Part shown: piece by piece, positions 1 to 64,000 of the stretch | How positions within the stretch are numbered: the first letter of the stretch is position 1 | Layout: the number at the start of each line of letters is the position of its first letter | DNA from: a virus | Length of the DNA stretch: 64,000 nt | IMG/VR virus record: IMGVR_UViG_3300042898_002514 | Direction: 5' to 3' (one strand) | Program-made: the position numbers and the translations under genes | The notes under the pieces: model-generated | The model's database searches: none | Told to the model about the DNA's origin: nothing | Seen by the model: only the letters and a program-made list of their open reading frames with translations

Positions 1-333
1 GACTCTAATGTTGTTGCTGAAACATGCAAACAGTTTAACGGACAAATTTATCTGAGCGGAAACAATATGCCATCGCCGGATATTAAAATATTCAAAGGCA
101 GCCTAGGTTTTGTCTACAAACAAACTCCATTGTATCAGCAACCTTTTTTGGATCTACTTAAACCACACATGACTGATATATTGTACAAACTAGGAACTGA
201 CTTTATAATACCATATACACATTCTTGTTCTCGGCAGCTCAGAGGAAAATGCAATTTATGTTATTCTTGCGAGGAAAGGAGTTGGGGATTTGAAGAATTG
301 GCATTGGTAGATCCCGAAACTATAGATTTGTAA
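1..333 (+). CDS. QueC-like PP-loop protein, C-terminal part (5' truncated)
   Basis: Frame open from base 1; THSC...CNLCYSCEER Zn-binding motif typical of QueC C-termini. Confidence 0.6.
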   Translation, partial: DSNVVAETCKQFNGQIYLSGNNMPSPDIKIFKGSLGFVYKQTPLYQQPFLDLLKPHMTDILYKLGTDFIIPYTHSCSRQLRGKCNLCYSCEERSWGFEELALVDPETIDL

Positions 334-342
334 TATTGGGTC

Positions 343-371
343 TTGACAACCTCCAAACTAAATGTTATACT
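343..371 (+). promoter_or_regulatory. sigma70-type promoter
   Basis: TTGACA-17-TATACT. Confidence 0.8.
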
Positions 372-404
372 ACTAACATAGTTTAACAAGTTTGGAGGTT
401 TCTT

Positions 405-797
405 TTGACAATGCATTTAGAAGGCCCGTGGCTTAGTACCACAGGTAAACGCAAAGGCAAGCAAAAGTTTGCATCAGCTGAACACGCTAGAAAGGCTAGA
501 GAATTGGACGAAAGTTGGAAAGAACTACAGAAGAAATGGGCTGTAGAAATTGAAGACAAGAAGCGTAAACGAGCATTGTCTGCAGAACCACTCAAGGGAA
601 ATTACAGTCTTGCCATTCCGGCAGACCGTAGTACTGCTCACATCAAGAGCGTGAACACAGGTGGCAATGCAGTATTGCGACCTAATCCAGTCTACACAGG
701 AACCAAGGTCAAAGGCATTGCCACTATGCACAAGTCAAATGCGGTGCCTGTGTTTTCGGACGAAGAAGCACAAGATATCTCCAAAATGCGTCGATAA
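405..797 (+). CDS. hypothetical phage protein (basic)
   Basis: GGAGG SD, downstream of promoter, 130 aa. Confidence 0.8.
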   Translation: MTMHLEGPWLSTTGKRKGKQKFASAEHARKARELDESWKELQKKWAVEIEDKKRKRALSAEPLKGNYSLAIPADRSTAHIKSVNTGGNAVLRPNPVYTGTKVKGIATMHKSNAVPVFSDEEAQDISKMRR

Positions 798-799
798 TC

Positions 800-1083
800 A
801 CCAGTTTCTCGGGAGATTTCGAATCTATGGGGTATATATTAAACGTTTCGCAAAGAAACTGAGATAGTTGACATGACAGAGATACCATCAAAATCATGTC
901 CGCGGGTCTTGGCCAATGAGAAACCCGTATTTTCGGGATGCCAAGGGTCGCCAAAGGTACCACAAGTTGTGGTGGCTAATGGAGACAACTACACGAAAGT
1001 AGGGTTCTGTCAGAGCCTCGTGAAGTTAACTCCCTTTATGTAATGTTGTAGAAGTTTTACAACACCAAGTCAAAGGAGGACTT
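800..1083 (+). promoter_or_regulatory. structured 5' leader of cell wall hydrolase gene
   Basis: Several inverted repeats (GACATGA/TCATGTC, CACGA/TCGTG, TGTTGTA/TACAACA); CTCCCTTT can pair with SD AAAGGAG. Confidence 0.45.
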
Positions 1084-1638
1084 ATGGAAAAGTTATTTAG
1101 ATTTACAGCCTATGTTATGGGCTTAGTTGTAGTAGCCATGTTGGTGCAAAGTATTACTCAGACCAAAATGGCAAAGCTACGTGAGGGTCAGATGTTATCA
1201 TCGCCTGATATTGTGTCAATCAAAACTAGAGAACGACAACTAGAATGTCTAGCGATGAATATCTATCGCGAAGCAGGCCACGAAAACTTTGAAGGCAAAG
1301 TAGCAGTAGCACAGGTCACTATGAACAGGGCGGCTCATCCTTCGTTCCCAAAAGATGTCTGTGCAGTTGTTTTTCAAAAGTCAGTAGTGATAGACAGAGT
1401 CATTTGCCAATTCTCATGGTACTGTGACACTGCTCACAAAGCTAGACCTGTTAACCAATCAGCTTATAATGAAAGTATGGCTGTGGCCAAGAAAGTGTTA
1501 TTGGAAGGCTTTCGACTTGACGTAATGAAAGAAGCATTGTATTATCATGCTAACTATGTCAATCCTCGTTGGCCTTTAGAAAAAATTGGATCAATCGGTA
1601 ATCATATCTTTTACAAAGGAAAGAAAACAAATGGCTAA
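1084..1638 (+). CDS. SleB-like cell wall hydrolase (Hydrolase_2)
   Basis: CLAMNIYREA...GKVAVAQVTMNR...QFSW...YYHA...IGNHIFY; N-terminal TM anchor. Confidence 0.92.
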   Translation: MEKLFRFTAYVMGLVVVAMLVQSITQTKMAKLREGQMLSSPDIVSIKTRERQLECLAMNIYREAGHENFEGKVAVAQVTMNRAAHPSFPKDVCAVVFQKSVVIDRVICQFSWYCDTAHKARPVNQSAYNESMAVAKKVLLEGFRLDVMKEALYYHANYVNPRWPLEKIGSIGNHIFYKGKKTNG

Positions 1639-1966
1639 TCTAAATAAATTTAATCCGTTACCCCAATTTGAAAATCTTCAAGAATTTAAAACTTGGGCTA
1701 CGGCTAAGGTCAGTCATATTTCAGCAGAAACATTTGGTTGGTTGGCAGTTATTGTCTTACACGCTGCTACTGTTCCTAGTCTGTTTGCAGTAATGAGCGG
1801 CCTAACTGACAAGATGCCCGCAGTGGATCTTGTGCTGTTATGTTGGGGCGGCCTGACCTTGTTGTTTGTTAAAGCCACGGTGCAAAAAGATATGCTCAAT
1901 GTAGTTACTATCGGATTGGGGTTTATTGTCCAAGCAGTAATGATGGCGCTGATATTTTTTAAATAA
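1631..1966 (+). CDS. small 3-TM membrane protein
   Basis: ATG overlaps upstream stop; hydrophobic segments. Confidence 0.75.
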   Translation: MANLNKFNPLPQFENLQEFKTWATAKVSHISAETFGWLAVIVLHAATVPSLFAVMSGLTDKMPAVDLVLLCWGGLTLLFVKATVQKDMLNVVTIGLGFIVQAVMMALIFFK

Positions 1967-2014
1967 ATTTAGTATAGTTTTTAACTTTATTAAAGGCCGG
2001 TAAATACTAGCTCA

Positions 2015-3472
2015 ATGAAAATAAATCTAAGTGATAAAATCATAGCCTGGTTGGCTCTTCTAAGCGGACTAACTATATCTGCTGTGGCAATTTGGTACAG
2101 CGTGGCTGGCCTTGTTTCAATCTTTGCGGCCGCAGTTATACCTATTATTGTAATGGGTGTTGTGTTAGAGGTCAGCAAATTAATTGCCACCGTATGGCTC
2201 AAGATAAATTGGGCCCGTGCTCCTATTTTTATTAGGTCGTATCTAATTGCGGCCATTGCTATCCTAATGGTGATAACATCAATGGGTATCTTTGGATTCC
2301 TATCAAAAGCACATAGTGATCAAAGTCTTGTAAGCGGTGACGTACAAAGTAGGATTGCCGTCTATGATGAGAAAATCAAAACAGAAAAAGAAAATATAGA
2401 TGCAAATCGTAAAGTTCTCAAACAACTTGATGAGGCAGTGGACCAAGTTATGGGTCGCTCAACAGATGAAAAGGGTGCCGAAAAAGCAGTCGCAATTCGT
2501 AAAGCCCAGCAAAAAGATCGCGGCCGTATTACTCAAGAAATTGCTCAATCGCAAAAGACCATCTCTACACTTAACAGTGAGAGAGCACCTATTGCGGCAG
2601 AGGTTCGAAAAGTGGAGGCCGAGGTTGGACCAATAAAATACATAGCTTCTTTTATTTACGGAAGCAATCCAGATGCCAATCTATTAGAAAAAGCTGTCAC
2701 CTGGGTAATCATTATTATTGTTGCGGTATTTGATCCTCTGGCAGTGATCTTGTTGTTGGCCAGTCAATACAGTTTTCAATGGTTCCGAACTGCTCGAGAA
2801 GAAGACGACGAGTTAGCAGTAAAAGAATGGTTCGAACAAGGCAAAGAACGTGCTCGTCAATTAGATCAAGAAGCCGCAGAGCAAGATGTCAAAATAAAAG
2901 CAGAACCTTTTATTCCGGCCGGCAGCCCATTATGGCCATTCCCGGTTCAAGGACCAACACTATCAGTCGAAGACAGAGAATTGGGTATTTTTGAAAAACA
3001 TCCTTATCTTTTAAAACCGTGGGTAAGTCAAGTACCGGAAGAATTTCGAGTGGGTCCACAGGTCCATAAAACTGAGGAACCGACAGAAGAAGAGCACACT
3101 GATGAAGATGAATTGGCGCAAGCATCTGAAAGTGAAGCATCTGCAATGACCCGTTGGAAAGCAGATCATCCTGACAGCAGTTTGAAACTTCAGAGAAAAC
3201 TTTTTGAACGTAATGTTATCAAAGAACTACCCTGGCAATCTTATCTAAGGCCGCAGCCTGATCACGATGATGCTGCTGGCGAAGCTGCCAAATGGATAGA
3301 AGAACAACGTGTTCTCGCAGACGAATCTAAAAAAAAAGACAGTGACCTGGTTGGAGAAACAAGGGACACAGCAGATCAAGAAAACCAAGGAAGTGTAGAA
3401 TACGTTCAAAATGCAGAACAGACTAAGTCCACTCTTTGGCAACGTGTGAAAGCAAAAAAAGATGAACAGTAA
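2015..3472 (+). CDS. membrane protein with coiled coil and acidic tail
   Basis: N-terminal TMs, heptad region, FDPLAVILLLA TM. Confidence 0.8.
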   Translation: MKINLSDKIIAWLALLSGLTISAVAIWYSVAGLVSIFAAAVIPIIVMGVVLEVSKLIATVWLKINWARAPIFIRSYLIAAIAILMVITSMGIFGFLSKAHSDQSLVSGDVQSRIAVYDEKIKTEKENIDANRKVLKQLDEAVDQVMGRSTDEKGAEKAVAIRKAQQKDRGRITQEIAQSQKTISTLNSERAPIAAEVRKVEAEVGPIKYIASFIYGSNPDANLLEKAVTWVIIIIVAVFDPLAVILLLASQYSFQWFRTAREEDDELAVKEWFEQGKERARQLDQEAAEQDVKIKAEPFIPAGSPLWPFPVQGPTLSVEDRELGIFEKHPYLLKPWVSQVPEEFRVGPQVHKTEEPTEEEHTDEDELAQASESEASAMTRWKADHPDSSLKLQRKLFERNVIKELPWQSYLRPQPDHDDAAGEAAKWIEEQRVLADESKKKDSDLVGETRDTADQENQGSVEYVQNAEQTKSTLWQRVKAKKDEQ

Positions 3473-3848
3473 AGTGATTTTGGTCACCGATCCCGATGAC
3501 GTAGCCTACGATGGTGTGAGATTGTTGCTGGTCAATCTTACCGCTGACCAAACACAATTATTATCTACAGCATTGTCGAAAATCAATAATTTACCAATGG
3601 TGGTTCTTTATATCTGGAACAACAGTAGTCCAGATTGGTTGTTTGATAAAAAACACAAGAGTCACCATATAATCTTTAATGCGGAACACGAAAATCAGTT
3701 AATAACTGGTTATATGGCTGCACAACGTAATTCATCTTATTTTGGGATACTAAAAAACCTAGCTAAGGTCAATACAAAGGCTATATATAGTATTGATGAC
3801 TGCATCAAATTATTAGAAACCGTAATAGGAACTTATGAACAACAATAA
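3462..3848 (+). CDS. hypothetical protein
   Basis: 128-aa ORF overlapping neighbours. Confidence 0.7.
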
Positions 3849-4077
3849 TACAATTAGACTAACTGGTAATACCGTTTTTGTCAAAGAAAACGAAAATATC
3901 AATCAAGCTCTAAGAAGATTCAAAAAGAAAATAGACGACAGTGGACTTTTGGAAGAACTACGTGCCCGTGAATTTTATGAAAAACCCACAACTGAGCGCA
4001 AACGCAAAGCTGGCGCAGCCAAAGCACGTTGGAATAAAAAGCTCAGAGAACAACAACTTCCTAAAAAAATGTTTTAA
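3835..4077 (+). CDS. rpsU: ribosomal protein bS21
   Basis: [12 protein letters not shown]...[14 protein letters not shown]. Confidence 0.93.
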
Positions 4078-4081
4078 TCTA

Positions 4082-4110
4082 TTGACCATTGGTCAGAAAG
4101 GTAGTATAAT
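4082..4110 (+). promoter_or_regulatory. sigma70-type promoter (leaderless transcript)
   Basis: TTGACC-17-TATAAT, ATG 6 nt downstream. Confidence 0.75.
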
Positions 4111-4116
4111 AGCTGT

Positions 4117-4698
4117 ATGAACACAGATATTATGATTGACTTGGAGACGCTAGACGTACTCCCCACCGCAACTATCCTTACTATCGGAGCAGTTAAATTT
4201 GATCCGTTTGGTGACGATGTTAATGACCCAAAATGTGAGAAATTTTATGTCCGTGTTGATGTTGATAGTTGTGATCGGATTGGTGCTACGGTTAGTCAGG
4301 CTACCTTAGACTGGTGGTCCAATCAAAGCCAAGCTGCTCAGGACGAAGCATTTGATCCTGCAAATAGAATTTCTATCGAAGAAGCAATGACACAACTGTA
4401 TAAGTTTTGTTGGGGCGGCAAGCGAGTATGGAGTCATGGTGCAGGATTTGATGTTATTATTTTAGAACATTATTTTCGCAAGATAGGCAAAGCTATTCCT
4501 TGGAGTTTCTGGGAAGTACGCGATACTCGCACTATATTTGACATTGGAATCAATCCTAACCGGCCTCCTGTACTAAAACATCATGCCCTTGAAGATGCTT
4601 GGAATCAAGCAGTAGGTGTTCAGAATGTTTATAAAAAATTACGAACTGCTAGTAGTATCAACGGTGAACTTTTTCAACCGTTGGCACATCAAAGATAA
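4117..4698 (+). CDS. DEDDh 3'-5' exonuclease (Rv2179c-like)
   Basis: IMIDLET, FD, RDTRT, HHALEDA motifs. Confidence 0.88.
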   Translation: MNTDIMIDLETLDVLPTATILTIGAVKFDPFGDDVNDPKCEKFYVRVDVDSCDRIGATVSQATLDWWSNQSQAAQDEAFDPANRISIEEAMTQLYKFCWGGKRVWSHGAGFDVIILEHYFRKIGKAIPWSFWEVRDTRTIFDIGINPNRPPVLKHHALEDAWNQAVGVQNVYKKLRTASSINGELFQPLAHQR

Positions 4699-4707
4699 AT
4701 AAAATCG

Positions 4708-4782
4708 TAAATTGTACCAATAGGGCAATTTACAGAGCATAGTGCTCACAATTTAGATCTTACTTTATAAGGAGATATTATG
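4708..4782 (+). promoter_or_regulatory. ROSE-like RNA thermometer upstream of dnaK
   Basis: Two hairpins followed by TCTTACTTTATAAGGAGA, which pairs over the SD with a bulged purine. Confidence 0.6.
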
Positions 4783-6681
4783 TCTAAGATCATCGGTATT
4801 GACCTCGGCACCACGAATTCTTGCGTGGCTATCGTCGAAAATGGAATTCCCAAAGTTATTGAGAATTCAGAAGGTGCTAGAACTACACCCAGCGTGGTTG
4901 CCTACACCAACAATGAAATTCTAGTTGGTGCCAGCGCAAAACGCCAGGCAGTAACAAATCCCAAAAACACCATCTATGCTGCCAAGCGTTTGATTGGTCG
5001 TAAATTCACTGAGGATGCAGTTCAAAAGGACATCGACCTGATGCCTTATGAAATTATCCAAAACGGTAATGGTGATGCTTGGGTCAAGGCAGGAGAACAA
5101 CGTCTTGCTCCTCCGCAGATTTCAGCAGAAGTTCTGCGTAAAATGAAAAAGACAGCGGAGGATTATTTAGGTCATGAAGTTACTCAAGCAGTTATCACAG
5201 TTCCTGCGTACTTTAACGACAGCCAAAGACAAGCTACCAAGGATGCTGGACAGATTGCCGGCTTGGAGGTACTGCGTATTATTAACGAGCCTACTGCGGC
5301 AGCTCTTAGTTATGGCGTTGATAAGTCTGATAAAGCTGACAGGAAGATTGCTGTTTATGATCTTGGTGGCGGTACTTTCGACGTATCGATCATTGAGATC
5401 GCGAACGTGGAAGGCGACAAACAAATCGAAGTACTAAGCACCAATGGTGACACCTTTCTAGGTGGTGAAGATTTTGACCAACGCATTATGGAATTCCTAG
5501 TTGATGAATTCAAGAAAGATTCCGGAATCGATCTCAAGAAAGATATGCTTGCCCTACAGCGTTTAAAAGATGCTGCTGAAAAAGCCAAGATTGAATTATC
5601 GAGTTCTGCACAAACAGAAGTCAATCTTCCATACGTTACAGCTGATGCTAGTGGTCCTAAACATCTAGTGGTAAAGATCACCCGTGCAAAACTAGAAAGT
5701 CTTGTAGCTGATCTAATCGAACGTAGTCTAGCACCTTGCCGCACAGCTATGAAAGATGCAGGCATTACCGCCACTGACATCGACGAAGTTATTCTTGTTG
5801 GTGGTCAAACACGTATGCCTAAAGTACAAGAAGCTGTTGAGCAACTGTTTGGCAAAGCACCCCGTAAAGATGTTAACCCCGACGAAGCTGTGGCCGCAGG
5901 CGCCGCCATTCAAGGTGCTGTTCTAGGTGGTGATCGCAATGACGTTTTGTTGTTGGATGTTACACCGTTGAGTCTAGGCATTGAGACCATGGGTGGCATT
6001 ATGACCAAGCTGGTGCAAAAGAATACAACTATCCCAACTAAAGCTAGTCAAACATTCTCTACAGCAGAAGACAACCAGCCTGCTGTGACCATCAAAGCGT
6101 TTCAAGGTGAACGCGAACTCGTACAACATAACAAGTTACTAGGCGAGTTTAACCTAGAAGGTATTGCACCAGGACGCAGAGGACAACCTCAGATTGAAGT
6201 GAGTTTTGACATTGACGCCAACGGTATCATGCACGTCAGCGCCAAAGACAAAAACACCGGCAAAGAAAACAAAATCACTATTAAATCAGATAGTGGATTG
6301 AGCAAAGAAGAAATCGAGCGTATGGTTCAAGATGCTGAAGTCAATGCAGAAGCAGATAAGAAAGCACGTACACTGATTGAAACACGTAATGGTGCTGAAG
6401 CACAGATGCACGAAGTACGTAAAGATCTAGAAGAGTTCCGTTCAGAACTTTCTGAAACAGAAATCACTGAGTTAGAAACAGTGATCAAAGCAGTAGAAGA
6501 AGCTACCAAAGGCACAGACCCTGAAAAGATCACTGAAGAACTCAACAAGGTTTATCCGGCAATGAAAACATTATTGGATAAAAAGCAGGCCAAGGAACAG
6601 GCAGCTCAGGCGCCTCAACCAGAAGCCAAAGCAGATGACAATGTGGTAGACGCTACGTTTACTGAAACTAAGTTTAGCTAA
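4780..6681 (+). CDS. dnaK: Hsp70 chaperone DnaK
   Basis: [19 protein letters not shown], full length 633 aa. Confidence 0.99.
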
Positions 6682-6691
6682 TTGTCAAATA

Positions 6692-6743
6692 GGGGGTACT
6701 TTCGAGGCCCCCATTGTTCTTACTTTATAAGGAGACTATTATG
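6692..6743 (+). promoter_or_regulatory. ROSE-like RNA thermometer upstream of small heat-shock gene
   Basis: GC hairpin, then identical 18-mer TCTTACTTTATAAGGAGA. Confidence 0.65.
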
Positions 6744-7178
6744 AACAACAATCAACTATCGAGATTAGACACACTGAGCAGAGCACTTGTGGGATTTGAC
6801 ACAATGTTTGACCAAATGGAACGCAGATTTGCCAACCAAGTGTCTACCAACTATCCTCCATTTAATATCCTCAAATGGAATGAAGACCAATACGAAATTC
6901 AAATTGCAATTACTGGATTTGAGAAGGAAGAAATTCGAGTAGAAGTCGAGCGCAATCAATTGAGCGTATTTGGCGAATCTAAAGAAATGTCTTTAGGAGA
7001 TGCCATGTACCTTCATCGTGGACTTGCTACACGAGACTTTGAAAAAACTTTTACTTTAGCAGAGCACATGGAAGTTAAGGTAGCCGAGATTAGAAACGGT
7101 ATGTTGAGAATTCAACTTTTCCGTAACGTTCCGGAATCCGAAAAACCACGTATCATTGATATTGTGGAAATTAAGTAA
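6741..7178 (+). CDS. small heat shock protein (Hsp20/IbpA family)
   Basis: NYPPFNI, YLHRGLATRDF, NGMLRI motifs. Confidence 0.95.
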   Translation: MNNNQLSRLDTLSRALVGFDTMFDQMERRFANQVSTNYPPFNILKWNEDQYEIQIAITGFEKEEIRVEVERNQLSVFGESKEMSLGDAMYLHRGLATRDFEKTFTLAEHMEVKVAEIRNGMLRIQLFRNVPESEKPRIIDIVEIK

Positions 7179-7180
7179 TT

Positions 7181-7208
7181 AATTAGGGGAGACTTACTCC
7201 CCTAATTT
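7181..7208 (+). terminator. probable intrinsic terminator hairpin
   Basis: AATTAGGGG...CCCCTAATT inverted repeat. Confidence 0.55.
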
Positions 7209-7223
7209 GGAGCAAATAAAAAT

Positions 7224-7526
7224 ATGTCCACTGATTTAAAAATTGATGAAAAAATAACAGTTTCCTTACAGCCACCAAAGCTATGGAAAGTTGTATTGCT
7301 GAACGATGATAAAACTCCTATGGAATTTGTCATCGAAGTGTTAACTGAAATATTCAAACACGCACAGGATCGAGCCAAAGACATTACCTTGGAAATACAC
7401 AACACGGGTAGTGCGGTAGCAGGAATCTATACACACGAAATCGCCGAACAAAAAGGCATCGATTCTACTCAGGCTGCAAGACAAAATGGATTTCCTTTAG
7501 TGGTAACCATTGAACCAGATGCATGA
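7224..7526 (+). CDS. clpS: Clp protease adaptor ClpS
   Basis: WKVVLLNDDKTPMEFV...IH..GSAVAGIY..EIAE.K. Confidence 0.95.
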   Translation: MSTDLKIDEKITVSLQPPKLWKVVLLNDDKTPMEFVIEVLTEIFKHAQDRAKDITLEIHNTGSAVAGIYTHEIAEQKGIDSTQAARQNGFPLVVTIEPDA

Positions 7527-7792
7527 ATCAAGAAGATATCAGAGTTATAAAATACACTGATCTTGGCACAAAGAGATTTCAATATTGGCTAACTCTTTTT
7601 GATTGTAGAAGCGGCAATCAAACTTCTGGGAAAAAAGGAAAAAGAACCTTGATAGCATATCTAGAAAGTTTGTTTGGCCCATTAGGCCAAAGATGGCATT
7701 TTCAAAGGCAAAATGAACAGATATATACTGTTAAATTAGATCAGGAGAAAGACCTCCTGATTTTTCTTTTGAAGTTCAAATTAAAGAATTAA
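7523..7792 (+). CDS. hypothetical protein (small paralog family)
   Basis: C-terminal EKDLLIFLLKF motif shared with ORFs at 20-22 kb. Confidence 0.65.
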   Translation: MNQEDIRVIKYTDLGTKRFQYWLTLFDCRSGNQTSGKKGKRTLIAYLESLFGPLGQRWHFQRQNEQIYTVKLDQEKDLLIFLLKFKLKN

Positions 7793-7803
7793 ATATACAT
7801 ATT

Positions 7804-8349
7804 ATGAGTCTACGAGAAATCACACACGATCTGCACGAAGAAGCAGAAAAAACAATCTTCGCAACGAAATTGGTCAGCGGGTCTTTTACCGCAGAAGAAT
7901 ATGCTAATTATCTTTGGCAAATGGTGCTGGTCTATAACGGTATCGAAACTGCCTGTAAAAGTCAAGGAATGTTGACCAATCTAAAAGATATTGAACGAAC
8001 ACACAAGATCTATCAAGATTGTATAGAACTAGTTGGTCCACATCACAACTTGTTTTGGTTGCCGGTTACCATTGAGTACTATCAATATCTTTTAGAACTC
8101 AATATGAATCCTGAAAGAAAACATTTGATAAAAGCTCATATGTATTGTCGTCATATGGGAGACTTGTTTGGCGGACAAATTATTAAAAAGAAAGCGCCGG
8201 GTCAAGGAAGATTCTATGACTTTGACGATGCACATAATTTAAAAGCAGCCATCCGTGCTGAACTCACTGATGACCTAGGACCCGAAGCTCGAATAGCCTT
8301 TGAATGGGCTATCAAGATAATGAAGGCTCTAAACAATGAAAGGCACTGA
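7804..8349 (+). CDS. heme oxygenase (HemO/Ho1-like)
   Basis: LREITHDLHEEAE, AHMYCRHMGDLFGGQII. Confidence 0.92.
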   Translation: MSLREITHDLHEEAEKTIFATKLVSGSFTAEEYANYLWQMVLVYNGIETACKSQGMLTNLKDIERTHKIYQDCIELVGPHHNLFWLPVTIEYYQYLLELNMNPERKHLIKAHMYCRHMGDLFGGQIIKKKAPGQGRFYDFDDAHNLKAAIRAELTDDLGPEARIAFEWAIKIMKALNNERH

Positions 8350-9029
8350 TGAGTCAAGTTTGGGAAAAGTTAGTTGAGATCCAACATCTATTGGAAGATA
8401 ACTTCAGCCGCACGGGTCAAGAGGTTAATGAATCTGGGATGGAAAGATTTAATCAGCCAGGTTGGGTTAATCGCATCTGGACTAGCGATCGTTATCGTCG
8501 TGCTCACATTGATGTTGTAGATGCTCGAGAAAGTAAAGGGTTATGGATGATGCACTGCTGTGTGTTTCCACATACACACAACCCTGCTCCTATTTTTGGC
8601 TTTGACGTAATAGCAGGTAAGAATAAGATCACAGGTTGCTTTATTGATTATAGTCCTACAGGTGATTTTGATCATCCTATGATTGAATACTTTGCTGAAG
8701 AAGTTGGCCGATACGACTGGAATAAACCACGTAAACTTCCCGAATGGGCAGAGCGTATTTTTAGTCCGCATATGATTGCTGCGGGCAATGTCAGCGACGA
8801 AAGCGAATTAGCACAGATTGCAAGTCTAGCACATATACTAGTTAATCACTACACAGAATGTGTGGGAGAAACTAATAATACTGCAGAAAGCACCAAAGAT
8901 CAGCAGAATTACTATGCTCAAAACCAAAAGCAAAACCCACATACTCCTAAAGTAATGGTCAGTTTAGGTTTAAGCGAGGAAGATGTCCAAATGTTTATCC
9001 AGGACTGTCTTTTTCCTGAATTGAAATAA
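8349..9029 (+). CDS. ferredoxin-dependent bilin reductase (PcyA/PcyX-like)
   Basis: RRAH, HCCVFP, PIFGFD, LPEWAERIFS, QKQNPHT; coupled to heme oxygenase. Confidence 0.88.
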   Translation: MSQVWEKLVEIQHLLEDNFSRTGQEVNESGMERFNQPGWVNRIWTSDRYRRAHIDVVDARESKGLWMMHCCVFPHTHNPAPIFGFDVIAGKNKITGCFIDYSPTGDFDHPMIEYFAEEVGRYDWNKPRKLPEWAERIFSPHMIAAGNVSDESELAQIASLAHILVNHYTECVGETNNTAESTKDQQNYYAQNQKQNPHTPKVMVSLGLSEEDVQMFIQDCLFPELK

Positions 9030-9052
9030 ATTCAGCTATATAAATAGCTAAC

Positions 9053-9421
9053 ATGGAAATTCTTGCACTTTTACTACTGTTTCAAATCAAGCACTGGTAT
9101 GCTGATTTTAAGATACAGACCTATATGCAGACCGTTAAAAAAGGTGTGTGGCTAGATCCTGTTGGCATAAGTCATACGCTAGATCATGTCTGGGGAACAT
9201 TAGTATTATTGTTGATTTTTAGTTTCTTTCATCCAATCAGTGCTGTTACAATGATATCTGTAGCAGTTATTGAAGGCGTATATCATTATGTAATAGATTA
9301 CACCAAGGTAAAATACGGTTGCAAAGACAATACTAAACCCTTATTTTGGAATCAATTCGGCCTAGATCAACTAGCGCATCAAGCATCTTACTTGGCCATT
9401 GCGGCTGTCATCTGTCTTTAG
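9053..9421 (+). CDS. DUF3307-like membrane protein
   Basis: HWYADF.IQ, HYVID..K, GLDQLAH. Confidence 0.8.
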   Translation: MEILALLLLFQIKHWYADFKIQTYMQTVKKGVWLDPVGISHTLDHVWGTLVLLLIFSFFHPISAVTMISVAVIEGVYHYVIDYTKVKYGCKDNTKPLFWNQFGLDQLAHQASYLAIAAVICL

Positions 9422-9447
9422 ATAACTCATAGTTTATTCTAGCACAA

Positions 9448-9484
9448 CTCCCGGTAAATACATTACAAACCCGGGAGCGAACCG
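9448..9484 (+). promoter_or_regulatory. late-promoter box inside an SD-occluding hairpin
   Basis: CTCCCGG-TAAATA...-CCGGGAG; the 3' arm is the SD of csgF. Confidence 0.55.
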
Positions 9485-9967
9485 ATGAAGAAAACCTTAG
9501 TGACACTAGGGATGATGCTGGCATTATCCACGACTGCACAAGCAGAGTTAGTACAACAATTTAAAAATCCAGCCTTTAGTGGCATTGGATTTAGCAGTCA
9601 TGTGTTGACCATTGACAGCATTGAAAAGTCACGACGTGATGCTATCGAAGCAGACAAAAAAGCAGCCATTGCCAAAGCTGAGGCTGAACTGCTAAACACC
9701 CCGTTGAATAGATTCATGAGTCTATTTCAAAGTCAAGTATATGCTCAACTTGCAACACAGTTAAGCAACAACCTATTCACAAACAAATGCGCTGCCGCAG
9801 ATGGCACGGCGATTCCAGGTTGCGTGAATCCAACAACAGGTAACTTTGCTCTAGATGGTAATACAGTTACCTGGGCCAAGGCCAACGACAAAGTTACACT
9901 GACAGTAGTAGATGCCAAAGGTACTGTTACTCGAGTTATAGTTCCAATTGCTAGTTTTAGTTTTTAA
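9485..9967 (+). CDS. csgF: curli assembly factor CsgF-like
   Basis: Signal peptide, ELVQQFKNPAFSG; directly upstream of csgG. Confidence 0.8.
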   Translation: MKKTLVTLGMMLALSTTAQAELVQQFKNPAFSGIGFSSHVLTIDSIEKSRRDAIEADKKAAIAKAEAELLNTPLNRFMSLFQSQVYAQLATQLSNNLFTNKCAAADGTAIPGCVNPTTGNFALDGNTVTWAKANDKVTLTVVDAKGTVTRVIVPIASFSF

Positions 9968-9976
9968 GGAGAAAAT

Positions 9977-10915
9977 ATGAAAGCAATTAAATTATCCTTA
10001 ATCACATTAGCCGTAGTAGCCCTAGCTGGATGTTCAACCGTACGTCCATGGGGCAGTACACAAATCAAAGAAGAAGCTACAGTTACAGACACAATCAACA
10101 AGAGTTTTGCCAATGTTCCTGCACCAGCAGGTCCGGCAGTGACAGTGGCAGTGTATGGTTTCAAAGACCTAACAGGACAGCGAAAGCCAAGTTCAACACT
10201 CAGCTTGTTTTCAACAGCAGTCACCCAGGGTGCTGAAGCATACCTAATGAAGAGTTTACAAGAAGTTGGTAATCGTCAATGGTTCACAGTTGTTGAGCGT
10301 GTTGGCTTGGACAACTTGTTAAAAGAGCGTCAGATGATCAAACAGACACGTGAGATCTACGAAGGCGCTAATGCCAAACCGTTACCACCATTGCAAATGG
10401 CTGGTGTTATTCTAGAAGGTGGCATTATTGATTATAACAGCAATACACTAACAGGCGGCACAGGTGCTCGTTGGTTAGGTATTGGAACATCTACCGCCTA
10501 TACTCAAGACGTGGTTGTGATCAGCCTACGTTTGGTCAGTGTTCAAACTGGAGAAGTACTAACCACTGTTACAGTGGAAAAGAACTTGCTCAGCACCGCC
10601 GACGGTGCCACTGCGTTGAAGTTTTTCAACCAAGCAACACAGGCATTTGAATTTGATTCAAGCCAAACATTTAACGAGCCAGGTAACTATGCCCTACGTT
10701 CAGCAATCGAAACAGCGGTTATTGAGTTGATTAAAAAGGGAGAGCGTGGTGGCCTGTGGCAATTCAAGGAGAAGTCCAATGAGTTGGTTCAAGCACAAAC
10801 CAAGACCAAAGACGCAGCCAAAACTGCATCCTCACCACAGCAGTCCGATAGCGGAAAAAGTGTTGAAGGAAGCAAAGAGAAGAGTATCTGGACACGAATC
10901 CAGTTCTGGAAGTAA
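9977..10915 (+). CDS. csgG: curli secretion channel lipoprotein CsgG
   Basis: Lipobox LAGC, VAVYGFKDLTGQRK, STAVTQG, VERVGLDNLLKERQMI. Confidence 0.93.
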   Translation: MKAIKLSLITLAVVALAGCSTVRPWGSTQIKEEATVTDTINKSFANVPAPAGPAVTVAVYGFKDLTGQRKPSSTLSLFSTAVTQGAEAYLMKSLQEVGNRQWFTVVERVGLDNLLKERQMIKQTREIYEGANAKPLPPLQMAGVILEGGIIDYNSNTLTGGTGARWLGIGTSTAYTQDVVVISLRLVSVQTGEVLTTVTVEKNLLSTADGATALKFFNQATQAFEFDSSQTFNEPGNYALRSAIETAVIELIKKGERGGLWQFKEKSNELVQAQTKTKDAAKTASSPQQSDSGKSVEGSKEKSIWTRIQFWK

Positions 10916-10943
10916 AAATAACCCACAAGGTTAGGAGCAAAAA

Positions 10944-11732
10944 ATGAAACAAACAATTATAACAATATTATTAGCAGCAGCATTTCCAGTAATGGCCCAG
11001 ACTGCTGTAACTGCACCAAGTGCAGCCACAATCCCAACAATGGTAACTGTTAGCCCTAACGCAACAGCCTCACTAGCCATTGCCACAACTAACCGCATCT
11101 TTATCGATCAAAGCGGTGACAATCCTAATGTCAATATGACACAAAATGGATCAGGTAACAAAGCAGGATCAGCTGCTCGTCCAGTATACCTACGTGGCAT
11201 TGATCAGAAGATTGTTACTAACCAAGTTGGTGCCAGCAACGAAATCAACCTAGAAGTAAAGAACGACACCACAGGCACAGGTGTTGGCGCAACCGTGACT
11301 ATTCAGCAGTTGGGTAACACTAACAAAGCTGACGTGGCCTGCGGTTATGGCAATGCCAGCGATGGAACTACAGCACTAACGGGATGTAAAGCAGCTGACC
11401 TAAACATGAAGTTCACAGGCAACAGCAATGAAATTCAATATCGTGGCACAGGCGACGACTTGAAAGCTGCTATTGATGTAACGGGCAACACCAACAAGTT
11501 CTTCATTGATGCTATTGGTGGCAAGCACACTGACACAATCAAAGTGGTAGGTGATACTAACGAGTTTAACATCAGTCAGCGTTCAACTGGTGCAGCTGGT
11601 AGTAGTGTTTGGGTTGACTTGGCTGGTAACAGCAACAAGTTTACTATCAGCCAAACTGGAACTATTGACAACGTGGTTAATATCAAAAGTATATCCAACA
11701 GCGGTATATTCAATATAACACAGAAGAACTAA
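10944..11732 (+). CDS. secreted curlin-like beta-solenoid protein
   Basis: Signal peptide; repeated Q-x-G-x-x-N units. Confidence 0.75.
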   Translation: MKQTIITILLAAAFPVMAQTAVTAPSAATIPTMVTVSPNATASLAIATTNRIFIDQSGDNPNVNMTQNGSGNKAGSAARPVYLRGIDQKIVTNQVGASNEINLEVKNDTTGTGVGATVTIQQLGNTNKADVACGYGNASDGTTALTGCKAADLNMKFTGNSNEIQYRGTGDDLKAAIDVTGNTNKFFIDAIGGKHTDTIKVVGDTNEFNISQRSTGAAGSSVWVDLAGNSNKFTISQTGTIDNVVNIKSISNSGIFNITQKN

Positions 11733-11741
11733 GGAACGGCA

Positions 11742-12920
11742 ATGAGAGTTGCTGCTCTTATCATAGGCTTGATCACAGCCGTGTCGGCATGGGCAGATAT
11801 CGGATCGGTTACTGAATCGTCCGGTACTGCTATTATCAAGCGTGGTAAAGATACAATTCAAATTGTCAAAGGCACAGAAATCAAAACCAATGACAAGATT
11901 GAAACTAAGAATGGAAAAGTCAAGATCGTTTTTAAAGACGATACGAACGTTACTGTTACTGAGTCGAGTAGCCTTATTATTGACGATTTTGTATATGATC
12001 CTAAAAGCGGTGCCGGAAAACTAGGACTTAAAGCTGCCGCAGGTACTGTGCGCTATGTATCAGGCAGTATTGCCAAAGACCCCAAGAATGTAAAAATCAA
12101 CACACCTACTGCGGCCATTGCTGTTCGTGGCACAGACTTTGTCATGGCTGTTAGTGAAACAGGCGCTAGTATGATCATGTTGATGCCAACCTGTGAAATA
12201 GAACAAAACGTAAACTTAAAAGGACTTACCTGCGGCAGTGGCGCTATTGATGTAGAGACACCGGCAGGCATAGTTAAACTTAATCGTCCTTATCAAGCTA
12301 CCTTAGTTGAAACATTAAATGGTATTCCTAGTCCTGCTGTTATTGTTGCTCTCAACGGCATGGCCATTGGCAACAACCTAATGGTTAATCCTCCAAGAAC
12401 TACTACTGGAGTCAGCGTGATCGCTGCTGCTCGTGCTGCTGCTGAAAAGACAGGCGATGCGAAGAAAGACGGCAAAAAAGACGACAAAGACAAAGATGAC
12501 AAAGATGATGCTAAAGATGGCGAAAAACAACAAGTGGCTAGTAAAGGTGAAAAAGGTGGAAGCAACAAGTCTTATAAGCAAGGACGTAGTGCCAATGAAG
12601 GCGATGAGAATTTAGACACTGCTACTAAGGTAGGATTAGATACTGCCGCTAACAAAGATGCCTTAGTCACTGAAGTGGCCGCAGTAAGCGAAACTGAAAA
12701 TCCCTACGTTAAGAAATTGTTTAAAGATAAAAGCGAAACACAACAAATAGGTTGGATGTTTGAAAGCCTAAGCCCTAACAGTCGCAACTATGCTAATGTT
12801 GTTATGCCTTTAGATACCAAAGTGCAGGTGATTGTTACACAGGACATGCAGACCAACAGTTGGAACTTCAGCAGTGGTAAAGCCGTGGGACAGATTGTTA
12901 TCAATCAGAACTTTAGATGA
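11742..12920 (+). CDS. FecR-domain periplasmic protein
   Basis: Signal peptide; INTPTAAIAVRGTDF. Confidence 0.85.
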   Translation: MRVAALIIGLITAVSAWADIGSVTESSGTAIIKRGKDTIQIVKGTEIKTNDKIETKNGKVKIVFKDDTNVTVTESSSLIIDDFVYDPKSGAGKLGLKAAAGTVRYVSGSIAKDPKNVKINTPTAAIAVRGTDFVMAVSETGASMIMLMPTCEIEQNVNLKGLTCGSGAIDVETPAGIVKLNRPYQATLVETLNGIPSPAVIVALNGMAIGNNLMVNPPRTTTGVSVIAAARAAAEKTGDAKKDGKKDDKDKDDKDDAKDGEKQQVASKGEKGGSNKSYKQGRSANEGDENLDTATKVGLDTAANKDALVTEVAAVSETENPYVKKLFKDKSETQQIGWMFESLSPNSRNYANVVMPLDTKVQVIVTQDMQTNSWNFSSGKAVGQIVINQNFR

Positions 12921-14800
12921 AAAAGATATTATTAGCTTTACTGTTCGTATGCTCTAATGCATTTGCTGACCTAACTGATATCAAGTTTGGACAAAGCCAA
13001 ATTGCCGACAGTCAGTGGAATGTCAATGCCTGTCTCAATACTACTACCTGCCAAATCTACAGTAAACAACCGGGTACTATGTATAAGATTCCTTGGTTTA
13101 ACGGAACCTGGAGTTGGCAAGCAGGACAATATGTTCAATTTGCAGCAACTGGTAATGGTAGTTACCCTTACGAAGGTAAAGTTTACAATAGCAATGGCAC
13201 ACTAGCAGGTACTATTGGCACCGGTAAGATTGTCAACATGGGTCCTGACTATTTCTTCTTTGTGGGCAGTGACAATAACACAGGACAGTTATTCAGTGGA
13301 TCAAGTGGTATGAATAACACTAACGGTGTTTCATGGACTGGCACACTTAACCCCACAGTAGCACAGGCCAACACTTATGCCAACGCTAACTATTCTACTG
13401 TACCGTTGACCGCAGGACAAACTGCTACAACTACACCGAGTAGTGCCCCGGCTGACTGGAAATTGATTAGAACTAATAGCACACCTGTGGTTATCAGCAC
13501 TATATTTCCCACTAGCAATAACAGTCCGTTTGGAGAAGGTGCAACACAGGCCTTTGACGGCAATGTTAATACCAAATATCTAAATTTTGACAAAAAGAAT
13601 GCAGGTGTAACTGTCAAACTAAGTCAAGGTCGAGTGGTTCAGAAATTTACTATTACAACTGCTAATGATTTTAGTGGCCGTGATCCTACTAGCTATAAAC
13701 TGTATGGTAGTAATAACGGTGCCAACTGGACACTGATTAAACAAGATAGTTTAAGTTTAAGCGAGTCGAGATTTTGGACTAGTCCCGAAATAGCGACAGG
13801 CAATACTACTGCCTATATCTACTACTTCATATTGTTTCCAACAACTAAAGCAGGGGAATTCTGTGGGTTAAACTGCGACAGTATGCAAATTGCTGAAGTT
13901 ACCTACTACTATGATTTAAATGATGGCGTTACTAGTACTGATACTGGTTCAGGCGGAACTCCTGCTAATCCAGGTCAAGCAGGCAGCGTTTGCGCCGACT
14001 GTGCTCCTACTTGGCCTTCTACTAGCGACATAACTGTAAATCAAACAGCGCAGAAGAATTCTGCTAAGAGTCGTGTTAGTAACATTACATTGGGCAACAG
14101 TTTATATCTTGATCAAAAGATTGGCAGTAGCGGTAATGCAATAACCATTGAACAAACAGGCAACTATAATAAGATCTCAGGCCTAGGTGGCACTGACTAC
14201 GCTGTCATAGACGGTGACAACAATACCTTAAACATCAAACAAGGTGATACCCTGGGTAAGAACTTGTTTGAATTCAGCGTCACAGGCAACACAAATAACA
14301 TTACCTTATGGCAAGCACGTAATCCTACAACTGGCTTACAAGACGGACAAGAGAGTGGTGGACACTATATGGGTCTAAATATCAACGGCAGCACAAACAC
14401 GTTGAGTCTAAAACAAAGCAATGACGGCGGAACTGCAAGTGGGCACTTTGCCTATGTTGATGTCACTGGTAATAGCAATCAAGGAACACTGAAGCAAATG
14501 GGCAACGGTGAGAAAACATTCTTTGGCGTTGTCAACGGTAATACTAATGTATTTGATGTTACACAACAAGGATCAGGCAGTTACTTTGATCTAAGCCTAA
14601 CAGGCAACGGGCACAATGTTACTGCCAGTCAAAAGGACGCAGGCAGTCACAAAGCCACTATCAACTTGACCAATGCTGGTGGCTCTAGCACAGTTAATCT
14701 AATACAACAAGGCACCACAGCACAAAACATTAATATTACACAACAGTGTGCTACATTATCTGGATGTAGTGTTTCAGTAACACAAGGCACGGGACCATAG
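12917..14800 (+). CDS. secreted protein with discoidin/F5-8C-like domain and C-terminal curlin repeats
   Basis: AFDGNVNTKY...RDPTSYKLYGSNNGANWT; QxGxxN repeats. Confidence 0.75.
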   Translation: MKKILLALLFVCSNAFADLTDIKFGQSQIADSQWNVNACLNTTTCQIYSKQPGTMYKIPWFNGTWSWQAGQYVQFAATGNGSYPYEGKVYNSNGTLAGTIGTGKIVNMGPDYFFFVGSDNNTGQLFSGSSGMNNTNGVSWTGTLNPTVAQANTYANANYSTVPLTAGQTATTTPSSAPADWKLIRTNSTPVVISTIFPTSNNSPFGEGATQAFDGNVNTKYLNFDKKNAGVTVKLSQGRVVQKFTITTANDFSGRDPTSYKLYGSNNGANWTLIKQDSLSLSESRFWTSPEIATGNTTAYIYYFILFPTTKAGEFCGLNCDSMQIAEVTYYYDLNDGVTSTDTGSGGTPANPGQAGSVCADCAPTWPSTSDITVNQTAQKNSAKSRVSNITLGNSLYLDQKIGSSGNAITIEQTGNYNKISGLGGTDYAVIDGDNNTLNIKQGDTLGKNLFEFSVTGNTNNITLWQARNPTTGLQDGQESGGHYMGLNINGSTNTLSLKQSNDGGTASGHFAYVDVTGNSNQGTLKQMGNGEKTFFGVVNGNTNVFDVTQQGSGSYFDLSLTGNGHNVTASQKDAGSHKATINLTNAGGSSTVNLIQQGTTAQNINITQQCATLSGCSVSVTQGTGP

Positions 14801-14801
14801 T

Positions 14802-14960
14802 ATGTTCAACGCCATAGGCTCATTGATGTTGGCAGGCATGCTAGCCCAGGAGCCTCGTTGTGTAAAATGGACTTGGACCGGGGATGTTTATAATCGTCGA
14901 GTTGTATGCTTAGAATGGACTAAGCCGCCACCCAAAGATAAGGATCCTAAGAAAACATGA
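14802..14960 (+). CDS. small secreted Cys-pair peptide (52 aa)
   Basis: MFNAIGSLMLAGMLAQEPRCVKWTWTGDVYNRRVVCLEW...; ATGA overlap with next gene. Confidence 0.6.
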   Translation: MFNAIGSLMLAGMLAQEPRCVKWTWTGDVYNRRVVCLEWTKPPPKDKDPKKT

Positions 14961-15442
14961 TTGATCCTATTACCCTTGGCATTGCTTTTACAGCCGCACA
15001 ACAATCAGTTGGTTATATTAAAAAGGCCATTGCCTTAGGCAAGGATGTCAACAGCCTTTACGGACAGTTTGCCAAGTTCTTTGAAAACAGCGATAAAATT
15101 CACAGTGCTAATGCAGCCGCACAAACCAGCAAAAAGATTCTCACAGACGGACAGATCAGAGCCATGTCAATAGAAATTGCCATGCAGAGTAAAGCCTTGC
15201 GAGACGCAGAAAAACAACTCAAAGAACTGTTGATATATAGTGGTAATAGTGATGTTTGGGAACAAATGATGGCTGAGCGTGTACGTATGTATAAAGAACG
15301 TGCTAAACTAGAAGCAGACTTAGCAAACGCTAGGATAAAGGCCAAATCAGATTTAATAGATAGAGCACTAATTTTTATAAGTTTTTCAGCATTAGCAATA
15401 CCTGCGTTTGCCTTTAGTTTTGCTATGTTAGTAAGATCGTAA
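14957..15442 (+). CDS. hypothetical coiled-coil membrane-anchored protein
   Basis: MIDPITL start, C-terminal TM. Confidence 0.75.
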   Translation: MIDPITLGIAFTAAQQSVGYIKKAIALGKDVNSLYGQFAKFFENSDKIHSANAAAQTSKKILTDGQIRAMSIEIAMQSKALRDAEKQLKELLIYSGNSDVWEQMMAERVRMYKERAKLEADLANARIKAKSDLIDRALIFISFSALAIPAFAFSFAMLVRS

Positions 15443-15447
15443 TCAAT

Positions 15448-15472
15448 AAAAAGCCCCTTCCGGGGCTTTTTT
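15448..15472. terminator. bidirectional intrinsic terminator
   Basis: AAAAAGCCCC-TTCC-GGGGCTTTTTT between convergent genes. Confidence 0.85.
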
Positions 15473-16130
15473 ACATTCTAGCTTTCTTATACTGCACTGC
15501 TGTTATTACCATCGAAGCACACCAAGGTAGCACAGTCTTAACCCAACCGGCTAAAGGTTCTAGCCAATCTTGCAATAGAGGTTCTTTGATAGCCATTTGA
15601 AATGCCACAGCAAATAATACAAAGCTGCCTACGAACACACTGTTGGGATACTTCTCAAGTATCTTGCTGACTAATCCAGCACCGAATAATATAATAGGTA
15701 CACTGATCAACAGGCCAGCAATGACTAACACAAAATTTCCATTTGCGGCCGCGGCAATACCAAGTGCATTGTCTATGCCCATAACTGCGTCAGCGACTAC
15801 AATAGTACTAATGGCACCCCAGAATGTGTCTTTGGCTTCAATGTCGTGATCACCTTCATCAAAAACCAACTTCCAGCCAATCCACAATAGCGCAGCACCG
15901 CCTATTAAGCGTAGCCCTGGAATCATTAATAGGTAGGTCAGTGCGGCTACAGAAATAAAGCGGATAGCAATAGCACCAAATGTTCCCCAAAGAATTGCTC
16001 GTTTGCGTAGATGTTCTGGTAATTTGTTAGCGGCCATTCCGATAACAAGAGCGTTATCACCGGCTAATACAATGTCTATCAAAATGATAGCGAGAAATGC
16101 CCAAAGGGCCTGGATCGTAAAGAGTTCCAT
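15471..16130 (-). CDS. TerC-family (YjbE/Alx-like) metal transport membrane protein
   Basis: IDIVLAGDNALVI, IVVADAVMGIDN. Confidence 0.92.
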   Translation of the reverse strand: MELFTIQALWAFLAIILIDIVLAGDNALVIGMAANKLPEHLRKRAILWGTFGAIAIRFISVAALTYLLMIPGLRLIGGAALLWIGWKLVFDEGDHDIEAKDTFWGAISTIVVADAVMGIDNALGIAAAANGNFVLVIAGLLISVPIILFGAGLVSKILEKYPNSVFVGSFVLFAVAFQMAIKEPLLQDWLEPLAGWVKTVLPWCASMVITAVQYKKARM

Positions 16131-16142
16131 ATCTTCCTTAAA

Positions 16143-16240
16143 GTTATGGTCTCACCGCTTTGTCTATAGACCGGGTATATGTATACCGTGTTGACGACCT
16201 ATAAAACCAACACCTGTTGGCTAGTTACTCCCCAAGGTAT
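16143..16240 (-). ncRNA. yybP-ykoY (Mn2+) riboswitch
   Basis: Minus strand reads UUGGGGAGUAAC...GUCGUCAACA...GGUGAGACCAU upstream of a TerC gene. Confidence 0.85.
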
Positions 16241-16258
16241 TTAGCGATAAATATTACT

Positions 16259-18319
16259 ATGAAAAAGCTACTATTAAACCCTTGGACCGCATTGGTCACT
16301 CTAGCATTAGTATTAGGCATCCGTCTTGTAGATCCTAGTTTTATTGAAAGCGTAAGACTACGTTATTTTGACACATTAGTAACTAGTCAACCTGCCAACG
16401 ATGTTCCTGTTTATACAGTCAACATTGATGAAGCAACTCTAGACAAGCTAGGACAGTTTCCTTTCCCTAGAGACATGTATGCTGATATCATTAAAGAGAT
16501 TTATAGACGTGATGCCGGACTGGTTGTGTTTAACGTGCTAATGCCAGAGAAAGATCGTTTTGGCAAGGATGCCGTACTAGGTGAAACACTTAAGAAGTAT
16601 CCTGTGGTATTACCAGCACTAGGAAGTGAACGTCAAAAGAATATTACTCATAGAACACCTGCACAAGTAATAGGCATGGATCCTAAGGGACTAGTTGTTG
16701 AGTATCCAGGATTGATTAGTAATGTGGAGCCGCAAGAAAGTCTAGCAGCAGGTGTTGGTATTGTTAATACATTTCCAGAGATAGACGGTGTTGTTCGTCG
16801 TATGCCCATGGTCATACTAAGTCAAGAAAAACTACATCCTAGTCTAGCATTAGAGACACTGCGTGTGGCTGCCAAGGATCCCAAGTTCCAAGTCAAGATT
16901 GGTGACATGGGTGTAGAAGCTGTGCGTGTTCCTAAGTTTGGCAAAGTACCAACGGACAACGAAGGTCGTGTTTGGATTGATTGGTCAGCAACGCCTAGAG
17001 AATACAGTTACATGCAGTTGCCTGAATCATTTGACGGCGGTATTGTTATTGTTGGACTCAGTGCTGCTGGTCTGGTAAACCCTGTTAGTACAGCCAAAGG
17101 TGAAGTATGGCCACAATACCTACAAGGTGCAGTCATTGGCACTATGATGACGCAGAGCAACATACAGCGTCCAGGTTGGGCTGACCAAGCTGAGATCATT
17201 GCCTTGCTGGCCGCTGGATTACTAGTACTATTTTTATCAAGGTGGACCTATGCTTTTATTCCTGTTGTTGTCTTTCTCGGCGGCAGTCATTTCGCTATAT
17301 CTTATCTATATGAAAACTCCAGAATCCTATTGGACGCCACTTGGTTTGTTGTTGGCTGTAGTCTGGTATACATTCACGCTTATAGTGTCAAATTTTTAAG
17401 CGAGTACTTGCAAAAGTCACAGATTAAGAAACAGTTTGGCAGCTATGTAAATCCTGTAATTGTTGAACGCCTACAAAAAGATCCTAGCTTTATTAAACTA
17501 GGCGGAGAGAAGAAAGACCTTACCATCATCATGAGTGACATGCGCAACTTTACTGGCCTAGGTGAAACCTATGGTGATGACGTTGTGGCATTTACACAAA
17601 CAATGAATCGTTATATGACTGCCATTGCTGAACCTATACTGCGCAACAATGGATGCTTGATCAAGTTCATTGGTGATGCTAGTCTGCACGTTCATGGTGC
17701 TCCGATCCAAGAGCTTCAAGATCCTGATCATGCTCACGCTGCTGTCCGCACTGGACTAGAAATGATTCATGCTGTTGAACTGTTTAACATCGAACTTGAA
17801 CGAGAAGGAAAGCCACGTGTAGGTATGGGTTTGGGTATTAACACCGGTCCTACACTAATCGGTAACATTGGTAGTAAAGACCGATTTGGATATGATGTAC
17901 TAGGTGACTCAGTTAGTTTAACAGCACGACTAGAAAGTCAAACCAAGAACTATGGACAACTAATCATTATCAGTGAAAGCACAGAGAAGCGTGTTAACGA
18001 TCAGTACTTTACTATTCCTTTAGACTGTATTGCAGTCAAGGGCAAGACCATTGGTGTTAATATTTTTACTGTATTCTACATGCCTGATGAAACTGTAGCA
18101 GTTAAATGGAACACTGCCCGTGATATGCATAACGGTATGTTGACCTATTATAAGCAGCAAAAGTGGGATGACGCTATAGAATTATGCAAGACACTCACTG
18201 GTGAATTTGACGGCAATATGGATCACTACTATGAACTGTGGATTGAGCGTATAGCTGATATGCGCTCTAGAGATTTACCAAAAGATTGGGACGGTACCTA
18301 CAAAGCTACCTCGAAGTAA
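16259..18319 (+). CDS. CHASE2-domain class III adenylate/guanylate cyclase
   Basis: GQFPFPR, DGVVRR, 3 TMs, SDMRNFT, KFIGDA, YDVLGDSV...ARLE. Confidence 0.93.
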   Translation: MKKLLLNPWTALVTLALVLGIRLVDPSFIESVRLRYFDTLVTSQPANDVPVYTVNIDEATLDKLGQFPFPRDMYADIIKEIYRRDAGLVVFNVLMPEKDRFGKDAVLGETLKKYPVVLPALGSERQKNITHRTPAQVIGMDPKGLVVEYPGLISNVEPQESLAAGVGIVNTFPEIDGVVRRMPMVILSQEKLHPSLALETLRVAAKDPKFQVKIGDMGVEAVRVPKFGKVPTDNEGRVWIDWSATPREYSYMQLPESFDGGIVIVGLSAAGLVNPVSTAKGEVWPQYLQGAVIGTMMTQSNIQRPGWADQAEIIALLAAGLLVLFLSRWTYAFIPVVVFLGGSHFAISYLYENSRILLDATWFVVGCSLVYIHAYSVKFLSEYLQKSQIKKQFGSYVNPVIVERLQKDPSFIKLGGEKKDLTIIMSDMRNFTGLGETYGDDVVAFTQTMNRYMTAIAEPILRNNGCLIKFIGDASLHVHGAPIQELQDPDHAHAAVRTGLEMIHAVELFNIELEREGKPRVGMGLGINTGPTLIGNIGSKDRFGYDVLGDSVSLTARLESQTKNYGQLIIISESTEKRVNDQYFTIPLDCIAVKGKTIGVNIFTVFYMPDETVAVKWNTARDMHNGMLTYYKQQKWDDAIELCKTLTGEFDGNMDHYYELWIERIADMRSRDLPKDWDGTYKATSK

Positions 18320-18670
18320 TCAGTCGCCGGCAGCGCCTTTAATTTCTTCTTTTGTAGCCTTACGCTTGCCGATTGGCGGCCCTTCTTCTTCTGAAACTTT
18401 GTTGATTTCGTGTTCGGCCTTGATACGTTCGTACTCAATGGTCTTGCCACGTAGTTCCATGACAGTTTCTACTTTCTGATTCAACCTGATAAGATCGTTA
18501 TCAAGCATACGAATACGATCAATAAGAGCGATAAGAGTTCCATTGGCTTGTCCTATAACGGGTTTGATTTCTGTGGTAACCCAGGTCCACACGTAATAGA
18601 TGAAGTATCCCATGCCACCTGCGGCCACAATAGGAAAACCATATTTGTTTACTAGTTCTACTGGATCCAT
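18320..18670 (-). CDS. small membrane protein (YvrJ/holin-like)
   Basis: N-terminal GFPI TM plus coiled coil. Confidence 0.7.
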   Translation of the reverse strand: MDPVELVNKYGFPIVAAGGMGYFIYYVWTWVTTEIKPVIGQANGTLIALIDRIRMLDNDLIRLNQKVETVMELRGKTIEYERIKAEHEINKVSEEEGPPIGKRKATKEEIKGAAGD

Positions 18671-18671
18671 T

Positions 18672-18797
18672 TTAATTGTTCCTTAAAATTGCTAGGATCA
18701 AACGATCGTTTAATTCTTTCCATAATTCGGGTTGGGCGTCTTTGTCTATGTTAACGGCTACTGCATGTAGTAATGCTATCTCTTGACAGTCGATCAT
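18672..18797 (-). CDS. hypothetical 41-aa protein
   Basis: MIDCQEIALL... exactly fills the gap between paralogs. Confidence 0.45.
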   Translation of the reverse strand: MIDCQEIALLHAVAVNIDKDAQPELWKELNDRLILAILRNN

Positions 18798-18798
18798 G

Positions 18799-19077
18799 TT
18801 AATCTTTCCTTTGATCTGCTTGTTCTGCTCTACTGATACGATCGTAGTCAGGTTGTAGACCTAATGCATGACTTACTTTAACATCAATACGCTGTAGTTG
18901 ATTGGTCATGGTGTCAACACGACTGTCTAGGCCTTTGATAATTCCCCCCATTCCATTTACACTGCTAGTAACTCCAGCAAGGATAAATTTTAGTGTTAGG
19001 AAAACAAAGTAGCCAGCCGCCATGGCACCTGCTATAGGAAACCCAAGTTCGGCCACTAGTTTAAAAAAATCACCCAT
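18799..19077 (-). CDS. small membrane protein (YvrJ/holin-like), paralog of 18320-18670
   Basis: LGFPIAGAMAAGYFVF. Confidence 0.7.
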   Translation of the reverse strand: MGDFFKLVAELGFPIAGAMAAGYFVFLTLKFILAGVTSSVNGMGGIIKGLDSRVDTMTNQLQRIDVKVSHALGLQPDYDRISRAEQADQRKD

Positions 19078-19261
19078 GTTCTTGTTCCCCTTCTTTTATG
19101 AATTTCTCCAGGGGGTCCAGCTTTCTCAGCATGGCTCGGCCGTCAATATTTTGAACAACAAAGCAGTCACCCGCTTTCCAGCCCAATTTATCAATGTTTA
19201 GTTCTTTGTCCAGAATGATAGATTCTGGGTTGACATCCCAATCGTAGTCGTAGTACTTCAC
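19070..19261 (-). CDS. hypothetical protein (possibly AbrB-like)
   Basis: GTG start after GGGAG SD; KLGWKAGD motif. Confidence 0.6.
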   Translation of the reverse strand: MKYYDYDWDVNPESIILDKELNIDKLGWKAGDCFVVQNIDGRAMLRKLDPLEKFIKEGEQEHG

Positions 19262-19302
19262 CGATTCGCTCCCGGTATAATTTATATACATATTTAATCA
19301 GG

Positions 19303-19331
19303 TTGACAGAAATTAAAACTGACTGTATAAT
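19303..19331 (+). promoter_or_regulatory. sigma70 promoter
   Basis: Perfect TTGACA-17-TATAAT. Confidence 0.88.
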
Positions 19332-19356
19332 ATACATACATTACCTGGAACATTCT

Positions 19357-20211
19357 ATGAAAATTAAACTGGTATCGGATCTGCATTTAGAATTCAGTGA
19401 TATCAATATCCAAAATGATCAAGATTACGATGTTTTGATTCTCGGTGGCGATATTATGATTGCACAGGATCTACATGACCACATTGCCGCTGATTTCAAT
19501 CCGTATAGCAGTGGCGCATTTGCCGATCTTAGCCGTAAAATGCAACGTGTTGCTCGCTTCCGTGATTTTTTCAAGCGTTGTAGTTTTCAGTTCCCCCATG
19601 TAATTTACATTATGGGCAATCACGAATTCTATCACGGCAAATTTTATGCGGCTATTGATTATATGCGTGAAGAAGTTGCCAAGTATCCTAACATCTACTT
19701 GTTAGAACAGGATATGAAAATTATCGACGATGTTGTGTTTGTGGGTGGAACATTGTGGACAGATATGAATGGTCGTGATCCACTTACAATGCATGCCATC
19801 AAAGACATGATGAACGATTTCCGAATTGTGCGAAATGACAAACGTGAGTATGCAGCTATGAGTCCGTTGGATGTTGCCATACGTCACGATAAGACGCTGA
19901 GTTACATCAAACTGATTGTTCAAGAACATAAAGATAAGAAGTGCGTGGTAGTCGGGCACCACGCACCTAGTTTTAAAAGTGTCAGTGAACAATACGCTAG
20001 TCAAACACTTATGAACGGTGGATATGCCAGTGACCTAAGTGAGTTCATTATGGATCACCCGCAGATTAAATTGTGGACACACGGGCACATGCATCAGCCA
20101 TTTGATTATATGATTGGAGAGACTCGTGTTGTTTGCAACCCACGTGGTTACGAAAACGATGGCTACAGTGAAAACAGTGGTTGGAATCCTAACATAGTAT
20201 TGGAAGTATAA
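19357..20211 (+). CDS. calcineurin-like metallophosphoesterase
   Basis: SDLHLE, GD, GNHE, HGHMH, NPRGY. Confidence 0.92.
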   Translation: MKIKLVSDLHLEFSDINIQNDQDYDVLILGGDIMIAQDLHDHIAADFNPYSSGAFADLSRKMQRVARFRDFFKRCSFQFPHVIYIMGNHEFYHGKFYAAIDYMREEVAKYPNIYLLEQDMKIIDDVVFVGGTLWTDMNGRDPLTMHAIKDMMNDFRIVRNDKREYAAMSPLDVAIRHDKTLSYIKLIVQEHKDKKCVVVGHHAPSFKSVSEQYASQTLMNGGYASDLSEFIMDHPQIKLWTHGHMHQPFDYMIGETRVVCNPRGYENDGYSENSGWNPNIVLEV

Positions 20212-20525
20212 TGAGCAAGCCTGTGGTTATGAGTCCCGATCAATGGGGCAGTGTTCTCGAACGCATCAAGCAACGAGAAAAGCCCAGTGTCTATCTTTCA
20301 CGAACAAAGATGAAAGACGTGCTGGGCTTTACTGTGCGTGATCATAGAGAGTATGTCAAAGACCCTGATTATGTAAGACGTCCACAAGACAAAGATGAAT
20401 GGTTTTATATGGAACCAAGCGGCTGGTTCGAAGGCAAAAAGAATGTACATACTGTTCGTTTGGATTTCTACGACGAACAAAAACGCACAATGTTTTTGTT
20501 AAAATATGGTAACGGCCAAGATTGA
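20211..20525 (+). CDS. hypothetical protein (small paralog family)
   Basis: FYDEQKRTMFLLKY. Confidence 0.7.
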   Translation: MSKPVVMSPDQWGSVLERIKQREKPSVYLSRTKMKDVLGFTVRDHREYVKDPDYVRRPQDKDEWFYMEPSGWFEGKKNVHTVRLDFYDEQKRTMFLLKYGNGQD

Positions 20526-20528
20526 ATT

Positions 20529-21344
20529 ATGAAAAAATTATTTTTGTTATTTTGTGTATGCATTTCAACTATAAGTTATTCACAACCAAGTCACGGAGCC
20601 TGGGGACTCTACGATTATGATCTCACGGAATATCAAATGGTTTATAATAGGAGTGATGTTCGTAGCATTGCTTCTATTACAAAACTGTTTACAGCAACAA
20701 CTATCCTAAGGCAGGGCCTTGATCTAGACGAGAAAGTCAAAGTTACCGGCAAGTCCAAAGGTAGATTCCCTCGAGGTGCTATGGTTCCTAGAATCGATCT
20801 AATGAAGGCCATGTTAATCAGTTCAGACAATCTAGCCGCCGAAACTCTTGCACACTCATATCCAGGCGGGTTTGATGTATTCATATCTGACACAAATCAA
20901 TGGGTGATGGGAACAGGGCTTACCAGAACTCGAATTGTAGATGCCAGTGGCCTGCTGCCTGGTAATGTCAGCACTATAGATAATCTTGTTGCTTTTTTAT
21001 TTAGAATTAAAGACCATGACATCATTCAAGCTATATCCAATGAACGAACAACCACATTAAAGTTACCAAAAGGTAAAAAGACTGTCAAGATAAATCTAAG
21101 AAATACCAATCCTACATTATTTGAATTTGATAATATTATTATTTCTAAAACAGGATTTACAAATCCTGCAGGTAGGTGTGTGGCAATGTTGGTTAGAAAA
21201 GAAGATAGATTGTATGCTGTGATTGTGCTAGGACAGCCCAATGTAAAAGAACGCAGTCAACTGGCCAACGAACTGATCAGCAAAGAACCAATTCCACAAG
21301 CACCCCCTGTGTACCAAACTATTGAATTTGCATTTCCTCTATGA
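20529..21344 (+). CDS. peptidase S11 D-Ala-D-Ala carboxy/endopeptidase (PBP7-like)
   Basis: SITK, SDN, KTG motifs; signal peptide. Confidence 0.9.
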   Translation: MKKLFLLFCVCISTISYSQPSHGAWGLYDYDLTEYQMVYNRSDVRSIASITKLFTATTILRQGLDLDEKVKVTGKSKGRFPRGAMVPRIDLMKAMLISSDNLAAETLAHSYPGGFDVFISDTNQWVMGTGLTRTRIVDASGLLPGNVSTIDNLVAFLFRIKDHDIIQAISNERTTTLKLPKGKKTVKINLRNTNPTLFEFDNIIISKTGFTNPAGRCVAMLVRKEDRLYAVIVLGQPNVKERSQLANELISKEPIPQAPPVYQTIEFAFPL

Positions 21345-21592
21345 ATACAACACTGCCTTCTATTAGAGAAGTTCTAGCAACAAGAGTGAGAGCTGTGTTT
21401 CCCTATAGGATCAATTTTGACAAGGTAGGTTATGAAAATCTACCGCTGATGAAATCTTGGTGTGAAGATAACTGTAAAAGCCTTTGGCGTTGCGAAAGCT
21501 ATCACACACTGTATTTTCAATTTGAAGATGACTATGATGCCACTATGTTTATGCTTCGTTGGGGCTCAGCAGAAGGCAATAAATTAAAATGA
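21341..21592 (+). CDS. hypothetical protein (small paralog family)
   Basis: WC...FEDDYDATMFMLRW. Confidence 0.7.
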   Translation: MNTTLPSIREVLATRVRAVFPYRINFDKVGYENLPLMKSWCEDNCKSLWRCESYHTLYFQFEDDYDATMFMLRWGSAEGNKLK

Positions 21593-21936
21593 CAAAAACT
21601 AAAGATTATCAATTTGAACCCAGTCAAGGTTTTTTTGGTAAGCCTCCAACACGGAATACATACAAATATATGCAAATAGGCGATCAAGTAGAGGAAGTAA
21701 GAGAAATAGTAGTACACGAATTCATGATGGGCGATGTTGATGATCCGGACTTATATGCAGCCCAACCATTATGGGAATGGCAACAAAGCGAACAAGGACA
21801 ATGGATTATGTTAAATGCTATAGAAACTCCTTGTTGGTATAGAATTCCAGATCAACTACAATATGGATACAAGTTTCAAGTCCGCGCCAAACTATCGGGG
21901 CCTAGACTCACAGAATATCTACTGAGGCAAAGCTAA
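21589..21936 (+). CDS. hypothetical phage protein
   Basis: MGDVDDPDLYAAQPLWEWQ; overlapping start/stop. Confidence 0.75.
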   Translation: MTKTKDYQFEPSQGFFGKPPTRNTYKYMQIGDQVEEVREIVVHEFMMGDVDDPDLYAAQPLWEWQQSEQGQWIMLNAIETPCWYRIPDQLQYGYKFQVRAKLSGPRLTEYLLRQS

Positions 21937-22184
21937 TGACAGTGGCCATGATGTCAACCAAGACTAAAAAAAGTTTTCCAAAACCTACAGAAGGACTTAT
22001 GTCCGTGCTCAAGGACTATCACGTTGTTCGCCTACCATACACTGACGATCTATACAACGATATGCTGACTTGGTGTTTGGAACATTGCCAAAATAAATTT
22101 AGAGATATGCAGGAATCGAACGGTCGTGCTTGGTATTTTCAAAATCCAGAAGATGCCATGATGTTTGCAATGAAATGGAGTTGA
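21936..22184 (+). CDS. hypothetical protein (small paralog family)
   Basis: WC...FQNPEDAMMFAMKW. Confidence 0.7.
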   Translation: MTVAMMSTKTKKSFPKPTEGLMSVLKDYHVVRLPYTDDLYNDMLTWCLEHCQNKFRDMQESNGRAWYFQNPEDAMMFAMKWS

Positions 22185-22185
22185 C

Positions 22186-22461
22186 GTGTATATTTGGGAT
22201 GAAGAGTATAAAAAATTAGCACCGCCTCAAGAAATCCTTGATAAATGCCATCAGGTAATTATTACAGATGTCGATGCAGGCGGCCAAGGCGAACCATTTT
22301 GGAAAATTAAAAAATGGGCAAGGACTCATTGCACGAGTTTTGTTTGGATGGAAGTATCGGACGTCAGTGATGTGAGCCTTCATTGGGATGAATTAGCCTG
22401 TTACTATTTTGGCGACGAGAGGGATGCGCTAATGTTTAAACTCAAATACAAAAGCAGTTGA
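22186..22461 (+). CDS. hypothetical protein (small paralog family)
   Basis: FGDERDALMFKLKY. Confidence 0.7.
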   Translation: MYIWDEEYKKLAPPQEILDKCHQVIITDVDAGGQGEPFWKIKKWARTHCTSFVWMEVSDVSDVSLHWDELACYYFGDERDALMFKLKYKSS

Positions 22462-22486
22462 CTTTAATCAAGATTTGTGTTATACT
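22458..22486 (+). promoter_or_regulatory. sigma70-type promoter
   Basis: TTGACT-17-TATACT. Confidence 0.7.
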
Positions 22487-22515
22487 AGACGTACACTTAC
22501 ATACAGGAAAATAAA

Positions 22516-22737
22516 ATGATATATATTCTGCTGTTCTTAGGATTAAATCAAACACCGGCACATTTAGGCACATACTCTAATCTTCAAAGTTGTCAAAATG
22601 CAATCCGTGGGATTTACCAAACCAAGATGACTCCGCGAGGAATTGATCTCAGTGTTGAGCTGCAAGAAAGTATTAGATTCGCCGTTGACAACAAACTAAA
22701 ATATCAGCAGGATTATATCTGTCAGATCAAAGAATAA
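22516..22737 (+). CDS. hypothetical protein
   Basis: AGGA SD, 73 aa. Confidence 0.65.
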   Translation: MIYILLFLGLNQTPAHLGTYSNLQSCQNAIRGIYQTKMTPRGIDLSVELQESIRFAVDNKLKYQQDYICQIKE

Positions 22738-22738
22738 A

Positions 22739-23023
22739 ATGAAAACTAGAGAAGAAATTATCAATTCGATGTGTTATACCTGGCGACACGATTTTGGATT
22801 AGACAAGGATCCCAACGATGACTCTATTGCGTCAGGTATGACTGCCATTGAACGTGTGCTTTTATGGAATGCCATGGCACAGATATTTGACAATGACATT
22901 TCTCCTCTGTTAGATGAAGCGAATGATATCCAGCGTGGCACTAGAATAGTGTTGCCAAAAACTCAAGAACAGGCCGAAGCTATGTTGGCGTCGGCAGAAT
23001 TTTACTTGGACTCAAACAAATGA
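22739..23023 (+). CDS. hypothetical protein
   Basis: Tightly packed ORF. Confidence 0.7.
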   Translation: MKTREEIINSMCYTWRHDFGLDKDPNDDSIASGMTAIERVLLWNAMAQIFDNDISPLLDEANDIQRGTRIVLPKTQEQAEAMLASAEFYLDSNK

Positions 23024-23445
23024 AAATTGGACTTAGCTATAGCCGTTGTGTTTTGGACATTGTTGAGGGCCGTGTTGACATTGACGATGTACTGGTATTG
23101 ATCACTCGTACAGATTTTGATCCACGAGATGATGAACAGTGGAGTGGAATTTGGTCAGGTTATTGTCACGGCGGCATGAGTAATCCCGAATGGGGCAATT
23201 ACGATTCTCAAAGTAAAGAGGATGAAGACAAATTCCGTAGTGTGAGTATTATGCTCTACTCAGATGGTAAGATGCACCAACCTCGCCAATTTGGTGCTCA
23301 TCCTCGCCGGCGTCCGGAAATTTGGTTGGAAGCAGTATTACCTAGCAGTGAATTGGAAACAAATCCAGCCGCTAAAATGGCCTGGGATAACTTCCAGGTA
23401 ATTTCAGGATTGACTAACGTTAAGCTAGATAAGGAATATAGTTGA
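23020..23445 (+). CDS. hypothetical phage protein
   Basis: 141-aa ORF, overlapping start. Confidence 0.75.
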   Translation: MKIGLSYSRCVLDIVEGRVDIDDVLVLITRTDFDPRDDEQWSGIWSGYCHGGMSNPEWGNYDSQSKEDEDKFRSVSIMLYSDGKMHQPRQFGAHPRRRPEIWLEAVLPSSELETNPAAKMAWDNFQVISGLTNVKLDKEYS

Positions 23446-23729
23446 TCTCATTTAACTTTACCATCCGCAACTCGTGGTGTGCTCGTTTTGATAATCTGTG
23501 GTGCCGTAGTTACACAACTCCGTTTACGAACAAGGTCATTGAACTAGAAGTTACTAGGGAAAGTGTTCTAGTGTCGTTCAGTTTTAGTTGGACTGTACGG
23601 CAAGACCACGCCGGCCTTGATTTTGAAGCTGGCCTGTTTGGGTACTGTGTGCATTTTAACTTCTACGATAATAGACATTGGAACTACGAAAAGAAAGCGT
23701 GGGAAACCTATGAAGAAAATTTACTATGA
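23442..23729 (+). CDS. hypothetical protein
   Basis: TTG start overlapping previous stop. Confidence 0.6.
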   Translation: MISFNFTIRNSWCARFDNLWCRSYTTPFTNKVIELEVTRESVLVSFSFSWTVRQDHAGLDFEAGLFGYCVHFNFYDNRHWNYEKKAWETYEENLL

Positions 23730-24168
23730 AAAAGTTGGGCGACGGTATGTGCCTGTTGCAGAATATGACAACGACTTTTTGGACAGCTTTCCAAAAGGTA
23801 ACCACCTGGTTATGTCTTATCCCGGAGGCAGTAGTCGTAGGTTTAATATTGATCCTAACTATGCGGCTATGATTGCCGCGGGTAGAGTTGCTGAAGATGC
23901 CATATGTCGAGCAATTAGCAAAGCCAGCGAAATGCGACCTCAACGAACTCCGATTACTCTAGGGCAGAAAAAAGCCTGGGAAAAGTTAGCCAAAGAGTTT
24001 GGTGATGAACTATGCTCACTAACTTACGGCAGTTCTAGAGATCATGCAGAAGCTGGCATTAAAGCCATGCAGGATGAAGCAGACAAATTGATGAAACACG
24101 ACGGTGTTCGTAAAGCCTACGAGCAGTTTCAGCTAATATGCGAGTTGACCAAGGAACGCCATGGATAG
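23710..24168 (+). CDS. hypothetical phage protein
   Basis: MKKIYYEKVGRRYVPV start. Confidence 0.75.
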   Translation: MKKIYYEKVGRRYVPVAEYDNDFLDSFPKGNHLVMSYPGGSSRRFNIDPNYAAMIAAGRVAEDAICRAISKASEMRPQRTPITLGQKKAWEKLAKEFGDELCSLTYGSSRDHAEAGIKAMQDEADKLMKHDGVRKAYEQFQLICELTKERHG

Positions 24169-24349
24169 AAGCGAAATGCAGACTAGAATGGCAGAATTGA
24201 TGTTGCCAATTGAAAAACAAATACTCATGTGTGATGATCGGCAGGATCTACTCATGATGGCCTGTGCTATGTTACAGCACGTAAACACCATTTTTACACA
24301 GGAATTAGGCGAAGCGGGCAAAAATCAGATGTTTCGAGATATGCTTTAG
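24161..24349 (+). CDS. hypothetical protein
   Basis: AAGGA SD, 62 aa. Confidence 0.65.
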   Translation: MDRSEMQTRMAELMLPIEKQILMCDDRQDLLMMACAMLQHVNTIFTQELGEAGKNQMFRDML

Positions 24350-24375
24350 AATAAACTTATGCTATAATTATCACA

Positions 24376-24969
24376 GTGATAAGTAATAGTAATCCCAAGG
24401 AGCAGATCTTGAAGAAAATTGATGAGTTCAATGCTAGTGATAGAATTGGCGTAAAATTATTAGACAATTCCATCCACTATCTCGGTGGTGAAATCACTGC
24501 TGAAAATGTGGAGGAATGCATCAAATGGATTGTTTATGAAAATCTCGAAGTCAAGGAAAAAATACTCACCCTTTATGTAAATTCCACAGGGGGAGATCTA
24601 TATCAAGCATTTGCTCTTATAGACATCATGCAGAGCAGTAAACACAGTGTGAGAACTATTGGTGTTGGCAGTATAATGAGTGCTGCCTTTTTGATTTTTG
24701 CTGCGGGCGCCAAAGGAGAACGATACCTAGCTGCCAACACAGGAATTATGTGTCATCAGTTTTCTGGGAGTGCCGCTGATATTAAGTTTCACGACCTCAA
24801 GGCTGAAATGAAGGAAAACGAATTCTTGAATCAAAAGATGATCAATATACTGCAACAGGCCACGGATCTAACACCATCAAAGATAAAATCAAAATTGTTA
24901 CCGGCTTCAGACGTTTATATGACTGTTCAAGAAGCACTAGATTTTGGTATCGCAGATCAATTACTATAG
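24376..24969 (+). CDS. clpP: ClpP-family protease
   Basis: LYVNSTGG, catalytic Ser (IMSAA), His (MCHQ), Asp (SDVYM), EALDFGIAD. Confidence 0.88.
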   Translation: MISNSNPKEQILKKIDEFNASDRIGVKLLDNSIHYLGGEITAENVEECIKWIVYENLEVKEKILTLYVNSTGGDLYQAFALIDIMQSSKHSVRTIGVGSIMSAAFLIFAAGAKGERYLAANTGIMCHQFSGSAADIKFHDLKAEMKENEFLNQKMINILQQATDLTPSKIKSKLLPASDVYMTVQEALDFGIADQLL

Positions 24970-24976
24970 GACACAC

Positions 24977-25231
24977 ATGGAAGTCATCAGCATCAACAGC
25001 AAACGCAAAGAAGATATTCAACAGCAAGAACAAAAGAAAGCCATGTTAGCAGTGATTGAATTCATCAAAGCGGAAATAGAAAGCGATAGCATAAAAGAAT
25101 TTGTGGCCTGCTCAATCGACGACGGCGGAGAAGTCCAGATACACGTGGCAGCAATGGATCTCCCTGGAAGTGTGGGTCTGTTTGAAATCGGCAAACACAT
25201 TTTGATCACGGGTGAAACAACATTTGAGTGA
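24977..25231 (+). CDS. hypothetical protein
   Basis: AGGA SD, MEVISINSKR. Confidence 0.7.
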   Translation: MEVISINSKRKEDIQQQEQKKAMLAVIEFIKAEIESDSIKEFVACSIDDGGEVQIHVAAMDLPGSVGLFEIGKHILITGETTFE

Positions 25232-25269
25232 ATGTGGTAAAAAAGCCACATAATCAGATCATATTTTTG

Positions 25270-25384
25270 TTGACATATAAATAAAAAGACATTACAATAC
25301 ATACAGTTGGTTAGGAAGGCGTCAAAATTTATTTTGCCAAAACGGCAAATAGAGGTTGACAAGAGAACTAAATAACTGTATAAT
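25270..25384 (+). promoter_or_regulatory. tandem sigma70 promoters driving the tRNA array
   Basis: TTGACA-17-TACAAT (25270-25298) and TTGACA-17-TATAAT (25356-25384). Confidence 0.85.
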
Positions 25385-25432
25385 TAAAACATAGACAGCA
25401 AGGTGCTGTTTATAAAAGGAAAAAGAAAGCAA

Positions 25433-25576
25433 ATGAAATCATTTAACAGACATCAGTTTAATACGATGCCCAAACAGGTAGGTGTAATAGCCTGCTCTTG
25501 GTTATCGATTAATGGTGGAAGTTTATCATATGATCGTACACCAGAGATTTCAAGGGTCCGGGAGGACGTAGTGTAA
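25433..25576 (+). CDS. putative attenuator leader peptide (47 aa)
   Basis: MKSFNRHQFNTMPKQVGVIACSWLSINGGSLSYDRTPEISRVREDVV between promoter and terminator. Confidence 0.55.
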   Translation: MKSFNRHQFNTMPKQVGVIACSWLSINGGSLSYDRTPEISRVREDVV

Positions 25577-25602
25577 AGTAAAACATACACCGCAAACTTC
25601 AA

Positions 25603-25640
25603 GGACCCTGGGAATTAAAACTCCTGGGGTTTTTTGTTTT
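25603..25640 (+). terminator. intrinsic terminator with competing antiterminator
   Basis: ACCCTGGGA/TCCTGGGGT stem plus U tract; GGACCCT also complementary to AGGGTCC at 25553. Confidence 0.75.
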
Positions 25641-25648
25641 AAGGAACA

Positions 25649-25801
25649 ATGACAGAGAAAAAGATTAAAGAAGCAGAATGGACAGTGACGCACACTCTTA
25701 CTAAGGATCAGTTTTTGAAACTGATCCATAATAAGGTGAAACGTGTGGCACAGTATCATCGAGCTATAAACAAGCAGGAAAGTAGGCCAAATGCCCGCTA
25801 G
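25649..25801 (+). CDS. hypothetical 50-aa protein
   Basis: AAGGA SD, MTEKKIKEAEW... Confidence 0.55.
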   Translation: MTEKKIKEAEWTVTHTLTKDQFLKLIHNKVKRVAQYHRAINKQESRPNAR

Positions 25802-25907
25802 TACTGCAACGTGGTAGGGGAAACGAGGTCCTCGCAACACACGATAAACAGTTGTAAACGGGCGGCCTAGGCGATGAAGTCTCTTTTGTGAGATAAAAAA
25901 CCCTAGC

Positions 25908-25963
25908 GTATTAAAGCATTCTTTACGAACAGTCAGACTAAGTAGTTTAGAATGTTTTAATAC
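25908..25963 (+). repeat. hairpin cassette 1 (variant stem)
   Basis: GTATTAAAGCATTCT / AGAATGTTTTAATAC, 26-nt loop. Confidence 0.6.
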
Positions 25964-26020
25964 ACACATTCTTCATTCAGCTCTTGACGCTGTCTAAAAG
26001 CATAGCGGAGAGTGTGTTTA
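25961..26020 (+). repeat. hairpin cassette 2
   Basis: ACACATTCT / AGAGTGTGT. Confidence 0.6.
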
Positions 26021-26028
26021 CAATTTAT

Positions 26029-26117
26029 GGAAGTGTGCGCTGAATTGGTTGAAGGCAACGGACTGTAAATCCGCCACATAAGAAACATTGTAGGTTCGAA
26101 TCCTACCACTTCCACCA
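26029..26117 (+). tRNA. tRNA-Tyr(GTA)
   Basis: Cloverleaf, long variable region, encoded CCA. Confidence 0.92.
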
Positions 26118-26123
26118 AGTTTT

Positions 26124-26199
26124 GCCTCGTTCATATAACGGTCTATTATATCCGCCTGTCTAGCGGAATACAGGGGTTCGACTCCCCTACGAGGCGCCA
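26124..26199 (+). tRNA. tRNA-Asp(GTC)
   Basis: TCCGC-CTGTCTA-GCGGA, CCA. Confidence 0.92.
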
Positions 26200-26205
26200 G
26201 TTTAT

Positions 26206-26281
26206 TCCCCGATAGCACAGAGGTAGTTGCGCTTCGCTGTTAACGAAGATGTCGTACGTTCGATCCGTACTCGGGGAGCCA
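26206..26281 (+). tRNA. tRNA-Asn(GTT)
   Basis: CTTCG-CTGTTAA-CGAAG, CCA. Confidence 0.92.
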
Positions 26282-26287
26282 GACAAT

Positions 26288-26361
26288 GTATCTCTAATGT
26301 AATGGCAGCATCACAGTCTCCAAAACTGTTCGTCGGGGTTCGAGTCCCTGGAGGTACGCCA
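26288..26361 (+). tRNA. tRNA-Trp(CCA)
   Basis: ACAGT-CTCCAAA-ACTGT. Confidence 0.92.
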
Positions 26362-26369
26362 AACAATTT

Positions 26370-26444
26370 GCACGATTCGTCTATCGGTTAGGACGCTGCC
26401 CTTTCAAGGCGGAAAGACGAGTTCGATTCTCGTATCGTGTACCA
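26370..26444 (+). tRNA. tRNA-Glu(TTC)
   Basis: CTGCC-CTTTCAA-GGCGG. Confidence 0.92.
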
Positions 26445-26451
26445 ATATACC

Positions 26452-26525
26452 GCGGGATTAGTTTAATGGTCAAACGAAACCTTGCCAAGGTTTAGTCAGG
26501 AGTTCGATTCTCCTATCCCGCTCCA
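26452..26525 (+). tRNA. tRNA-Gly(GCC)
   Basis: AAACC-TTGCCAA-GGTTT, U73. Confidence 0.92.
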
Positions 26526-26528
26526 TAT

Positions 26529-26620
26529 GCCAGCGAGACTTGACAGTCAGAGAGTCCTTATAAGACTTTTAGCGCCAGATTAGCGTTCTTGAGAGGGTTT
26601 GATTCCCTCCGCTGGTACCA
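26529..26620 (+). tRNA. atypical tRNA with TAT anticodon (Ile codon AUA)
   Basis: 7-bp acceptor, 4-nt D loop, extended anticodon stem, long variable arm, CCA. Confidence 0.65.
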
Positions 26621-26626
26621 CACCAT

Positions 26627-26704
26627 ATAGGGATGGCAGAGAGGCCCAATGCAACAGTCTGCAAAACTGTAAACCCGTGGGTTCGAATCCCACTCCCTAT
26701 TCCA
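26627..26704 (+). tRNA. tRNA-Cys(GCA)
   Basis: ACAGT-CTGCAAA-ACTGT, U73. Confidence 0.9.
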
Positions 26705-26708
26705 ATAT

Positions 26709-26785
26709 ACCCCTGTACGCTAATTGGTAGTGCGGGTAGACTTAAAATCTGCTGGATGGCGGTTCGAATCTGCCCAGGGGTACCA
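26709..26785 (+). tRNA. tRNA-Leu(TAA), short variable loop
   Basis: GTAGA-CTTAAAA-TCTGC. Confidence 0.85.
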
Positions 26786-26853
26786 ATCAACCAGTCTTGG
26801 ACACGCAGACTTTAAAGCGATGTGGGAGTAGGTGGAAGCCCTGCACCTAATAT

Positions 26854-26943
26854 GGAAGTATGGCTGAGCATGGCTTAAGGCAGCAGTCTTGAAAACTGAA
26901 GGCTCGAAAGGGTCCGTGGGTTCGAATCCTACTACTTCCGCCA
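26854..26943 (+). tRNA. tRNA-Ser(TGA)
   Basis: Long variable arm, G73. Confidence 0.93.
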
Positions 26944-26947
26944 ATTT

Positions 26948-27021
26948 TCCCGGATAATTAAATGGTATAATAATCGGCTGATAACCGGTCTTCGCAAGTT
27001 CGATTCTTGCTCTGGGAACCA
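26948..27021 (+). tRNA. tRNA-Ile(GAT)
   Basis: ATCGG-CTGATAA-CCGGT. Confidence 0.9.
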
Positions 27022-27042
27022 ATTTTTAAAATGGAGAATGAC

Positions 27043-27063
27043 ATGAAACGAGGTAAACTCTAG
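27043..27063 (+). CDS. mini-ORF MKRGKL (putative regulatory peptide)
   Basis: GGAG SD 6 nt upstream of ATG; stop overlaps a hairpin. Confidence 0.4.
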   Translation: MKRGKL

Positions 27064-27124
27064 TGTCATCCTAGACCCCCGTATGGTCCTGGATGGCACG
27101 TAAAAGAAAATATTTACGATCCAT

Positions 27125-27199
27125 CCACGCTAAACTTTAGTGGCGAAGTACCCGGCTCTTAACCGGACTAACTGAGTTCGATTCTCAGAGCGTGGACCA
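27125..27199 (+). tRNA. tRNA-Lys(CTT)
   Basis: CCGG-CTCTTAA-CCGG; A at position 8. Confidence 0.85.
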
Positions 27200-27202
27200 T
27201 AT

Positions 27203-27278
27203 GGGAGTATAGTGAAATGGTTATCACAGCAGACTTTTAATCTGCCAGTTCCGGGTTCGAGTCCCGGTGCTCCTACCA
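27203..27278 (+). tRNA. tRNA-Lys(TTT)
   Basis: GCAGA-CTTTTAA-TCTGC. Confidence 0.93.
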
Positions 27279-27359
27279 TAGACAAACACATTAGAAGCCT
27301 TCGTGACTGTGGGCGAGTAGGTCTCTAAGTCGTTTCCGACTAGTGTGTTTTTCTATGGT
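27275..27359 (+). repeat. hairpin cassette 3
   Basis: ACCATAGACAAACACATTAG / CTAGTGTGTTTTTCTATGGT, 45-nt loop. Confidence 0.8.
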
Positions 27360-27464
27360 TAGTATCAGAAGATGTGATCGAAACAGGTGTACTAGTCATA
27401 CACAATGTCGTGACCGGAGGATGAGAAGTCGCAAGAGTAGGCCTGACCGCTAGAGGGTAGCGAC

Positions 27465-27552
27465 ACCATATAAAAACACATTAGGCCTGATCATAGATCA
27501 TCGCGGGTATAGTGCCTTCCGAGCCGCGGACTTGAGTGTGTTTTTATATGGT
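27465..27552 (+). repeat. hairpin cassette 4
   Basis: ACCATATAAAAACACATT / AGTGTGTTTTTATATGGT, 52-nt loop. Confidence 0.8.
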
Positions 27553-27624
27553 AACGTAGCATAATGGTCGTGCACCTCCTTCATACGGAGCAAGGTGCTG
27601 GTTCGAATCCAGCCGTTACCACCA
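27550..27624 (+). tRNA. tRNA-Met/Ile2(CAT), elongator type
   Basis: CTCC-TTCATAC-GGAG, paired 1-72. Confidence 0.85.
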
Positions 27625-27627
27625 AGT

Positions 27628-27824
27628 TTTGTAAGTGTCAGCAAGAGAAAGACTCGCTAGGAAGATTCTTCGAAGGTCAACCTAGTGCAAAAGTAGGGCG
27701 GGTTCGAGTCCCGTAAAAGCAGCGGAGCACCTATGTCAAGTATTCCAAGTGATGTACCACCTCCCGTCCGGACCAGTGCAATCGGGTGAATGGTAGAGAT
27801 TAAAGTGGCTCTACTACTTACAAA
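27628..27824 (+). ncRNA. unclassified structured RNA with internal T-loop
   Basis: Closing stem TTTGTAAGT/ACTTACAAA; GGGTTCGAGTCCC internal; no convincing ORF. Confidence 0.5.
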
Positions 27825-27833
27825 TTCAATTAT

Positions 27834-27909
27834 CTCTCTAAAGTGTTATCTGGTTGCATCCGCGGTTTGGGGCCGTGTGGTCTAGGTTCGAATCCTAGTA
27901 GGGAGACCA
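27834..27909 (+). tRNA. tRNA-Pro(TGG)
   Basis: CGCGG-TTTGGGG-CCGTG. Confidence 0.88.
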
Positions 27910-27917
27910 GTTTCTGT

Positions 27918-27991
27918 TGGGGGTTAGTTAAATGGTATAACCGCGGATTTTGATTCCGCTATTAAAGGTTCGATTCCTTTACCCTCTGCCA
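27918..27991 (+). tRNA. tRNA-Gln(TTG)
   Basis: GCGGA-TTTTGAT-TCCGC. Confidence 0.9.
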
Positions 27992-27998
27992 AATTTAT

Positions 27999-28075
27999 CG
28001 GACCGTAATTCAATTGGATAGAAAGCAAGTCTTCGAAACTTGAGGTTGGGAGTTCGAATCTCTCCGGTCCGGCCA
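27999..28075 (+). tRNA. tRNA-Arg(TCG)
   Basis: CAAGT-CTTCGAA-ACTTG. Confidence 0.9.
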
Positions 28076-28091
28076 TATAAAGGAAAATGCT

Positions 28092-28259
28092 ATGAAAACA
28101 ATTACATTTAAAAATAGATTCAACAATGAGCGAGTGGTCTGTAATGATCCCAAGGCTGTACAAGTAATTGACGGCATTGAGTACCTGTTGGTCAGCAAGA
28201 CCATTCAAGATAGAAAATTTCTAATGCGTAAAGATGCATTGGAGAAGATTAAAACATAG
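28092..28259 (+). CDS. hypothetical 55-aa protein
   Basis: AAGGA SD, MKTITFKNRFNNERVVC... Confidence 0.65.
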   Translation: MKTITFKNRFNNERVVCNDPKAVQVIDGIEYLLVSKTIQDRKFLMRKDALEKIKT

Positions 28260-28265
28260 ATCAAT

Positions 28266-28339
28266 GTTGTTCCTAGTGTAGTGGCTGCACAACTGTCTGT
28301 GAAACAGTTAGAGAGGGTTCGATTCCCCGGTTCAACCCA
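28266..28339 (+). tRNA. tRNA-His(GTG), degenerate acceptor/T stems
   Basis: ACTGT-CTGTGAA-ACAGT, G-1; two U-U mismatches and a shortened T stem. Confidence 0.65.
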
Positions 28340-28355
28340 ACAAAGTAGAAATATC

Positions 28356-28760
28356 ATGGAACAAGTAAAAATATTAAACACATTAAAGGGATCTGTTCGT
28401 AAGTTCGAAGAATTACTAGGACGATCATTGTACAAGGCAGAAGCAGACGACTCAGTATTGACACTGTATCTGTCCAAGACAAACTATGTAAGATTCCAAC
28501 ATCACCAAGATTGTTGCGAAAGTGTTTACATAGAAGACATATGTGGTGACCTCGATGACCTTGTGGGAGCACCACTAGTTGAAGCTGAAGAAGTTTCTGA
28601 CTATGAAGGTGAAGCTACAGGAGACGAGTCTTACACATGGACATTTTACAAGTTTGCTACACGCAAGGGATTTGTAACTGTTCGGTGGTATGGTTCCAGC
28701 AATGGATACTATTCCGAAAGTGTCAGTGTTGATGTAGTTGATACTACTATAAAGGATTAA
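28356..28760 (+). CDS. conserved hypothetical phage protein
   Basis: HHQDCCESVYIEDICGDL, WYGSSNGYYSE motifs. Confidence 0.8.
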   Translation: MEQVKILNTLKGSVRKFEELLGRSLYKAEADDSVLTLYLSKTNYVRFQHHQDCCESVYIEDICGDLDDLVGAPLVEAEEVSDYEGEATGDESYTWTFYKFATRKGFVTVRWYGSSNGYYSESVSVDVVDTTIKD

Positions 28761-28761
28761 T

Positions 28762-28837
28762 GCAACTTTAGCTGATGTGGTCATAGCGGCGGTTTGAAGA
28801 ACCGTTGAACCAGGTTCGATTCCTGGAGGTTGCACCA
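28762..28837 (+). tRNA. tRNA-Phe(GAA)
   Basis: GCGGT-TTGAAGA-ACCGT. Confidence 0.9.
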
Positions 28838-28875
28838 AGACAAATGCGAGAATGGTGGAATTTAATAAATATTAT

Positions 28876-29439
28876 ATGAACATATTATTCCTTCCAATTG
28901 ATATTGAAATTCCAAAGATTGATACATCAAAAATACAGTCTACAATTAACGTCATCAACAACCTAACCTACATAAAAACTGCAGAGTATCAACAGTATTG
29001 GGATACTTCTAGAATTACTGAAACAGTTGATGATACTTTAAAATCTGTACTAGATCAGTTGCCTATAAGCAAAGTAACAAATGTATATTATAAAGAGCAA
29101 AGACAAGCTGTGTCACCTCATTACGATGTATATCCAAATATGAAATTTGAAGAAGGAGAATACACTAATATTTTAGATAACGAACCTGCAGGGTATCGTC
29201 TAGTCCTAGAAGGGTCCACTGATGTACTTTATGTTAAAAGTGGAGGCACGTTTAAGTTAGCAGAATTGCCATCTGTGCCTTGTTGTTATCTTTTAAATAC
29301 CACAGCAGGGCTACACATGCTCAAGGATGATCCGGGCAGAAAGATTATCTATATTAGAGGATTTATTGATACAGCAAGGCATCAGACGCTGATAGAAAAA
29401 AGTCTCAAACGTTATAAAAATTTAGCAATTATTGCATAA
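28876..29439 (+). CDS. putative 2OG-Fe(II)/cupin-fold oxygenase
   Basis: PHYD and distal H; paralog of island genes at 38-42 kb. Confidence 0.65.
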   Translation: MNILFLPIDIEIPKIDTSKIQSTINVINNLTYIKTAEYQQYWDTSRITETVDDTLKSVLDQLPISKVTNVYYKEQRQAVSPHYDVYPNMKFEEGEYTNILDNEPAGYRLVLEGSTDVLYVKSGGTFKLAELPSVPCCYLLNTTAGLHMLKDDPGRKIIYIRGFIDTARHQTLIEKSLKRYKNLAIIA

Positions 29440-29443
29440 CATT

Positions 29444-29518
29444 GCCGCCTTTGTATAATAGAGAATACAGCTCTCTTCCAAAGTGCGAATAGGAGTTCGA
29501 TTCCTAGAGGTTGCACCA
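29444..29518 (+). pseudogene. chimeric/degenerate tRNA (3' end copied from tRNA-Phe)
   Basis: Acceptor halves do not pair well; 29495-29519 matches 28814-28838 at 24/25. Confidence 0.65.
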
Positions 29519-29563
29519 ACTAAGTTGGACTCTTAGAACTCTACATAATTAATAAATACCAAC

Positions 29564-30127
29564 ATGCAAAACTTTTATAAACACTTTCCAGAAATAGATA
29601 ATGTATATTGGACTAACTATTTTTTGAAAGAATTCATACCAAAATATAAAATTTTTGAACAATTGTCTAGTCCTTTATATATGATGTATTTTAAAAAAGA
29701 TTTTTATAAAGATTTAGAAATATTAAAACTTAGTTCGTTGCTAGTTAGTAAACTAAAATTTCCACCGATTGAATATTTTTCAATATTTAAACACACGTAT
29801 TCCCAGGCCATTCATGCTGATGGTAAATCAACATTGAGATATGCAAGCTTCAACTTACCTCTCGTGGGGTTTGAAGGGACAAGGATGTGTTTTTATAATA
29901 CAAAATCAAATGTTATTCCTAAAGTAGCAGATGCTTATTATTTTAAAGAAGATGATGTATGTCTTGCTACAGAACTAGAAGGCAAGAATGAATGGACATT
30001 AGTAAACAGTTCAATCCCACATAATATTGTGAATGTAGATTTTAATAATCCTAGAATAACAGTATGCATTAGATTTAATGGTAATCCAAAACTTGAGGAT
30101 CTAATAACAAATGAAATTCAATCCTAA
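29564..30127 (+). CDS. putative 2OG-Fe(II)/cupin-fold oxygenase
   Basis: IHAD...LVNSSIPHNI...RITVCIRF. Confidence 0.65.
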   Translation: MQNFYKHFPEIDNVYWTNYFLKEFIPKYKIFEQLSSPLYMMYFKKDFYKDLEILKLSSLLVSKLKFPPIEYFSIFKHTYSQAIHADGKSTLRYASFNLPLVGFEGTRMCFYNTKSNVIPKVADAYYFKEDDVCLATELEGKNEWTLVNSSIPHNIVNVDFNNPRITVCIRFNGNPKLEDLITNEIQS

Positions 30128-30159
30128 GGACGGCACCAAAAAATATTTTAAAATAACTG

Positions 30160-30188
30160 TTGACAAGATAACGTAATGACTATATAAT
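30160..30188 (+). promoter_or_regulatory. sigma70 promoter
   Basis: TTGACA-17-TATAAT. Confidence 0.85.
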
Positions 30189-30241
30189 AGTTACATACTA
30201 AGCAATTAGTAATGTTCATTAAAAATTTAAAGTAAGATTTT

Positions 30242-30325
30242 GCGCAAGTGGTGGAATGGTATACACGATGGTCTTAGAAGCCATTGCCGAAAGGATTGAG
30301 AGTTCGAGTCTCTCCTTGCGCACCA
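30242..30325 (+). tRNA. tRNA-Leu(TAG)
   Basis: Class II cloverleaf, CCA. Confidence 0.93.
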
Positions 30326-30408
30326 TATTGAAACATATTAAAGATAGGGTTGTAACGGTTCATTGAACTTTAGTACATACCGTGGTAGTTAGTGTGTTTC
30401 AATATGGT
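30322..30408 (+). repeat. hairpin cassette 5
   Basis: ACCATATTGAAACATATTAA / TTAGTGTGTTTCAATATGGT, 47-nt loop. Confidence 0.8.
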
Positions 30409-30418
30409 AAAGAATTTT

Positions 30419-30493
30419 GCCTGGTTAGCTCAGGGGTAGAGCGTCTCGTTTACACCGAGAGGGTCCGCGGTTCGAAACCGTGACCAGGTACCA
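30419..30493 (+). tRNA. tRNA-Val(TAC)
   Basis: TCTCG-TTTACAC-CGAGA. Confidence 0.93.
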
Positions 30494-30512
30494 CTAGTAG
30501 AAAGAAGACTGT

Positions 30513-30653
30513 ATGATACCCAAAGAAATTATAGACCAGGCATACCGAAATATTCCTAACAAAGTGGGGTTTGCTGTCAATTGGAATTTTACGCCGACTT
30601 GGCGTGGTGTGAGATATTACTGGTATAAATTACTACGTAAAGCAACAAGATAA
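30513..30653 (+). CDS. hypothetical 46-aa protein
   Basis: MIPKEIIDQAYRNIP... fills the gap between tRNAs. Confidence 0.5.
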   Translation: MIPKEIIDQAYRNIPNKVGFAVNWNFTPTWRGVRYYWYKLLRKATR

Positions 30654-30654
30654 T

Positions 30655-30742
30655 GGAGCATTGGCCGACCGGTTAAGGCAACAGATTGCTAATCTGTCAC
30701 TGCGCAAGTGGTGAGTAGGTTCGATTCCTACATGCTCCGCCA
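30655..30742 (+). tRNA. tRNA-Ser(GCT)
   Basis: Long variable arm, G73. Confidence 0.93.
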
Positions 30743-30946
30743 GAACGTTCCGAGTGTCTTCGGATAGTGTGACCCGCACGATGAGAAGTAGTGTGACAAC
30801 TACGGGTGGTAGTCTTTAAACCCAAAGGCCGCTAGCAATGCGAGAACGGTCCCTGTCGGGAAGCGGGTGGAAGGTACGAGTGAGAGGTATGATAGCGTCA
30901 TATCTTTCTGTACTATAATTACCGCCGGGGGACGTCAGAGCAACCA
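30743..30946 (+). ncRNA. unclassified GC-rich structured RNA ending in ACCA
   Basis: Multiple hairpins (TCCGA/TCGGA, GTAGT/ACTAC, GAGAGGTATGA/TCATATCTTTC). Confidence 0.5.
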
Positions 30947-30967
30947 GATTTTAATAAAGGAAACATA

Positions 30968-31180
30968 ATGAAACCAGGTCCAAATTACAAGATGTCATCT
31001 TTGACTAAAGCAAGTCTAGCAATGAGTAGAGTTCTAGATCCTCACAAGCGAGGTGAGTGGAAACGTGCCATGATTGATGCAGAGCTATGTGCCGCTGTTC
31101 AACCCAAGCGTGAAACACGCAAACCGGGCAATGGTAATTTTACCACCCATGCATCTGGGACCGTATCTTCAGGAAGTTGA
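30968..31180 (+). CDS. hypothetical protein
   Basis: AAGGA SD, 70 aa. Confidence 0.65.
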   Translation: MKPGPNYKMSSLTKASLAMSRVLDPHKRGEWKRAMIDAELCAAVQPKRETRKPGNGNFTTHASGTVSSGS

Positions 31181-31181
31181 T

Positions 31182-31472
31182 ATGAGCAAGGGATCTAAAG
31201 CAAGACCCTTTAGTGTCAGCCAGCGTGAGTTTGACAATAGATGGGATACAATTTTTCGCAAGAGTCCTCAAGAAGTGCAAGATGCAGTTCGAGAAGATGA
31301 AGAATTTAACAGGATTGATACTATGCAAGTACGAGTAAAAGAAGATGAAAGTAAAATCGGATCTTGCGGTTGCGGTCGTTCGCCAACCGGCAAGTGCATC
31401 GGTTGGCACGGACTAACCGAAGAAGCATTTAAAGAAAAACTTCAAGAGTATAAACTCAACGAAGGTAAGTGA
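31182..31472 (+). CDS. CDGSH-like iron-sulfur/zinc finger protein
   Basis: CGCGRSPTGKCIGWH. Confidence 0.65.
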   Translation: MSKGSKARPFSVSQREFDNRWDTIFRKSPQEVQDAVREDEEFNRIDTMQVRVKEDESKIGSCGCGRSPTGKCIGWHGLTEEAFKEKLQEYKLNEGK

Positions 31473-31478
31473 AATATT

Positions 31479-31554
31479 GGGGGATTGGTATACTTGGCTA
31501 ACACACCTGGTTTGCAACCAGGAGCAAACGGTTCGAATCCGTTATCCTCCACCA
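31479..31554 (+). tRNA. tRNA-Ala(TGC)
   Basis: G3-U70, CCTGG-TTTGCAA-CCAGG. Confidence 0.92.
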
Positions 31555-31560
31555 AGCATT

Positions 31561-31634
31561 GCCCTTATAGTTAAATGGTATAACGGCGGTTTTGTAATCC
31601 GCAGTTTGCAGTTCGATTCTGTGTAGGGGCACCA
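31561..31634 (+). tRNA. tRNA-Thr(TGT)
   Basis: Cloverleaf, CCA. Confidence 0.9.
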
Positions 31635-31650
31635 ATATAGTCAAAAGATG

Positions 31651-31679
31651 TTGACAAACATCTTGTATAGTGCTATAAT
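31651..31679 (+). promoter_or_regulatory. sigma70 promoter
   Basis: TTGACA-17-TATAAT. Confidence 0.85.
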
Positions 31680-31703
31680 AGTTTTGTTGTGTAGCAATAC
31701 ACA

Positions 31704-31927
31704 ACCGGCAAAGTGAAAGGTAGATGAGAGAAGACACTACTGTTTGGCTTCATGCCAAATGGAACTTAACTCCAAATACTCTGAAAAAGTATCCGTGTCA
31801 TTGTGTTCCGGCCCCAAAAGATATTTGTTTATTGATTACCGGAAATATAGTGACCCCTGTGGATTGTATATTGAGCATTGTTATTTGCACATTGTCCAGT
31901 CTTTTACTTGACCTTTCACTGAACCGT
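31704..31927 (+). ncRNA. structured RNA/leader upstream of rpoZ
   Basis: Perfect 10-bp long-range stem AGTGAAAGGT (31712) / ACCTTTCACT (31911) plus inner stems. Confidence 0.5.
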
Positions 31928-31946
31928 TTTTTAACCTGAGGAAAAT

Positions 31947-32192
31947 ATGACATCAAGATTAACATCAGAATTAGCAGTAGAACAGATAGGCAATAGGTTT
32001 GACTTGGTACTAGTTGCCAGTCAGCGAGCCCGAGAGTTAAAAAACGGTTCAATGCCCAAAGTCGCTGAACCAGGCAAAACATTTATTTCTACAGCACTTC
32101 GAGAGATTGAAGAAGGCAAGTATACCTATAAAGATTATATTAATAAATTACCAAAAAAACGTAAAGGACAACGAGATGAATATTTCACTTAG
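31947..32192 (+). CDS. rpoZ: RNA polymerase omega subunit
   Basis: IGNRFDLVLVASQRAREL...ALREIEEG. Confidence 0.9.
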   Translation: MTSRLTSELAVEQIGNRFDLVLVASQRARELKNGSMPKVAEPGKTFISTALREIEEGKYTYKDYINKLPKKRKGQRDEYFT

Positions 32193-32748
32193 AAAAGCCA
32201 GCGCCCTACAAAACAGCATCAATGATGCTATCAAGGGCATTAAAATCACAACATCGATTGATCTCAATGAATTTCAAGATGTAGCAGTAGAACTAAAGAA
32301 TGCCAACGATACGCTGTTTAACAACGACAGTCGGAGACAACGCCTGCTGTTGGCCTTGTATAACATTCGTGGTCTTGTGGGCAGTGCCAACGCACAAAGC
32401 GGCATTGATTTGAAATTGGCCACTGCTGCCTTTGTGGACAAACGTGTTGCTCAACTTGAAGGTCTTGTAGTAGATCCTGTAACTAATCTTGCCGTGATCA
32501 ACGGTAAGTTGGACAAGATTCGCAACGACAAGAGCGAAAGTAGCCGTAGCCGTATCTATGGATTTAGTGACACAGTGTCTACTAATGTCATCGGTCACGA
32601 ACAGCTAGATGTGATTAGTACAGAGATTAAAAATCTCAAGAAACAAAAGCAGAAACTCAACGATGAAGTACTTGAGTTAAATATCAAAACAGAGATTCCA
32701 CTCAGTGAAGAAGTAGTGGCAACATTGCAATCAGAAGGTTTAGTTTAA
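32176..32748 (+). CDS. hypothetical coiled-coil phage protein
   Basis: AAGGA SD, MNISLRKA. Confidence 0.8.
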   Translation: MNISLRKASALQNSINDAIKGIKITTSIDLNEFQDVAVELKNANDTLFNNDSRRQRLLLALYNIRGLVGSANAQSGIDLKLATAAFVDKRVAQLEGLVVDPVTNLAVINGKLDKIRNDKSESSRSRIYGFSDTVSTNVIGHEQLDVISTEIKNLKKQKQKLNDEVLELNIKTEIPLSEEVVATLQSEGLV

Positions 32749-32751
32749 AAA

Positions 32752-32952
32752 CCCGTGATCCCGTACACGTAATAAACGGGGGTGGGGCAGTCACCATAGA
32801 GAGCGCCGGGTATTCAATGCTATGACCATTAGTTCTCTGAGTTAAGGGATACTAGAACGCATTGGGTGAGGTTTAGCACCTTTCCAGAAGAATAAATGTT
32901 ATGGACAGAGTAACCGCTCAGTTCGGGGCTTATGTGGTGTAAGTAGCCGGAC
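32752..32952 (+). ncRNA. unclassified structured RNA region
   Basis: H-type pseudoknot plus hairpins; no convincing ORF. Confidence 0.4.
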
Positions 32953-33065
32953 ACTTTATTAGAACAAATTAGAATCTTGTAGAAATACTTGATTAGGTTT
33001 GGCTTCCCCGGAGCTCTTTAGCATAGCTATAACTTTTAATATGCCTTAGTTTGTTTTAATAAAGT
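32953..33065 (+). repeat. hairpin cassette 6
   Basis: ACTTTATTAGAACAAATTAG / TTAGTTTGTTTTAATAAAGT, 73-nt loop. Confidence 0.7.
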
Positions 33066-33068
33066 TAT

Positions 33069-33144
33069 CGCAGGATGGAGAAGGTGGTATCTCGGAAGTC
33101 TCATAAGCTTCAGATCGTCGGTTCGACTCCGACTCCTGCAACCA
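33069..33144 (+). tRNA. initiator-type tRNA-fMet(CAT)
   Basis: C1-A72 mismatch; anticodon stem lacks the three G-C pairs. Confidence 0.85.
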
Positions 33145-33149
33145 ATATT

Positions 33150-33299
33150 ATGAAATTATTTGAAGCAACAATCAGAGTCAACGGCAAAGAATTCAAGGAT
33201 CGTGTTGGTGCAGAAACAGCACAGGAAGCAATGAAGCTTCTGCAACAGAGATACGGTCCTAGAGCAGTGCCCTATGTTCCTCATATGATTCCCAATTAA
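33150..33299 (+). CDS. hypothetical 49-aa protein
   Basis: MKLFEATIRVNG... Confidence 0.65.
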   Translation: MKLFEATIRVNGKEFKDRVGAETAQEAMKLLQQRYGPRAVPYVPHMIPN

Positions 33300-33301
33300 T
33301 T

Positions 33302-33378
33302 CGGAGTGTGGCGCAGTCTGGTAGCGCACCTGGTTTGGGACCAGGGGGTCCAAGGTTCGAATCCTTGTACTCCGACCA
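33302..33378 (+). tRNA. tRNA-Pro(TGG), second copy
   Basis: CCTGG-TTTGGGA-CCAGG. Confidence 0.93.
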
Positions 33379-33391
33379 ATTTTTTAAATTT

Positions 33392-33988
33392 ATGAAAATA
33401 ACAAAATGTAATCTATTTCCAATTTCACTTTTTGAAGTTTCAGAGTTTTTGACTGTAACTCAGTGCAATGATATTGTCACTTACATACGAGGATTACCTA
33501 AAAAACCTTATCCGGCAATGACTGGGAAATCGTTTACTACATTTAATATTTCTAATAGATTATTAGAAGACATTCAACAACATGTAAAATCATGTGCTAA
33601 TATGTTATCATCATTATCTGATATTGTGTTAGAATATGAAAAAACATCTGGTTACAACTGTGGTAAACTAGGTAATTCTTGGGCTAGTTTTCAATATAAA
33701 GATAGTGCATTATTAACCCATACTCATTATTCTAGTTTAATATCGGGCGTATTGTATTTGCAAGTAGATAATAATAGTAGTAAAATTATTTTTAATAATG
33801 TTAATCCTTTTTTAGAATATCTACCTAAAAAACATCTTACAACATATACATACAATAAAATGAGTTTCGAACCCACTGTTGGGAAATTAATAGTATTTCC
33901 CAGCTGGTTACCACATGGTTCAGACACTGAGTTGAATAAGTCGGACGAACGAATAATTATTAGTTTCAATACTGAATTAATAATTTAG
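33392..33988 (+). CDS. 2OG-Fe(II) oxygenase (TIGR02466-like)
   Basis: HTH..S.ISGVLY, FPSWLPH, RIIISFN. Confidence 0.85.
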   Translation: MKITKCNLFPISLFEVSEFLTVTQCNDIVTYIRGLPKKPYPAMTGKSFTTFNISNRLLEDIQQHVKSCANMLSSLSDIVLEYEKTSGYNCGKLGNSWASFQYKDSALLTHTHYSSLISGVLYLQVDNNSSKIIFNNVNPFLEYLPKKHLTTYTYNKMSFEPTVGKLIVFPSWLPHGSDTELNKSDERIIISFNTELII

Positions 33989-34023
33989 TCAGTTTTCTAC
34001 CAAATTTTTTATAAAAGGCAACA

Positions 34024-34209
34024 ATGACAAAAGCAGAAAATCAAGCGGCAACAGAAGCAGCGATGGCTGAGTTTCTAGCCAAAGGTGGTGTAGTTCAACA
34101 ACTAAAACCAAATCAAAGTGGTAGGGTCGAAGGAGAATCATATTCAATGTGGTCTAAGAAAAAGCCTTCAACTTCACCTTTGGCCAATCCTCCAGAAGAC
34201 GACGAATAA
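34024..34209 (+). CDS. hypothetical protein
   Basis: EFLAKGGVVQ motif. Confidence 0.7.
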   Translation: MTKAENQAATEAAMAEFLAKGGVVQQLKPNQSGRVEGESYSMWSKKKPSTSPLANPPEDDE

Positions 34210-34223
34210 ATAGAAATAACAAT

Positions 34224-34297
34224 GCGGGGTTCGTATAGTGGTAATACCTCAGATTTCCAATCTGATGCGGACAGTTCGATTCTGTTACCCCGCTCCA
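34224..34297 (+). tRNA. tRNA-Gly(TCC)
   Basis: TCAGA-TTTCCAA-TCTGA. Confidence 0.93.
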
Positions 34298-34301
34298 AAT
34301 T

Positions 34302-34880
34302 ATGCACACAGTTATTGACAGAAACGATACCTTTAGAAAATTTGACTTTAGTTCTACGATCGGTAAAGAAGATAATACAACTGCCATAGGCATTATAAAG
34401 AATATTGTCGCCGATGGGAACTATTTTAAAAATAGTCCAAAGTATCAAACCCAAGAAAACATATTTGCAAGACCCGAAGCTGTATGGTTAAAGTACCGTA
34501 TGAGTTTCTTGTTCAGTGTGTTTATGTATCTTGGGCGAGAAGTAAAAGTCAATAACATGATGGCCTGGGCATTTATGACCAATCTAGAAGGTGTAGAAGA
34601 TCGTGAAAAGCTATGGCACGATCATTGGCATCCTACAAATCCAAATGCCAAGATGCTGAGTGGTATATTTTATCTGCATATTCCCGAGGATGTAAAAGAC
34701 CGTGATTATTGCGGAACTGAAATGGCGCCAAATGGACCCCAAGGCGAAGGAAAGTTCTTTGTTCGCCCTACTGATTACAGTTGGTTGTTGTATCCCAGTA
34801 ATCAATGGCATCGACCGGGCGTGGTCCAAAGCAATGATTATAGATTTATCCTAGCAGTGGACGTAGAATATCTACCGTAA
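34302..34880 (+). CDS. 2OG-Fe(II) oxygenase-like protein
   Basis: WHDH, SGIFYL, YPS..WHRP, RFILA. Confidence 0.75.
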   Translation: MHTVIDRNDTFRKFDFSSTIGKEDNTTAIGIIKNIVADGNYFKNSPKYQTQENIFARPEAVWLKYRMSFLFSVFMYLGREVKVNNMMAWAFMTNLEGVEDREKLWHDHWHPTNPNAKMLSGIFYLHIPEDVKDRDYCGTEMAPNGPQGEGKFFVRPTDYSWLLYPSNQWHRPGVVQSNDYRFILAVDVEYLP

Positions 34881-34942
34881 TAAAACTGTAACAGTCTTTT
34901 TGTCTAAAAGACATAAGTACGCATATAAACTGAAAGAAAAAA

Positions 34943-35377
34943 ATGTTATCCTTTATCACCAATCTCACTGACCCACTCCTAGATTACATAAAGGATGATC
35001 CTGTTCGCCCTGAGTTGCCTAAGGAGTTTAGGGTAGGAAAGAACAAGTTTGTGAGTGCTCTAGTTGATGACATTCCTCGAGCTATGGTATGTGTGAGTTT
35101 ACACGATTTCATACCGGAAGATGTCGATGATTTGATCAAAGATACGGAAGTGCCAACCGCAGCAATTTTCTACACCATTTGGAGTTACGCCCCGGGGGCT
35201 GGTGTAGAATTGCTGAGAGCAACTGTAGCAGAAATACAAAAGCAATTTCCCAGCATAGAACGCTTTGTCACTCTGAGTCCAAAGACCGATATGGCCAAGA
35301 AGTTTCATACCAAAAATGGCGCCGGAGTTTTTAGAGAAAATTTAGACACCGTAAACTACGAGTACGATGTAAAATAA
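34943..35377 (+). CDS. GNAT-fold-like hypothetical protein
   Basis: AIFYTIWSY..GAG...FVTLSP. Confidence 0.65.
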   Translation: MLSFITNLTDPLLDYIKDDPVRPELPKEFRVGKNKFVSALVDDIPRAMVCVSLHDFIPEDVDDLIKDTEVPTAAIFYTIWSYAPGAGVELLRATVAEIQKQFPSIERFVTLSPKTDMAKKFHTKNGAGVFRENLDTVNYEYDVK

Positions 35378-35434
35378 CAACTCTCCCTGACAGGCGGAGT
35401 ATAATGAGCCAAATAGTCTGTCATCAACAACACG

Positions 35435-35478
35435 GCCCTGCCCTCTAAGACATAGTACTTAGGGCAGGGTTTTTCTTT
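35435..35478 (+). terminator. intrinsic terminator
   Basis: CCCTGCCCT...AGGGCAGGG plus U tract. Confidence 0.7.
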
Positions 35479-35480
35479 AT

Positions 35481-35555
35481 CCGGCCTTAGTATAATGGAT
35501 AATACAGCGGTCTTCTACACCGTGAATATGGGTTCGATTCCTGTAGGCCGGACCA
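35481..35555 (+). tRNA. tRNA-Arg(TCT)
   Basis: GCGGT-CTTCTAC-ACCGT. Confidence 0.9.
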
Positions 35556-35556
35556 C

Positions 35557-35630
35557 GCTCTTGTAGTAAAATGGTATTACACAGTCTTGGTAAGACTGAA
35601 TTTCAAGTTCAATTCTTGGCTAGAGCACCA
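35557..35630 (+). tRNA. tRNA-Thr(GGT)
   Basis: CAGTC-TTGGTAA-GACTG. Confidence 0.85.
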
Positions 35631-35631
35631 C

Positions 35632-35660
35632 TTGACAACTTAAAGGAAAGACAGTATAAT
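35632..35660 (+). promoter_or_regulatory. sigma70 promoter (leaderless transcript)
   Basis: TTGACA-17-TATAAT, ATG 6 nt downstream. Confidence 0.85.
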
Positions 35661-35666
35661 AGTCGT

Positions 35667-35891
35667 ATGTACAAAGTAATAGAAAAACAAAGCTCAACAG
35701 AGTTTGCCAATTTGGATTTGGCCTTGACATTTGCCAAAGAATTAAATGTGTTTGTTACCATTCAAGGTGGCGAATTTGAAATCGTAGGGGTGTTTGGTGT
35801 AGACAGCATCAAAGACGGAAAGTGCCCAGATGGCGTTAAATACGATTGGAATAAATCGAGCCGTATCGGCCGTGTTAAAAAGGAAAGATAA
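35667..35891 (+). CDS. hypothetical protein
   Basis: MYKVIEKQ... at predicted transcription start. Confidence 0.7.
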   Translation: MYKVIEKQSSTEFANLDLALTFAKELNVFVTIQGGEFEIVGVFGVDSIKDGKCPDGVKYDWNKSSRIGRVKKER

Positions 35892-35898
35892 AAACTAG

Positions 35899-36117
35899 AT
35901 GGCTAAAGAAGATATAATCGAATTAACAGGTGTTGTAGAAGAAGTTCTGCCGGGCAGTATGTATAAAGTAAAAATTGAAAACATGCCCAACTTGATGCTG
36001 TGTTATACCAGCGGTAAACTCAAGCAACACAAGATTCGTATCATTCTTGGTGATCGTGTCAAGATAGAAGTTAGCCCTTACGATCTGTCAAAAGGTCGTG
36101 TTTCTTATAGATTGTAA
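35899..36117 (+). CDS. infA: translation initiation factor IF-1
   Basis: MAKEDIIE..G.V.E.LP...SGK....IRI..GDRV.IE.SPYDL.KGR. Confidence 0.96.
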   Translation: MAKEDIIELTGVVEEVLPGSMYKVKIENMPNLMLCYTSGKLKQHKIRIILGDRVKIEVSPYDLSKGRVSYRL

Positions 36118-36160
36118 CAAAAGGCATTATGCCGTATAGAGAAAGAACGGGTACAAAAAA

Positions 36161-36421
36161 ATGAGCATTAGTGATAAAAAGATCTTGGAAGTTGCCAATA
36201 TATGCTACGCAAATGTAGCAGGACAATTTGCAATGTTCTGTAATTCAAAGTATCGTGGTCCAAACTTTACATGGTCTGATTTTGCTAGCATGATGGAAAA
36301 ACAGGCTGAGACATGGATGATGATTCATCGTGTGCGTGGCTGCAAGGAAGACATTAACAAACAAGCAGCTCAGTTTGCAAGAGAAATTGCAGAACGATTG
36401 ATTATTAGATCTGAATTTTGA
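36161..36421 (+). CDS. hypothetical protein
   Basis: 86-aa ORF. Confidence 0.65.
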   Translation: MSISDKKILEVANICYANVAGQFAMFCNSKYRGPNFTWSDFASMMEKQAETWMMIHRVRGCKEDINKQAAQFAREIAERLIIRSEF

Positions 36422-36433
36422 TAGGAGGCAGAT

Positions 36434-36901
36434 ATGCCGTGGATTGAAAATGTAGCAGCCGCTGACATCCCAACAGGATTCCATCATGCGGCCGGGGAGA
36501 ATAGTATGTTGATCAGCATTACTGATCCCGCAAGCTGGCGTCCAGAAGCCAAGCATGAATTCAAAGAGCGTCATGACTTTGAGTTTTTGGACATTGAAGA
36601 AAAGGACTTTGCTCTAGATGAAGCCATGCGTTGTAGTCATGAGCAGGCCGCAGAGCTTGTTCGACTACTGCAACACGCACTAGAAAATCGCATGAATGTG
36701 GTTGTTCATTGCTATGCTGGCATTTGCCGATCGGGTGCGGTCTGTGAGGTTGGTGTAGCAATGGGGTTTGATGACACTGAGAGATTCCGTGCTCCAAATT
36801 TGTTAGTCAAGCACCGCATGATGAAAGCGTTAGGATGGACATATGATCCAGACGAAAAGCCAAACTTAGATGATTGGCGTACTTTTAGGAATGAACTATG
36901 A
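36434..36901 (+). CDS. protein tyrosine/dual-specificity phosphatase-like
   Basis: VHCYAGICRS P-loop. Confidence 0.85.
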   Translation: MPWIENVAAADIPTGFHHAAGENSMLISITDPASWRPEAKHEFKERHDFEFLDIEEKDFALDEAMRCSHEQAAELVRLLQHALENRMNVVVHCYAGICRSGAVCEVGVAMGFDDTERFRAPNLLVKHRMMKALGWTYDPDEKPNLDDWRTFRNEL

Positions 36902-37104
36902 GTATTTCAAGAGCAGAACAAAGCGTTATCAAGTATAATCTAGAACAGTATCGTTTAGATCAGACTCGTTTGGAAAAACAACGAGAGCAAGATTACGCCA
37001 AAAAAATCGAAGAACGCAGACTTGATCAAATCATAGCAGAACGAGTGAGCAGAAATCTTCGTTTAGATTTAGACAAAGGTCGTCACATTGATTTAGAATG
37101 TTAA
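36898..37104 (+). CDS. hypothetical protein
   Basis: Overlapping start, 68 aa. Confidence 0.65.
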   Translation: MSISRAEQSVIKYNLEQYRLDQTRLEKQREQDYAKKIEERRLDQIIAERVSRNLRLDLDKGRHIDLEC

Positions 37105-37106
37105 AC

Positions 37107-37415
37107 ATGAATAAATTGCAAGAAAACGGAAAAGTAGGTGTAGTGTATTCTCCCGGATTTGGAGCAGGATGGTATACGTGGAACACAGAATATCCAGAAA
37201 TTGTTTTTGATCCAACTATAGTAAAATATGTGGAAACAGAACGCTGGGATGAACTCAAGGTATATGTAGAGTTAAAGTATCCAGAAATATATGCCGGAGG
37301 TATGGACTCATTACAGGTAGAGTGGGTTCCTGTAGGAGCCCAGTTTAAAGTAACAGAGTACGACGGCAACGAATCTATAGAATATAGAGACAGTGACAAT
37401 TGGTTAACAGCTTGA
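37107..37415 (+). CDS. conserved hypothetical phage protein
   Basis: YSPGFGAGWYTWN, EYDGNE. Confidence 0.75.
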   Translation: MNKLQENGKVGVVYSPGFGAGWYTWNTEYPEIVFDPTIVKYVETERWDELKVYVELKYPEIYAGGMDSLQVEWVPVGAQFKVTEYDGNESIEYRDSDNWLTA

Positions 37416-37425
37416 AAGGCAAAAA

Positions 37426-37599
37426 ATGGCAGGTAAGGCAAAATCGGTTTATTTGACTATAAACCCAAAAGGTGGATTTACAACAGTATTCCAAAAAGTA
37501 TTCTTTGATGCTAAGGCATACAACGATTACGTTAAGTCGGAAGAATTTAAAGCCAAGTGGCCTAAAGAAGAGTTTGATATTGTAAAAGAAACTTATTAA
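37426..37599 (+). CDS. hypothetical 57-aa protein
   Basis: MAGKAKSVYLTI... Confidence 0.6.
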   Translation: MAGKAKSVYLTINPKGGFTTVFQKVFFDAKAYNDYVKSEEFKAKWPKEEFDIVKETY

Positions 37600-37614
37600 A
37601 GAAAGGAGGCGAAT

Positions 37615-38202
37615 ATGCCTAGTGTATTCTTAGTAAGCGACACGCACTTTGGACACACAGGTGTATGCCGCTTTACCCGTAACGATGGTGTTACAAAATT
37701 ACGTCCATGGGATAGTCCCGAAGAAATGGACGAAGCTATGGTCAAGGCTTGGAACGAACGTGTAAAACCCACTGACAAAGTCTACCATTTAGGTGATGTT
37801 GTTATTAACCGCAAGGCCTTGAAAATCTTACATCGGTTAAACGGTGACAAAGTGTTAATACGCGGTAACCACGATATCTTTAGAGACGAGGACTATCGCG
37901 AACACTTTAGAGAATTACGTGCCTACCACGTGATGAACGGACTTATTTTAAGTCATATTCCGTTGCACCCAGAGTCATTAGGCCGCTTTGGTACTAACAT
38001 TCACGGTCACTTACACGCCAATCGTGTAATGATGGAACCTGCAGGTAAGTATGGAATTCCTGTAATTGATACTCGCTATCATTGTGTATGTGTAGAACAA
38101 ACTCCGGATTTCGCTCCTATCTTGTTTGAAGATGTTATCAAACGTATTGAAGCAGAAGGTGGTACCGTTGGATTTAAGAGTGGCAACGGACCCACAATGT
38201 AA
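37615..38202 (+). CDS. calcineurin-like phosphoesterase
   Basis: SDTHFGH, LGD, GNHD, HGHLH. Confidence 0.9.
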   Translation: MPSVFLVSDTHFGHTGVCRFTRNDGVTKLRPWDSPEEMDEAMVKAWNERVKPTDKVYHLGDVVINRKALKILHRLNGDKVLIRGNHDIFRDEDYREHFRELRAYHVMNGLILSHIPLHPESLGRFGTNIHGHLHANRVMMEPAGKYGIPVIDTRYHCVCVEQTPDFAPILFEDVIKRIEAEGGTVGFKSGNGPTM

Positions 38203-38273
38203 TTGGTTTCCTGAGCATGTTTTTCAACACACTATATAGATTTTTATATAATATATAACTGTTAAATATAGTC

Positions 38274-38981
38274 ATGAGGCCAATTGATATTTTATATACA
38301 CCGTTAGTGTCGCTAGATTTTCCAACTTATGATTATACAAAGTTGTTATCGTGGGTACATAAATTTTATGTTACTCAAACAATTCAATCTCGACCAGATT
38401 CAAGTAAACATATAACAGGTGATATATATCCGTGGACTATCATATATGCAAAATACGATAGAGTATGGCGTTTTAATTTTGATAAAGAATTTCCACAATT
38501 AGCTTCTTTTTTTGGAGATGCATACAACTTAGCAACTTCAGAAATCGACTCTGTTGTTTTACTACCAGTAAAAGACAATCATCGTGGATTAGGATTTTGG
38601 CACCGTGATCCTGATAAATGGGGACTACGTATGTATTTAGAAAACACAGAGTTAGAAAACTCTCTGTTGATTAAACCAACAAAACTTCCACACAATTCAC
38701 ATTCAGAATTACTATCAGCAATTGATCCTCTTGGACCTTGGGAATTTATTCAAGATGTACAATATGCGGCTAATATTCCAAATCCGCAACAAGTATTTTA
38801 TATCAATAACGTGAGAGCAATCCATGCTGTGAATAAAAATATACCCAGTTCAAAAAGACTTGCTGTAATAGTAAGCACTGGCAAAACCACGTCTGAAATT
38901 CCTCAACATCTTCAAAACTTAATTGTATCTTCTGCCGAACATTATAAAGATTCAGCAATTTATTGGAGTCCAGAAATTTAA
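38274..38981 (+). CDS. putative 2OG-Fe(II)/cupin oxygenase
   Basis: WHRD...INNVRAIH. Confidence 0.65.
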   Translation: MRPIDILYTPLVSLDFPTYDYTKLLSWVHKFYVTQTIQSRPDSSKHITGDIYPWTIIYAKYDRVWRFNFDKEFPQLASFFGDAYNLATSEIDSVVLLPVKDNHRGLGFWHRDPDKWGLRMYLENTELENSLLIKPTKLPHNSHSELLSAIDPLGPWEFIQDVQYAANIPNPQQVFYINNVRAIHAVNKNIPSSKRLAVIVSTGKTTSEIPQHLQNLIVSSAEHYKDSAIYWSPEI

Positions 38982-39026
38982 TTATCTACCAATAAATAAT
39001 TATTATATAAGATTACCTTTTTTCTT

Positions 39027-39345
39027 GTTAAACGTAAATGACGTAATCTGAATATTTTTGTTTACTATCCTCTAATACAGATTGTTTGTTTCAAATGGAA
39101 AATTCAGAACCTGAATTTTTAGAATATGGAAATGTCTATAGCTGGGACACAAACCTACCTCATCGAGTATTTCCTGTAAAGAAAAAAACTTTCAACGTAT
39201 ACACGTTGTTCTAGGATTTAGTCCTTGGTTCGATTACATCGAAGAAGAAGATGCATGGGTTACTAATGATTTTTTTGGAAAGAAACATCCATTAGACATG
39301 TTGATAGGCGGCGAGTTTCATCCACTCATTAAAGGTTTAGAATAG
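39027..39345 (+). pseudogene. gene remnants: minus-strand paralog 3' end fused to a frameshifted oxygenase C-terminus
   Basis: 39027-39083 resembles 40021-40077; + strand reads YSWDTNLPHRVF / RIHVVLGFSPWF with a shift in an A run. Confidence 0.55.
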
Positions 39346-39446
39346 CACTAACATTAGGATGCTATACTATTTTTTGATCAATTATTAGATAAAAGTATAG
39401 GATCAAGATCCTATACTACCCGGTGCTTTATATAAATATTTTTATA

Positions 39447-39983
39447 ATGGACAACTACTACCTAATTGATTTTAACAAGAACATCATTGTTGAAAATTTT
39501 AAACAAGAAAATTACGTTTCAGGTACAGGTTGGTTAACTCATAAGATTCTCAATAAAGAGGATATACTATCACCCGAGATTATTGATTTCTTATCTACGC
39601 TAGATATCCCACTCTTTATTAATTTATTTTACGGTCCTCCTGCTGGTTTAACGTATATTCATATAGATAATCATGCAGGCGGTTGGGCTATTAATTATGC
39701 ATGGGGGAGTTCTAATTCTATTATGAAATGGTACTCAATTAAAAAAGGAAGTACACCTAAAAGGGTATTGACTACTGCTAATACTCCTTATTTTTTCTAT
39801 ACTTCAGATCAAGTTGAGATTATAGAAGAAACTGAAATTAAAGGATTATGCCTGGTAAGAACAGACATACCACATTCAGTTCATAATTACAGCACTGACA
39901 GCGGACGTTGGTGTTTAAGTATACGATCACTTGTGAAAACTAATATATTAGAAAAACTTTCACCTTATATAATAAGTAGATAA
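39447..39983 (+). CDS. putative 2OG-Fe(II)/cupin oxygenase
   Basis: IHID...LVRTDIPHSV...RWCLSIR. Confidence 0.65.
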   Translation: MDNYYLIDFNKNIIVENFKQENYVSGTGWLTHKILNKEDILSPEIIDFLSTLDIPLFINLFYGPPAGLTYIHIDNHAGGWAINYAWGSSNSIMKWYSIKKGSTPKRVLTTANTPYFFYTSDQVEIIEETEIKGLCLVRTDIPHSVHNYSTDSGRWCLSIRSLVKTNILEKLSPYIISR

Positions 39984-40020
39984 AGAAGCTGTTTAGAGAA
40001 TATTGCTACCTATATTTTTA

Positions 40021-40626
40021 TTAAACATAGATGACGTAATCTGAATATTTTTGTATACTATCTGTTAACACAGATTTTAAAGATTCTTTTATAGGTCCTT
40101 GATACATAATTAGTTGTTTGTTATATCGAGGATTAAAATCAGTGCCGTGTTTTACTTTTGCATCATCATACCACCAAGTGTTAGTATCTTCCGGTAATTT
40201 TAGATAGTGCTTGTTCGTATTACTATCTTCATACCACCAAGTTTGTTTTGGATTGTTATCAGTTAATAAACTTCTTATTGAATTGTATCCTGAAATTGAG
40301 GCAAAGTCTTGATGAGCGTAGACCTTAGTGAAACTTTGCAACATCCGAACTACATGTACTTCAATAGGAAGTTTATCTAAGTGATCAAACAATGATGGAA
40401 ATAGTTCAGGACAGTTTACATTCTTACATGTGTACGGCATAATATCATTTGAGTCTATACCTGGTTTAACATAGATATCAAATCCCACCCAATAGGCTTG
40501 TGCTAAGTTTTTTGTCTGCAATGACTTCGGAACAAATTTTTTATTTTTCTCCCATACTTTATTCCATATTTCCCAGTCATTGGGTACAACCTTAGGAAAA
40601 ATTAATGGTATTGATACAGGAATCAT
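40021..40626 (-). CDS. putative 2OG-Fe(II)/cupin oxygenase
   Basis: AHQD...KHG. Confidence 0.65.
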   Translation of the reverse strand: MIPVSIPLIFPKVVPNDWEIWNKVWEKNKKFVPKSLQTKNLAQAYWVGFDIYVKPGIDSNDIMPYTCKNVNCPELFPSLFDHLDKLPIEVHVVRMLQSFTKVYAHQDFASISGYNSIRSLLTDNNPKQTWWYEDSNTNKHYLKLPEDTNTWWYDDAKVKHGTDFNPRYNKQLIMYQGPIKESLKSVLTDSIQKYSDYVIYV

Positions 40627-41225
40627 TTCACAGTGCTCCAATCAAAATTAAACGTAGAATCCAATTTTTCATATATTACCCATTGCTTAGTATATTGTAT
40701 CATTACAGGGAATTCTACTTCAATTAAATTGTTGTAAAAAAGATGACGGGGTTGTCGAGTAGTAATCCTTTCTTTAGTCTCACCTAATCGTCGTTTTTGG
40801 AAGACCTGTATAAGATTTTTGTTATAATCATTAAATGTTAATGCTATAATTTTTATGTTTTTTTCTTGGCACCAGATTTTTTGTATAGGAAATAGATATT
40901 CCCTAAGAATGCTTTGATGACGATAAATTTTATTAACCCATGTCCTTACACCCACAAATGCAACATCTTGAGAAAAATTACTAATATATACACCCCCGCA
41001 AGCAACTATAGTTTCTCCGTCAAATACTATATGGTATGCACCACTGTTATCATTAAATCTATCTGTTTTATTTAAGATAAAAGGCAATGTATGTTTTTCA
41101 TTTTTCCAATCCTTGTGCCACATATTAATATTAGCAGATTTTAATTCTAAGTGTGTCGACTCAAGAAAAAAATAAAAGTTTGTTTTTTCAATAGCGGACA
41201 AATTGTTATATGTTGAAACTCTCAT
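40623..41225 (-). CDS. GNAT-like protein
   Basis: IVACGG...RTWVNKIYRHQ. Confidence 0.55.
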   Translation of the reverse strand: MRVSTYNNLSAIEKTNFYFFLESTHLELKSANINMWHKDWKNEKHTLPFILNKTDRFNDNSGAYHIVFDGETIVACGGVYISNFSQDVAFVGVRTWVNKIYRHQSILREYLFPIQKIWCQEKNIKIIALTFNDYNKNLIQVFQKRRLGETKERITTRQPRHLFYNNLIEVEFPVMIQYTKQWVIYEKLDSTFNFDWSTVK

Positions 41226-41238
41226 TTTACCTTGATAC

Positions 41239-41859
41239 TTAATTATAAATGATGTAATCTTTATATTTTTCGATGCTTCTATTTAGAAGTTCTAGATGTT
41301 TTGTAGAATCTAGTTTGCCTGCAATAAACATTGTGATTTTTCTATACTCTTTTGGGGCTAAAAACGATCCGTGATATCCTAGATGATTATTTAGAATAAA
41401 CCAATCAGTGGTATCGGGAAGTATAGGAAATACTGGATTTAATTTTTCTCTAGATCTTGCATCATACTGAACAATATCGGGATTTGTAGAGTTTGGTAAT
41501 ACATAAAATGTCTCTAACATGTCACGCATTACTAGATTTTTGTAAGCAGTAGGTCCTAGATTGGAGGGCGCTAGGGACTTGGCAATGGGATCTTGGTGCG
41601 GTTTATTATTGACAAATTGCTCTCTAAAATCAAAATGTCCACCGTTATCATAATCTAACAACGGAATTGCTCGTAGTTTTTCATCCAGATCTGGAAAAAG
41701 TTTCAATAGTTCCGGATCAATTGGCTGATTTGTTTTTTTAAAGTTAACCCAATTCCAATCTTGATGTCTTTCTTTTCTAGCATCAAAGTATTCTAATGTC
41801 TTGTCTCTGTTTAATTCCAGCTTAGGCAGATCAATCGGTAGCAATATAATATTGTTCAT
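41239..41859 (-). CDS. putative 2OG-Fe(II)/cupin oxygenase
   Basis: PHQD...LNNHLGYHG. Confidence 0.65.
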   Translation of the reverse strand: MNNIILLPIDLPKLELNRDKTLEYFDARKERHQDWNWVNFKKTNQPIDPELLKLFPDLDEKLRAIPLLDYDNGGHFDFREQFVNNKPHQDPIAKSLAPSNLGPTAYKNLVMRDMLETFYVLPNSTNPDIVQYDARSREKLNPVFPILPDTTDWFILNNHLGYHGSFLAPKEYRKITMFIAGKLDSTKHLELLNRSIEKYKDYIIYN

Positions 41860-41902
41860 ATGTTATTTAATCAGGCGTCATGAGTTACATAATAAATACT
41901 GA

Positions 41903-42655
41903 GTGAAACTATTTTCGTCTTCCCCGAATACATTGCGTATAATCCAACTCTTGTCAATCGCACTTATTATAGTGTGTCCATTCGTTGCAGATGTTTCTTG
42001 GCAATACATATTGCTATCCGTATTGATGTTCTACGGGTATAGTGTGTTGGGAATCAGCATGATGCTGCACAGATATTACAGCCACAAAAGTTTTAAACTA
42101 AACTCAGTGATCAAATGGTTCTTTACTGTGTTTGCTGTGCTATCAGGCCGCGGAAGTCCCCTAGGTTGGGTGTATATACACCGTATTCATCACGCAACTT
42201 CTGACACCGAAAAAGATCCTCACAGTCCGCATTACGATACTTTTAAGTTTATAGGATTTAAACCTATACAAGAAAATACAAAAATCAATCACTTTATTGT
42301 AAAAGAATTATTAACTACCGCACACATAAAAATTGACAAGTATTATCTTTTGCTAATACTAAGTTTCCTAGTATTGTTGTCTATAATTGATTTTAATTTG
42401 ATATTTTATATGTGGGCTATTCCTGTATTTGTAGTCAGTGTGACTCAAACTATGTTTAATTATTTTGCACATATGAAGGGTTATCGAAATTTTGAAACAA
42501 CAGATCGTAGCACTAACAATTTGTATCTTTGGCCGTTTATACTAGGCGATGCTTGGCATAATAATCACCATGCCAACGCCCAAAAAACTTCGACAAAAGT
42601 ATTAAAATATGAATACGATCCAATTGGAGTATTAATAAATTTTATAAAACAATAA
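41903..42655 (+). CDS. delta-9-type fatty acid desaturase
   Basis: HRYYSH, HRIHH, WHNNHH His boxes; DPHSP. Confidence 0.92.
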   Translation: MKLFSSSPNTLRIIQLLSIALIIVCPFVADVSWQYILLSVLMFYGYSVLGISMMLHRYYSHKSFKLNSVIKWFFTVFAVLSGRGSPLGWVYIHRIHHATSDTEKDPHSPHYDTFKFIGFKPIQENTKINHFIVKELLTTAHIKIDKYYLLLILSFLVLLSIIDFNLIFYMWAIPVFVVSVTQTMFNYFAHMKGYRNFETTDRSTNNLYLWPFILGDAWHNNHHANAQKTSTKVLKYEYDPIGVLINFIKQ

Positions 42656-42659
42656 CACT

Positions 42660-43241
42660 ATGACAGAAGTTCGTGAAATTACTGGCAATCAAGAGTACGA
42701 AGAATTTTGTAAACAAATTATTTTTTCTCGTAAAAAAATAAGCGGTACTACTCCAATATCCCCCGAACGTTATCAAGCTCTTCGAGAAGAATCTAAATCT
42801 AACAATTCTGTAGGAATTGGTTATTTTGAAGATGGTAAATTAATTAGTTGGATAACTGTAGGGTTTTACGAAAGTAAGATGCGAGGAAAATTTTGGGTAA
42901 TCTCAAATTTTTTTAGTTCTGTTTATACGTCTTATTTTAATTTTAACCGGCCCGAATTTGGAATGTTGTTTAAAGCGGCATTTGACATAGCAGAAGGGCG
43001 AGGGTATCATCAATACTTTTACAGTATAGCAGAAAGACTAGAACGGGTATACGAAAGACAATGGAAGAAAAATTCATATGCAATTCAAGGAAAGTATGAC
43101 TTGACTACACTGGCTGTTGTTCCAGCAAATACCAAACCAGAATTTGAATTGTACTGGAGATTAATGGGACAGGAATTGAAACCAGATAATATTGTTATAA
43201 AATCTAGAAAACTTAAAGGCCACAATTTACCTGATAAATAG
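42660..43241 (+). CDS. hypothetical protein (possibly GNAT-like)
   Basis: 193-aa ORF between desaturases. Confidence 0.6.
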   Translation: MTEVREITGNQEYEEFCKQIIFSRKKISGTTPISPERYQALREESKSNNSVGIGYFEDGKLISWITVGFYESKMRGKFWVISNFFSSVYTSYFNFNRPEFGMLFKAAFDIAEGRGYHQYFYSIAERLERVYERQWKKNSYAIQGKYDLTTLAVVPANTKPEFELYWRLMGQELKPDNIVIKSRKLKGHNLPDK

Positions 43242-43245
43242 TTGC

Positions 43246-44019
43246 ATGAAGAACTATTTTTCAAGCAGTACGTTGGGTGCCCAACTATTTTTAATCATAT
43301 CTTTGCTAGGATCTATACTAGGCGTATATATCTACGGCATGAGTGCAATTGAATTGTTGTTAGTTTTACTAGGTTACTTTGTTTACGGGTGTTTAGGAAT
43401 CGTAATAACATATCATAGACGGTTAACGCATAACAGTTACAAAACATATCCATGGTTAACTAAAATACTTTCAGTTGTAGGCTGTTTTGCGGGCACCGGC
43501 AGTCCATTAGCCTGGGTTGCTATTCATATCAACCATCACTTAAAGAGCGACAAACCAGAAGACCCACACAGTCCTTTACACAAAGGCGTTAAAATTTTTA
43601 CACTAGATTATGTTAATCAAATCAGTGCGGATACTAAATGGCGTATGCGTGATCTAGTTACTGATAAATTTCAACAGTTCTTACACCGTTATTATTTTGC
43701 CATTCTTATAGCTTATAGTGCTGTACTTTTTGTTGCCGGCGGCTTCTGGTTAATGGTATTTGCACATTGGATGCCAGCAGTGATTACTGGACTTATGAGT
43801 AATGTAGTTAACTATGTAGGGCATATGCCAAACTGGTTTGGCGGTTATCGAACTTATAATCTATCAGATCAAAGCACAAATAATTGGTTATGGTCAATTC
43901 CCAGTTGGGGAGAAAGTTGGCACAACAATCATCACAGATATCCTAAGAATTCATACTTTGGTACAAAGTGGTGGGAAGTTGACATATCAGGTCTAATTAT
44001 TAAATTGATAAAGATTTAA
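43246..44019 (+). CDS. delta-9-type fatty acid desaturase
   Basis: HRRLTH, HINHH, GESWHNNHH. Confidence 0.92.
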   Translation: MKNYFSSSTLGAQLFLIISLLGSILGVYIYGMSAIELLLVLLGYFVYGCLGIVITYHRRLTHNSYKTYPWLTKILSVVGCFAGTGSPLAWVAIHINHHLKSDKPEDPHSPLHKGVKIFTLDYVNQISADTKWRMRDLVTDKFQQFLHRYYFAILIAYSAVLFVAGGFWLMVFAHWMPAVITGLMSNVVNYVGHMPNWFGGYRTYNLSDQSTNNWLWSIPSWGESWHNNHHRYPKNSYFGTKWWEVDISGLIIKLIKI

Positions 44020-44451
44020 ATGTTTCTTCTGTATTTCTTTCTATGGACGTTAATTCTATATTGGATTCATAGAATAGGGCACAAACTGCCTGTAGTACGT
44101 ACTATACATATGCATCACCATAGATTTGTATTAAACCATACTACAACGTGGCATTGGTCTAATTTAGTATTATTTAATGATGATTGGACTAGCACGTTAG
44201 ACTTATGGCTCACTGAAGTTATTCCTACATTGTTGTTTAGTTTAGTAACTGGTCAATGGTGGATTAGTGTGTTCTATTATATATGGGCTGCATTTATACA
44301 AGAATCAATAGAACATAATTCAAATTTTAATTTACCTATTCTTACTAGTGGTAAATGGCATTTGATTCATCATCGGAATAATTCTAATTATGGGCTATTC
44401 ATGCCAATATGGGACATAATATTCGGAACTCACAAAAATGTATACAAGTGA
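44020..44451 (+). CDS. fatty acid hydroxylase/sterol desaturase family
   Basis: YWIHRIGH, HMHHH, HLIHH..NYG..WDIIFGT. Confidence 0.85.
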   Translation: MFLLYFFLWTLILYWIHRIGHKLPVVRTIHMHHHRFVLNHTTTWHWSNLVLFNDDWTSTLDLWLTEVIPTLLFSLVTGQWWISVFYYIWAAFIQESIEHNSNFNLPILTSGKWHLIHHRNNSNYGLFMPIWDIIFGTHKNVYK

Positions 44452-45358
44452 AAATAATTGGTATCAATGGAAATACGGCAATGATGCTTTATTTGGGAGA
44501 CAAATTGAAAATAAAGAGCTTAAAACCATTTACACTAAAATGGATAGACCATTATTATCGTTCAAAGAAGAATTAATCGAAGCAGCCAAAAGCACTATAG
44601 ATCATTATCCAGGATTAAGACCTTGCATATTTTTTAGTGGTGGAGTAGATAGCGAAATAATACTACGTTCCTACCTAGCAATTGGCTCAAACCCTAAGGT
44701 TTATGTTGTTAGGTACGAAAATGATCTAAACATTTATGATGTAAGTTATGCCGTTACCGTATGTTCTATTCTTAATATTGATTATACAATAGTAGACTTT
44801 AACTTAAAAAAGTTTTATGAAAACGATGCAGTAAAAGTATCAGAAGATGCACAAATAGATAGACCTAGAATGCTACCCCATCTTAAATTTACAGACTGTG
44901 CCGATGGGTTAATTATTGTAGGGCATAGTGATGTAAGATGGTATCGTACAGATGATGACTATAGTAAAAAGGGTACTTGGTTGATGCAAGATTTTGAACA
45001 CGATTTAGGATGTGACAAATACAACATTCTACATAATCGTCCTGCAATTTATCAATGGTTTAAGTGGTCACCTGGATTGGTTTTAGGGTATACTACGTTA
45101 ACCTGGTTTAAAAAATTAGTAAACGACGAATACCGTGGACGATTAGGCATCAATTCTACAAAAATACTAGGCTTTCGAGAAATGTATCCCGATATTATCG
45201 AACGCAAGAAACAGACAGGATTTGAAAAAATTGATGATCTAGTTGCTGAAGTTCAACTTGTATTGAAAAATAAGTACAATGGTTTGCCCTACAGGCAACA
45301 AATAGATAGAACTATAACTCAACTTTATAATGAAATTAAAGGCCCAATTAATAAGTAA
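44438..45358 (+). CDS. PP-loop ATPase (asparagine synthase-like)
   Basis: FFSGGVDSE, RKKQTGFE. Confidence 0.7.
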   Translation: MYTSENNWYQWKYGNDALFGRQIENKELKTIYTKMDRPLLSFKEELIEAAKSTIDHYPGLRPCIFFSGGVDSEIILRSYLAIGSNPKVYVVRYENDLNIYDVSYAVTVCSILNIDYTIVDFNLKKFYENDAVKVSEDAQIDRPRMLPHLKFTDCADGLIIVGHSDVRWYRTDDDYSKKGTWLMQDFEHDLGCDKYNILHNRPAIYQWFKWSPGLVLGYTTLTWFKKLVNDEYRGRLGINSTKILGFREMYPDIIERKKQTGFEKIDDLVAEVQLVLKNKYNGLPYRQQIDRTITQLYNEIKGPINK

Positions 45359-45499
45359 CTGTGGGTTTTACAAAGTAGCGGATAAAACTTGTAATAACGA
45401 AATTTATGAATCAACTTGTATTAATTCTCCTATAGTAAGAAATTTTTAAACATGTGTCTTTGATATGTAAATACTACCTATACTACAGAGGCAGTCACG

Positions 45500-46132
45500 A
45501 TGAAATTTCAAAAAATAACAGACGAGTTAACAATTTATGATAGGACTATTTTAAAAATAAAAGTAATAGATACTCATTACACATCTGAATTAAAAAATCA
45601 TTCAACATTTATTATTGGAAATAATTGTAAGATGGTATCGGCATCTTATCAAATTAACGGAAAATTTGGCGCCTGCGTAAATGAAAATATTGTATTAGAT
45701 GGGAGTGCATTGATTATTGAAACTCCCGGATACAAATTTCAAGAGCAACAATTGGTAACATTTGATCCTACTATTCAGGGTCAATTAAGTTATATAGATG
45801 GTTGCTCAAATACCAATATTATTAATCCGTTGCGTAACGGAGATCCCTGTATAAATTATTTGTTTTTTCCTAACGATATAAAGCAAACATTTCACACACA
45901 TCCTAGTATTCGAATAGGCGTAATATTAGAAGGTAGGGGATTTGCTGAAATTGACAAAGAAGTAGTTGAATTATCCAAAGGTGATCGATTTATTTTAGAC
46001 AGACACGCTAGACATAGATTTTTTACAACAGACTCTTTTATGAGTTTAGCTGTTTTTCATCCAGATAGTGAAGACGGTCCAAAAGATGAAGCTAACCCTA
46101 TGAAAACTAGAACATATATAAATAATCAATAA
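45500..46132 (+). CDS. cupin-domain protein
   Basis: QTFHTHPSIRIG...HRFFT. Confidence 0.75.
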   Translation: MKFQKITDELTIYDRTILKIKVIDTHYTSELKNHSTFIIGNNCKMVSASYQINGKFGACVNENIVLDGSALIIETPGYKFQEQQLVTFDPTIQGQLSYIDGCSNTNIINPLRNGDPCINYLFFPNDIKQTFHTHPSIRIGVILEGRGFAEIDKEVVELSKGDRFILDRHARHRFFTTDSFMSLAVFHPDSEDGPKDEANPMKTRTYINNQ

Positions 46133-46144
46133 TTGGAGATAACA

Positions 46145-46450
46145 ATGATTAAAATTAAAAGAGAATATACAAGACCTTCTGCAGATATTCCTTGGCACGG
46201 GGATGTCTTACCAGCCGTCGAATTTAAGACCAAATTACAAACTTATATTGATTCAAGTAAACACATTTCGTATAATATCACATATAGCGAAGATGGATTG
46301 AAAATGTTTTATGAAGGAGTTTGGGTTGATCGTGCGGCTTTTGACGAATACGATGTTGACCCGGACCTTGTCCCGTACTGGGATTTAAGAAACGAATACT
46401 ACTCTTCTGTTGGTATTACTATAGGTCCTAAAATTTTTGAAGATATTTAA
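46145..46450 (+). CDS. hypothetical protein
   Basis: GGAG SD, 101 aa. Confidence 0.7.
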   Translation: MIKIKREYTRPSADIPWHGDVLPAVEFKTKLQTYIDSSKHISYNITYSEDGLKMFYEGVWVDRAAFDEYDVDPDLVPYWDLRNEYYSSVGITIGPKIFEDI

Positions 46451-47325
46451 TATATTAAGTTTTTAGGAACTAATACAACATCTCCTATATAGGGGTCCCA
46501 ATTCGCGGACCCCTTATTTTTTAATAGAGTTATTATGGTATCTGCTAATTTCATATTTTCAAAATTTAAAGTTTTAAGAGGAGATACAAAATTCATCTTT
46601 ACTAAATCTGCCAGCAATATACTCTTAGGATCATAAAAAAACTTACCATTAGTTCTCAACTTATTGCTGTTTAAAATATGATACCACGAATCAAAAATCC
46701 TGCTATAAAAATTCATTTCGCCAGATTTTTTATAAAAATTTAAAGATTGCTGATAAGCTATTTCAGTTAGATGCATAGGTATGTAAAACACACTAGAATC
46801 GTAATTGGTAATTTTTCTATTAAAGATAGTTAGGTATTTGTTTACACTATCTTTTTCTAGATCACCCTCTCCTACAATTATATAAAAATCACTTGGAATT
46901 AATTTTAAAATATATGGGACTGTAGAGTACGTGGGCCAACATACTTCAGTAATTTTAAAATTTTCATGTATTATTGATTTTAGAATATCATCAATGGAAA
47001 ATTCATAAATGTTTAATTTAACACCATATTTCTTAGCAATATCCTCAACTATTATTTTTGTAGAATCATTAATTCCGTTAATATGAAAGAAAAAATATTC
47101 TACCGGAATGTCGTTTAGGTGTATGTAATGTGCAATTAATTCACTGTCAATTCCAGAAAGGCACAGACCAATTTTATCAAGTCCTAAACCTGTCATCTCT
47201 TGTTTGATATCTTTTACAGTTTTATCAACTGCATCAAAGAACGTATCTGTAGTTACTTTATCAAAATTATCTATTTGGTATGTGAACTTTTTTGTATTTT
47301 TATCAAATGTATAAATTCTATTCAT
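46447..47325 (-). CDS. PP-loop ATPase-like protein
   Basis: LCLSGIDSE. Confidence 0.6.
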   Translation of the reverse strand: MNRIYTFDKNTKKFTYQIDNFDKVTTDTFFDAVDKTVKDIKQEMTGLGLDKIGLCLSGIDSELIAHYIHLNDIPVEYFFFHINGINDSTKIIVEDIAKKYGVKLNIYEFSIDDILKSIIHENFKITEVCWPTYSTVPYILKLIPSDFYIIVGEGDLEKDSVNKYLTIFNRKITNYDSSVFYIPMHLTEIAYQQSLNFYKKSGEMNFYSRIFDSWYHILNSNKLRTNGKFFYDPKSILLADLVKMNFVSPLKTLNFENMKLADTIITLLKNKGSANWDPYIGDVVLVPKNLIY

Positions 47326-48436
47326 GTTTAAAATTTGTAATGTGATTTGTATCATCAAATACATCACTAAGATCTATAGATTGTGTTACACTTTGATCAG
47401 CAGTGATTGCGTTAAATCTTGGACGTAGATATAATATATTTTTTAAACTTGGTCTTTTTACTTTTTGCAAATATTCATTAGACCCTAATACGCTACACAC
47501 AAACTTTTTTGCAGAAATCTTATATGTATTCCATGATCCTAGATGTTTAGACTCTTGATTGTTCATACTCCATAATTGAAAATTTGTGGTATCAAAAAAT
47601 GGAAAATATCGATCATCTAACCAAGCAGTATTAATATTGTTTGTTACGTTGCTAAACAAAAATAATCGATAATAAACATATATCCATTTCCATGTAAAAT
47701 TATACCACCAAAACAGATCCCAAACTTGATTATTATGATTCGGGCACGTTTTTAGATTTTCAATAAACAATGATGTCCACATTTTTGCTGATCTTGATGA
47801 TATTTTTTTAGAGTCCATAAAAAACTTTACCATTGTATCAAAATTAATTGTCTTGTTTAATGAACCGGGACCACCCCACAGTTCATAACTTTGTTGAATA
47901 TCTGCACCAAATAATTGATCATTTAGTTCGCCGATAACGTAAATCCAATTACCTATGTCCTTATCACTATAAGAAAAATCACTATTTTCAACTTTGAAAT
48001 GTGGTCTTATAAATTTATACCACATTTCTGGATTTTCATCGACACTGTTTTGATTCATTTTTATAGTAATTCTTTTTGAGGCTTGTTCTACTCCTAGAAG
48101 TTTGATAAACGAGGATACAATCACACTCGAATCAATTCCTCCACTATACATAATTTGTATTGGAATATCGAGATCTTCTTGTTGTTTTAATATTTGTGCA
48201 GCACGTTCTATTACACATTCTTCATATGTAATACTTGAATTTTTAAATTCTGGTAGCCTAAATTTATCAGGAACGTATGTTCGTATAGGAAATCTAAATG
48301 TATTGGTTCTATCATTGATGCCTATACAACGATCCTGAATAATGCTATAAAAGTCTAACCATTCTTTAAATTTGGGATCAGCAATTAATTGAGCATTAAG
48401 AATATCAGCTTGATATGCTATCAACGATTGTGTCAT
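47318..48436 (-). CDS. PP-loop ATPase (asparagine synthase-like)
   Basis: MYSGGIDS, GELNDQLFG. Confidence 0.7.
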   Translation of the reverse strand: MTQSLIAYQADILNAQLIADPKFKEWLDFYSIIQDRCIGINDRTNTFRFPIRTYVPDKFRLPEFKNSSITYEECVIERAAQILKQQEDLDIPIQIMYSGGIDSSVIVSSFIKLLGVEQASKRITIKMNQNSVDENPEMWYKFIRPHFKVENSDFSYSDKDIGNWIYVIGELNDQLFGADIQQSYELWGGPGSLNKTINFDTMVKFFMDSKKISSRSAKMWTSLFIENLKTCPNHNNQVWDLFWWYNFTWKWIYVYYRLFLFSNVTNNINTAWLDDRYFPFFDTTNFQLWSMNNQESKHLGSWNTYKISAKKFVCSVLGSNEYLQKVKRPSLKNILYLRPRFNAITADQSVTQSIDLSDVFDDTNHITNFKHE

Positions 48437-49020
48437 ACAACAGCCATCCTACTAATAATTTTGTTTTCTATAATATCTAATTTACTAATATCATTTTCCA
48501 AAATAATCACTTCCATAAAATAATCAATGGTAGATTGTAATTTTATTAATATATGATTAAACGAGTCAGATTTAATTTTTAATTCTTTCAATGCTTCTTC
48601 TTTTGTTAAGCCTCTACCGCTTACATAGTCATCTAATAATTTTTCGTTTTTTGATTCTAACATATCATTTATTAAGTAGGCTACGGCTGGATTAAAGAAA
48701 AAATTACAAGTTGATAGTGATTTTGCAGTAACAAAGAATAGTACTTTAACAATTTTTCGTTTTTTTAATGCTAACAATTTTTTAAGTTTTATGTACTCAG
48801 GAACTTCGGTATCTAACTTTAACTCTATGCCTTGTTTAGAAATGCACAGGCAATTATCTTCAATATTTTTGTCGGTAATATTTTTGTAAAAGTCATAGTG
48901 TGGATAAAGTGCTATAATGTCTACATCAAATAAAGAAGACTTTAAACTTGTAGATAATCTAGTATCTTCCACATACGTAAGTATTACACGGGTCGCAGCA
49001 TCGACTATAATATATTTCAT
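48433..49020 (-). CDS. hypothetical protein
   Basis: 195-aa AT-rich ORF coupled to next gene. Confidence 0.65.
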   Translation of the reverse strand: MKYIIVDAATRVILTYVEDTRLSTSLKSSLFDVDIIALYPHYDFYKNITDKNIEDNCLCISKQGIELKLDTEVPEYIKLKKLLALKKRKIVKVLFFVTAKSLSTCNFFFNPAVAYLINDMLESKNEKLLDDYVSGRGLTKEEALKELKIKSDSFNHILIKLQSTIDYFMEVIILENDISKLDIIENKIISRMAVV

Positions 49021-49037
49021 GTTAAATGCCAGAATTT

Positions 49038-49490
49038 TTAAATTTCTTTAATCATCAAGTAGAAGAAAGGCTTCATTCCTACCTTTTCAGCAGATTTCTG
49101 TCGAACAAGATTTTTAACGTGTACATAACTTGAAATGTATTGACAACCTTTTTCTTTTGCAATTTGCTCAAAGTGCTTGTGAAGTATTGTATAGATACCT
49201 CTGCCTCTGCAAGTTTCGTCAACAGCACTAAGAGTGATCCAAAGATGATTGGGCCTAACTGTATCATATACAATATGACCCAAAATCTTGCCATCTTGTT
49301 CTGCATAAACAGCTCCGCAGGTTTTATCATCCCATGTGGTAATAGATGTTCCAAATCCTTTATCGATTAGTTCTGCCATTTGTCGCAGAAAGAATGTATA
49401 AATGGGGCTCTTGCCAAGTTGATCGGTCCTGAAAACGTTTATTTCATTGCCTAGTTTGTCTGTCTCACTGTTTAGGAATACTGGTTTCAT
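49038..49490 (-). CDS. GNAT acetyltransferase
   Basis: VDETCRGRGIY, N...AEKVGM. Confidence 0.85.
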   Translation of the reverse strand: MKPVFLNSETDKLGNEINVFRTDQLGKSPIYTFFLRQMAELIDKGFGTSITTWDDKTCGAVYAEQDGKILGHIVYDTVRPNHLWITLSAVDETCRGRGIYTILHKHFEQIAKEKGCQYISSYVHVKNLVRQKSAEKVGMKPFFYLMIKEI

Positions 49491-49664
49491 GCCTATATTT
49501 AACCATCAACTGTAGGTGCTTAAAAATTAGTTGTCTATTAAACTAGCATAATACTTTGTTTTTGGGTATAAATTCGTGTTTGCTATCATAACTCACAGTA
49601 GAATTTAACACTCCAAGTTATCATAATGCGAATAAATACAAGTTAAGATATTCAGGAGTTTAAA

Positions 49665-51074
49665 ATGCCATTACAAATACGCAGAGGGACCACTGCACAA
49701 CGACTTGCAATCACACCATTGACCGGCGAGCTGATTCATGATACTACTACCGGACAATTGTTTGTGGGTAATGGTACAACTGCTGGCGGTGTCACTACTA
49801 CTGGTATTTCTTTAGAAGATGCGGCTGATGCCGCAGCATCATTGTTTACTACAGGATCGCATTCCGGAATCACATTTGCTTATAATGACGCAGCTGGTCG
49901 AATAGATGCTACTGTTACTGTGGCAGCTACTGGTCCGTTTGATGGCGATTTAACAGGTAGTGTATTTGCAGATGATTCTACCTTGCTAGTTGACGGCACC
50001 GGAGGGGCTCTGGTTGGTTCTTTAAGAACTTCAGGTGACGTGTATATTACTAAAAATTCGTATTCTGGTACGTTTGGAAATGGATTAACATATGCGCAAC
50101 ACCACTCAACTGTTGATGCAGTAAATTTTAATTTTTTAAGAACTCGGGGAACAGATATTGCACCCACCGCTGTTGCCAACGGCGACGATATTGCTGATTT
50201 AAATTTCATAGGTCACGACGGTACCAATAGAGTGTCAATTGGTGGTATAACTGCTAGAGTTTCGGGAGCTGTGTCATTGGGAATTGTTCCAGGCGAACTT
50301 ACGTTTGATACTCGTAGTACAGCAGGAGTATTGTCGGAAAAAGCAGCATTAACATCAGACGGTATATGGAAAATCAATCAACTTGGTGCGCTTTCGGGTA
50401 CAACCATAAATGTTGTTGACAATAATACTATTACATTAGGTGATGTTAGACTGAGTCAAGATGGACTTTCTACTATAAACACTAATGCTACTTTGATATT
50501 ATCTGCAAACGGAACTGGCTCAGTTGACATTGAATCTCTTAGAATTATAGGTAGTACTATATCAACTACAGATTCTAGCAGCATCACAGTTTCTCAAGCA
50601 TCTACCTTTAGCAGTAATCTAACTGTTGACGGCACACTAACAGTCGGTGACAGTATTGTACAAAACAACGCTAACAGAGACTATGTCAGTACCACATTAC
50701 AGACACAGGGAGTTGCTCGAGTAGTAGAGGGAGTACAAAACGGTACCTATACTCAATTGGTTACAAATACAGCAGAGACATATACAACCATTTCTTATAA
50801 CTCCACAATCTACAAAGGTTGTCGGGCAACATTCAAAGTCCATCAGTCTACCAATGTCTATATTAGTGAGGTGTTGTTGGTCAATGACACAACCACAGTC
50901 ACTATTGTAAATGCTCAGGCTACAGCGGCAGCGATCAACTTCAGTATCATTGGTTCGATTACTGCAGACTACGACAGTGCATCTGGTACGATTAGACTAA
51001 GACCAATTACTAGTACATCGATTACATCTGGTCTTAATTTATTTTGGACTGTAAGTTACCAATTGTTCACATAA
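49665..51074 (+). CDS. virion structural/tail fibre-like protein
   Basis: MPLQIRRGT..R...GELIHDT N-terminus, Thr/Gly-rich; TAAATA box upstream. Confidence 0.75.
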   Translation: MPLQIRRGTTAQRLAITPLTGELIHDTTTGQLFVGNGTTAGGVTTTGISLEDAADAAASLFTTGSHSGITFAYNDAAGRIDATVTVAATGPFDGDLTGSVFADDSTLLVDGTGGALVGSLRTSGDVYITKNSYSGTFGNGLTYAQHHSTVDAVNFNFLRTRGTDIAPTAVANGDDIADLNFIGHDGTNRVSIGGITARVSGAVSLGIVPGELTFDTRSTAGVLSEKAALTSDGIWKINQLGALSGTTINVVDNNTITLGDVRLSQDGLSTINTNATLILSANGTGSVDIESLRIIGSTISTTDSSSITVSQASTFSSNLTVDGTLTVGDSIVQNNANRDYVSTTLQTQGVARVVEGVQNGTYTQLVTNTAETYTTISYNSTIYKGCRATFKVHQSTNVYISEVLLVNDTTTVTIVNAQATAAAINFSIIGSITADYDSASGTIRLRPITSTSITSGLNLFWTVSYQLFT

Positions 51075-51088
51075 TTGACAAAAAAGAC

Positions 51089-51116
51089 TTGACTCTAGTA
51101 TTATTTCCTGTATACT
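51089..51116 (+). promoter_or_regulatory. sigma70-type promoter
   Basis: TTGACT-16-TATACT directly before the tRNA-like RNA. Confidence 0.65.
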
Positions 51117-51122
51117 AATATT

Positions 51123-51233
51123 GTGGTCGTGAGTGGAATAGGCAGACCTCCCGCCAGGCCCATAGCTTGGTAAGGGGACGGGGCGTAGTCATAGACGTAG
51201 CCCTTGTAGGTTCGAAACCTACCGACCATACCA
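51123..51233 (+). ncRNA. tRNA-like RNA (Leu-type body, enlarged anticodon and variable arms)
   Basis: GTGGTCG/CGACCAT acceptor, GGAATAGGCAGAC D loop, GTAGG-TTCGAAA-CCTAC T arm, ACCA; 111 nt. Confidence 0.75.
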
Positions 51234-51276
51234 TATACGATAATAAGTATTAGAACATAACTTTAAGGAAACAATT

Positions 51277-51468
51277 ATGTCAACAACAGTAGAACAATTA
51301 AAAGCAGACTTCGAAGCATTCTTAGCTGAGGACGCAAAATTCACAGCAGGCAACGGTGCCGCAGGTACTCGTGCTCGTAAAGCACTTCAAGAAGTTGCCA
51401 AGGGTGTTAAAACTCGTCGCAACGAAATCACAGAAGAAAAAAACACTCGTAAAGAAGCCAAGGCCTAA
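51277..51468 (+). CDS. histone H1-like Hc1-family protein
   Basis: KF..GN.AAGTRARK.L.E..K. Confidence 0.8.
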   Translation: MSTTVEQLKADFEAFLAEDAKFTAGNGAAGTRARKALQEVAKGVKTRRNEITEEKNTRKEAKA

Positions 51469-51470
51469 TC

Positions 51471-51971
51471 GTGAGCAAACAAGATCTTGACGATCCTGAT
51501 GTAGGCATTATTGCACAGGATATTGGTACATTAGATCTAGGTTACGGCGCCGTTCCTCCCGACTATGGTAACATCAGTTATAGTGGCGGCGTCGATACCA
51601 TCACAATAGATACTAGCACTATGAATAGTATGTACAGTTCAAATACTATTACTTTACCGAGCACAACTATTGCTAATAATGGATATACCATTGGAAGTGC
51701 CAGCAGTAATAACTATTATATCACAGGTACTAGTGGTTATAATACATCATCAAGTGTGAATATCAGCAGTGACGGTATTGATATGGCCGCTGGCACTGAT
51801 ATCAAAGTAGATGGCAAAAGTCTCAAAGAGTTCATGAACAAGATGGAAGAACGCTTGGCCATACTTGTGCCTGACCCTAAGAAACTAGAACAGTTTGCCG
51901 CACTTAAAAAAGCCTACGATCATTACAAGCTGATGGAGAAACTCTGTCAGGAACCACCTAAAGAAGATTAA
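51471..51971 (+). CDS. hypothetical phage protein
   Basis: Ser/Thr-rich; ERLAILVP...LKKAYDHY. Confidence 0.75.
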   Translation: MSKQDLDDPDVGIIAQDIGTLDLGYGAVPPDYGNISYSGGVDTITIDTSTMNSMYSSNTITLPSTTIANNGYTIGSASSNNYYITGTSGYNTSSSVNISSDGIDMAAGTDIKVDGKSLKEFMNKMEERLAILVPDPKKLEQFAALKKAYDHYKLMEKLCQEPPKED

Positions 51972-51975
51972 ATAC

Positions 51976-52641
51976 ATGAATGTTAAACTTTTATCCTATA
52001 GTCAACCAACAGAGGAATTTAGAGATCTGGGCCTCACAGATGCGCAGGAACTCATTGCGTATTGCGCCCGTGTCAGCAATCCCTCCAATCAGCTCAACAC
52101 AGACACATCCGAAAAACTCATACGATATCTTGTTAAACACGCCCACTGGAGCCCACTTGAAATGGTCTCCGCCTGCGTTGAAATTACCACAACCAGAGAC
52201 ATTGCCCGACAGATCCTTAGACACAGAAGTTTTAGTTTCCAAGAATTTTCTCAACGCTATGCTGACCCAACTCGAGATCTCAATTTCGTTACAAGAGAAG
52301 CCAGACTACAAGACTCCAAAAACAGACAGAACTCAGTCGAAGTGGAAGATCAACAGTTACAAAATGAATGGTTTAGAGCTCAACAACGAGTCATCTATGC
52401 CGCACAACGAGAATACGAGTGGGCTATCAAGAATGGCATAGCCAAGGAACAGGCTCGTGCTGTGTTACCCGAAGGCCTAATTGAAAGCAGATTGTATATG
52501 AACGGCACTCTACGTAGCTGGATTCACTTTATTGAATTGCGTAGTGCAAACGGTACACAAAAAGAGCATCAACTAGTTGCTGTAGCCTGTGCTAAGGCCA
52601 TTGCTGCCATATTCCCAATGAGTGAAAGCCTAGTGCAATGA
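51976..52641 (+). CDS. thyX: FAD-dependent thymidylate synthase
   Basis: HWSPLE, RQILRHRSFSFQEFSQRY. Confidence 0.97.
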   Translation: MNVKLLSYSQPTEEFRDLGLTDAQELIAYCARVSNPSNQLNTDTSEKLIRYLVKHAHWSPLEMVSACVEITTTRDIARQILRHRSFSFQEFSQRYADPTRDLNFVTREARLQDSKNRQNSVEVEDQQLQNEWFRAQQRVIYAAQREYEWAIKNGIAKEQARAVLPEGLIESRLYMNGTLRSWIHFIELRSANGTQKEHQLVAVACAKAIAAIFPMSESLVQ

Positions 52642-53021
52642 AAGAAAAAATTGATCAGTTTTGCAAAAACTACGAAATACAAATCGTAGATGATCAAAAA
52701 CGGAGGGCTAGATACCACCCTCCCAAATATTTTACAGATCCTATGCGAGCAGATATTATCAATAAGGATTTTGTAGAATTTGAAACTGAAAAAGTCTATA
52801 CAGTTCAAATACCTGAAAGCCGCTTTCGAGCTCTAGTAGAAATGGAACAGAGATTTTTTGGCAACCATAAACACGGCTACAGTGATGCTGATATGTTTTC
52901 TATGCTTATGGAAAAAGAACGTGAGGAAAGTTGGTATCGGCAGTCAAACACGGCTGTGCAAAAAGCATACGAACAATACAGTATTATGCTTAATCTGGCA
53001 GGATATCAAAGAAAAATCTAA
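52638..53021 (+). CDS. hypothetical protein
   Basis: 127 aa, overlapping start. Confidence 0.75.
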   Translation: MKEKIDQFCKNYEIQIVDDQKRRARYHPPKYFTDPMRADIINKDFVEFETEKVYTVQIPESRFRALVEMEQRFFGNHKHGYSDADMFSMLMEKEREESWYRQSNTAVQKAYEQYSIMLNLAGYQRKI

Positions 53022-53681
53022 ATGAAAACCGCAATTGTGATACCCGCGAGACTTGCAAGCACTCGCTTTCCAAATAAAATGCTATGTGATGTCGGTGGAC
53101 AAACTCTTATTCGTAGAGTCTACGAACAATGCTTATCCACGGGGCTCGATGTATATGTTGCAACGGACAGCAAAGACATTGCCGCTGAAGTATCAAATGC
53201 TCTACTGGTATATGATTCTGAAAACGGTACAGCTCGTATTGCCAAAGCCATAGATCAAATGCCTCATTATGATGCCATAATCAATGTGCAGGGTGACATG
53301 GTAACAGTGCCTGTAGAAGATGTAAAGAAATTGCCATTGCTGCTCAATATCTACGATGTTGCCACATTAAAACATCCCATGGCAGATGGTCAACGACACG
53401 ATCCTAACACTGTTAAAGTGATTTCGTCGGGCACCGAAGCACACTGGTTCTGTCGTGCTCCTTTAAAATACGGTGATTGGCATTACGGTATCTACGCTTA
53501 CAGAATGGATGCTCTTAAAAAATACCAAACACTGACTGTCTATCCCGAAGAAAACATTGAAAGTCTGGAACAATTACGTTGGATACAAAATGGTTACACT
53601 ATTGGTATCATCGACGCAGGAATCGCTGCTGAAATCAATACTCCGGAAGATTTAGAATTGTTCAAAAAAGAATCTTATTGA
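53022..53681 (+). CDS. kdsB: CMP-Kdo synthetase
   Basis: IPARLASTRFPNK, NVQGD, ESLEQLR. Confidence 0.92.
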   Translation: MKTAIVIPARLASTRFPNKMLCDVGGQTLIRRVYEQCLSTGLDVYVATDSKDIAAEVSNALLVYDSENGTARIAKAIDQMPHYDAIINVQGDMVTVPVEDVKKLPLLLNIYDVATLKHPMADGQRHDPNTVKVISSGTEAHWFCRAPLKYGDWHYGIYAYRMDALKKYQTLTVYPEENIESLEQLRWIQNGYTIGIIDAGIAAEINTPEDLELFKKESY

Positions 53682-53706
53682 CAGGTTTCTAGAAAGACTG
53701 TATAAT
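53678..53706 (+). promoter_or_regulatory. sigma70 promoter
   Basis: TTGACA-17-TATAAT. Confidence 0.85.
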
Positions 53707-53715
53707 TACTTTATT

Positions 53716-54552
53716 ATGGCACAACACACAAACTATTGGTCTTGCTCACCGTTCGCTGATTGGCTTCGCGGTACTAAAAAACTGGCCGCGGGTACATCCG
53801 ATGAATGGGATGACTGGACCACAGCCGCTCAGATGAAGCACAACTTCCGCTATTGGTTAGCAGAAGAAGCACTTGGACACATCCAAGATTTTGTCACTTG
53901 GCCTGTAAGGACTCTTTATGATATCAAGTACTACATTAACAACCGTTGGGTTAGTCGCACTCATAGCCTTACCGCTCATCCCCGGGATATTAAGCCTGGC
54001 CAGTGGCAGGACGTGGGGAACCGCTTTTTGCCTTGCTTATTCAATGAGTTGGTTGATTTTGTTGAGATAGAATCAGCTTGGAGTCATATTGCCTGGGGCG
54101 ACAAAGAAGCTCGTGCCAAGTATGATCCTCCCTTCTGGGCCAGTGGTTGGTTCCGTTGGCGTGTGTGGCGTTGCCCACAGGCTGGTCTCGATCACTTAGA
54201 CTGGGCAATGACACTGACCAACACTGACTGGTGCCAACCAGACGATCCAGAATACGGCAAGCCCACCGGACAAGCAGAACGTGCCAAAGAAATCAAAGAA
54301 CTCTACACCTGGTGGACTGTGACCTATCGTGCTCGTCCTGATCCATATGATGCCAGTGGCTGGAGTGACTACTGCGAACAGGCTAGAATTCTCAATGGTG
54401 GCAAATTGTTTGGTGGTAAGAGTACTCCTGAACTTAAAAAACTAAGCGATAAATCACACAAGCTACTTCAGAAAATTGAAGCCGCATATGAAAAAGAAGA
54501 TGAAGTCATGATGATCCGATTAATCAAGGCTAGAGATAGTTTATGGACCTAA
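53716..54552 (+). CDS. Trp-rich conserved phage protein
   Basis: 278-aa ORF after promoter. Confidence 0.8.
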   Translation: MAQHTNYWSCSPFADWLRGTKKLAAGTSDEWDDWTTAAQMKHNFRYWLAEEALGHIQDFVTWPVRTLYDIKYYINNRWVSRTHSLTAHPRDIKPGQWQDVGNRFLPCLFNELVDFVEIESAWSHIAWGDKEARAKYDPPFWASGWFRWRVWRCPQAGLDHLDWAMTLTNTDWCQPDDPEYGKPTGQAERAKEIKELYTWWTVTYRARPDPYDASGWSDYCEQARILNGGKLFGGKSTPELKKLSDKSHKLLQKIEAAYEKEDEVMMIRLIKARDSLWT

Positions 54553-54884
54553 CAGCCGAAGCTCCAGCTAGGAGTATTTTAAAAGTTAATGAGTGGGGTA
54601 CATCTAAAATGTACAAGGTTGTCTGCGAATGCGGCAACGATGATTGTACACATACCGTTGATATAGAGGCAGAAGATACCGGCGTAACTGTAACCATTTA
54701 TACTAAAACAAGAACTAACTTTTGGTCAATGAATCGTTGGCAACACATTTGGACATTGTTAATCAACGGCCATGTAGACTTCGAAACTAACATACATTTG
54801 TCAGAACAAAGTGCTCTTAATTATAGTGAAACACTAAAACAAGCTGTATATGATGTTAAAAATTTCAAGAAGCCCCTCCCGTAA
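54543..54884 (+). CDS. hypothetical protein (CxC..C.H)
   Basis: CECGNDDCTH. Confidence 0.7.
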   Translation: MDLTAEAPARSILKVNEWGTSKMYKVVCECGNDDCTHTVDIEAEDTGVTVTIYTKTRTNFWSMNRWQHIWTLLINGHVDFETNIHLSEQSALNYSETLKQAVYDVKNFKKPLP

Positions 54885-55422
54885 TACTTTTCAAAAAGAA
54901 AAGTATATCGAACGCTGTAAGGAAGAGGGCAAAGAGCCTAGCAAAGCATATATTAGAATGTACGAAGAACATAATTTTGATAAACTGATCAAAGAAGAGG
55001 ATCCCAATTGGCGTAAAGACAATATGGAATATGATCTTCGATCCACTGATTGGATACTGGCCAAGGTTCGTGAAAGTAATGTGTATGCTCAGAATCTCTA
55101 TGCCTCAATGTGCAATATGCAGTTTATCAAAATGGATGTTTTACCTATTCTAAAAAATCAACGCTGGTCGTGTTCGTGGAGATATGCTGGTGGTATCGTT
55201 GCCGATATGCAGGAGAAAGGCGATTACATTGATTGGTATTGTAGCGGTATTAGAGATACTAGAACTCTAATTGCAAGCGAGTTTGCTGTGCTCACTGAGC
55301 AACAACAACTGGCCTATAAAGAAGGTGAAGGCTATGTTAGCGAAGGCATAGTCACTGATGAGATCCGTGAGGATCTATTTCGTCTGGGCTGGGTAGTCCA
55401 AGACGATAGAATGGACGACTAA
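54850..55422 (+). CDS. hypothetical phage protein
   Basis: WSCSWRYAGGIVA, DYIDWYCSG. Confidence 0.75.
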   Translation: MMLKISRSPSRNTFQKEKYIERCKEEGKEPSKAYIRMYEEHNFDKLIKEEDPNWRKDNMEYDLRSTDWILAKVRESNVYAQNLYASMCNMQFIKMDVLPILKNQRWSCSWRYAGGIVADMQEKGDYIDWYCSGIRDTRTLIASEFAVLTEQQQLAYKEGEGYVSEGIVTDEIREDLFRLGWVVQDDRMDD

Positions 55423-55445
55423 CCAAAAGGAGACAATAGTCCAAA

Positions 55446-55640
55446 ATGAACTGGGAACTTTATGAAGTATGGGCCGAGGACGATGCCGGCCAAGAAGAGT
55501 TGATTGAAACAACCAACAGCCGTAAGCAGGCTTTTGAAATTGCTCAGACTCAATTAAATTTGGGCTATATTGCCAGCATTGTGTATTTGGAAAACGAAGA
55601 TGGCGAGTTAGAAAAGGTCAAAAGATTTGAACACAGTTGA
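55446..55640 (+). CDS. hypothetical acidic protein
   Basis: AGGAG SD, 64 aa. Confidence 0.65.
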   Translation: MNWELYEVWAEDDAGQEELIETTNSRKQAFEIAQTQLNLGYIASIVYLENEDGELEKVKRFEHS

Positions 55641-55665
55641 CAATCTTGATAAATGGTGTTATACT
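55637..55665 (+). promoter_or_regulatory. sigma70-type promoter
   Basis: TTGACA-17-TATACT. Confidence 0.8.
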
Positions 55666-55695
55666 ATAAGTATTGTTTAACACACTGGAGTGAAA

Positions 55696-56868
55696 ATGGC
55701 TACTAACGCAAAACATTTGGCAGAAGTTCGTGCAAAGAAGGGTCGTGACTTTAGCCCAAAATGGGAAGGACACGAAACCTGGGATACCAATCAATTCTTA
55801 CGCCAGTTTCATTCTGCCATGGCCTGGTATCGTTTAGAAAGTTCTGCCAAGGAACTCAAACCCAAAGTGATAGATTGGATGGGTCGTCAGGGCTGTACCA
55901 AAGAAGATATTTCTGCATTTAAGAAAACCAAAGACAATCGTTGCGGCATGACAATGGGTGCAGTTGCAGCCTGTCTACTCAAAGGTATGCCTAGTGTTCG
56001 TGACGAGTTCAATGAAGGTAGAGACACTGCCGTTTGGTTGCGGGCTCGTATCAACGAAGTTATTGAGCAGGGACGGGACGATGTTGATGACAGCGATAGC
56101 GGCATTGAGGTTAAAAAAGATGTATATGTTCCTAGCATCCAAGAACGGCTTCGTGAAGTGTCTTTGGGAATGACTGAGGAAATTGAAGCAGCCATCGAAG
56201 CGTTTCAAACTGATCCCGAAACATTTGATCCAAAGGCATTTAAAATGCTGAACTTGCTCAAGGCAAAACAGGCCAAGGCAGCTCACGCTCGGATCATTCG
56301 TGACTTTTATGCTCGTGACCTTACAGAGCTACTTGAGCTCGCCAGTGGCAAAGCTGACGAGCAGTTGAAAGAAGGCTACAGTCACCGTAGCAAGAAACAG
56401 ATTAAATCCTTTATTGCATTTTTACAAGAAATTGAAAGTGCCTGCAATATGCTAATGCAAGAGGCCAAGGTTAACAAGAAGCCCCGTGCTAAAAAGGTTG
56501 TCAGCAAAGACAAGATCATTGCCAAACTCAAGTACAAGAAGAGCGACGAGCCTCTCAAACTGGTTAGTATTAATCCAGCAGACATTATTGGTGCTCAGGA
56601 ATTATGGATTTTTAACAGTAAAACACGCAAACTTGGCAAGTATGTGGCTGCTGAGTTCCAGGAACTTGGTATCAAAGGCACCACTATTACAGGCTTCAAC
56701 GAAATAAAAAGTGTGCAAAAAACTTTGCGTAAGCCTGCAGAACAAATCAAGGCCTTTAAAGAGGCTGGCAAAGTGGTTCTTCGCAAGTTTCTTGAAGAGA
56801 TTAATGCAGTAGATACCAAGATGAACGGTCGAATCAACGAAGATATTATGCTGTTAAAGATTGCATAA
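55696..56868 (+). CDS. conserved hypothetical myovirus protein
   Basis: 390 aa; SINP..IIGA, KTLRKP, NGRINED. Confidence 0.8.
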   Translation: MATNAKHLAEVRAKKGRDFSPKWEGHETWDTNQFLRQFHSAMAWYRLESSAKELKPKVIDWMGRQGCTKEDISAFKKTKDNRCGMTMGAVAACLLKGMPSVRDEFNEGRDTAVWLRARINEVIEQGRDDVDDSDSGIEVKKDVYVPSIQERLREVSLGMTEEIEAAIEAFQTDPETFDPKAFKMLNLLKAKQAKAAHARIIRDFYARDLTELLELASGKADEQLKEGYSHRSKKQIKSFIAFLQEIESACNMLMQEAKVNKKPRAKKVVSKDKIIAKLKYKKSDEPLKLVSINPADIIGAQELWIFNSKTRKLGKYVAAEFQELGIKGTTITGFNEIKSVQKTLRKPAEQIKAFKEAGKVVLRKFLEEINAVDTKMNGRINEDIMLLKIA

Positions 56869-56898
56869 TATTTCAGTGAGAGTTTGATAAATACTGAT

Positions 56899-57777
56899 AT
56901 GAATAATACCAATATCGATCAAACTCTTACTGAATTCAACGATGCTTTTAAAGCACTGTTGGAACAGGCACATCGACCTGTTGCTCAGGAAATTACACAA
57001 TTTGTAGAATTTCGTGCCAAAGACGGTAGCACAAATAACGGCAAGGGCATCCTTTGGTTCGGTGAAGGTAATGTAAAACAATTTGTGTACAATGAAAAGC
57101 CGGATAGATTTTTCTCATCTGAGCACATTGAACTATTCAAAGATCGCACATTGATCATTGGCGGAGTGCCTATTCTTTCTTCTACGGAACTAGGCACATC
57201 TGTAACAAAGAGCAATCTACGTGAACTAGGAAGACTTCGAGGATTGATCGTAGACGGATCAATAGTAATCGATCAATACATCTATTACAATAAAGAAAAT
57301 AATAGACTGGGACTAGGTACGGACACTCCAAATGCAGGATTATCTGTAGCAGAAGACGGCATTGAGGTTATGCTTGGAACTAAAGATCAAACACGAGGAA
57401 TGGTAGGAACACATGCCAGTACTCCTTTTGACATTATCACCGATAATACAACTAGAATAAGCGTATCACCTAATGGAAATATACAACTAGGCAACACTGA
57501 ACAACCCCCTATTCAAGTGTCAATTCATGGAAAATTAAGTATTGGAGTCAAGAATCCCGATCCAGCGGTCGATTTACACGTAAACGGATCAGTAAGATTT
57601 AACGGACATATGCAGTCATATGCAAGCACACCCCCGGACTATGGTGCATACACTCGAGGTGACATAGTTTGGAATTCAGAACCAGAAATTAAAAAGTATA
57701 TAGGTTGGGTCTGTGCAAAATCCGGTGTGCCAGGAACTTGGTTACCATTCGGAGAAATCAAAGAAAGAGATAGATGA
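56899..57777 (+). CDS. virion structural/tail-associated protein
   Basis: LGLGTDTP, GDIVWNSEP..GWVC...GTW.PFG; TAAATA box upstream. Confidence 0.65.
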   Translation: MNNTNIDQTLTEFNDAFKALLEQAHRPVAQEITQFVEFRAKDGSTNNGKGILWFGEGNVKQFVYNEKPDRFFSSEHIELFKDRTLIIGGVPILSSTELGTSVTKSNLRELGRLRGLIVDGSIVIDQYIYYNKENNRLGLGTDTPNAGLSVAEDGIEVMLGTKDQTRGMVGTHASTPFDIITDNTTRISVSPNGNIQLGNTEQPPIQVSIHGKLSIGVKNPDPAVDLHVNGSVRFNGHMQSYASTPPDYGAYTRGDIVWNSEPEIKKYIGWVCAKSGVPGTWLPFGEIKERDR

Positions 57778-58409
57778 TACCTAATTCTGTACTGGTAATG
57801 GGCAATGGCGAAAGTCGTGGTTCTATTAATATACAAAATTTATTAGGTAATATATTATTGGTAGGCTGTAACGCCATACATCGAGACGCTGTGGTCAATC
57901 ACCTTATTTGCTGTGATGAACGTATGGTAAGAGAAGCAGTAGAAAATCCAAACACAGCTTCAACATTTATATATGTTCGAGAACACGCATATCAATGGTT
58001 TCGCAAGGTGCAAAAGCACAAAAATATAATTCTATTACCTGATATTCCCAATCAAGAACACAATAGAATTGATCAACCAAGAAATTGGGGTAGTGGAACT
58101 TATGCATTACTGGTTGCTTCTCAGTTGCCAGACATTAAAAAAGTTTATCTATTGGGTTTTGATTTATACGGTAACGATACGTTAGTAAACAATCTTTATA
58201 AAAACACAAAAAATTATTCTTCCGGAGGATCACACTCAGTTGATCCTAGCTATTGGATTTGGCAAGCAGCCAAAGTATTCAAATTGTTTCCTACTATAGA
58301 ATATAATATTGTGAATCATGACAAATGGCTGATGCCACCAGAATGGAAAAAATCTAATGTTGGGTTTCTTAGCATAGATAATTTTAAGAATCAGTTGCAA
58401 AACAGTTAA
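57774..58409 (+). CDS. GT29/Maf-like nucleotide-sugar enzyme (tentative)
   Basis: GNGESR, GCNA, WGSG, YLLGFD. Confidence 0.55.
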   Translation: MIPNSVLVMGNGESRGSINIQNLLGNILLVGCNAIHRDAVVNHLICCDERMVREAVENPNTASTFIYVREHAYQWFRKVQKHKNIILLPDIPNQEHNRIDQPRNWGSGTYALLVASQLPDIKKVYLLGFDLYGNDTLVNNLYKNTKNYSSGGSHSVDPSYWIWQAAKVFKLFPTIEYNIVNHDKWLMPPEWKKSNVGFLSIDNFKNQLQNS

Positions 58410-58423
58410 ATAGACTGTATACT
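58395..58423 (+). promoter_or_regulatory. sigma70-type promoter
   Basis: TTGCAA-17-TATACT. Confidence 0.7.
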
Positions 58424-58430
58424 AAAACTT

Positions 58431-58470
58431 AGCGGACTTTCTACGTCATTCATCCCGCTTTATAAACTCT
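58431..58470 (+). ncRNA. preQ1-I-like riboswitch candidate
   Basis: AGCGG/CCGCT stem, loop ending CATC, A-rich tail TTATAAACTC, upstream of queD. Confidence 0.4.
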
Positions 58471-58510
58471 GCATGTCGTCAAACTTGCTACCTTACAAAG
58501 GAGACTAGAG

Positions 58511-59017
58511 ATGGCAAATCTACAACCCGTACTTTATAAGTACACTTCGACAAAAGAATATCACGATGCATTTCCCTGTGCTTACAGGCAATGGAGAAGT
58601 GATAGTCACTGTAATCTAATTCACGGCTATTCATTTAGCATGAAATTTTACTTTGGCACCAACGACCTAGACGTCCGCAATTGGGCGGCTGACTATGGTG
58701 GTTTGAAAGAACTTAAAAAGACACTGGAAGATCAATTTGATCATACACTAATTGTTGCACAAGACGATCCATGTCTTGCTACATTTAAAATGTTGCAAGA
58801 AAAGAATATGGCTAAGATTGTTATCCTGCCGGCACTAGGCTGTGAAGCACTAAGCGACATGCTTTACAAATACGTGAATGGTGTTTACATTCCAGAAATG
58901 TGGGGTCCTGGTGAAGCAGCTAGGCTTTGGTGTTATCGTGTAGAAGTACGTGAGACACAGAGCAATATGGCTTTCCGTGAAGGTCATCGAGAATGGAATG
59001 AGGATCTGTTTGCGTGA
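58511..59017 (+). CDS. queD: 6-carboxytetrahydropterin synthase (QueD/PTPS family)
   Basis: HCNLIHGY, DYGGLK, FDHT, E.L, V.VRET. Confidence 0.85.
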   Translation: MANLQPVLYKYTSTKEYHDAFPCAYRQWRSDSHCNLIHGYSFSMKFYFGTNDLDVRNWAADYGGLKELKKTLEDQFDHTLIVAQDDPCLATFKMLQEKNMAKIVILPALGCEALSDMLYKYVNGVYIPEMWGPGEAARLWCYRVEVRETQSNMAFREGHREWNEDLFA

Positions 59018-59205
59018 ACTCGCTTGAACGTATATGGGCCCGGGCGACCGGGCACCTAATGGGTCAAACAGATGAGGATAGACCAGATGTGCCCATCCTT
59101 TCTCTACGCGAAGCTCGAATTGCTCTATTCTTTAAAACATTCTGGGTAATTATTCATGTTATAACCTGTCTGTTTATTATTGCCAACACCATTAGACATT
59201 GGTAA
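59014..59205 (+). CDS. small membrane protein
   Basis: RIWARATG...TM. Confidence 0.65.
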
Positions 59206-59213
59206 ATAATTAT

Positions 59214-60047
59214 ATGCGTACATTTAACATTCATAATATAAAATTAGGAAACAACGAGCCGTTGGTATTGATTGCCGGGCCTTGTCAAATTGAAAGTCTA
59301 GACCATACACTCGAAACTGCACATAGCATAAAAGAAACCTGCGATAGTTTAGGAATTAAATTTATCTATAAAAGCAGCTTTGACAAAGCCAATCGATCTA
59401 GCATATCAACTCAACGAGGTATTGGAATTGACGAAGGTTTAAAAATTCTCAATACCGTTAAACATCAGTTAGGAGTGCCAGTTTTAACTGACATTCACGA
59501 AAGCTATCAGGCAGAACTGTGTGCTACAGCTGGCATTGATGTACTACAGATCCCAGCATTTCTCTGTAGACAGACTGACCTATTGTTGGCAGCAGGTGCT
59601 ACAGGCTGTGCCATCAATGTCAAGAAGGGGCAGTTCCTTGCACCTCACGATATGAAGAACGTTGCGACAAAGATTGCTTCAACTGGCAATGACCGCATCA
59701 TGTTATGCGAAAGAGGATACACTCATGGATATAATAATCTTGTTGTTGATATGCGTAGTCTACCCATTATGGCAAGCACCGGGTATCCAGTGGTCTTTGA
59801 TGCCACACATAGTGTTCAGCAACCAGGGGGATTGGGCTCAGTCTCCGGAGGGGATCGTACTATGGTCCCGTACCTCGCGAGGGCAGCAGTGGCCACCGGA
59901 TGCGTAAGTGCAGTGTTTATGGAATGTCATGAAGATCCAGACAATGCCCCTAGCGATGGTCCCAATATGATAATGTTGTCTAATCTTAAAAACGTGTTAG
60001 AAAGTCTTATAAAAATAGATGGAATTGTTAAATCCTCCTCAAACTAA
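59214..60047 (+). CDS. kdsA: Kdo-8-phosphate synthase
   Basis: [32 protein letters not shown]. Confidence 0.97.
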
Positions 60048-60834
60048 ACAAGAACGAAAGCGACTCAAGGCTATTAGAAGATTTGAAAAAGAGTCTCAAC
60101 ATCTGCAAAAAGAAATTGGTGTCGGTGATGCTAATCCTGAAAAAGTAACTGTTCTGTGTGTAAAATTTGGTACTAAGTACGGGCGTGAATATATCGAACG
60201 ACTTCGGAACATGGTATCCCGCCATCTTACGGTACCTTATGAATTTGTCTGCATCACTGATGATCAACACTCCATACCTGGTGTTCGAAGTATTGTGCAA
60301 CCTATGAAAAATTATAAAAAAATATGGTGGCACAAGGTACATATGTTTGATCCTGGGCTGCCAATACAAGGAAGAATATTATATTTTGATCTTGACGTGA
60401 TAATACACGCCAATATTGATAGTCTTGCAATCGGTCACGGACATAGTTTCTTGGGTATCAAAGATTTTAATAGAAAATTTCATGCTTCGTGGACCTATCT
60501 CAATAGTTCAGTTATGAGTTGGATACACGGATCACAAACTCATATCTATCAAGAATTTAATAATAACCCAAACGAAGCACAAAAACTGCAAGGTGATCAA
60601 GATTGGATATGGAAAACCAGCAAGGATCGTATAAAGTTTTGGCCCATAGAATGGATTCAAAGTTACAAATGGGAAATTCGCAGTCGCGAAGAACTGGTGT
60701 TGAAGGACGGTAAACGAAACTTCAAGTCAGTGATCAATCCAAAAATTCCAATCAATTGCAGTGTTTGTGTATTTCACGGAGATCCAAATCCTCACGATGT
60801 TTTAGATCCGTATGTAGTTGACAACTGGCGGTGA
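60019..60834 (+). CDS. glycosyltransferase (GT-A, DxD)
   Basis: [30 protein letters not shown]. Confidence 0.8.
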
Positions 60835-60846
60835 TTGTGCTATAAT
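60818..60846 (+). promoter_or_regulatory. sigma70 promoter (leaderless transcript)
   Basis: TTGACA-17-TATAAT, ATG 6 nt downstream. Confidence 0.85.
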
Positions 60847-60852
60847 AATAGC

Positions 60853-61155
60853 ATGACTACTATTACCCCCGAAGCATTACGCACTCTGCTTCTTGAAAAC
60901 GAGTGTGTTGTTGAATTTACCAAAGTCAACGGCGAGACTCGAGCTATGCCCTGTACACTCAAGGCAGAGCTCATTCCTGCTCCTACTCCCCATATTAGTA
61001 ACACAGACAATCCCGTTGACTTTCCCAAAGTTAAAAAAGAAAATCCTAATGTTATGAGTGTTTGGTGTTTAGATAAAAAGGAATGGCGATCCTTCCGTAT
61101 CGCCAATGTGATCTCAGCGAAAGTAAAAGATGAAACTAACACAGTACAGTCGTAA
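60853..61155 (+). CDS. WYL_2/SH3-like phage protein
   Basis: VEFTKVNGETRAM.CTL...WRSFR. Confidence 0.8.
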   Translation: MTTITPEALRTLLLENECVVEFTKVNGETRAMPCTLKAELIPAPTPHISNTDNPVDFPKVKKENPNVMSVWCLDKKEWRSFRIANVISAKVKDETNTVQS

Positions 61156-61525
61156 TCGTATCCTAGAAACTTTTAACCGCTGGAATGTACCTAAAGAGTT
61201 TGCCGAGCCAATGTACAATTATCTTGTTCATGGGTTTAGTCCGGGCGGATGTTTTACCGCGGTGCTAGCCAATGACTTTCACCGTGCTATACGTAGCAGT
61301 CATCCTGGCAACACTGTCGAAGCATTTAAGGCTCTGTCTGGTTGGATAGATGAATGCATACCTCCCGAAACAAAAGGTAACTATAATAATGTTGAAGTTT
61401 GGTGCAGTCTACCTGCAGATGTTCGTAGATCAATATTAGAAGACTGCGAAATAATCTATACTGAGCAACAAGAAATTATGATGGCTCTGCAAAGTAAACC
61501 CACAGTTGAACCTGTCTTTTTTTAA
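61130..61525 (+). CDS. hypothetical protein
   Basis: PGGCFTAVLAND motif. Confidence 0.7.
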   Translation: MKLTQYSRNRILETFNRWNVPKEFAEPMYNYLVHGFSPGGCFTAVLANDFHRAIRSSHPGNTVEAFKALSGWIDECIPPETKGNYNNVEVWCSLPADVRRSILEDCEIIYTEQQEIMMALQSKPTVEPVFF

Positions 61526-62571
61526 TGAAAGAAACTATGATTAAACGCATAGGCTTTGCCTGCAAATGGATCAATGATCCTGAAGAAGTCAACGGCATGA
61601 AGATCAATGCCAAAGACCGTGACTTAAATACTGGTGCTACTACAGTTAGGTGGTTGCGTGAACATCCCCAAGAAGCAGAACAGCGACTTTGGGACTTGAT
61701 GAAACGAAATATTGATGCCTGCACCAAGTTGGTGGCCAGGGTAGGAACACTAGATGAAGATCTTAGAATGGTACGACTCAGCAGCGATATACTGCCTGTA
61801 TACACTGAGCCTAGTTGGAAGTGGTTTTGGCGGCAGCCCGATGTTAGAGCCTATGCAGAAACAGCATTTAGAACAGTGGGAGATTTGGCTCGCCAGAACG
61901 GTGTTCGCCTGTCTTTCCACCCTGGTCAGTTTTGCGTGTTGGCATCTATCAACCCTGGTATTGTAGAACGAAGTATCGAAGAGTTTGAGTATCATGTGGA
62001 CATGGCTCGCTGGATGGGCTATGGCAAGACGTTTCAAGACTTTAAGATCAATGTGCATATCTCGGGTAAGCAAGGTCCACAAGGTGTTCGTGATGCTCTA
62101 AGCAAAATGACACCCGAAGCCCGTAACTGTCTTACCATTGAGAATGACGAAATGACCTGGGGCATTGACTCTAGCATTGAGTTGGTCAAGGACTGTGCCC
62201 TGGTCATGGACATACATCATCATTGGATTAACTCTGGAGAATATATTGAAGCAACTGACGACCGTGTTAAGCGGATTATTGATAGCTGGCGTGGCGTTCG
62301 CCCTGTTTTACATTATAGTGTTTCACGGGAAGACTGTCTTATTGACCATCCCGGACATATCCGTCCCAATCTTTCGACCCTCTTAGAGCAGGGCTACAAA
62401 AAACAAAAGCTCAGAGCACATTCAGAATTTTACTGGAATACAGCAGTAAATGAATGGGCACTGAGCTTTCGAGACTCGTTTGACATCATGTGCGAAAGCA
62501 AGGCTAAGAATCTATCCAGCTTTGCACTCTATGAACAAAGTCTTAAGCAGCCGGCTTTACTTTTGGCTTAA
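61525..62571 (+). CDS. uvsE: UV damage endonuclease
   Basis: RIGFACK, RLSSD, SFHPGQF, IENDE, DIHHHW, AHS, ESKAK. Confidence 0.93.
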   Translation: MKETMIKRIGFACKWINDPEEVNGMKINAKDRDLNTGATTVRWLREHPQEAEQRLWDLMKRNIDACTKLVARVGTLDEDLRMVRLSSDILPVYTEPSWKWFWRQPDVRAYAETAFRTVGDLARQNGVRLSFHPGQFCVLASINPGIVERSIEEFEYHVDMARWMGYGKTFQDFKINVHISGKQGPQGVRDALSKMTPEARNCLTIENDEMTWGIDSSIELVKDCALVMDIHHHWINSGEYIEATDDRVKRIIDSWRGVRPVLHYSVSREDCLIDHPGHIRPNLSTLLEQGYKKQKLRAHSEFYWNTAVNEWALSFRDSFDIMCESKAKNLSSFALYEQSLKQPALLLA

Positions 62572-62863
62572 GTGGTGCTTTTGGCTTAGGTGGTGCTTTT
62601 GACGTTGCAGTCTTTGGAGCAACAGGCTTTTTGGCAACCTGTGGCTTTTTAGGTGCAGGCTTTTTAGCAGGTGCTTGTTCAACCACAGCCGCTGGAACAA
62701 CTGCTTCTGCCTCAACAACCACTGCTTCAACTACAGGCGCAGGTGCTGCCTCAACAACCACTGCCTCAACTACAGGCGCAGGTGCTGCCTCAGCTTTATA
62801 TGGGGCTTCCGCAGTTTGTTCTGCTGGCTTGGCGCCAAATAGTTTCTTTAATAAATCGATCAT
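62543..62863 (-). CDS. Ala/Pro/Lys-rich low-complexity protein
   Basis: AGGAG SD, MIDLLKKLFG amphipathic start. Confidence 0.7.
   Translation of the reverse strand: MIDLLKKLFGAKPAEQTAEAPYKAEAAPAPVVEAVVVEAAPAPVVEAVVVEAEAVVPAAVVEQAPAKKPAPKKPQVAKKPVAPKTATSKAPPKPKAPLKPKVKPAA
62707..62792. repeat. 39-bp tandem duplication (in frame)
   Basis: CTGCCTCAACAACCACTGCYTCAACTACAGGCGCAGGTG x2. Confidence 0.85.
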
Positions 62864-62904
62864 ACTAAATCTCCTTAGGAATTTATTTAGCGGTAAATAC
62901 ATAT

Positions 62905-63471
62905 ATGGAATTTAAATTCATTCAAAAGTTTATAATCGAAGGCAAAAAAGACAAACTCATACAGTTGACACTGCCCTACGACCCCGATGAGTTGGCGCCA
63001 ATAAAATCCAAAGAAACTATAGATTATCACTACGGTACACTATATAAAGCCTATGTTGATCGATACAACAAGGGCGAGGGTGATGACGATTTCAACGAAG
63101 CTGGTGCGTTTTTACACAATATCTATTTTGGTCAATTACAAAAACCAGAAGGTGCCAATAGACCCTATGATGCTATTTTACAGTTTATAGAAAAACATTT
63201 TGATACATTTGATCGTTTCAAAGAAGAATTTGAAAAAACTGCTATGACAATACAAGGCAGCGGGTGGGCATACCTAGCTCGAGATGGCAAGATCAAAACC
63301 ATTGCGAATCACGAAATTAGAAATGATATTGTGCTGTTAGTAGATTGGTGGGAACACGCTTGGGCTTTAGACTATCAGGCTGATAAAAAAAGCTATTTGA
63401 AAAACATATGGAAGCTAATAAACTGGAGAGTAATCAATGGCGTACTCGGACAAAGTAATCGATCACTATGA
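62905..63471 (+). CDS. Fe/Mn superoxide dismutase
   Basis: LPY...L.P, YHYG, FLHNIYF, GSGW, DWWEHA. Confidence 0.9.
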   Translation: MEFKFIQKFIIEGKKDKLIQLTLPYDPDELAPIKSKETIDYHYGTLYKAYVDRYNKGEGDDDFNEAGAFLHNIYFGQLQKPEGANRPYDAILQFIEKHFDTFDRFKEEFEKTAMTIQGSGWAYLARDGKIKTIANHEIRNDIVLLVDWWEHAWALDYQADKKSYLKNIWKLINWRVINGVLGQSNRSL

Positions 63472-63823
63472 AAACCCACGTAATGTAGGATCATTTGCTA
63501 AAGATGATCCCAACATAGGCACAGGTATGGTCGGTGCTCCGGCATGCGGAGATGTAATGAAATTACAGATAAAGGTAGACAATGATACAGGTCTTATTAC
63601 AGATGCAAAATTTAAAACGTATGGCTGCGGATCGGCTATCGCGAGTTCGAGCCTCATTACAGAATGGGTCAAAGGAAAAACCCTCGACCAAGCCGGAGCA
63701 ATTAAAAACTCCGAAATCGCCGAAGAACTAGCCCTACCTCCAGTAAAGATACACTGTAGTATTCTAGCAGAGGATGCAATCAAAGCAGCCGTAAATGATT
63801 ACCGTAACCGACACAGCCTGTAA
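63437..63823 (+). CDS. iscU: Fe-S scaffold IscU
   Basis: MAYSDKVIDHYENPRNVG, ACGD, GCGSAIASS, LPPVKIHC. Confidence 0.98.
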   Translation: MAYSDKVIDHYENPRNVGSFAKDDPNIGTGMVGAPACGDVMKLQIKVDNDTGLITDAKFKTYGCGSAIASSSLITEWVKGKTLDQAGAIKNSEIAEELALPPVKIHCSILAEDAIKAAVNDYRNRHSL

Positions 63824-64000
63824 AAGAATTAAGCAAACACTTGCCAAACGTGGCAAGGGTGCGGGTATTCGAATAGGTGTTAGAACTACAGGGTGTAGTG
63901 GGTTGGCCTACGTATTAGAATACGTAGATGACTACAAACCCGAAACTGGAGTAACTAATTTTGCTCAAGATGGTTTTGTTGTTTTGGTAGATGCCAAAAG
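63795..64000 (+). CDS. iscA: Fe-S carrier IscA (3' truncated)
   Basis: MITVTDTA...GIRIGVRTTGCSGLAYVLEY. Confidence 0.92.
   Translation, partial: MITVTDTACKRIKQTLAKRGKGAGIRIGVRTTGCSGLAYVLEYVDDYKPETGVTNFAQDGFVVLVDAK

Follow-up and report, generated by a model that had tools for sequence, protein, structure and literature searches.

The locus analysed here lies on a contig of an uncultured phage from lake water, of which a stretch of 64,000 nucleotides (hereafter called the window) was available. A leader unit heads the tRNA block of this phage and consists of a σ70 promoter, a short hairpin at the 5' end of the predicted transcript, a short ORF, a long hairpin (hairpin A) and an intrinsic terminator (T), followed downstream by a second small ORF (ORF2), a structured RNA, hairpin cassettes and the first tRNA genes (Table 1). 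A preliminary description of the locus had proposed that a leader-peptide attenuator controls a phage tRNA operon, and all coordinates given in it proved correct when rechecked on the sequence. The promoter (TTGACA-17-TATAAT) matches the consensus at every position, as had been claimed, the ORF encodes a peptide of the expected length that holds all 20 amino acids, and the terminator stem is followed by a U-tract. Likewise, AGGGTCC (25553–25559) is the exact complement of GGACCCT (25603–25609), and GGAG (25561–25564) faces CTTC (25597–25600), the two pairings on which the proposed antiterminator was based.

Table 1. Features of the leader unit and of the region up to the first tRNA cluster (positions in the window).
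Feature	Position	Strand	Remarks
Upstream promoter-like site	25270–25298	+	TTGACA-17-TACAAT; 11/12 matches
Leader promoter, σ70 consensus	25356–25384	+	12/12 matches; same distance to ORF in relatives
5'-terminal hairpin of leader transcript	25391–25413	+	In relatives, stem sequence varies and pairing is kept
Leader ORF	25433–25576	+	47 aa plus stop
Helix S (candidate), 5' strand	25434–25441	+	Start-codon region; pairs with 25531–25538
Helix S (candidate), 3' strand	25531–25538	+	Codons Tyr-Asp-Arg-Thr; synonymous sites invariant
Hairpin A, 5' strands	25546–25575	+	Minimum-energy fold; outer 25546–25551, core AGGGUCC 25553–25559, middle 25562–25565, apical 25568–25575
Hairpin A, 3' strands	25586–25615	+	Minimum-energy fold; apical 25586–25593, middle CUUC 25597–25600, core GGACCCU 25603–25609, outer 25611–25615
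Intrinsic terminator T	25606–25640	+	Stem 25606–25613/25622–25629, U-tract 25630–25640
ORF2	25649–25801	+	50 aa; no family match (PHROGs, Pfam, ESM Atlas)
Conserved structured RNA, pseudoknot-like	~25805–25905	+	No Rfam match
Long hairpin cassettes	25908–26020	+	Directly ahead of first tRNA
First tRNA cluster	26029–28838	+	19 tRNAs for 17 amino acids

The ATG of the leader ORF, located about 42 nt past the predicted transcript start, is kept in most relatives and is preceded at a distance of 8–13 nt by a Shine-Dalgarno-like sequence (AAAGAG/AAAGGA, with AAAGGA at 12–13 nt), which is a weak or distant match. The loop of the 5' hairpin is not conserved across relatives. Similar hairpins start the predicted transcripts of three of the four promoters with 12/12 matches in the window (25391–25413, 30195–30215 and 31684–31703), two of them with a GCAA loop, and may serve to stabilise the 5' end or to provide a recognition element. 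A perfect 7-bp palindrome (25333–25349, TTTGCC-AAA-ACGGCAAA type), possibly an operator or else resembling a terminator on the minus strand, is situated between the upstream promoter-like site and the −35 hexamer of the leader promoter. Within the ORF, the start-codon region may pair with codons 33–36 to form helix S, a candidate that has a single covarying pair, is weaker in the window than in most relatives and stops 5 nt short of hairpin A; if formed, this helix may permit one round of initiation only. Upstream of the leader, the window contains a gene for a ClpP-like protease (24376–24969) followed by a small ORF. A ClpP-like protease gene and a small ORF likewise precede the leader in a distant relative (847–1404 of that contig), indicating that the gene order upstream of the leader is also conserved.

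The minimum-energy fold of positions 25540–25645 is the long hairpin A, which uses the 5' arm of the terminator and whose apical 5' strand takes in the first two bases of the ORF stop codon. The two structures have CCCU (25606–25609) in common and thus exclude each other, in agreement with the mutually exclusive terminator and antiterminator of the preliminary description. Of the 46 distinct variants, 43 have hairpin A as their most stable predicted fold, despite a strongly divergent apical sequence, and the mean energies of A and T (−28.0 and −11.6 kcal/mol, respectively) are separated by a gap of about 16 kcal/mol. T is nonetheless kept in all 48 aligned sequences, one variant carrying a fully compensated stem, and as A outcompetes a terminator that is universally conserved, T can act only if A is blocked. 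For the hairpin region a covariance-model alignment was used, the MAFFT version having misaligned the frame-shifted variants. In this alignment 88.6% of the cells in hairpin A were paired, and the covariation score of A was 0.211, compared with 0.125 for shuffles (0 of 500 reached the observed value) and at most 0.107 for slid partners; such an alignment leans towards structure because it is fitted to a model, a bias that the slid-partner controls limit. For the pair closing the GGGUCC/GGACCC core, which overlaps T, 34 sequences have A-U, 11 have G-C and four have G-U; one core pair switches from C-G to U-A, and in each of the seven apical pairs both partners vary. The leader as a whole also folds better than shuffled sequence (z = −4.5). 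When upstream sequence was included in the folds, nothing competed for the 5' strand of A and no conserved 1:2 (anti-antiterminator) hairpin was found, from which it is predicted that an untranslated leader would read through rather than super-attenuate.

An exact 23-mer matched eight viral contigs, and a scan with a peptide profile extended the family to at least 58 IMG/VR loci and to 98 protein clusters, none of them named; the family comprises about 137 distinct peptides. The order of consensus promoter, 5' hairpin, ORF of 46–53 codons, hairpin A and terminator T is fixed in every relative, and the RNA elements persist even in members, including a marine one, whose peptides are only about 42% identical. 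The family is therefore not limited to fresh water, as the marine member was found on a TARA scaffold. The window itself was present, at more than half of the sampled words, in lake-water metagenomes of 14 coded study records, and 20 study records contain at least part of it, although records of the same year and habitat may belong to one campaign. Comparison of the window DNA with 50,697 phage records (blastn and megablast) gave no match. A scan of bacterial and archaeal genomes returned one match to the leader, on a 6.2 kb contig of a Polynucleobacter metagenome-assembled genome, which is possibly a hint to the host at most, or else a binning error. A 700-aa protein encoded elsewhere in the window (16217–18319) has only distant phage protein relatives (34–39% identity), found in Methylophilales phage Melnitz and Pelagibacter phage HTVC008M and annotated as adenylate/guanylate cyclase-domain proteins.

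Alignment of the relatives upstream of their tRNA arrays, which had been suggested as a means of checking the proposal, revealed a conserved short ORF with a stop position fixed inside hairpin A. The accompanying expectation that length and stop position rather than sequence would be conserved held for the stop position, but the peptide sequence is conserved as well (dN/dS of about 0.44), with Trp, Asp-Arg and Pro-Glu invariant in the first 40 residues. The ORF is uninterrupted in all 48 sequences. When nucleotide columns were shuffled, a procedure preferred to a comparison of seen and unseen single-nucleotide changes since variants co-occur within codons, a mean of 17.7 of the 48 sequences gained an in-frame stop, and none of 1000 shuffles left all sequences open. 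Moreover, insertions and deletions in the first 40 codons occur in multiples of three nucleotides only. Past the invariant Asp-Arg-Thr-Pro-Glu-Ile, the GGGUCC core is read in different frames (giving SRVR, QGSR or PGSQ), and since the C-terminal frame varies over a constant GGGUCC, it is the RNA and not the peptide that is conserved there. The in-frame stop lies 14–21 nt past the 5' core and 23–32 nt before the 3' core in all 46 variants, and the two other frames have no comparable constant stop; with its position fixed in this way, hairpin A would be covered or split by a ribosome that has reached the final codons or the stop. The leader peptide had no family match in PHROGs, Pfam or the ESM Atlas, and AlphaFold2, supplied with 74 sequences, gave no confident fold (pLDDT 56, pTM 0.13). 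Conservation of the first 40 residues would be unneeded by a pure decoding sensor, which hints at a function of the peptide or at additional constraints on the RNA. Two other readings of this segment were dropped: a type I toxin–antitoxin mRNA, the longest hydrophobic stretch being about 11 residues, and an antisense promoter (25553–25525, minus strand), the −35 hexamer of which coincides with the codon that varies most.

The leader peptide of the window contains every one of the 20 amino acids, as had been reported, and so do those of 45 of the 48 loci and 78 of the 98 database homologues. The concern that such completeness can arise by chance was met by the finding that only 2.4–3.2% of random or real 48-mers hold all 20. 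Within the family, 85% of the peptides were complete, compared with 46% when the alignment columns were resampled independently, showing that inheritance accounts for part of this content. The excess was due to Tyr (missing in 0% of the peptides, 15% expected from column resampling), to Cys (missing in 11%, 32% expected) and also to His, for which it may partly reflect a shift of position by one or two residues. Across the family the single Tyr occupies three alternative sites and Cys about five, and all 39 peptides without the usual Tyr carry another elsewhere, compared with 13 of the 89 that keep it. Phylogenetically independent contrasts of these relocations went in the expected direction (Tyr 3/3, Cys about 4/4) and were too few to be significant. 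The two most divergent members again have all 20 amino acids, with Phe, Cys and Val at new positions. Taken together, we regard the sequences as genuine, though moderate, evidence for selection on the completeness of the amino-acid repertoire. Some variants have their sole Tyr or Cys within the 5' strand of hairpin A, where a stall would favour termination and not read-through.

With respect to codon use, no run of codons for a single amino acid was found in the leader ORF, and many amino acids occur once. The preliminary description had also pointed to typically rare codons in the ORF. This argument adds nothing, because 42 of the 47 leader codons match phage tRNAs and 32% of background windows do at least as well; for the same reason, a tailoring of the ORF to the codons read by the phage tRNAs is not supported here. 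The number of distinct anticodons sampled by the ORF (23 of 27) was borderline (p of about 0.05) and results from its amino-acid diversity.

The array that follows contains 29 tRNA genes for all 20 amino acids, as originally described, with the first gene at 26029. At all 54 loci with enough sequence, a tRNA array on the same strand begins 217–966 nt after T, and almost no tRNA genes lie upstream. The claim that the terminator is followed by the array thus stands as regards order and strand, but the two do not adjoin, given that ORF2, the structured RNA and the hairpin cassettes intervene. The Shine-Dalgarno site of ORF2 abuts the U-tract of T, and ORF2 is missing in about 14 of 48 relatives. 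The structured RNA is the first element past T that is common to nearly all relatives and contains two covarying hairpins, an invariant AAAYGGGCGG, an outer stem around a variable hairpin and a pseudoknot (25810–25813 with 25841–25844) in which A-U changes to C-G; compensatory changes were present in 10 of the 14 pairs predicted by RNAalifold from 31 relatives. As it is retained even where ORF2 is absent, this RNA may be the common target of the switch. Comparison by eye with hammerhead and HDV-like folds showed mismatches in core nucleotides or strand order. In the hairpin cassettes, the outer stem is conserved, the interior is variable and compensatory changes are seen among relatives.

No consensus promoter was found between T and the first tRNA gene in the window and in 41 of the 54 relatives; the other 13 have a further consensus promoter ahead of the first tRNA. 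Downstream portions of the array are served by additional consensus promoters in the window (30160, 31651 and 35632), which are not associated with such a leader. The promoter at 30160 directly precedes a Leu tRNA gene (anticodon TAG), which it is predicted to drive, and the Val, Ala and Thr tRNA genes are located behind this and the later promoters. The proposal that the switch gates a tRNA operon for 20 amino acids can therefore be maintained for the first cluster of 19 tRNAs at most, but not for the later clusters, which have promoters of their own. Together with the extra promoters of relatives, this means that the tRNA supply would be only partly gated.

On the basis of the sequence comparisons, the leader is probably a ribosome-dependent transcription attenuator heading the phage tRNA array. 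From its anatomy, conservation and covariation, its coding signature and its link to the tRNA array, we infer that the ORF is translated, that transcription terminates at T, and in which direction and to what signal the switch responds. A leader RNA would be produced from the strong early promoter at 25356, and its 47-codon ORF would be translated once. The last codons of the ORF form the 5' strand of the three-tier hairpin A, the 3' strand of which is in turn the 5' strand of T. On naked RNA, hairpin A would form first and be much the stabler of the two, so that T would not form and the polymerase would continue to ORF2 (where present), the structured RNA and the first tRNA cluster. A ribosome pacing the polymerase would instead sit on the 5' strand of A or on the stop codon, T would form, and transcription would end near 25635. 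The ribosome would thus play the part of the anti-antiterminator, with efficient decoding turning the unit off and a ribosome that is late or stalled upstream turning it on. Since the ORF contains all 20 amino acids, most of them as one or two codons upstream of A, the ribosome could be held up when almost any charged tRNA is scarce, and the resulting read-through would constitute negative feedback on tRNA supply. Promoters or antitermination factors specific to the phage may qualify this reading. A more far-reaching version, which we put forward tentatively, is that the leader serves as a pan-amino-acid decoding test for homeostatic control of the phage's own tRNA supply. A single pioneer ribosome would have to read the whole 47-codon ORF, its repertoire of 20 amino acids being kept complete, and a lack of any charged tRNA caused by host shut-off, starvation or tRNA-cleaving defences would delay it, hairpin A would form, and the structured RNA and tRNA array would be transcribed until decoding recovers.

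An alternative explanation, which we regard as rather unlikely, is that the unit simply encodes a small functional protein, as an early gene equipped with a promoter and terminator of its own that happens to neighbour the tRNA array, and that hairpin A stabilises the 3' end of the mRNA or tunes the translation of the gene itself. The peptide is indeed conserved, as seen from its dN/dS of about 0.44 and its invariant Trp, Asp-Arg and Pro-Glu, its reading frame is kept open, some relatives have a further promoter before the tRNAs, and the upstream order of ClpP-like protease, small ORF and leader unit is conserved too, all of which would be expected of such a gene. A stabilising hairpin, however, needs neither a four-base overlap with T nor covariation at the overlapping pair, and with an advantage of about 16 kcal/mol over T it would disable the gene's own terminator on untranslated RNA. 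Furthermore, the C-terminal residues shift frame over constant RNA, the peptide has no relative in Pfam, PHROGs or the Atlas and no confident fold, and the unit heads a tRNA array at 54 of 54 loci.

A further alternative is that the stretch from the 25356 promoter to the terminator yields a structured small RNA, about 245 nt long and possibly with a dual function, in which the ORF would be secondary and which would work as RNA, for instance through base pairing or through contact with a protein or tRNA. Its stability relative to shuffled sequence (z = −4.5), the long stretches of near-invariant synonymous sites, with variation wobble-compatible with the predicted helices (98.9% paired), and the possible pairing of the start-codon region with codons 33–36 are in line with such an RNA. 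In three of four lake metatranscriptomes the conserved part of the ORF also had a higher summed contig depth, a comparison confounded by relatives that map there; over this region the metatranscriptomes consist of contigs that mix relatives and are blind to 3' ends and read-through. We nevertheless consider a small RNA improbable, because the frame is preserved through indels of multiples of three and through avoidance of stops within codons, the stop keeps its place relative to A only in the frame that is read, and relocation of residues keeps the amino-acid repertoire complete, which would be meaningless for a noncoding RNA; in addition, only one covarying pair lies inside the ORF. Least probable of all appears a switch between A and T that is set by a factor or ligand, such as a phage antitermination protein acting on the 5' hairpin, a riboswitch-like domain or, as in T-boxes, an uncharged tRNA. 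In line with such control, a short 5' hairpin opens each of the transcripts predicted for the 25356, 30160 and 31651 consensus promoters, and the leader has several invariant helices. Against this, the loop of the 5' hairpin varies among relatives, the helices of the ORF show neither aptamer-like covariation nor conserved junctions, no Rfam family, T-box included, matches the leader at E-values up to 1, and the geometry that links the ORF to the hairpin would be left unexplained.

Phage tRNA genes have been known for more than 50 years, and to our knowledge the control of their expression is largely unexplored. Our literature search found no description of an attenuator before phage tRNA arrays or of trp-like control of tRNA genes. 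If the leader does test the decoding of all 20 amino acids and then opens the tRNA array, no earlier attenuator of tRNA genes would have been reported and, as a general rather than an amino-acid-specific sensor, it would extend a textbook mechanism. The size and variety of the family (58 contigs and about 137 peptides from freshwater and marine samples) are suited to guiding mutational tests, and at only about 250 nt the switch is directly testable in a coupled in-vitro system and could serve as a compact reporter of translational capacity. Phage tRNA genes are now regarded as a counter to tRNA-cleaving host defences (PMC10264068, PMC11464382, PMC11555353). These studies concern the function of phage tRNAs and not the control of their expression, attenuators, leaders, promoters and terminators not being mentioned in PMC10264068, and they describe biological circumstances under which sensing a shortage of tRNAs would benefit a phage.

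A search of positions 24800–26200 with all 4227 Rfam families returned only tRNAs above the gathering thresholds and neither a leader family nor a T-box; two other listings (E of about 0.1) overlap tRNA genes and are far below threshold. T-box riboswitches bind one uncharged tRNA directly, without translation. The phage leader resembles them in that tRNA status would be tied to the choice between terminator and antiterminator, and no T-box match was found in it. The leaders of erm, cat and ABC-F genes are short, contain drug-dependent arrest motifs and control resistance genes, many of them by acting on translation initiation; with these the phage leader shares an ORF that would respond to impaired translation in general and is linked to a choice between RNA structures.

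The closest likeness in anatomy is to the leader-peptide attenuators trpL, hisL, leuL, thrL, pheL, the ilv leaders and pheST, in which the position of the leading ribosome picks the hairpin. Similar to the enterobacterial attenuators, the phage unit has a promoter-proximal short ORF, an intrinsic terminator and an exclusive antiterminator that occupies the 5' strand of the terminator, and a stall upstream would give read-through. Four of five structural hallmarks of leader-peptide attenuators were found, whereas control codons were not. The geometry of the trp/his/pheS type, which the preliminary description had recognised here, is thus present as regards the ORF, the terminator, the antiterminator and the overlap between ORF and switch, but control codons are lacking and no conserved 1:2 hairpin, as known from trp, was found in the phage leader. 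In contrast to the runs of one amino acid in the enterobacterial leaders, all 20 amino acids are represented in 46–53 codons, the peptide is longer than classical leader peptides and conserved in sequence, and the downstream genes encode phage tRNAs and a structured RNA instead of biosynthetic enzymes. In the mgtL leader of Salmonella mgtA, which likewise does without the four segments of trp, and in related leaders, completed translation favours termination and an early stall favours read-through; mgtL senses proline via a few Pro codons, employs Rho-dependent termination together with a Mg2+ riboswitch, and controls a transporter. The phage leader would share the logic of mgtL, in that full translation of the ORF would turn the downstream genes off and an early-stalled ribosome would turn them on.

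What the first reader, a model, noticed from the sequence alone, without database searches (positions are those of the whole stretch)
25908..33065. Six hairpin cassettes with a conserved ACAYATT/AGTGTGT stem and unique loops interleaved with tRNAs
Seen: cassettes at 25908-25963, 25961-26020, 27275-27359, 27465-27552, 30322-30408 and 32953-33065. Each is a 9-20 bp near-perfect stem. The inner core is (A)AACAYATT ... AGTGTGTTT in cassettes 2-5 and a variant in 1 and 6, with a recurrent U-G wobble in 2-6. The outer stems differ but covary, and the loops (26-73 nt) are mutually unrelated. In cassettes 3 and 5 the stem begins with the ACCA end of the upstream tRNA and pairs with it. In cassette 4 the stem includes the first GGT of the downstream tRNA. 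Inference: a constant handle with variable cargo resembles a small-RNA or guide array, for example RNase III-released antisense RNAs, decoys or guides for a phage protein, co-expressed with tRNAs. Alternatively it is a dedicated processing signal coupling tRNA end maturation to cassette excision. It is not CRISPR (inverted not direct repeats; no cas in window).
Basis: partly seen in the sequence, partly recalled or inferred. Interest (0 to 1): 0.85.

Follow-up and report, generated by a model that had tools for sequence, protein, structure and literature searches.

The report
Stem-clamped small RNAs between phage tRNAs
The six hairpins are real, and four of them belong to a widespread, apparently undescribed family of phage RNA modules: one nearly invariant 20-base-pair stem that begins on the CCA end of a tRNA and encloses a different small folded RNA in each copy, most likely cut out of the tRNA transcript as a stable small RNA of unknown job.

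Summary
Observation confirmed. All six hairpins fold. C3, C4 and C5 score 58-62 bits with a covariance model of the family and C6 scores 38 bits. C2 keeps only the inner core. C1 is a second stem class.

The same stem occurs in at least 119 uncultured phage contigs. It is almost always in tRNA arrays and on the tRNA strand. It often starts exactly on a tRNA's ACCA and ends on the GGU that opens the next tRNA. The outer stem covaries. The inner stem is nearly invariant, with a U.G wobble in 95% of copies and a non-Watson-Crick pair at position 9.

The loops are conserved small folded RNAs that are swapped between phages. One tRNA-Lys/tRNA-Met junction holds a hairpin in 17 of 17 loci, with 10 different loops. 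In two contigs the hairpin is the excised intervening segment of a two-piece tmRNA gene.

Best reading: an RNA processing and clamp module that releases stem-closed small RNAs from tRNA transcripts. The cutting enzyme (RNase III, or RNase P plus RNase E and exonucleases) and the job of the loops are unproven. I found no support for guides or antisense RNAs.

There is no Rfam family and no paper in the library searched. This scan had already noted the family on other DNA.

The parts
27275..27359 (+). C3: canonical clamp-stem hairpin with a 45-nt cargo. The 5' arm starts on the ACCA of tRNA-Lys(UUU). Position 9 is a C.U mismatch, with a U.G wobble at position 17.
   Evidence: R1 scores 58.4 bits. 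Cargo orthologues occur in L023, L063 and L071 at 93-98% identity.
27465..27552 (+). C4: canonical hairpin with a 48-nt cargo of three small hairpins. The 5' arm starts on the ACCA of the 105-nt non-tRNA module. The last GGU is the first three bases of tRNA-Met.
   Evidence: R1 scores 61.4 bits. Orthologues occur in L009, L105, L003, L061 and L103, with two compensatory pairs in the cargo.
30322..30408 (+). C5: canonical hairpin with a 47-nt cargo. It starts on the ACCA of tRNA-Leu(UAG) and lies 10 nt upstream of tRNA-Val.
   Evidence: R1 scores 62.1 bits. Orthologues occur in L070 and L090. The same Leu-Val junction has no hairpin in L009, L096 and L030.
32953..33065 (+). C6: divergent member with a 73-nt cargo. 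C15-G is changed to A-U on both sides, the U.G wobble is kept, and CUU replaces CCA. It ends 3 nt before tRNA-Met(33069).
   Evidence: R1 scores 38.4 bits, E 3e-7. No copy of these arms was found in viral contigs.
25961..26020 (+). C2: inner core only (ACACAUU / AGUGUGU with the wobble) and a 32-nt cargo. It lies at the head of the array, 8 nt before tRNA-Tyr.
   Evidence: R1 scores 14.7 bits, E 0.49, over model positions 12-70. The L103 counterpart has the same core with only a 6-nt loop.
25908..25963 (+). C1: hairpin of a second stem class (AAAGCAUUCU / AGAAUGUUUU) with a 26-nt loop.
   Evidence: Not significant with R1. The same class follows tRNAs in L039, L045, L075 and L095. The loop and stem are conserved in L103 with G.U-preserving changes.
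27203..27278 (+). tRNA-Lys(UUU). Its 3' ACCA forms the first four pairs of C3.
27357..27468 (+). A 112-nt non-tRNA module (GGU...ACCA) between C3 and C4. Its ACCA end opens C4. It is conserved in L105.
   Evidence: Its single-sequence fold is not better than shuffles.
27550..27624 (+). tRNA-Met(CAU). Its first three bases, GGU, close C4.
   Evidence: The Lys(UUU)-Met junction holds a hairpin in 17 of 17 loci.
30242..30325 (+). tRNA-Leu(UAG). Its ACCA opens C5.
25356..25384 (+). Promoter with a 12/12 match to the sigma-70 consensus, upstream of the first tRNA block (C1-C4). Like sites at 30160-30188 (before tRNA-Leu and C5) and 31651-31679 (before C6).
   Evidence: These are consensus matches only.

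Best explanation
The hairpins are RNA-level modules of the phage's polycistronic tRNA transcripts. Each is a 19-20 bp stem with consensus ACCAUAUAA-AAACACAUUAG ... CUAGUGUGUUU-CUAUAUGGU. The first four pairs use the discriminator-CCA end of the RNA upstream (a tRNA, a tmRNA acceptor piece, or another CCA-ended RNA). The last bases abut or overlap the 5' end of the next tRNA. The stem encloses a 25-100 nt structured 'cargo' RNA.

Inferred mechanism. The module is excised by the host's RNA-processing machinery.
- RNase P makes the downstream cut at the 5' end of the next tRNA.
- The upstream tRNA's CCA end is freed in one of two ways. RNase III may cut the two-turn stem near its central non-Watson-Crick pair, leaving short A/U-rich tails that exonucleases and RNase P trim. 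Or RNase E may cut in the frayed UAUA base of the stem.
- The inner 11 bp then stay on the cargo as a clamp that buries both ends. The result is a discrete, nuclease-resistant small RNA.

Shown here: the anatomy, the family, selection on pairing in the sense RNA, the boundary coincidences, cargo conservation and cargo swapping. Inferred: excision, the enzymes involved, product stability, and any function of the cargo.
For: (1) Family. The covariance model finds 329 matches, both strands counted, in 100 loci.

(2) Context.
- 1420 tRNAs lie in 99 of the 120 sequences scanned (119 loci plus the window).
- 142 elements are on the strand of the nearest tRNA and 8 are not.
- 70 start exactly on the tRNA's ACCA.
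- 31 end with the GGU that begins the next tRNA.

(3) Pairing is selected.
- 91.6% of cells are paired, against 82.8% in shuffles.
- 11 pairs show double changes.
- The covariation score is 0.255 against 0.03-0.07 for slid registers.

(4) Selection acts on the sense RNA.
- The A/C-rich 5' arm varies by transitions that give G.U pairs. The G/U-rich 3' arm is nearly invariant.
- Sense-strand scores exceed antisense scores by 15-20 bits.

(5) The hairpin is the intervening segment between ...CUGGUCC-ACCA and GGGCCAG of permuted tmRNA genes in L008 and L031. That segment is removed by tRNA processing enzymes (PMC11915505).

(6) Geometry. Unrelated stem sequences that start on ACCA are also 20-22 bp long.

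(7) Cargo.
- There are about 80-89 cargo families.
- Orthologues are conserved, with compensatory pairs.
- The Lys(UUU)-Met junction holds a hairpin in 17 of 17 loci, with 10 different cargo families.

(8) Strong sigma-70-type promoters lie upstream on the same strand.
Against: - There are no expression or end-mapping data.
- Neither RNase III cleavage nor any other cleavage has been shown.
- RNase III has little sequence specificity. A pure processing stalk therefore does not explain why the inner 10 bp, the U.G wobble (95%) and the position-9 mismatch (65%) are held so constant.
- A CCA end buried in a 20-bp helix is an awkward substrate for the usual 3' trimming enzymes.
- A nearly cargo-less copy exists (L103), so cargo is not always needed.
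Confidence: 0.6

Rival explanations
1. The handle is a sequence-specific protein-binding site. On this reading the modules are the RNA halves of an unknown ribonucleoprotein, organised like Y RNA with Ro60: the conserved inner stem is bound by a phage or host protein, and the cargo recruits or decoys other factors such as host defence proteins. This does not exclude excision from the tRNA transcript.
For: - The inner stem is near-invariant, with a U.G wobble kept in 95% of copies where C-G would be more stable. A non-Watson-Crick pair sits at position 9 in 65%.
- One junction carries 10 different cargos in different phages, the kind of turnover expected in an arms race.
- Some cargos carry T-arm-like hairpins (GGUUCGAAUCC), as tRNA mimics do.
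Against: - No TROVE/Ro60 match in five parent contigs, two of them complete.
- No Y_RNA or YrlA match in Rfam.
- The published Ro-binding motif GNCGAAN0-1G / GGUCCGA (PMC4201824) is absent from the handle.
- The commonest array-embedded ORF (PF04308, RNase H-like) is absent from the window and from both complete genomes.
- The model has no match in Felix O1 or T4.
Confidence: 0.17
2. The hairpins are structural spacers only. They insulate the folding of neighbouring tRNAs or set the order of tRNA processing, as the intervening segment of a two-piece tmRNA does. On this reading the loops are tolerated filler with no function of their own.
For: - The hairpin is the tmRNA intervening segment in L008 and L031.
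- A near-empty copy exists in L103.
- The Lys-Met junction always keeps a hairpin, whatever the cargo.
Against: - Cargo orthologues stay 87-98% identical across contigs and show compensatory changes.
- The same cargo recurs in different tRNA contexts.
- 529 of the inter-tRNA gaps are under 10 nt, so a spacer is not generally needed.
Confidence: 0.12
3. This is a DNA-level element. The 20-bp inverted repeats are either portable homology for recombinational cassette exchange (like the PeSL cassettes of T4-type phages, from my own knowledge) or the ends of a miniature mobile element that targets the TATA spacer between tRNA genes.
For: - Presence/absence polymorphism at the Leu-Val junction.
- Different cargos at one slot, and the same cargo in different contexts.
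- The usual inter-tRNA spacer (CCA-UAUA) is palindromic, so a target duplication would look like extra stem.
- Neighbouring genes in the loci are of T4 type (RegA, DsbA, clamp loader, RNase H), and such phages recombine freely.
Against: - The elements are strongly biased to the tRNA strand, 142 against 8.
- The substitutions are those that keep G.U pairs in the sense RNA only.
- The outer stem covaries, including the pairs with ACCA.
- No transposase is associated.
- Exchange by recombination may still be how the cassettes spread, without being their function.
Confidence: 0.07
4. This is a guide or antisense RNA array. Each loop would base-pair with a target in the phage, its host or a competitor.
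For: The handle is constant and the inserts vary. The inserts turn over quickly between phages.
Against: - No complementarity above chance to anything in the window: longest match 11 nt, E 0.27 or worse.
- The loops are internally base-paired.
- No effector gene was found.
- Host and co-infecting genomes could not be searched, so this is not excluded.
Confidence: 0.04

Closest known systems
Intervening segment (IVS) of circularly permuted, two-piece tmRNA genes (Keiler et al. 2000; Rfam RF04321, RF01849, RF01850)
   Same: Both lie exactly between a 3' CCA end and the 5' G of an acceptor strand, and both are removed by tRNA processing enzymes. In L008 and L031 the hairpin literally is the IVS.
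   Different: The Rfam consensus IVS, as seen in the alignment, is a short A/U-rich linker without this conserved stem or a cargo. In this window the module sits between separate tRNAs. No tmRNA was found here.
RNase III processing stalks (rRNA leader-trailer helices; phage T7 early-mRNA sites R1.1 etc.)
   Same: Both have about two turns of dsRNA with a central non-canonical pair. In both, the sequence is conserved among paralogous sites of one phage, and the helix separates functional RNAs of a polycistronic transcript.
   Different: This stem is a local hairpin that encloses the product rather than flanking it from afar. It is anchored on a tRNA CCA end. Its sequence is conserved across many phages. 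Cleavage by RNase III is untested. This comparison rests on my own knowledge of T7 and rrn sites.
Phage T4 small stable RNAs rnaC and rnaD (species 1 and 2) in the T4 tRNA cluster
   Same: Both are small non-tRNA RNAs co-transcribed with phage tRNAs and of unknown function. T4 rnaC has a T-arm-like hairpin, as some cargos do.
   Different: T4 has no clamp stem, and the model finds nothing in the T4 genome.
Y RNAs (YrlA/YrlB) with Ro60/Rsr, including phage copies (Chen et al. 2014, PMC4201824)
   Same: Both have a long closing stem plus a variable, sometimes tRNA-like, module. Both occur in phages near tRNAs.
   Different: There is no TROVE gene, no Ro-binding motif and no Rfam match.
tRNA-linked pre-miRNA hairpins of murine gammaherpesvirus 68 (TMERs)
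   Same: In both, a hairpin immediately follows a tRNA-like structure and would be released by tRNA 3'-end processing. This comparison rests on my own knowledge.
   Different: TMERs are eukaryotic, transcribed by Pol III and cut by tRNase Z. Their hairpins feed the miRNA pathway, and there is no conserved stem sequence.

Membership tests
   C3, C4 and C5 score 58-62 bits and C6 scores 38 bits. C2 has the inner core only (E 0.49). C1 does not match and belongs to a second stem class.
   C3 and C5 start on tRNA ACCA ends, and C4 on the ACCA of a non-tRNA module. Across the family, 70 start on ACCA, and 142 against 8 are on the tRNA strand. C6 has ACUU instead.
RNase III processing site | About 20 bp or more of mostly uninterrupted dsRNA | tested here: met
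   The helix spans 18-22 bp in most copies.
RNase III processing site | Cleavage by RNase III with a 2-nt 3' overhang | not testable with these tools
   No read data. No phage RNase III gene in five parent contigs, so a host enzyme would be needed.
Y RNA / Ro60 ribonucleoprotein | A TROVE-domain (Ro60/Rsr) gene in the same genome | tested here: not met
   PF05731 is absent from five parent contigs, two of them 100% complete. None of the window ORFs scanned with Pfam showed it. Very divergent Ro60-like folds would be missed.
Y RNA / Ro60 ribonucleoprotein | The Ro-binding motif (GNCGAAN0-1G / GGUCCGA) in the stem, or an Rfam Y_RNA/YrlA match | tested here: not met
   The motif, taken from PMC4201824, is absent from the handle. 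There is no Rfam match at E up to 1.
CRISPR array | Direct repeats with spacers, and cas genes | tested here: not met
   The repeats are inverted, not direct. No cas domain appeared in the ORFs scanned.
Permuted tmRNA intervening segment | Lies between the acceptor-piece CCA and the coding-piece 5' end of a tmRNA | tested here: not met
   Met in L008 and L031. Not met in this window, where ARAGORN and Rfam find no tmRNA.
T4 rnaC/rnaD | Sequence or structure homology to the T4 stable RNAs | tested here: not met
   No R1 match in T4. The T4 RNAs lack a closing 20-bp stem.
MITE-like mobile element | Terminal inverted repeats with a target-site duplication, and no strand preference | tested here: inconclusive
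   Inverted repeats are present. A duplication cannot be told from stem because the TATA spacer is palindromic. The strand bias (142 against 8) and the G.U-only substitutions argue for selection on RNA.

The most novel reading that the evidence does not exclude
The invariant inner stem, with its fixed U.G wobble and position-9 mismatch, is the docking site of an unidentified protein. On this reading the modules are a new class of phage ribonucleoprotein: a standard handle presents rapidly exchanged cargo RNAs (tRNA-elbow mimics and others) as decoys or sponges against host tRNA-targeting or RNA-sensing defences.
Probability: 0.15. Interest if true: 0.85.

Novelty: new variant of a known kind. 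Interest (0 to 1): 0.6.

Why it matters
Phage tRNA arrays are usually read as tRNAs plus spacers. Here many of the spacers are a standardised RNA cassette system: one stem and dozens of interchangeable small structured RNAs. It is found in at least 119 uncultured, probably freshwater phage contigs. It is essentially absent from 185,579 cellular species genomes.

If the cargos are functional, this is a large untapped set of phage small RNAs. They have a simple, testable maturation signal, and the signal could serve as a portable way to express stable RNAs from tRNA operons. If they are only processing stalks, they still show how phages punctuate long non-coding transcripts, and how a two-piece tmRNA gene can borrow the same device.

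Tried and rejected
- A near-identity search of the region against cultured phages found nothing. A short distant search with C4 found nothing relevant.
- tblastn with array genes found only remote T4-superfamily or jumbo relatives, or none. No cultured phage could be tied to the element.
- A full-text search for the core sequence returned only unrelated primer hits. Searches on tRNA arrays, GOLLD and two-piece tmRNA returned no description of the stem.
- Rfam at a permissive threshold found only tRNAs in 24000-37000.
No whole genome is held for this window.
- Candidate partner proteins rejected as obligatory: RNase III, TROVE, and the PF04308 RNase H-like ORF embedded in 22 arrays.
- The Felix O1 'Ro60 handle' lead from earlier scan notes: model R1 finds nothing in Felix O1. 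That is a different RNA family, at least by sequence.
- Arms of the C6 type were not found in viral contigs.
- An R1 hit inside the ORF at 34457-34523 (19.6 bits, E 0.025, partial) is treated as probable chance.
- The hairpins are not intrinsic terminators. The terminator scan picks up only a small cargo hairpin of C3.

Full report
**What the window is**

The window is part of a large uncultured phage.
- It carries 29 tRNA genes on the + strand between 26029 and 35630.
- It also carries phage genes: a head maturation protease-like ORF and phrog families.
- It has many auxiliary genes: Hsp70, CsgG and curlin, a CHASE2-cyclase, a bilin reductase, KdsA/KdsB-like genes, desaturases, and an Mtd-like protein.
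- No cultured phage is close. Protein matches are to remote T4-superfamily and jumbo phages at about 30% identity.
- No whole genome is held for it.

**The observation**

C3 (27275-27359), C4 (27465-27552) and C5 (30322-30408) share a 20-nt arm pair, ACCAUAnnnAAACAYAUUAr / yUAGUGUGUUUnnnUAUGGU.
- C3 and C5 begin on the ACCA of tRNA-Lys(UUU) and tRNA-Leu(UAG).
- C4 ends with the GGU that opens tRNA-Met.
- C4's own ACCA belongs to a 112-nt non-tRNA module, 27357-27468.

**The hairpins belong to a large family**

Nearly every hit has the same flanks, which the pattern did not specify: (tRNA)ACCAUAUAA-AAACACAUUAG ... CUAGUGUGUUU-CUAUAUGGU.

Context of the elements:
- The 120 sequences scanned (119 loci plus the window) hold 1420 tRNAs, in 99 of them.
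- 142 elements are on the strand of the nearest tRNA and 8 are not.
- 70 start exactly on a tRNA's ACCA.
- 31 end with the first three bases of the next tRNA.

I aligned 41 members with different loops (A1) and built covariance model R1. Its scores over the window with filters off:
- C5 62.1 bits, C4 61.4 bits, C3 58.4 bits.
- C6 38.4 bits (E 3e-7).
- C2 14.7 bits (E 0.49, inner core only).
- C1 not significant.
- Sense-strand scores exceed antisense scores by 15-20 bits.

C1 is a second stem class (AAAGCAUUCU / AGAAUGCUU). That class also follows tRNAs in other contigs. C1 is conserved, together with C2, at the head of the array in L103.

R1 finds 329 matches, both strands counted, in 100 loci, and 1-4 copies per parent contig, two of which are complete genomes.

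A stricter pattern run over 185,579 cellular species genomes found only four hits. All are on small MAG contigs labelled Planktophila, Polynucleobacter or Gammaproteobacteria, probably mis-binned phage DNA.

**Anatomy of the stem**

- On A1, 91.6% of cells are paired against 82.8% in shuffles. Eleven pairs show changes on both sides. Slid registers fall to 31-53% paired.
- Positions 6-8 covary freely (AU, UA, GC, CG).
- Position 9 is non-Watson-Crick in about 65% of copies, mostly A.C, then C.A and U.U.
- Positions 10-18 are almost invariant. Position 17 is U.G in 95% of the model-derived set.
- Regular pairing stops at position 19-20.
- Variation is asymmetric. The A/C-rich 5' arm changes by transitions that create G.U pairs, while the G/U-rich 3' arm hardly changes. 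This is expected if pairing is selected in the sense RNA. It is not expected in the antisense RNA, where the same changes would give A.C mismatches.
- Stems of unrelated sequence that start on the ACCA of tRNA-Glu and other tRNAs are also 20-22 bp long. The two-turn, CCA-anchored geometry is therefore itself conserved.

**The loops are cargo, not noise**

- The 147 distinct pattern-derived elements carry about 80-89 loop families.
- The window's C1, C3, C4 and C5 loops have orthologues at 87-98% identity in other contigs.
- The C4 cargo folds into three small hairpins, with two compensatory pairs among five sequences.
- The same cargo sits in different tRNA contexts. C3's cargo follows Lys(UUU) in the window and Arg(ACG) in L063. 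C4's cargo follows Glu(UUC) in L003.
- The Lys(UUU)-Met(CAU) junction holds a hairpin in 17 of 17 loci. In the 13 single-hairpin junctions the fit from ACCA to UGGU is exact, but ten different cargo families occupy the junction across the 17 loci.
- The Leu(UAG)-Val(UAC) junction is 7-22 nt in three contigs and 93 nt, with C5, in the window.
- L103 has a C2-type core with only a 6-nt loop.
- Some cargos contain T-arm-like hairpins.

**The tmRNA clue**

Rfam at gathering thresholds on twelve loci found GOLLD RNAs in four arrays. It also found permuted (two-piece) tmRNA genes in L008 and L031.

The printed alignment shows the L008 hairpin lying exactly between the acceptor piece (...CUGGUCC-ACCA) and the coding piece (GGGCCAG...). 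In other words, it is the intervening segment. That segment is removed by tRNA processing enzymes (PMC11915505).

The hairpin also directly follows GOLLD in L001, L031 and L109.

So the module is a general connector between the 3' end of one structured RNA and the 5' end of the next.

**Mechanism (inferred)**

Perfect sigma-70-type promoters lie upstream on the same strand at 25356, 30160 and 31651. The hairpins would therefore be made as part of the tRNA precursors.

RNase P must cut at the 5' end of the downstream tRNA. The upstream CCA end must also be freed, and that end is buried in a 20-bp helix.

The simplest route is a cut by host RNase III near the centre of the two-turn stem, where the non-canonical pair sits. 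That would leave 5-9 nt A/U-rich tails that fall apart and are trimmed. The inner 11 bp would stay as a clamp on the cargo.

The alternative is an RNase E cut in the frayed UAUA base of the stem, plus RNase P. That would leave a 16-bp clamp.

Either route yields a stem-closed small RNA. None of this is shown. The phage contigs encode no RNase III.

**What it is not**

- Not CRISPR. The repeats are inverted and no cas genes were seen.
- Not a Y RNA by the tests available: no TROVE gene, no Ro motif, no Rfam match.
- Not the Felix O1 handle family noted earlier in this scan, and not the T4 stable RNAs. R1 finds nothing in either genome.
- The guide or antisense idea finds no target in the window. 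The longest complementarity is 11 nt, which is the chance level. Hosts could not be searched.
- A DNA-level role in cassette exchange is likely as a means of spread, but it does not explain the RNA-specific substitution pattern.

**What remains unexplained**

It is not clear why the inner stem sequence, the U.G wobble and the position-9 mismatch are so constant. That constancy keeps a protein-binding reading alive.

**Prior notes**

This scan had already described the same family on other DNA. I treated those notes as leads. I re-derived the family, the CCA anchoring and the tmRNA link independently here.

I found no Rfam family and no paper describing the element in the library searched.

Noticed in passing
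window 30743-30950: An ORF-free stretch of about 200 nt after tRNA-Ser(GCU). Orthologues in L008, L009, L060, L076 and L089 share blocks such as GAACGUUCC, GAUGAGAAGU, ACGGGUGGUA and GCAAUGCGAGAACGG. There is no Rfam match at E up to 1. Probably another undescribed structured RNA of these arrays.
   Followed up: partly
window 27357-27468: A 112-nt non-tRNA module (GGU...ACCA) between C3 and C4, conserved in L105. It shares the GUGACC..GAUGAGAAGU motif with the RNA at 30743-30950. Its single-sequence fold is no better than shuffles.
   Followed up: partly
window 27625-27833: A 209-nt ORF-free gap between tRNA-Met and tRNA-Pro that contains a T-arm-like GCGGGUUCGAGUCCCGU. Neither ARAGORN nor Rfam calls anything there.
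   Followed up: no
window 25802-25907: A leader upstream of C1 that is conserved in L103 (8880-8990). A small hairpin there is changed on both sides (GUCUC..GAGAU in the window, UCCC..GGGA in L103).
   Followed up: partly
window 31947-32192 and 35899-36117: The phage encodes an RNA polymerase omega-like protein (PF01192, E 5e-15), which is present in 20 of the related loci. It also encodes a 72-aa protein that looks like translation initiation factor IF-1 by eye. Only a PHROG family of unknown function matched the latter.
   Followed up: partly
L046:593-1216 and 21 other loci: An ORF of about 160 aa from the RNase H-like family PF04308 (YkuK/DUF458) sits inside tRNA arrays, 4-70 nt from a tRNA in 21 of the 22 loci (1197 nt in L065). 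It is absent from this window and from two complete hairpin-bearing genomes.
   Followed up: yes
L001:503-965, L031:2633-3098, L023:2432-2895, L109:10884-11346: GOLLD RNAs lie inside the tRNA arrays of related contigs. In L001, L031 and L109 a clamp-stem hairpin follows them directly. No GOLLD was found in this window's array.
   Followed up: partly
window 29444-29515: A decayed tRNA-like sequence (Rfam tRNA 23.7 bits, below the threshold). Its 3' end resembles that of tRNA-Phe at 28762-28837.
   Followed up: no
window 34457-34523: A partial R1 match (19.6 bits, E 0.025) inside a 2OG-Fe(II) oxygenase-like ORF. Probably chance.
   Followed up: partly
window 49665-51074: An ORF with an N-terminal Mtd (major tropism determinant) domain. 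This hints at a diversity-generating retroelement target gene. No reverse transcriptase was looked for.
   Followed up: no

Follow-up and report, generated by a model that had tools for sequence, protein, structure and literature searches.

In the leaders trpL, hisL, pheL, leuL and thrL, and in pheM of pheST, a short open reading frame (ORF) led by a Shine-Dalgarno (SD) sequence carries codons cognate to the product that is controlled. The position of the ribosome in such amino-acid operon attenuators chooses between the exclusive pairings 1:2, 2:3 and 3:4, and the result is a negative feedback on decoding capacity. In the ermC and cat leaders, a ribosome that a drug has stalled on a short ORF changes the fold of a hairpin further downstream post-transcriptionally and frees a ribosome-binding site. 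T-box riboswitches, which control synthetase genes, sense the state of one tRNA species by binding it in trans as a free tRNA, no ribosome being involved. In rRNA processing stalks and in the RNase III sites of phage T7, the 5′ flank of a stable RNA pairs with its 3′ flank. Finally, phage T5 answers the loss of host tRNA-Lys, which is cleaved by the PARIS defence, with a tRNA-Lys of its own and thereby escapes (PMC11464382).

Here we describe an element of about 180 nt, in which an SD-led mini-ORF with lysine codons precedes two phage tRNA-Lys genes, and which resembles each of these systems in part. It shares with the attenuators the cognate codons, the exclusive pairings and the predicted negative feedback. 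Instead of a terminator with a U-run, however, its 3:4 pairing consists of the acceptor stems of the two tRNAs, with no T-run, and what it is predicted to control is how the RNA folds and matures, not its transcription. Region 1 does not contain the regulatory codons, which precede it, and stalling would favour 1:2; the controlled genes are the two tRNA-Lys genes instead of a biosynthesis or synthetase operon. A ribosome on the leader ORF is predicted to remodel a downstream hairpin as in ermC and cat, but here it is the ends of tRNAs that are masked, and scarcity of the cognate tRNA would be the signal. As in T-boxes, a UGG segment of the leader can pair with an NCCA end of tRNA, yet the T-box covariance model found no match in the leader (27022-27124; Rfam, E-values up to 1). 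In contrast to the rRNA stalks and the T7 sites, the flanking helix includes mature tRNA nucleotides, competes with another hairpin and is coupled to a mini-ORF. For the T5 tRNA-Lys, no regulatory leader was reported (PMC11464382), and a link to defence is conjecture for the element described here. No published description of a lysine-codon/tRNA-Lys switch was found in the literature, nor was an Rfam family found for it. From its sequence, the element appears to be a case of leader-peptide control with an unprecedented output.

The element is located in a 64,000-nt stretch of viral DNA (IMG/VR record IMGVR_UViG_3300042898_002514), the whole of which is called the window below. Its source is an uncultured lake-water phage: at least half of the sampled words of the window were present in 14 lake-water metagenome runs, three of which are possible sources. 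The window encodes a full-length Hsp70 (4780-6681; 845 bits) and a CHASE2 adenylate/guanylate cyclase (16217-18319), whose nearest cultured relatives, at 34-39% identity, are those of Methylophilales phage Melnitz and Pelagibacter phage HTVC008M. In GenBank phages the leader had no relatives, and matches were limited to the tRNA bodies. ARAGORN predicted 29 tRNA genes, all on the + strand, spanning 26029-35630. Among these calls is a 92-nt tRNA-Ile(TAT) at 26529-26620, perhaps an interrupted or a false tRNA, which the Rfam tRNA model did not report even at E-values up to 1. A below-threshold tRNA match (23.7 bits) between two ORFs at 29444-29515 may be a tRNA remnant. Two long inverted repeats, at 27279-27359 and 27465-27552, have a common stem core (ACACATTAG ... 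GTGTGTTTTT) and unrelated interiors. The first begins directly at the ACCA end of tRNA-Lys(TTT), and neither matched Rfam. An SD-led, Pro-rich mini-ORF of 18 codons is present at 27733-27789, 45 nt upstream of tRNA-Pro(TGG). Five of its codons encode Pro, with a Pro-Pro-Pro run among them; it was considered as a parallel case and rejected because its fold was not significant (z −0.5), and a Pro-rich mini-ORF preceding tRNA-Pro was not seen in the relatives.

All features of the element lie on the + strand. The SD sequence GGAG (27033-27036) is placed 6 nt 5′ of the mini-ORF ATG AAA CGA GGT AAA CTC TAG (27043-27063), which encodes MKRGKL and a stop. Its lysine codons are both AAA, codon 2 at 27046-27048 and codon 5, two codons before the stop, at 27055-27057. 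Hairpin A (27063-27099) follows, in which arm 1 (27063-27077), beginning at the G of the stop codon, pairs with 27085-27099 around a loop at 27078-27084. It consists of 9 bp, one of them G-U, between 27063-27071 and 27091-27099, and an inner stem, GACC/GGTC, between 27074-27077 and 27085-27088. Helix B1 (27090-27127) pairs 27090-27096 with 27121-27127 and stacks on an inner hairpin (27099-27104/27113-27118); its 3′ side comprises leader nucleotides −4 to −1 and nucleotides 1-3 of the first tRNA. Hairpin A and helix B1 share a strand and are mutually exclusive. A third pairing, the possible hairpin 0, joins 27038-27044, which includes the first two bases of the start codon, to 27063-27069 of arm 1. 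The leader fold was more stable than its own shuffled versions (z −3.4), and in an Rfam scan with E-values up to 1 the leader (27022-27124) had no match, the only match within the element being to a tRNA, at 27126-27194.

The original prediction had proposed two tRNA-Lys genes directly after the mini-ORF leader, and ARAGORN indeed places tRNA-Lys(CTT) at 27125-27199 and tRNA-Lys(TTT) at 27203-27278, 3 nt further downstream. All of its coordinates were likewise verified on the sequence. The list of pairings it gave was correct for A and B but incomplete, as it omitted a pairing of the leader with 27194-27205. This helix, B2, was found by folding the leader together with the tRNAs, and has 12 bp with one G-U. 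Its 5′ strand (27078-27089) is formed by the loop and the inner 3′ arm of hairpin A, and its 3′ strand (27194-27205) by nucleotides 71-76 of tRNA-Lys(CTT), the spacer TAT and nucleotides 1-3 of tRNA-Lys(TTT).

While tRNA-Lys(TTT) scores 68.5 bits with the Rfam tRNA model, tRNA-Lys(CTT) only just passes the threshold (30.7 vs. 29 bits), and its D arm is odd. It starts with C1-G72 and C2-G71, and its CCA is encoded. A C1-C2 start is unusual for tRNAs; in the tRNA-Lys(CTT) of 70 relatives C1 is invariant and C2 nearly so, despite widely differing bodies. Non-standard T loops (ATCGTTA) were seen in the tRNA-Lys(CTT) of some relatives.

Several hundred related loci were gathered from IMG/VR by an exact-match scan, protein-anchored searches and pattern scans. 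A relaxed regular expression run over all loci yielded at least 125 unique segments, which were deduplicated to at least 120 unique leaders with the same pattern: an SD sequence, ATG, five codons, TAG and then hairpin A. Among the matches listed, a tRNA-Lys stands directly after the segment in 124 of the 125 unique segments (99 CTT, 25 TTT), and in 91 of the 95 CTT-type relatives a tRNA-Lys(TTT) follows 2-7 nt after tRNA-Lys(CTT). Since the combination of ORF and hairpin recurs in at least 120 unique versions and 124 of 125 segments adjoin tRNA-Lys, it is a module beyond chance. In 13 of the 120 leaders listed, an upstream ORF of roughly 40-65 codons stops one base before the ATG of the mini-ORF. 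This is mostly a conserved 42-codon, basic and Trp-rich ORF with the motif SPQWWKHLKDWKR (e.g., in loci L001 and L009). The 42-codon ORF is dispensable and is absent from the window, where only its last bases remain, as the SD sequence.

A scan of genome contigs gave one real copy and one chance match. The real copy is a complete element (L367:2422-2659) on a 7.5-kb contig with 21 tRNA genes that was binned with a Crocinitomicaceae metagenome-assembled genome. The contig is probably phage DNA, and it gives at best a weak hint of the host; Crocinitomicaceae was rejected as a named host, a single 7.5-kb tRNA-array contig being too weak a basis. Assembled metatranscriptome contigs span the leader into tRNA-Lys(CTT), e.g., 27033-27205 with no mismatch, DNA carry-over being possible. 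As such contigs can neither show RNA ends nor exclude DNA, they were not used as evidence of expression.

The mini-ORF, which had been put forward as a lysine-rich reading frame, proved to be conserved. An SD-like core was present in 85 of the 87 relatives from searches in which the SD sequence was not forced. Lysine, always as AAA or AAG, occupies codons 2 and 5 in all 120 unique leaders listed, in some of which the codons were forced by the search. In the 37 unique leaders whose codons had been left free, lysine was nevertheless found at codon 2 in 37/37 (AAA 32, AAG 5) and at codon 5 in 37/37 (AAA 36, AAG 1), and these two are the only invariant sense codons. Codon 3 of the same leaders encodes Arg in 28 and five other amino acids in the remaining 9, while five amino acids occur at codon 4 and seven at codon 6; at codon 4, all four Ala codons were seen. 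One relative from an RNA library has an in-frame TAC inserted between the lysine codons, and the second lysine is still two codons before the stop. From these patterns, the mini-ORF looks translated. A small GAG/CTC hairpin within the ORF was rejected, as it is not kept in the relatives.

Related phages that lack the main leader often carry another one, in which an SD sequence is followed by M-x-S-D-K-S-D-K-(M/I)-x, with two AAG codons three codons apart. This second ORF extends into tRNA-Lys(TTT), with its stop at tRNA positions 8-28. It was found in 27 unique copies (among them L005:4897-4935, L008, L054 and L087), 26 of which precede tRNA-Lys(TTT), the distance from the ATG to the tRNA being 29-30 nt; no copy of this leader occurs in the window. 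In such a leader, an unstalled ribosome would itself unwind the acceptor stem. The recurrence of lysine codons in a second, unrelated leader is independent support, at the level of sequence, for lysine-linked control.

The lysine codons could have another purpose. An AAA second codon and a basic penultimate residue favour expression and termination, and a lysine at these positions could therefore serve efficient initiation and termination instead of sensing. The element would then be a folding or processing device whose alternative helices put the maturation of an unusual tRNA pair in order and in which the ORF merely recruits a ribosome to open hairpin A. This reading is in line with codon 3 being mostly Arg and the peptide generally basic. 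On the other hand, only the lysine codons are invariant (37/37), whereas the Arg of codon 3 is replaced in 9/37. Furthermore, among the matches listed the element is found only before tRNA-Lys, the unrelated second leader before tRNA-Lys also has two lysine codons, and no cognate mini-ORF was found before any other tRNA in these loci. We therefore consider a device without lysine sensing quite unlikely.

Covariation was assessed for each of the helices, and many of the sequences are closely related, so the counts given here overstate the number of independent events. In a 70-sequence alignment, helix A was paired in 88.1% of the cells, as compared to 26-48% with slid partners, and five of its pairs were changed on both sides. 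The real partners of hairpin A gave −20.3 kcal/mol and swapped partners −16.0 kcal/mol. The outer stem of B was paired in 88.4% of the cells of the same alignment. Both stems had been expected to covary, and each of them does: the column of 27093, which belongs to the shared strand, is compensated in both, with its A partner (UA 22, AU 16) and with its B partner, leader nucleotide −1 (UA 37, AU 22). The proposal that B sequesters nucleotides 1-3 of tRNA-Lys(CTT) was also backed, as the leader pairs to nucleotides 1 and 2 are GC in 69/70 and 64/70 relatives, respectively, and the pair to nucleotide 3 alternates between GC (33) and UA (17).

For B2, 76 unique leader/junction combinations were compared without gaps, anchored on the invariant TGGT and ACCA. 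Canonical pairs made up 86.8%, in comparison to 28-52% for slid and 75.0% (maximum 80.3%) for permuted partners. The spacer positions switch together with their leader partners (AT 36/TA 29, TA 35/AT 27 and GT 31/TA 26), and spacers of 2-7 nt are matched by A loops of fitting length and sequence. The pairing in B2 thereby explains why the loop of hairpin A is conserved in sequence. Stacked along a single leader strand (27078-27096), B1 (7 bp) and B2 (12 bp) are separated by the tRNA branch. The alternative state is thus modelled as a clamp that breaks both acceptor stems, the first losing its top and the second its 5′ strand. In the predicted fold, the expected RNase P sites at 27124/27125 and 27202/27203 are both within clamp helices. 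Since B2 reaches the 3′ end of tRNA-Lys(CTT), the spacer and the 5′ end of tRNA-Lys(TTT), both lysine tRNAs would be under control.

The leaders that precede only tRNA-Lys(TTT) were judged by per-sequence folds and a partner-swap control. In these, the same stretch forms one helix of about 20-25 bp that ends on tRNA nucleotides 1-5. Matched changes include CCC/GGG and TTCC/GGAA, and the real partners gave −26.3 kcal/mol as compared to −14.7 kcal/mol for swapped ones. RNAalifold on a MAFFT alignment of the TTT-type leaders returned hairpin A only, because the long helix was misaligned.

Two further readings of the locus bear on these helices. Alternative hairpins behind a leader ORF are ordered here as in trpL, and B could accordingly be the terminator of a classical transcription attenuator, in which translation gates the entry of the polymerase into the lysine tRNA genes. 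However, no T-run follows B, no terminator-like site was found in 27022-27127, and the 3′ arms of both B1 and B2 lie within the tRNAs themselves, which makes such an attenuator very unlikely. The hexapeptide could also be a functional product whose expression the hairpins merely tune, as might be suggested by the good SD sequence and the conserved length. Yet three of its five non-start residues vary freely, and helices that covary with tRNA ends would be left unexplained; we regard this as extremely unlikely.

The balance between the two states was calculated with a nearest-neighbour model, so that tRNA tertiary structure, base modifications and Mg2+ lie outside the following energies. For the RNA between the stop codon and the end of tRNA-Lys(TTT), they are −74.0 kcal/mol for the native state (hairpin A and two cloverleaves) and −76.8 kcal/mol for the clamp, so that the two are close to isoenergetic; with the ORF included, the values are −79.7 and −88.4 kcal/mol. 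The best path found between the two states has a calculated barrier of 19-22 kcal/mol. For the family, the mean difference of clamp minus native is +4.2 kcal/mol in 91 CTT-type and +2.6 kcal/mol in 25 TTT-type members. In a growing transcript, the minimum free energy (MFE) structure contains A up to 27196, by which point the first tRNA has been completed in its native fold; the clamp becomes the MFE structure only at 27204.

The effect of a ribosome was modelled by occlusion. With arm 1 free and only the first tRNA included, at least five of the seven acceptor pairs were kept in 94 of 95 relatives, and all seven in 62. Occluding 14 nt in silico, counted from the stop codon, caused 79 of the 95 to lose the whole acceptor stem. 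The sequence of the window's element with both tRNAs included, in contrast, is in the clamp at equilibrium with or without a modelled ribosome, so a role of the ribosome rests only on the order of folding and on the calculated barrier. B1 alone is weaker than A (mean −13.3 vs. −20.3 kcal/mol). A lasting switch therefore needs B2, and one ribosome, or several in succession, must keep arm 1 occupied while transcription proceeds to the junction about 105 nt downstream. The original prediction, in which a ribosome reaching the stop melts A and allows B, thus agrees with the structure and with the geometry of occlusion; it named B as the only alternative pairing, and this needs correction, given the weakness of B1.

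As the calculated MFE structure in the window is the clamp, the switch might work with the opposite sign or output. The clamp would then be productive or protective, either as a nearly continuous helix of about 20 bp that RNase III would cut to free the tRNAs or as a form of storage; translation to the stop would promote maturation and a stall would prevent it. B1 and B2 stack around tRNA-Lys(CTT) in the manner of rRNA processing stalks, and the TTT-type duplex of about 20-25 bp has the length of an RNase III substrate. Against this, the helix holds mature nucleotides of both tRNAs, and internal cuts would damage them. The family average, moreover, slightly favours the native state, and the lysine codons would produce a positive feedback without evident use, less Lys-tRNA leading to less new tRNA-Lys. 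In our judgement, a productive or protective clamp is unlikely.

We instead lean, with modest confidence, towards a ribosome-gated two-state RNA switch that governs the folding and the 5′ maturation of both phage lysine tRNAs. The structural part of this reading is strongly supported by the sequence comparisons, and we infer the direction of control. During transcription, hairpin A would form first and become kinetically trapped. A ribosome translating through to the stop would cover arm 1 and open A; with the usual footprint, a terminating ribosome would unwind about 27063-27072. Arm 1 would have to stay held for about a second, the time needed to transcribe about 105 nt. Region 2 would thereby be set free for B1 and then for B2, and the tRNAs would stay immature. 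If Lys-tRNA is scarce, e.g., when it has been cut by an anticodon nuclease, the ribosome would stall at codon 2 or 5. At codon 2 it would be well upstream of arm 1, leaving A shut, and at codon 5 it would reach only about 27062-27066, leaving A mostly intact. Codon 5 would be about the last stall position that spares A, which would explain why the second lysine is fixed two codons before the stop. With A shut, the tRNAs would fold natively and be released by RNase P. Ample Lys-tRNA would thus clamp both tRNAs and a shortage would free them, resulting in negative feedback.

Once the clamp has formed, the free arm 1 may pair with 27038-27044 across the start codon. Hairpin 0 was paired in 85.7% of cells as compared to 11-59% with slid partners, its covariation was no better than that of shuffles, and it is present in the MFE structure of the extended sequence. 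In the model, there is a weak indication that hairpin 0 closes the ORF when arm 1 is free, and the switch as proposed does not depend on it.

A more far-reaching version of this model, which we offer tentatively and hold to be possible rather than probable, is that the element is a phage-borne sensor of attack on tRNA-Lys. Stalling on the two AAA codons would set free two lysine tRNAs that are already made and clamped, and the phage would thereby have an inducible counter-defence against anticodon nucleases of the PrrC/PARIS type. It would then be the first leader-peptide attenuation acting on tRNA folding and RNase P access instead of on transcription or translation initiation, and the first case in which a tRNA regulates its own maturation via the ribosome. 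The link to PrrC and PARIS is conjecture. Non-native folds of pre-tRNA slow RNase P about 20-fold (PMC8915964); together with the escape of T5 from PARIS, this makes the proposed logic plausible, and neither of the two studies tests it.

If the ribosome-gated model is true, leader-peptide sensing would gain a new output, an alternative structure that disables the product RNA itself, and a tRNA would control its own maturation via the decoding step that it serves. Phages would then regulate their tRNA genes, beyond merely carrying them. As a compact and portable sensor, the element would also report how available a single tRNA species is, and it would provide a testable link between tRNA-targeting bacterial immunity and the counter-measures of uncultured freshwater phages.
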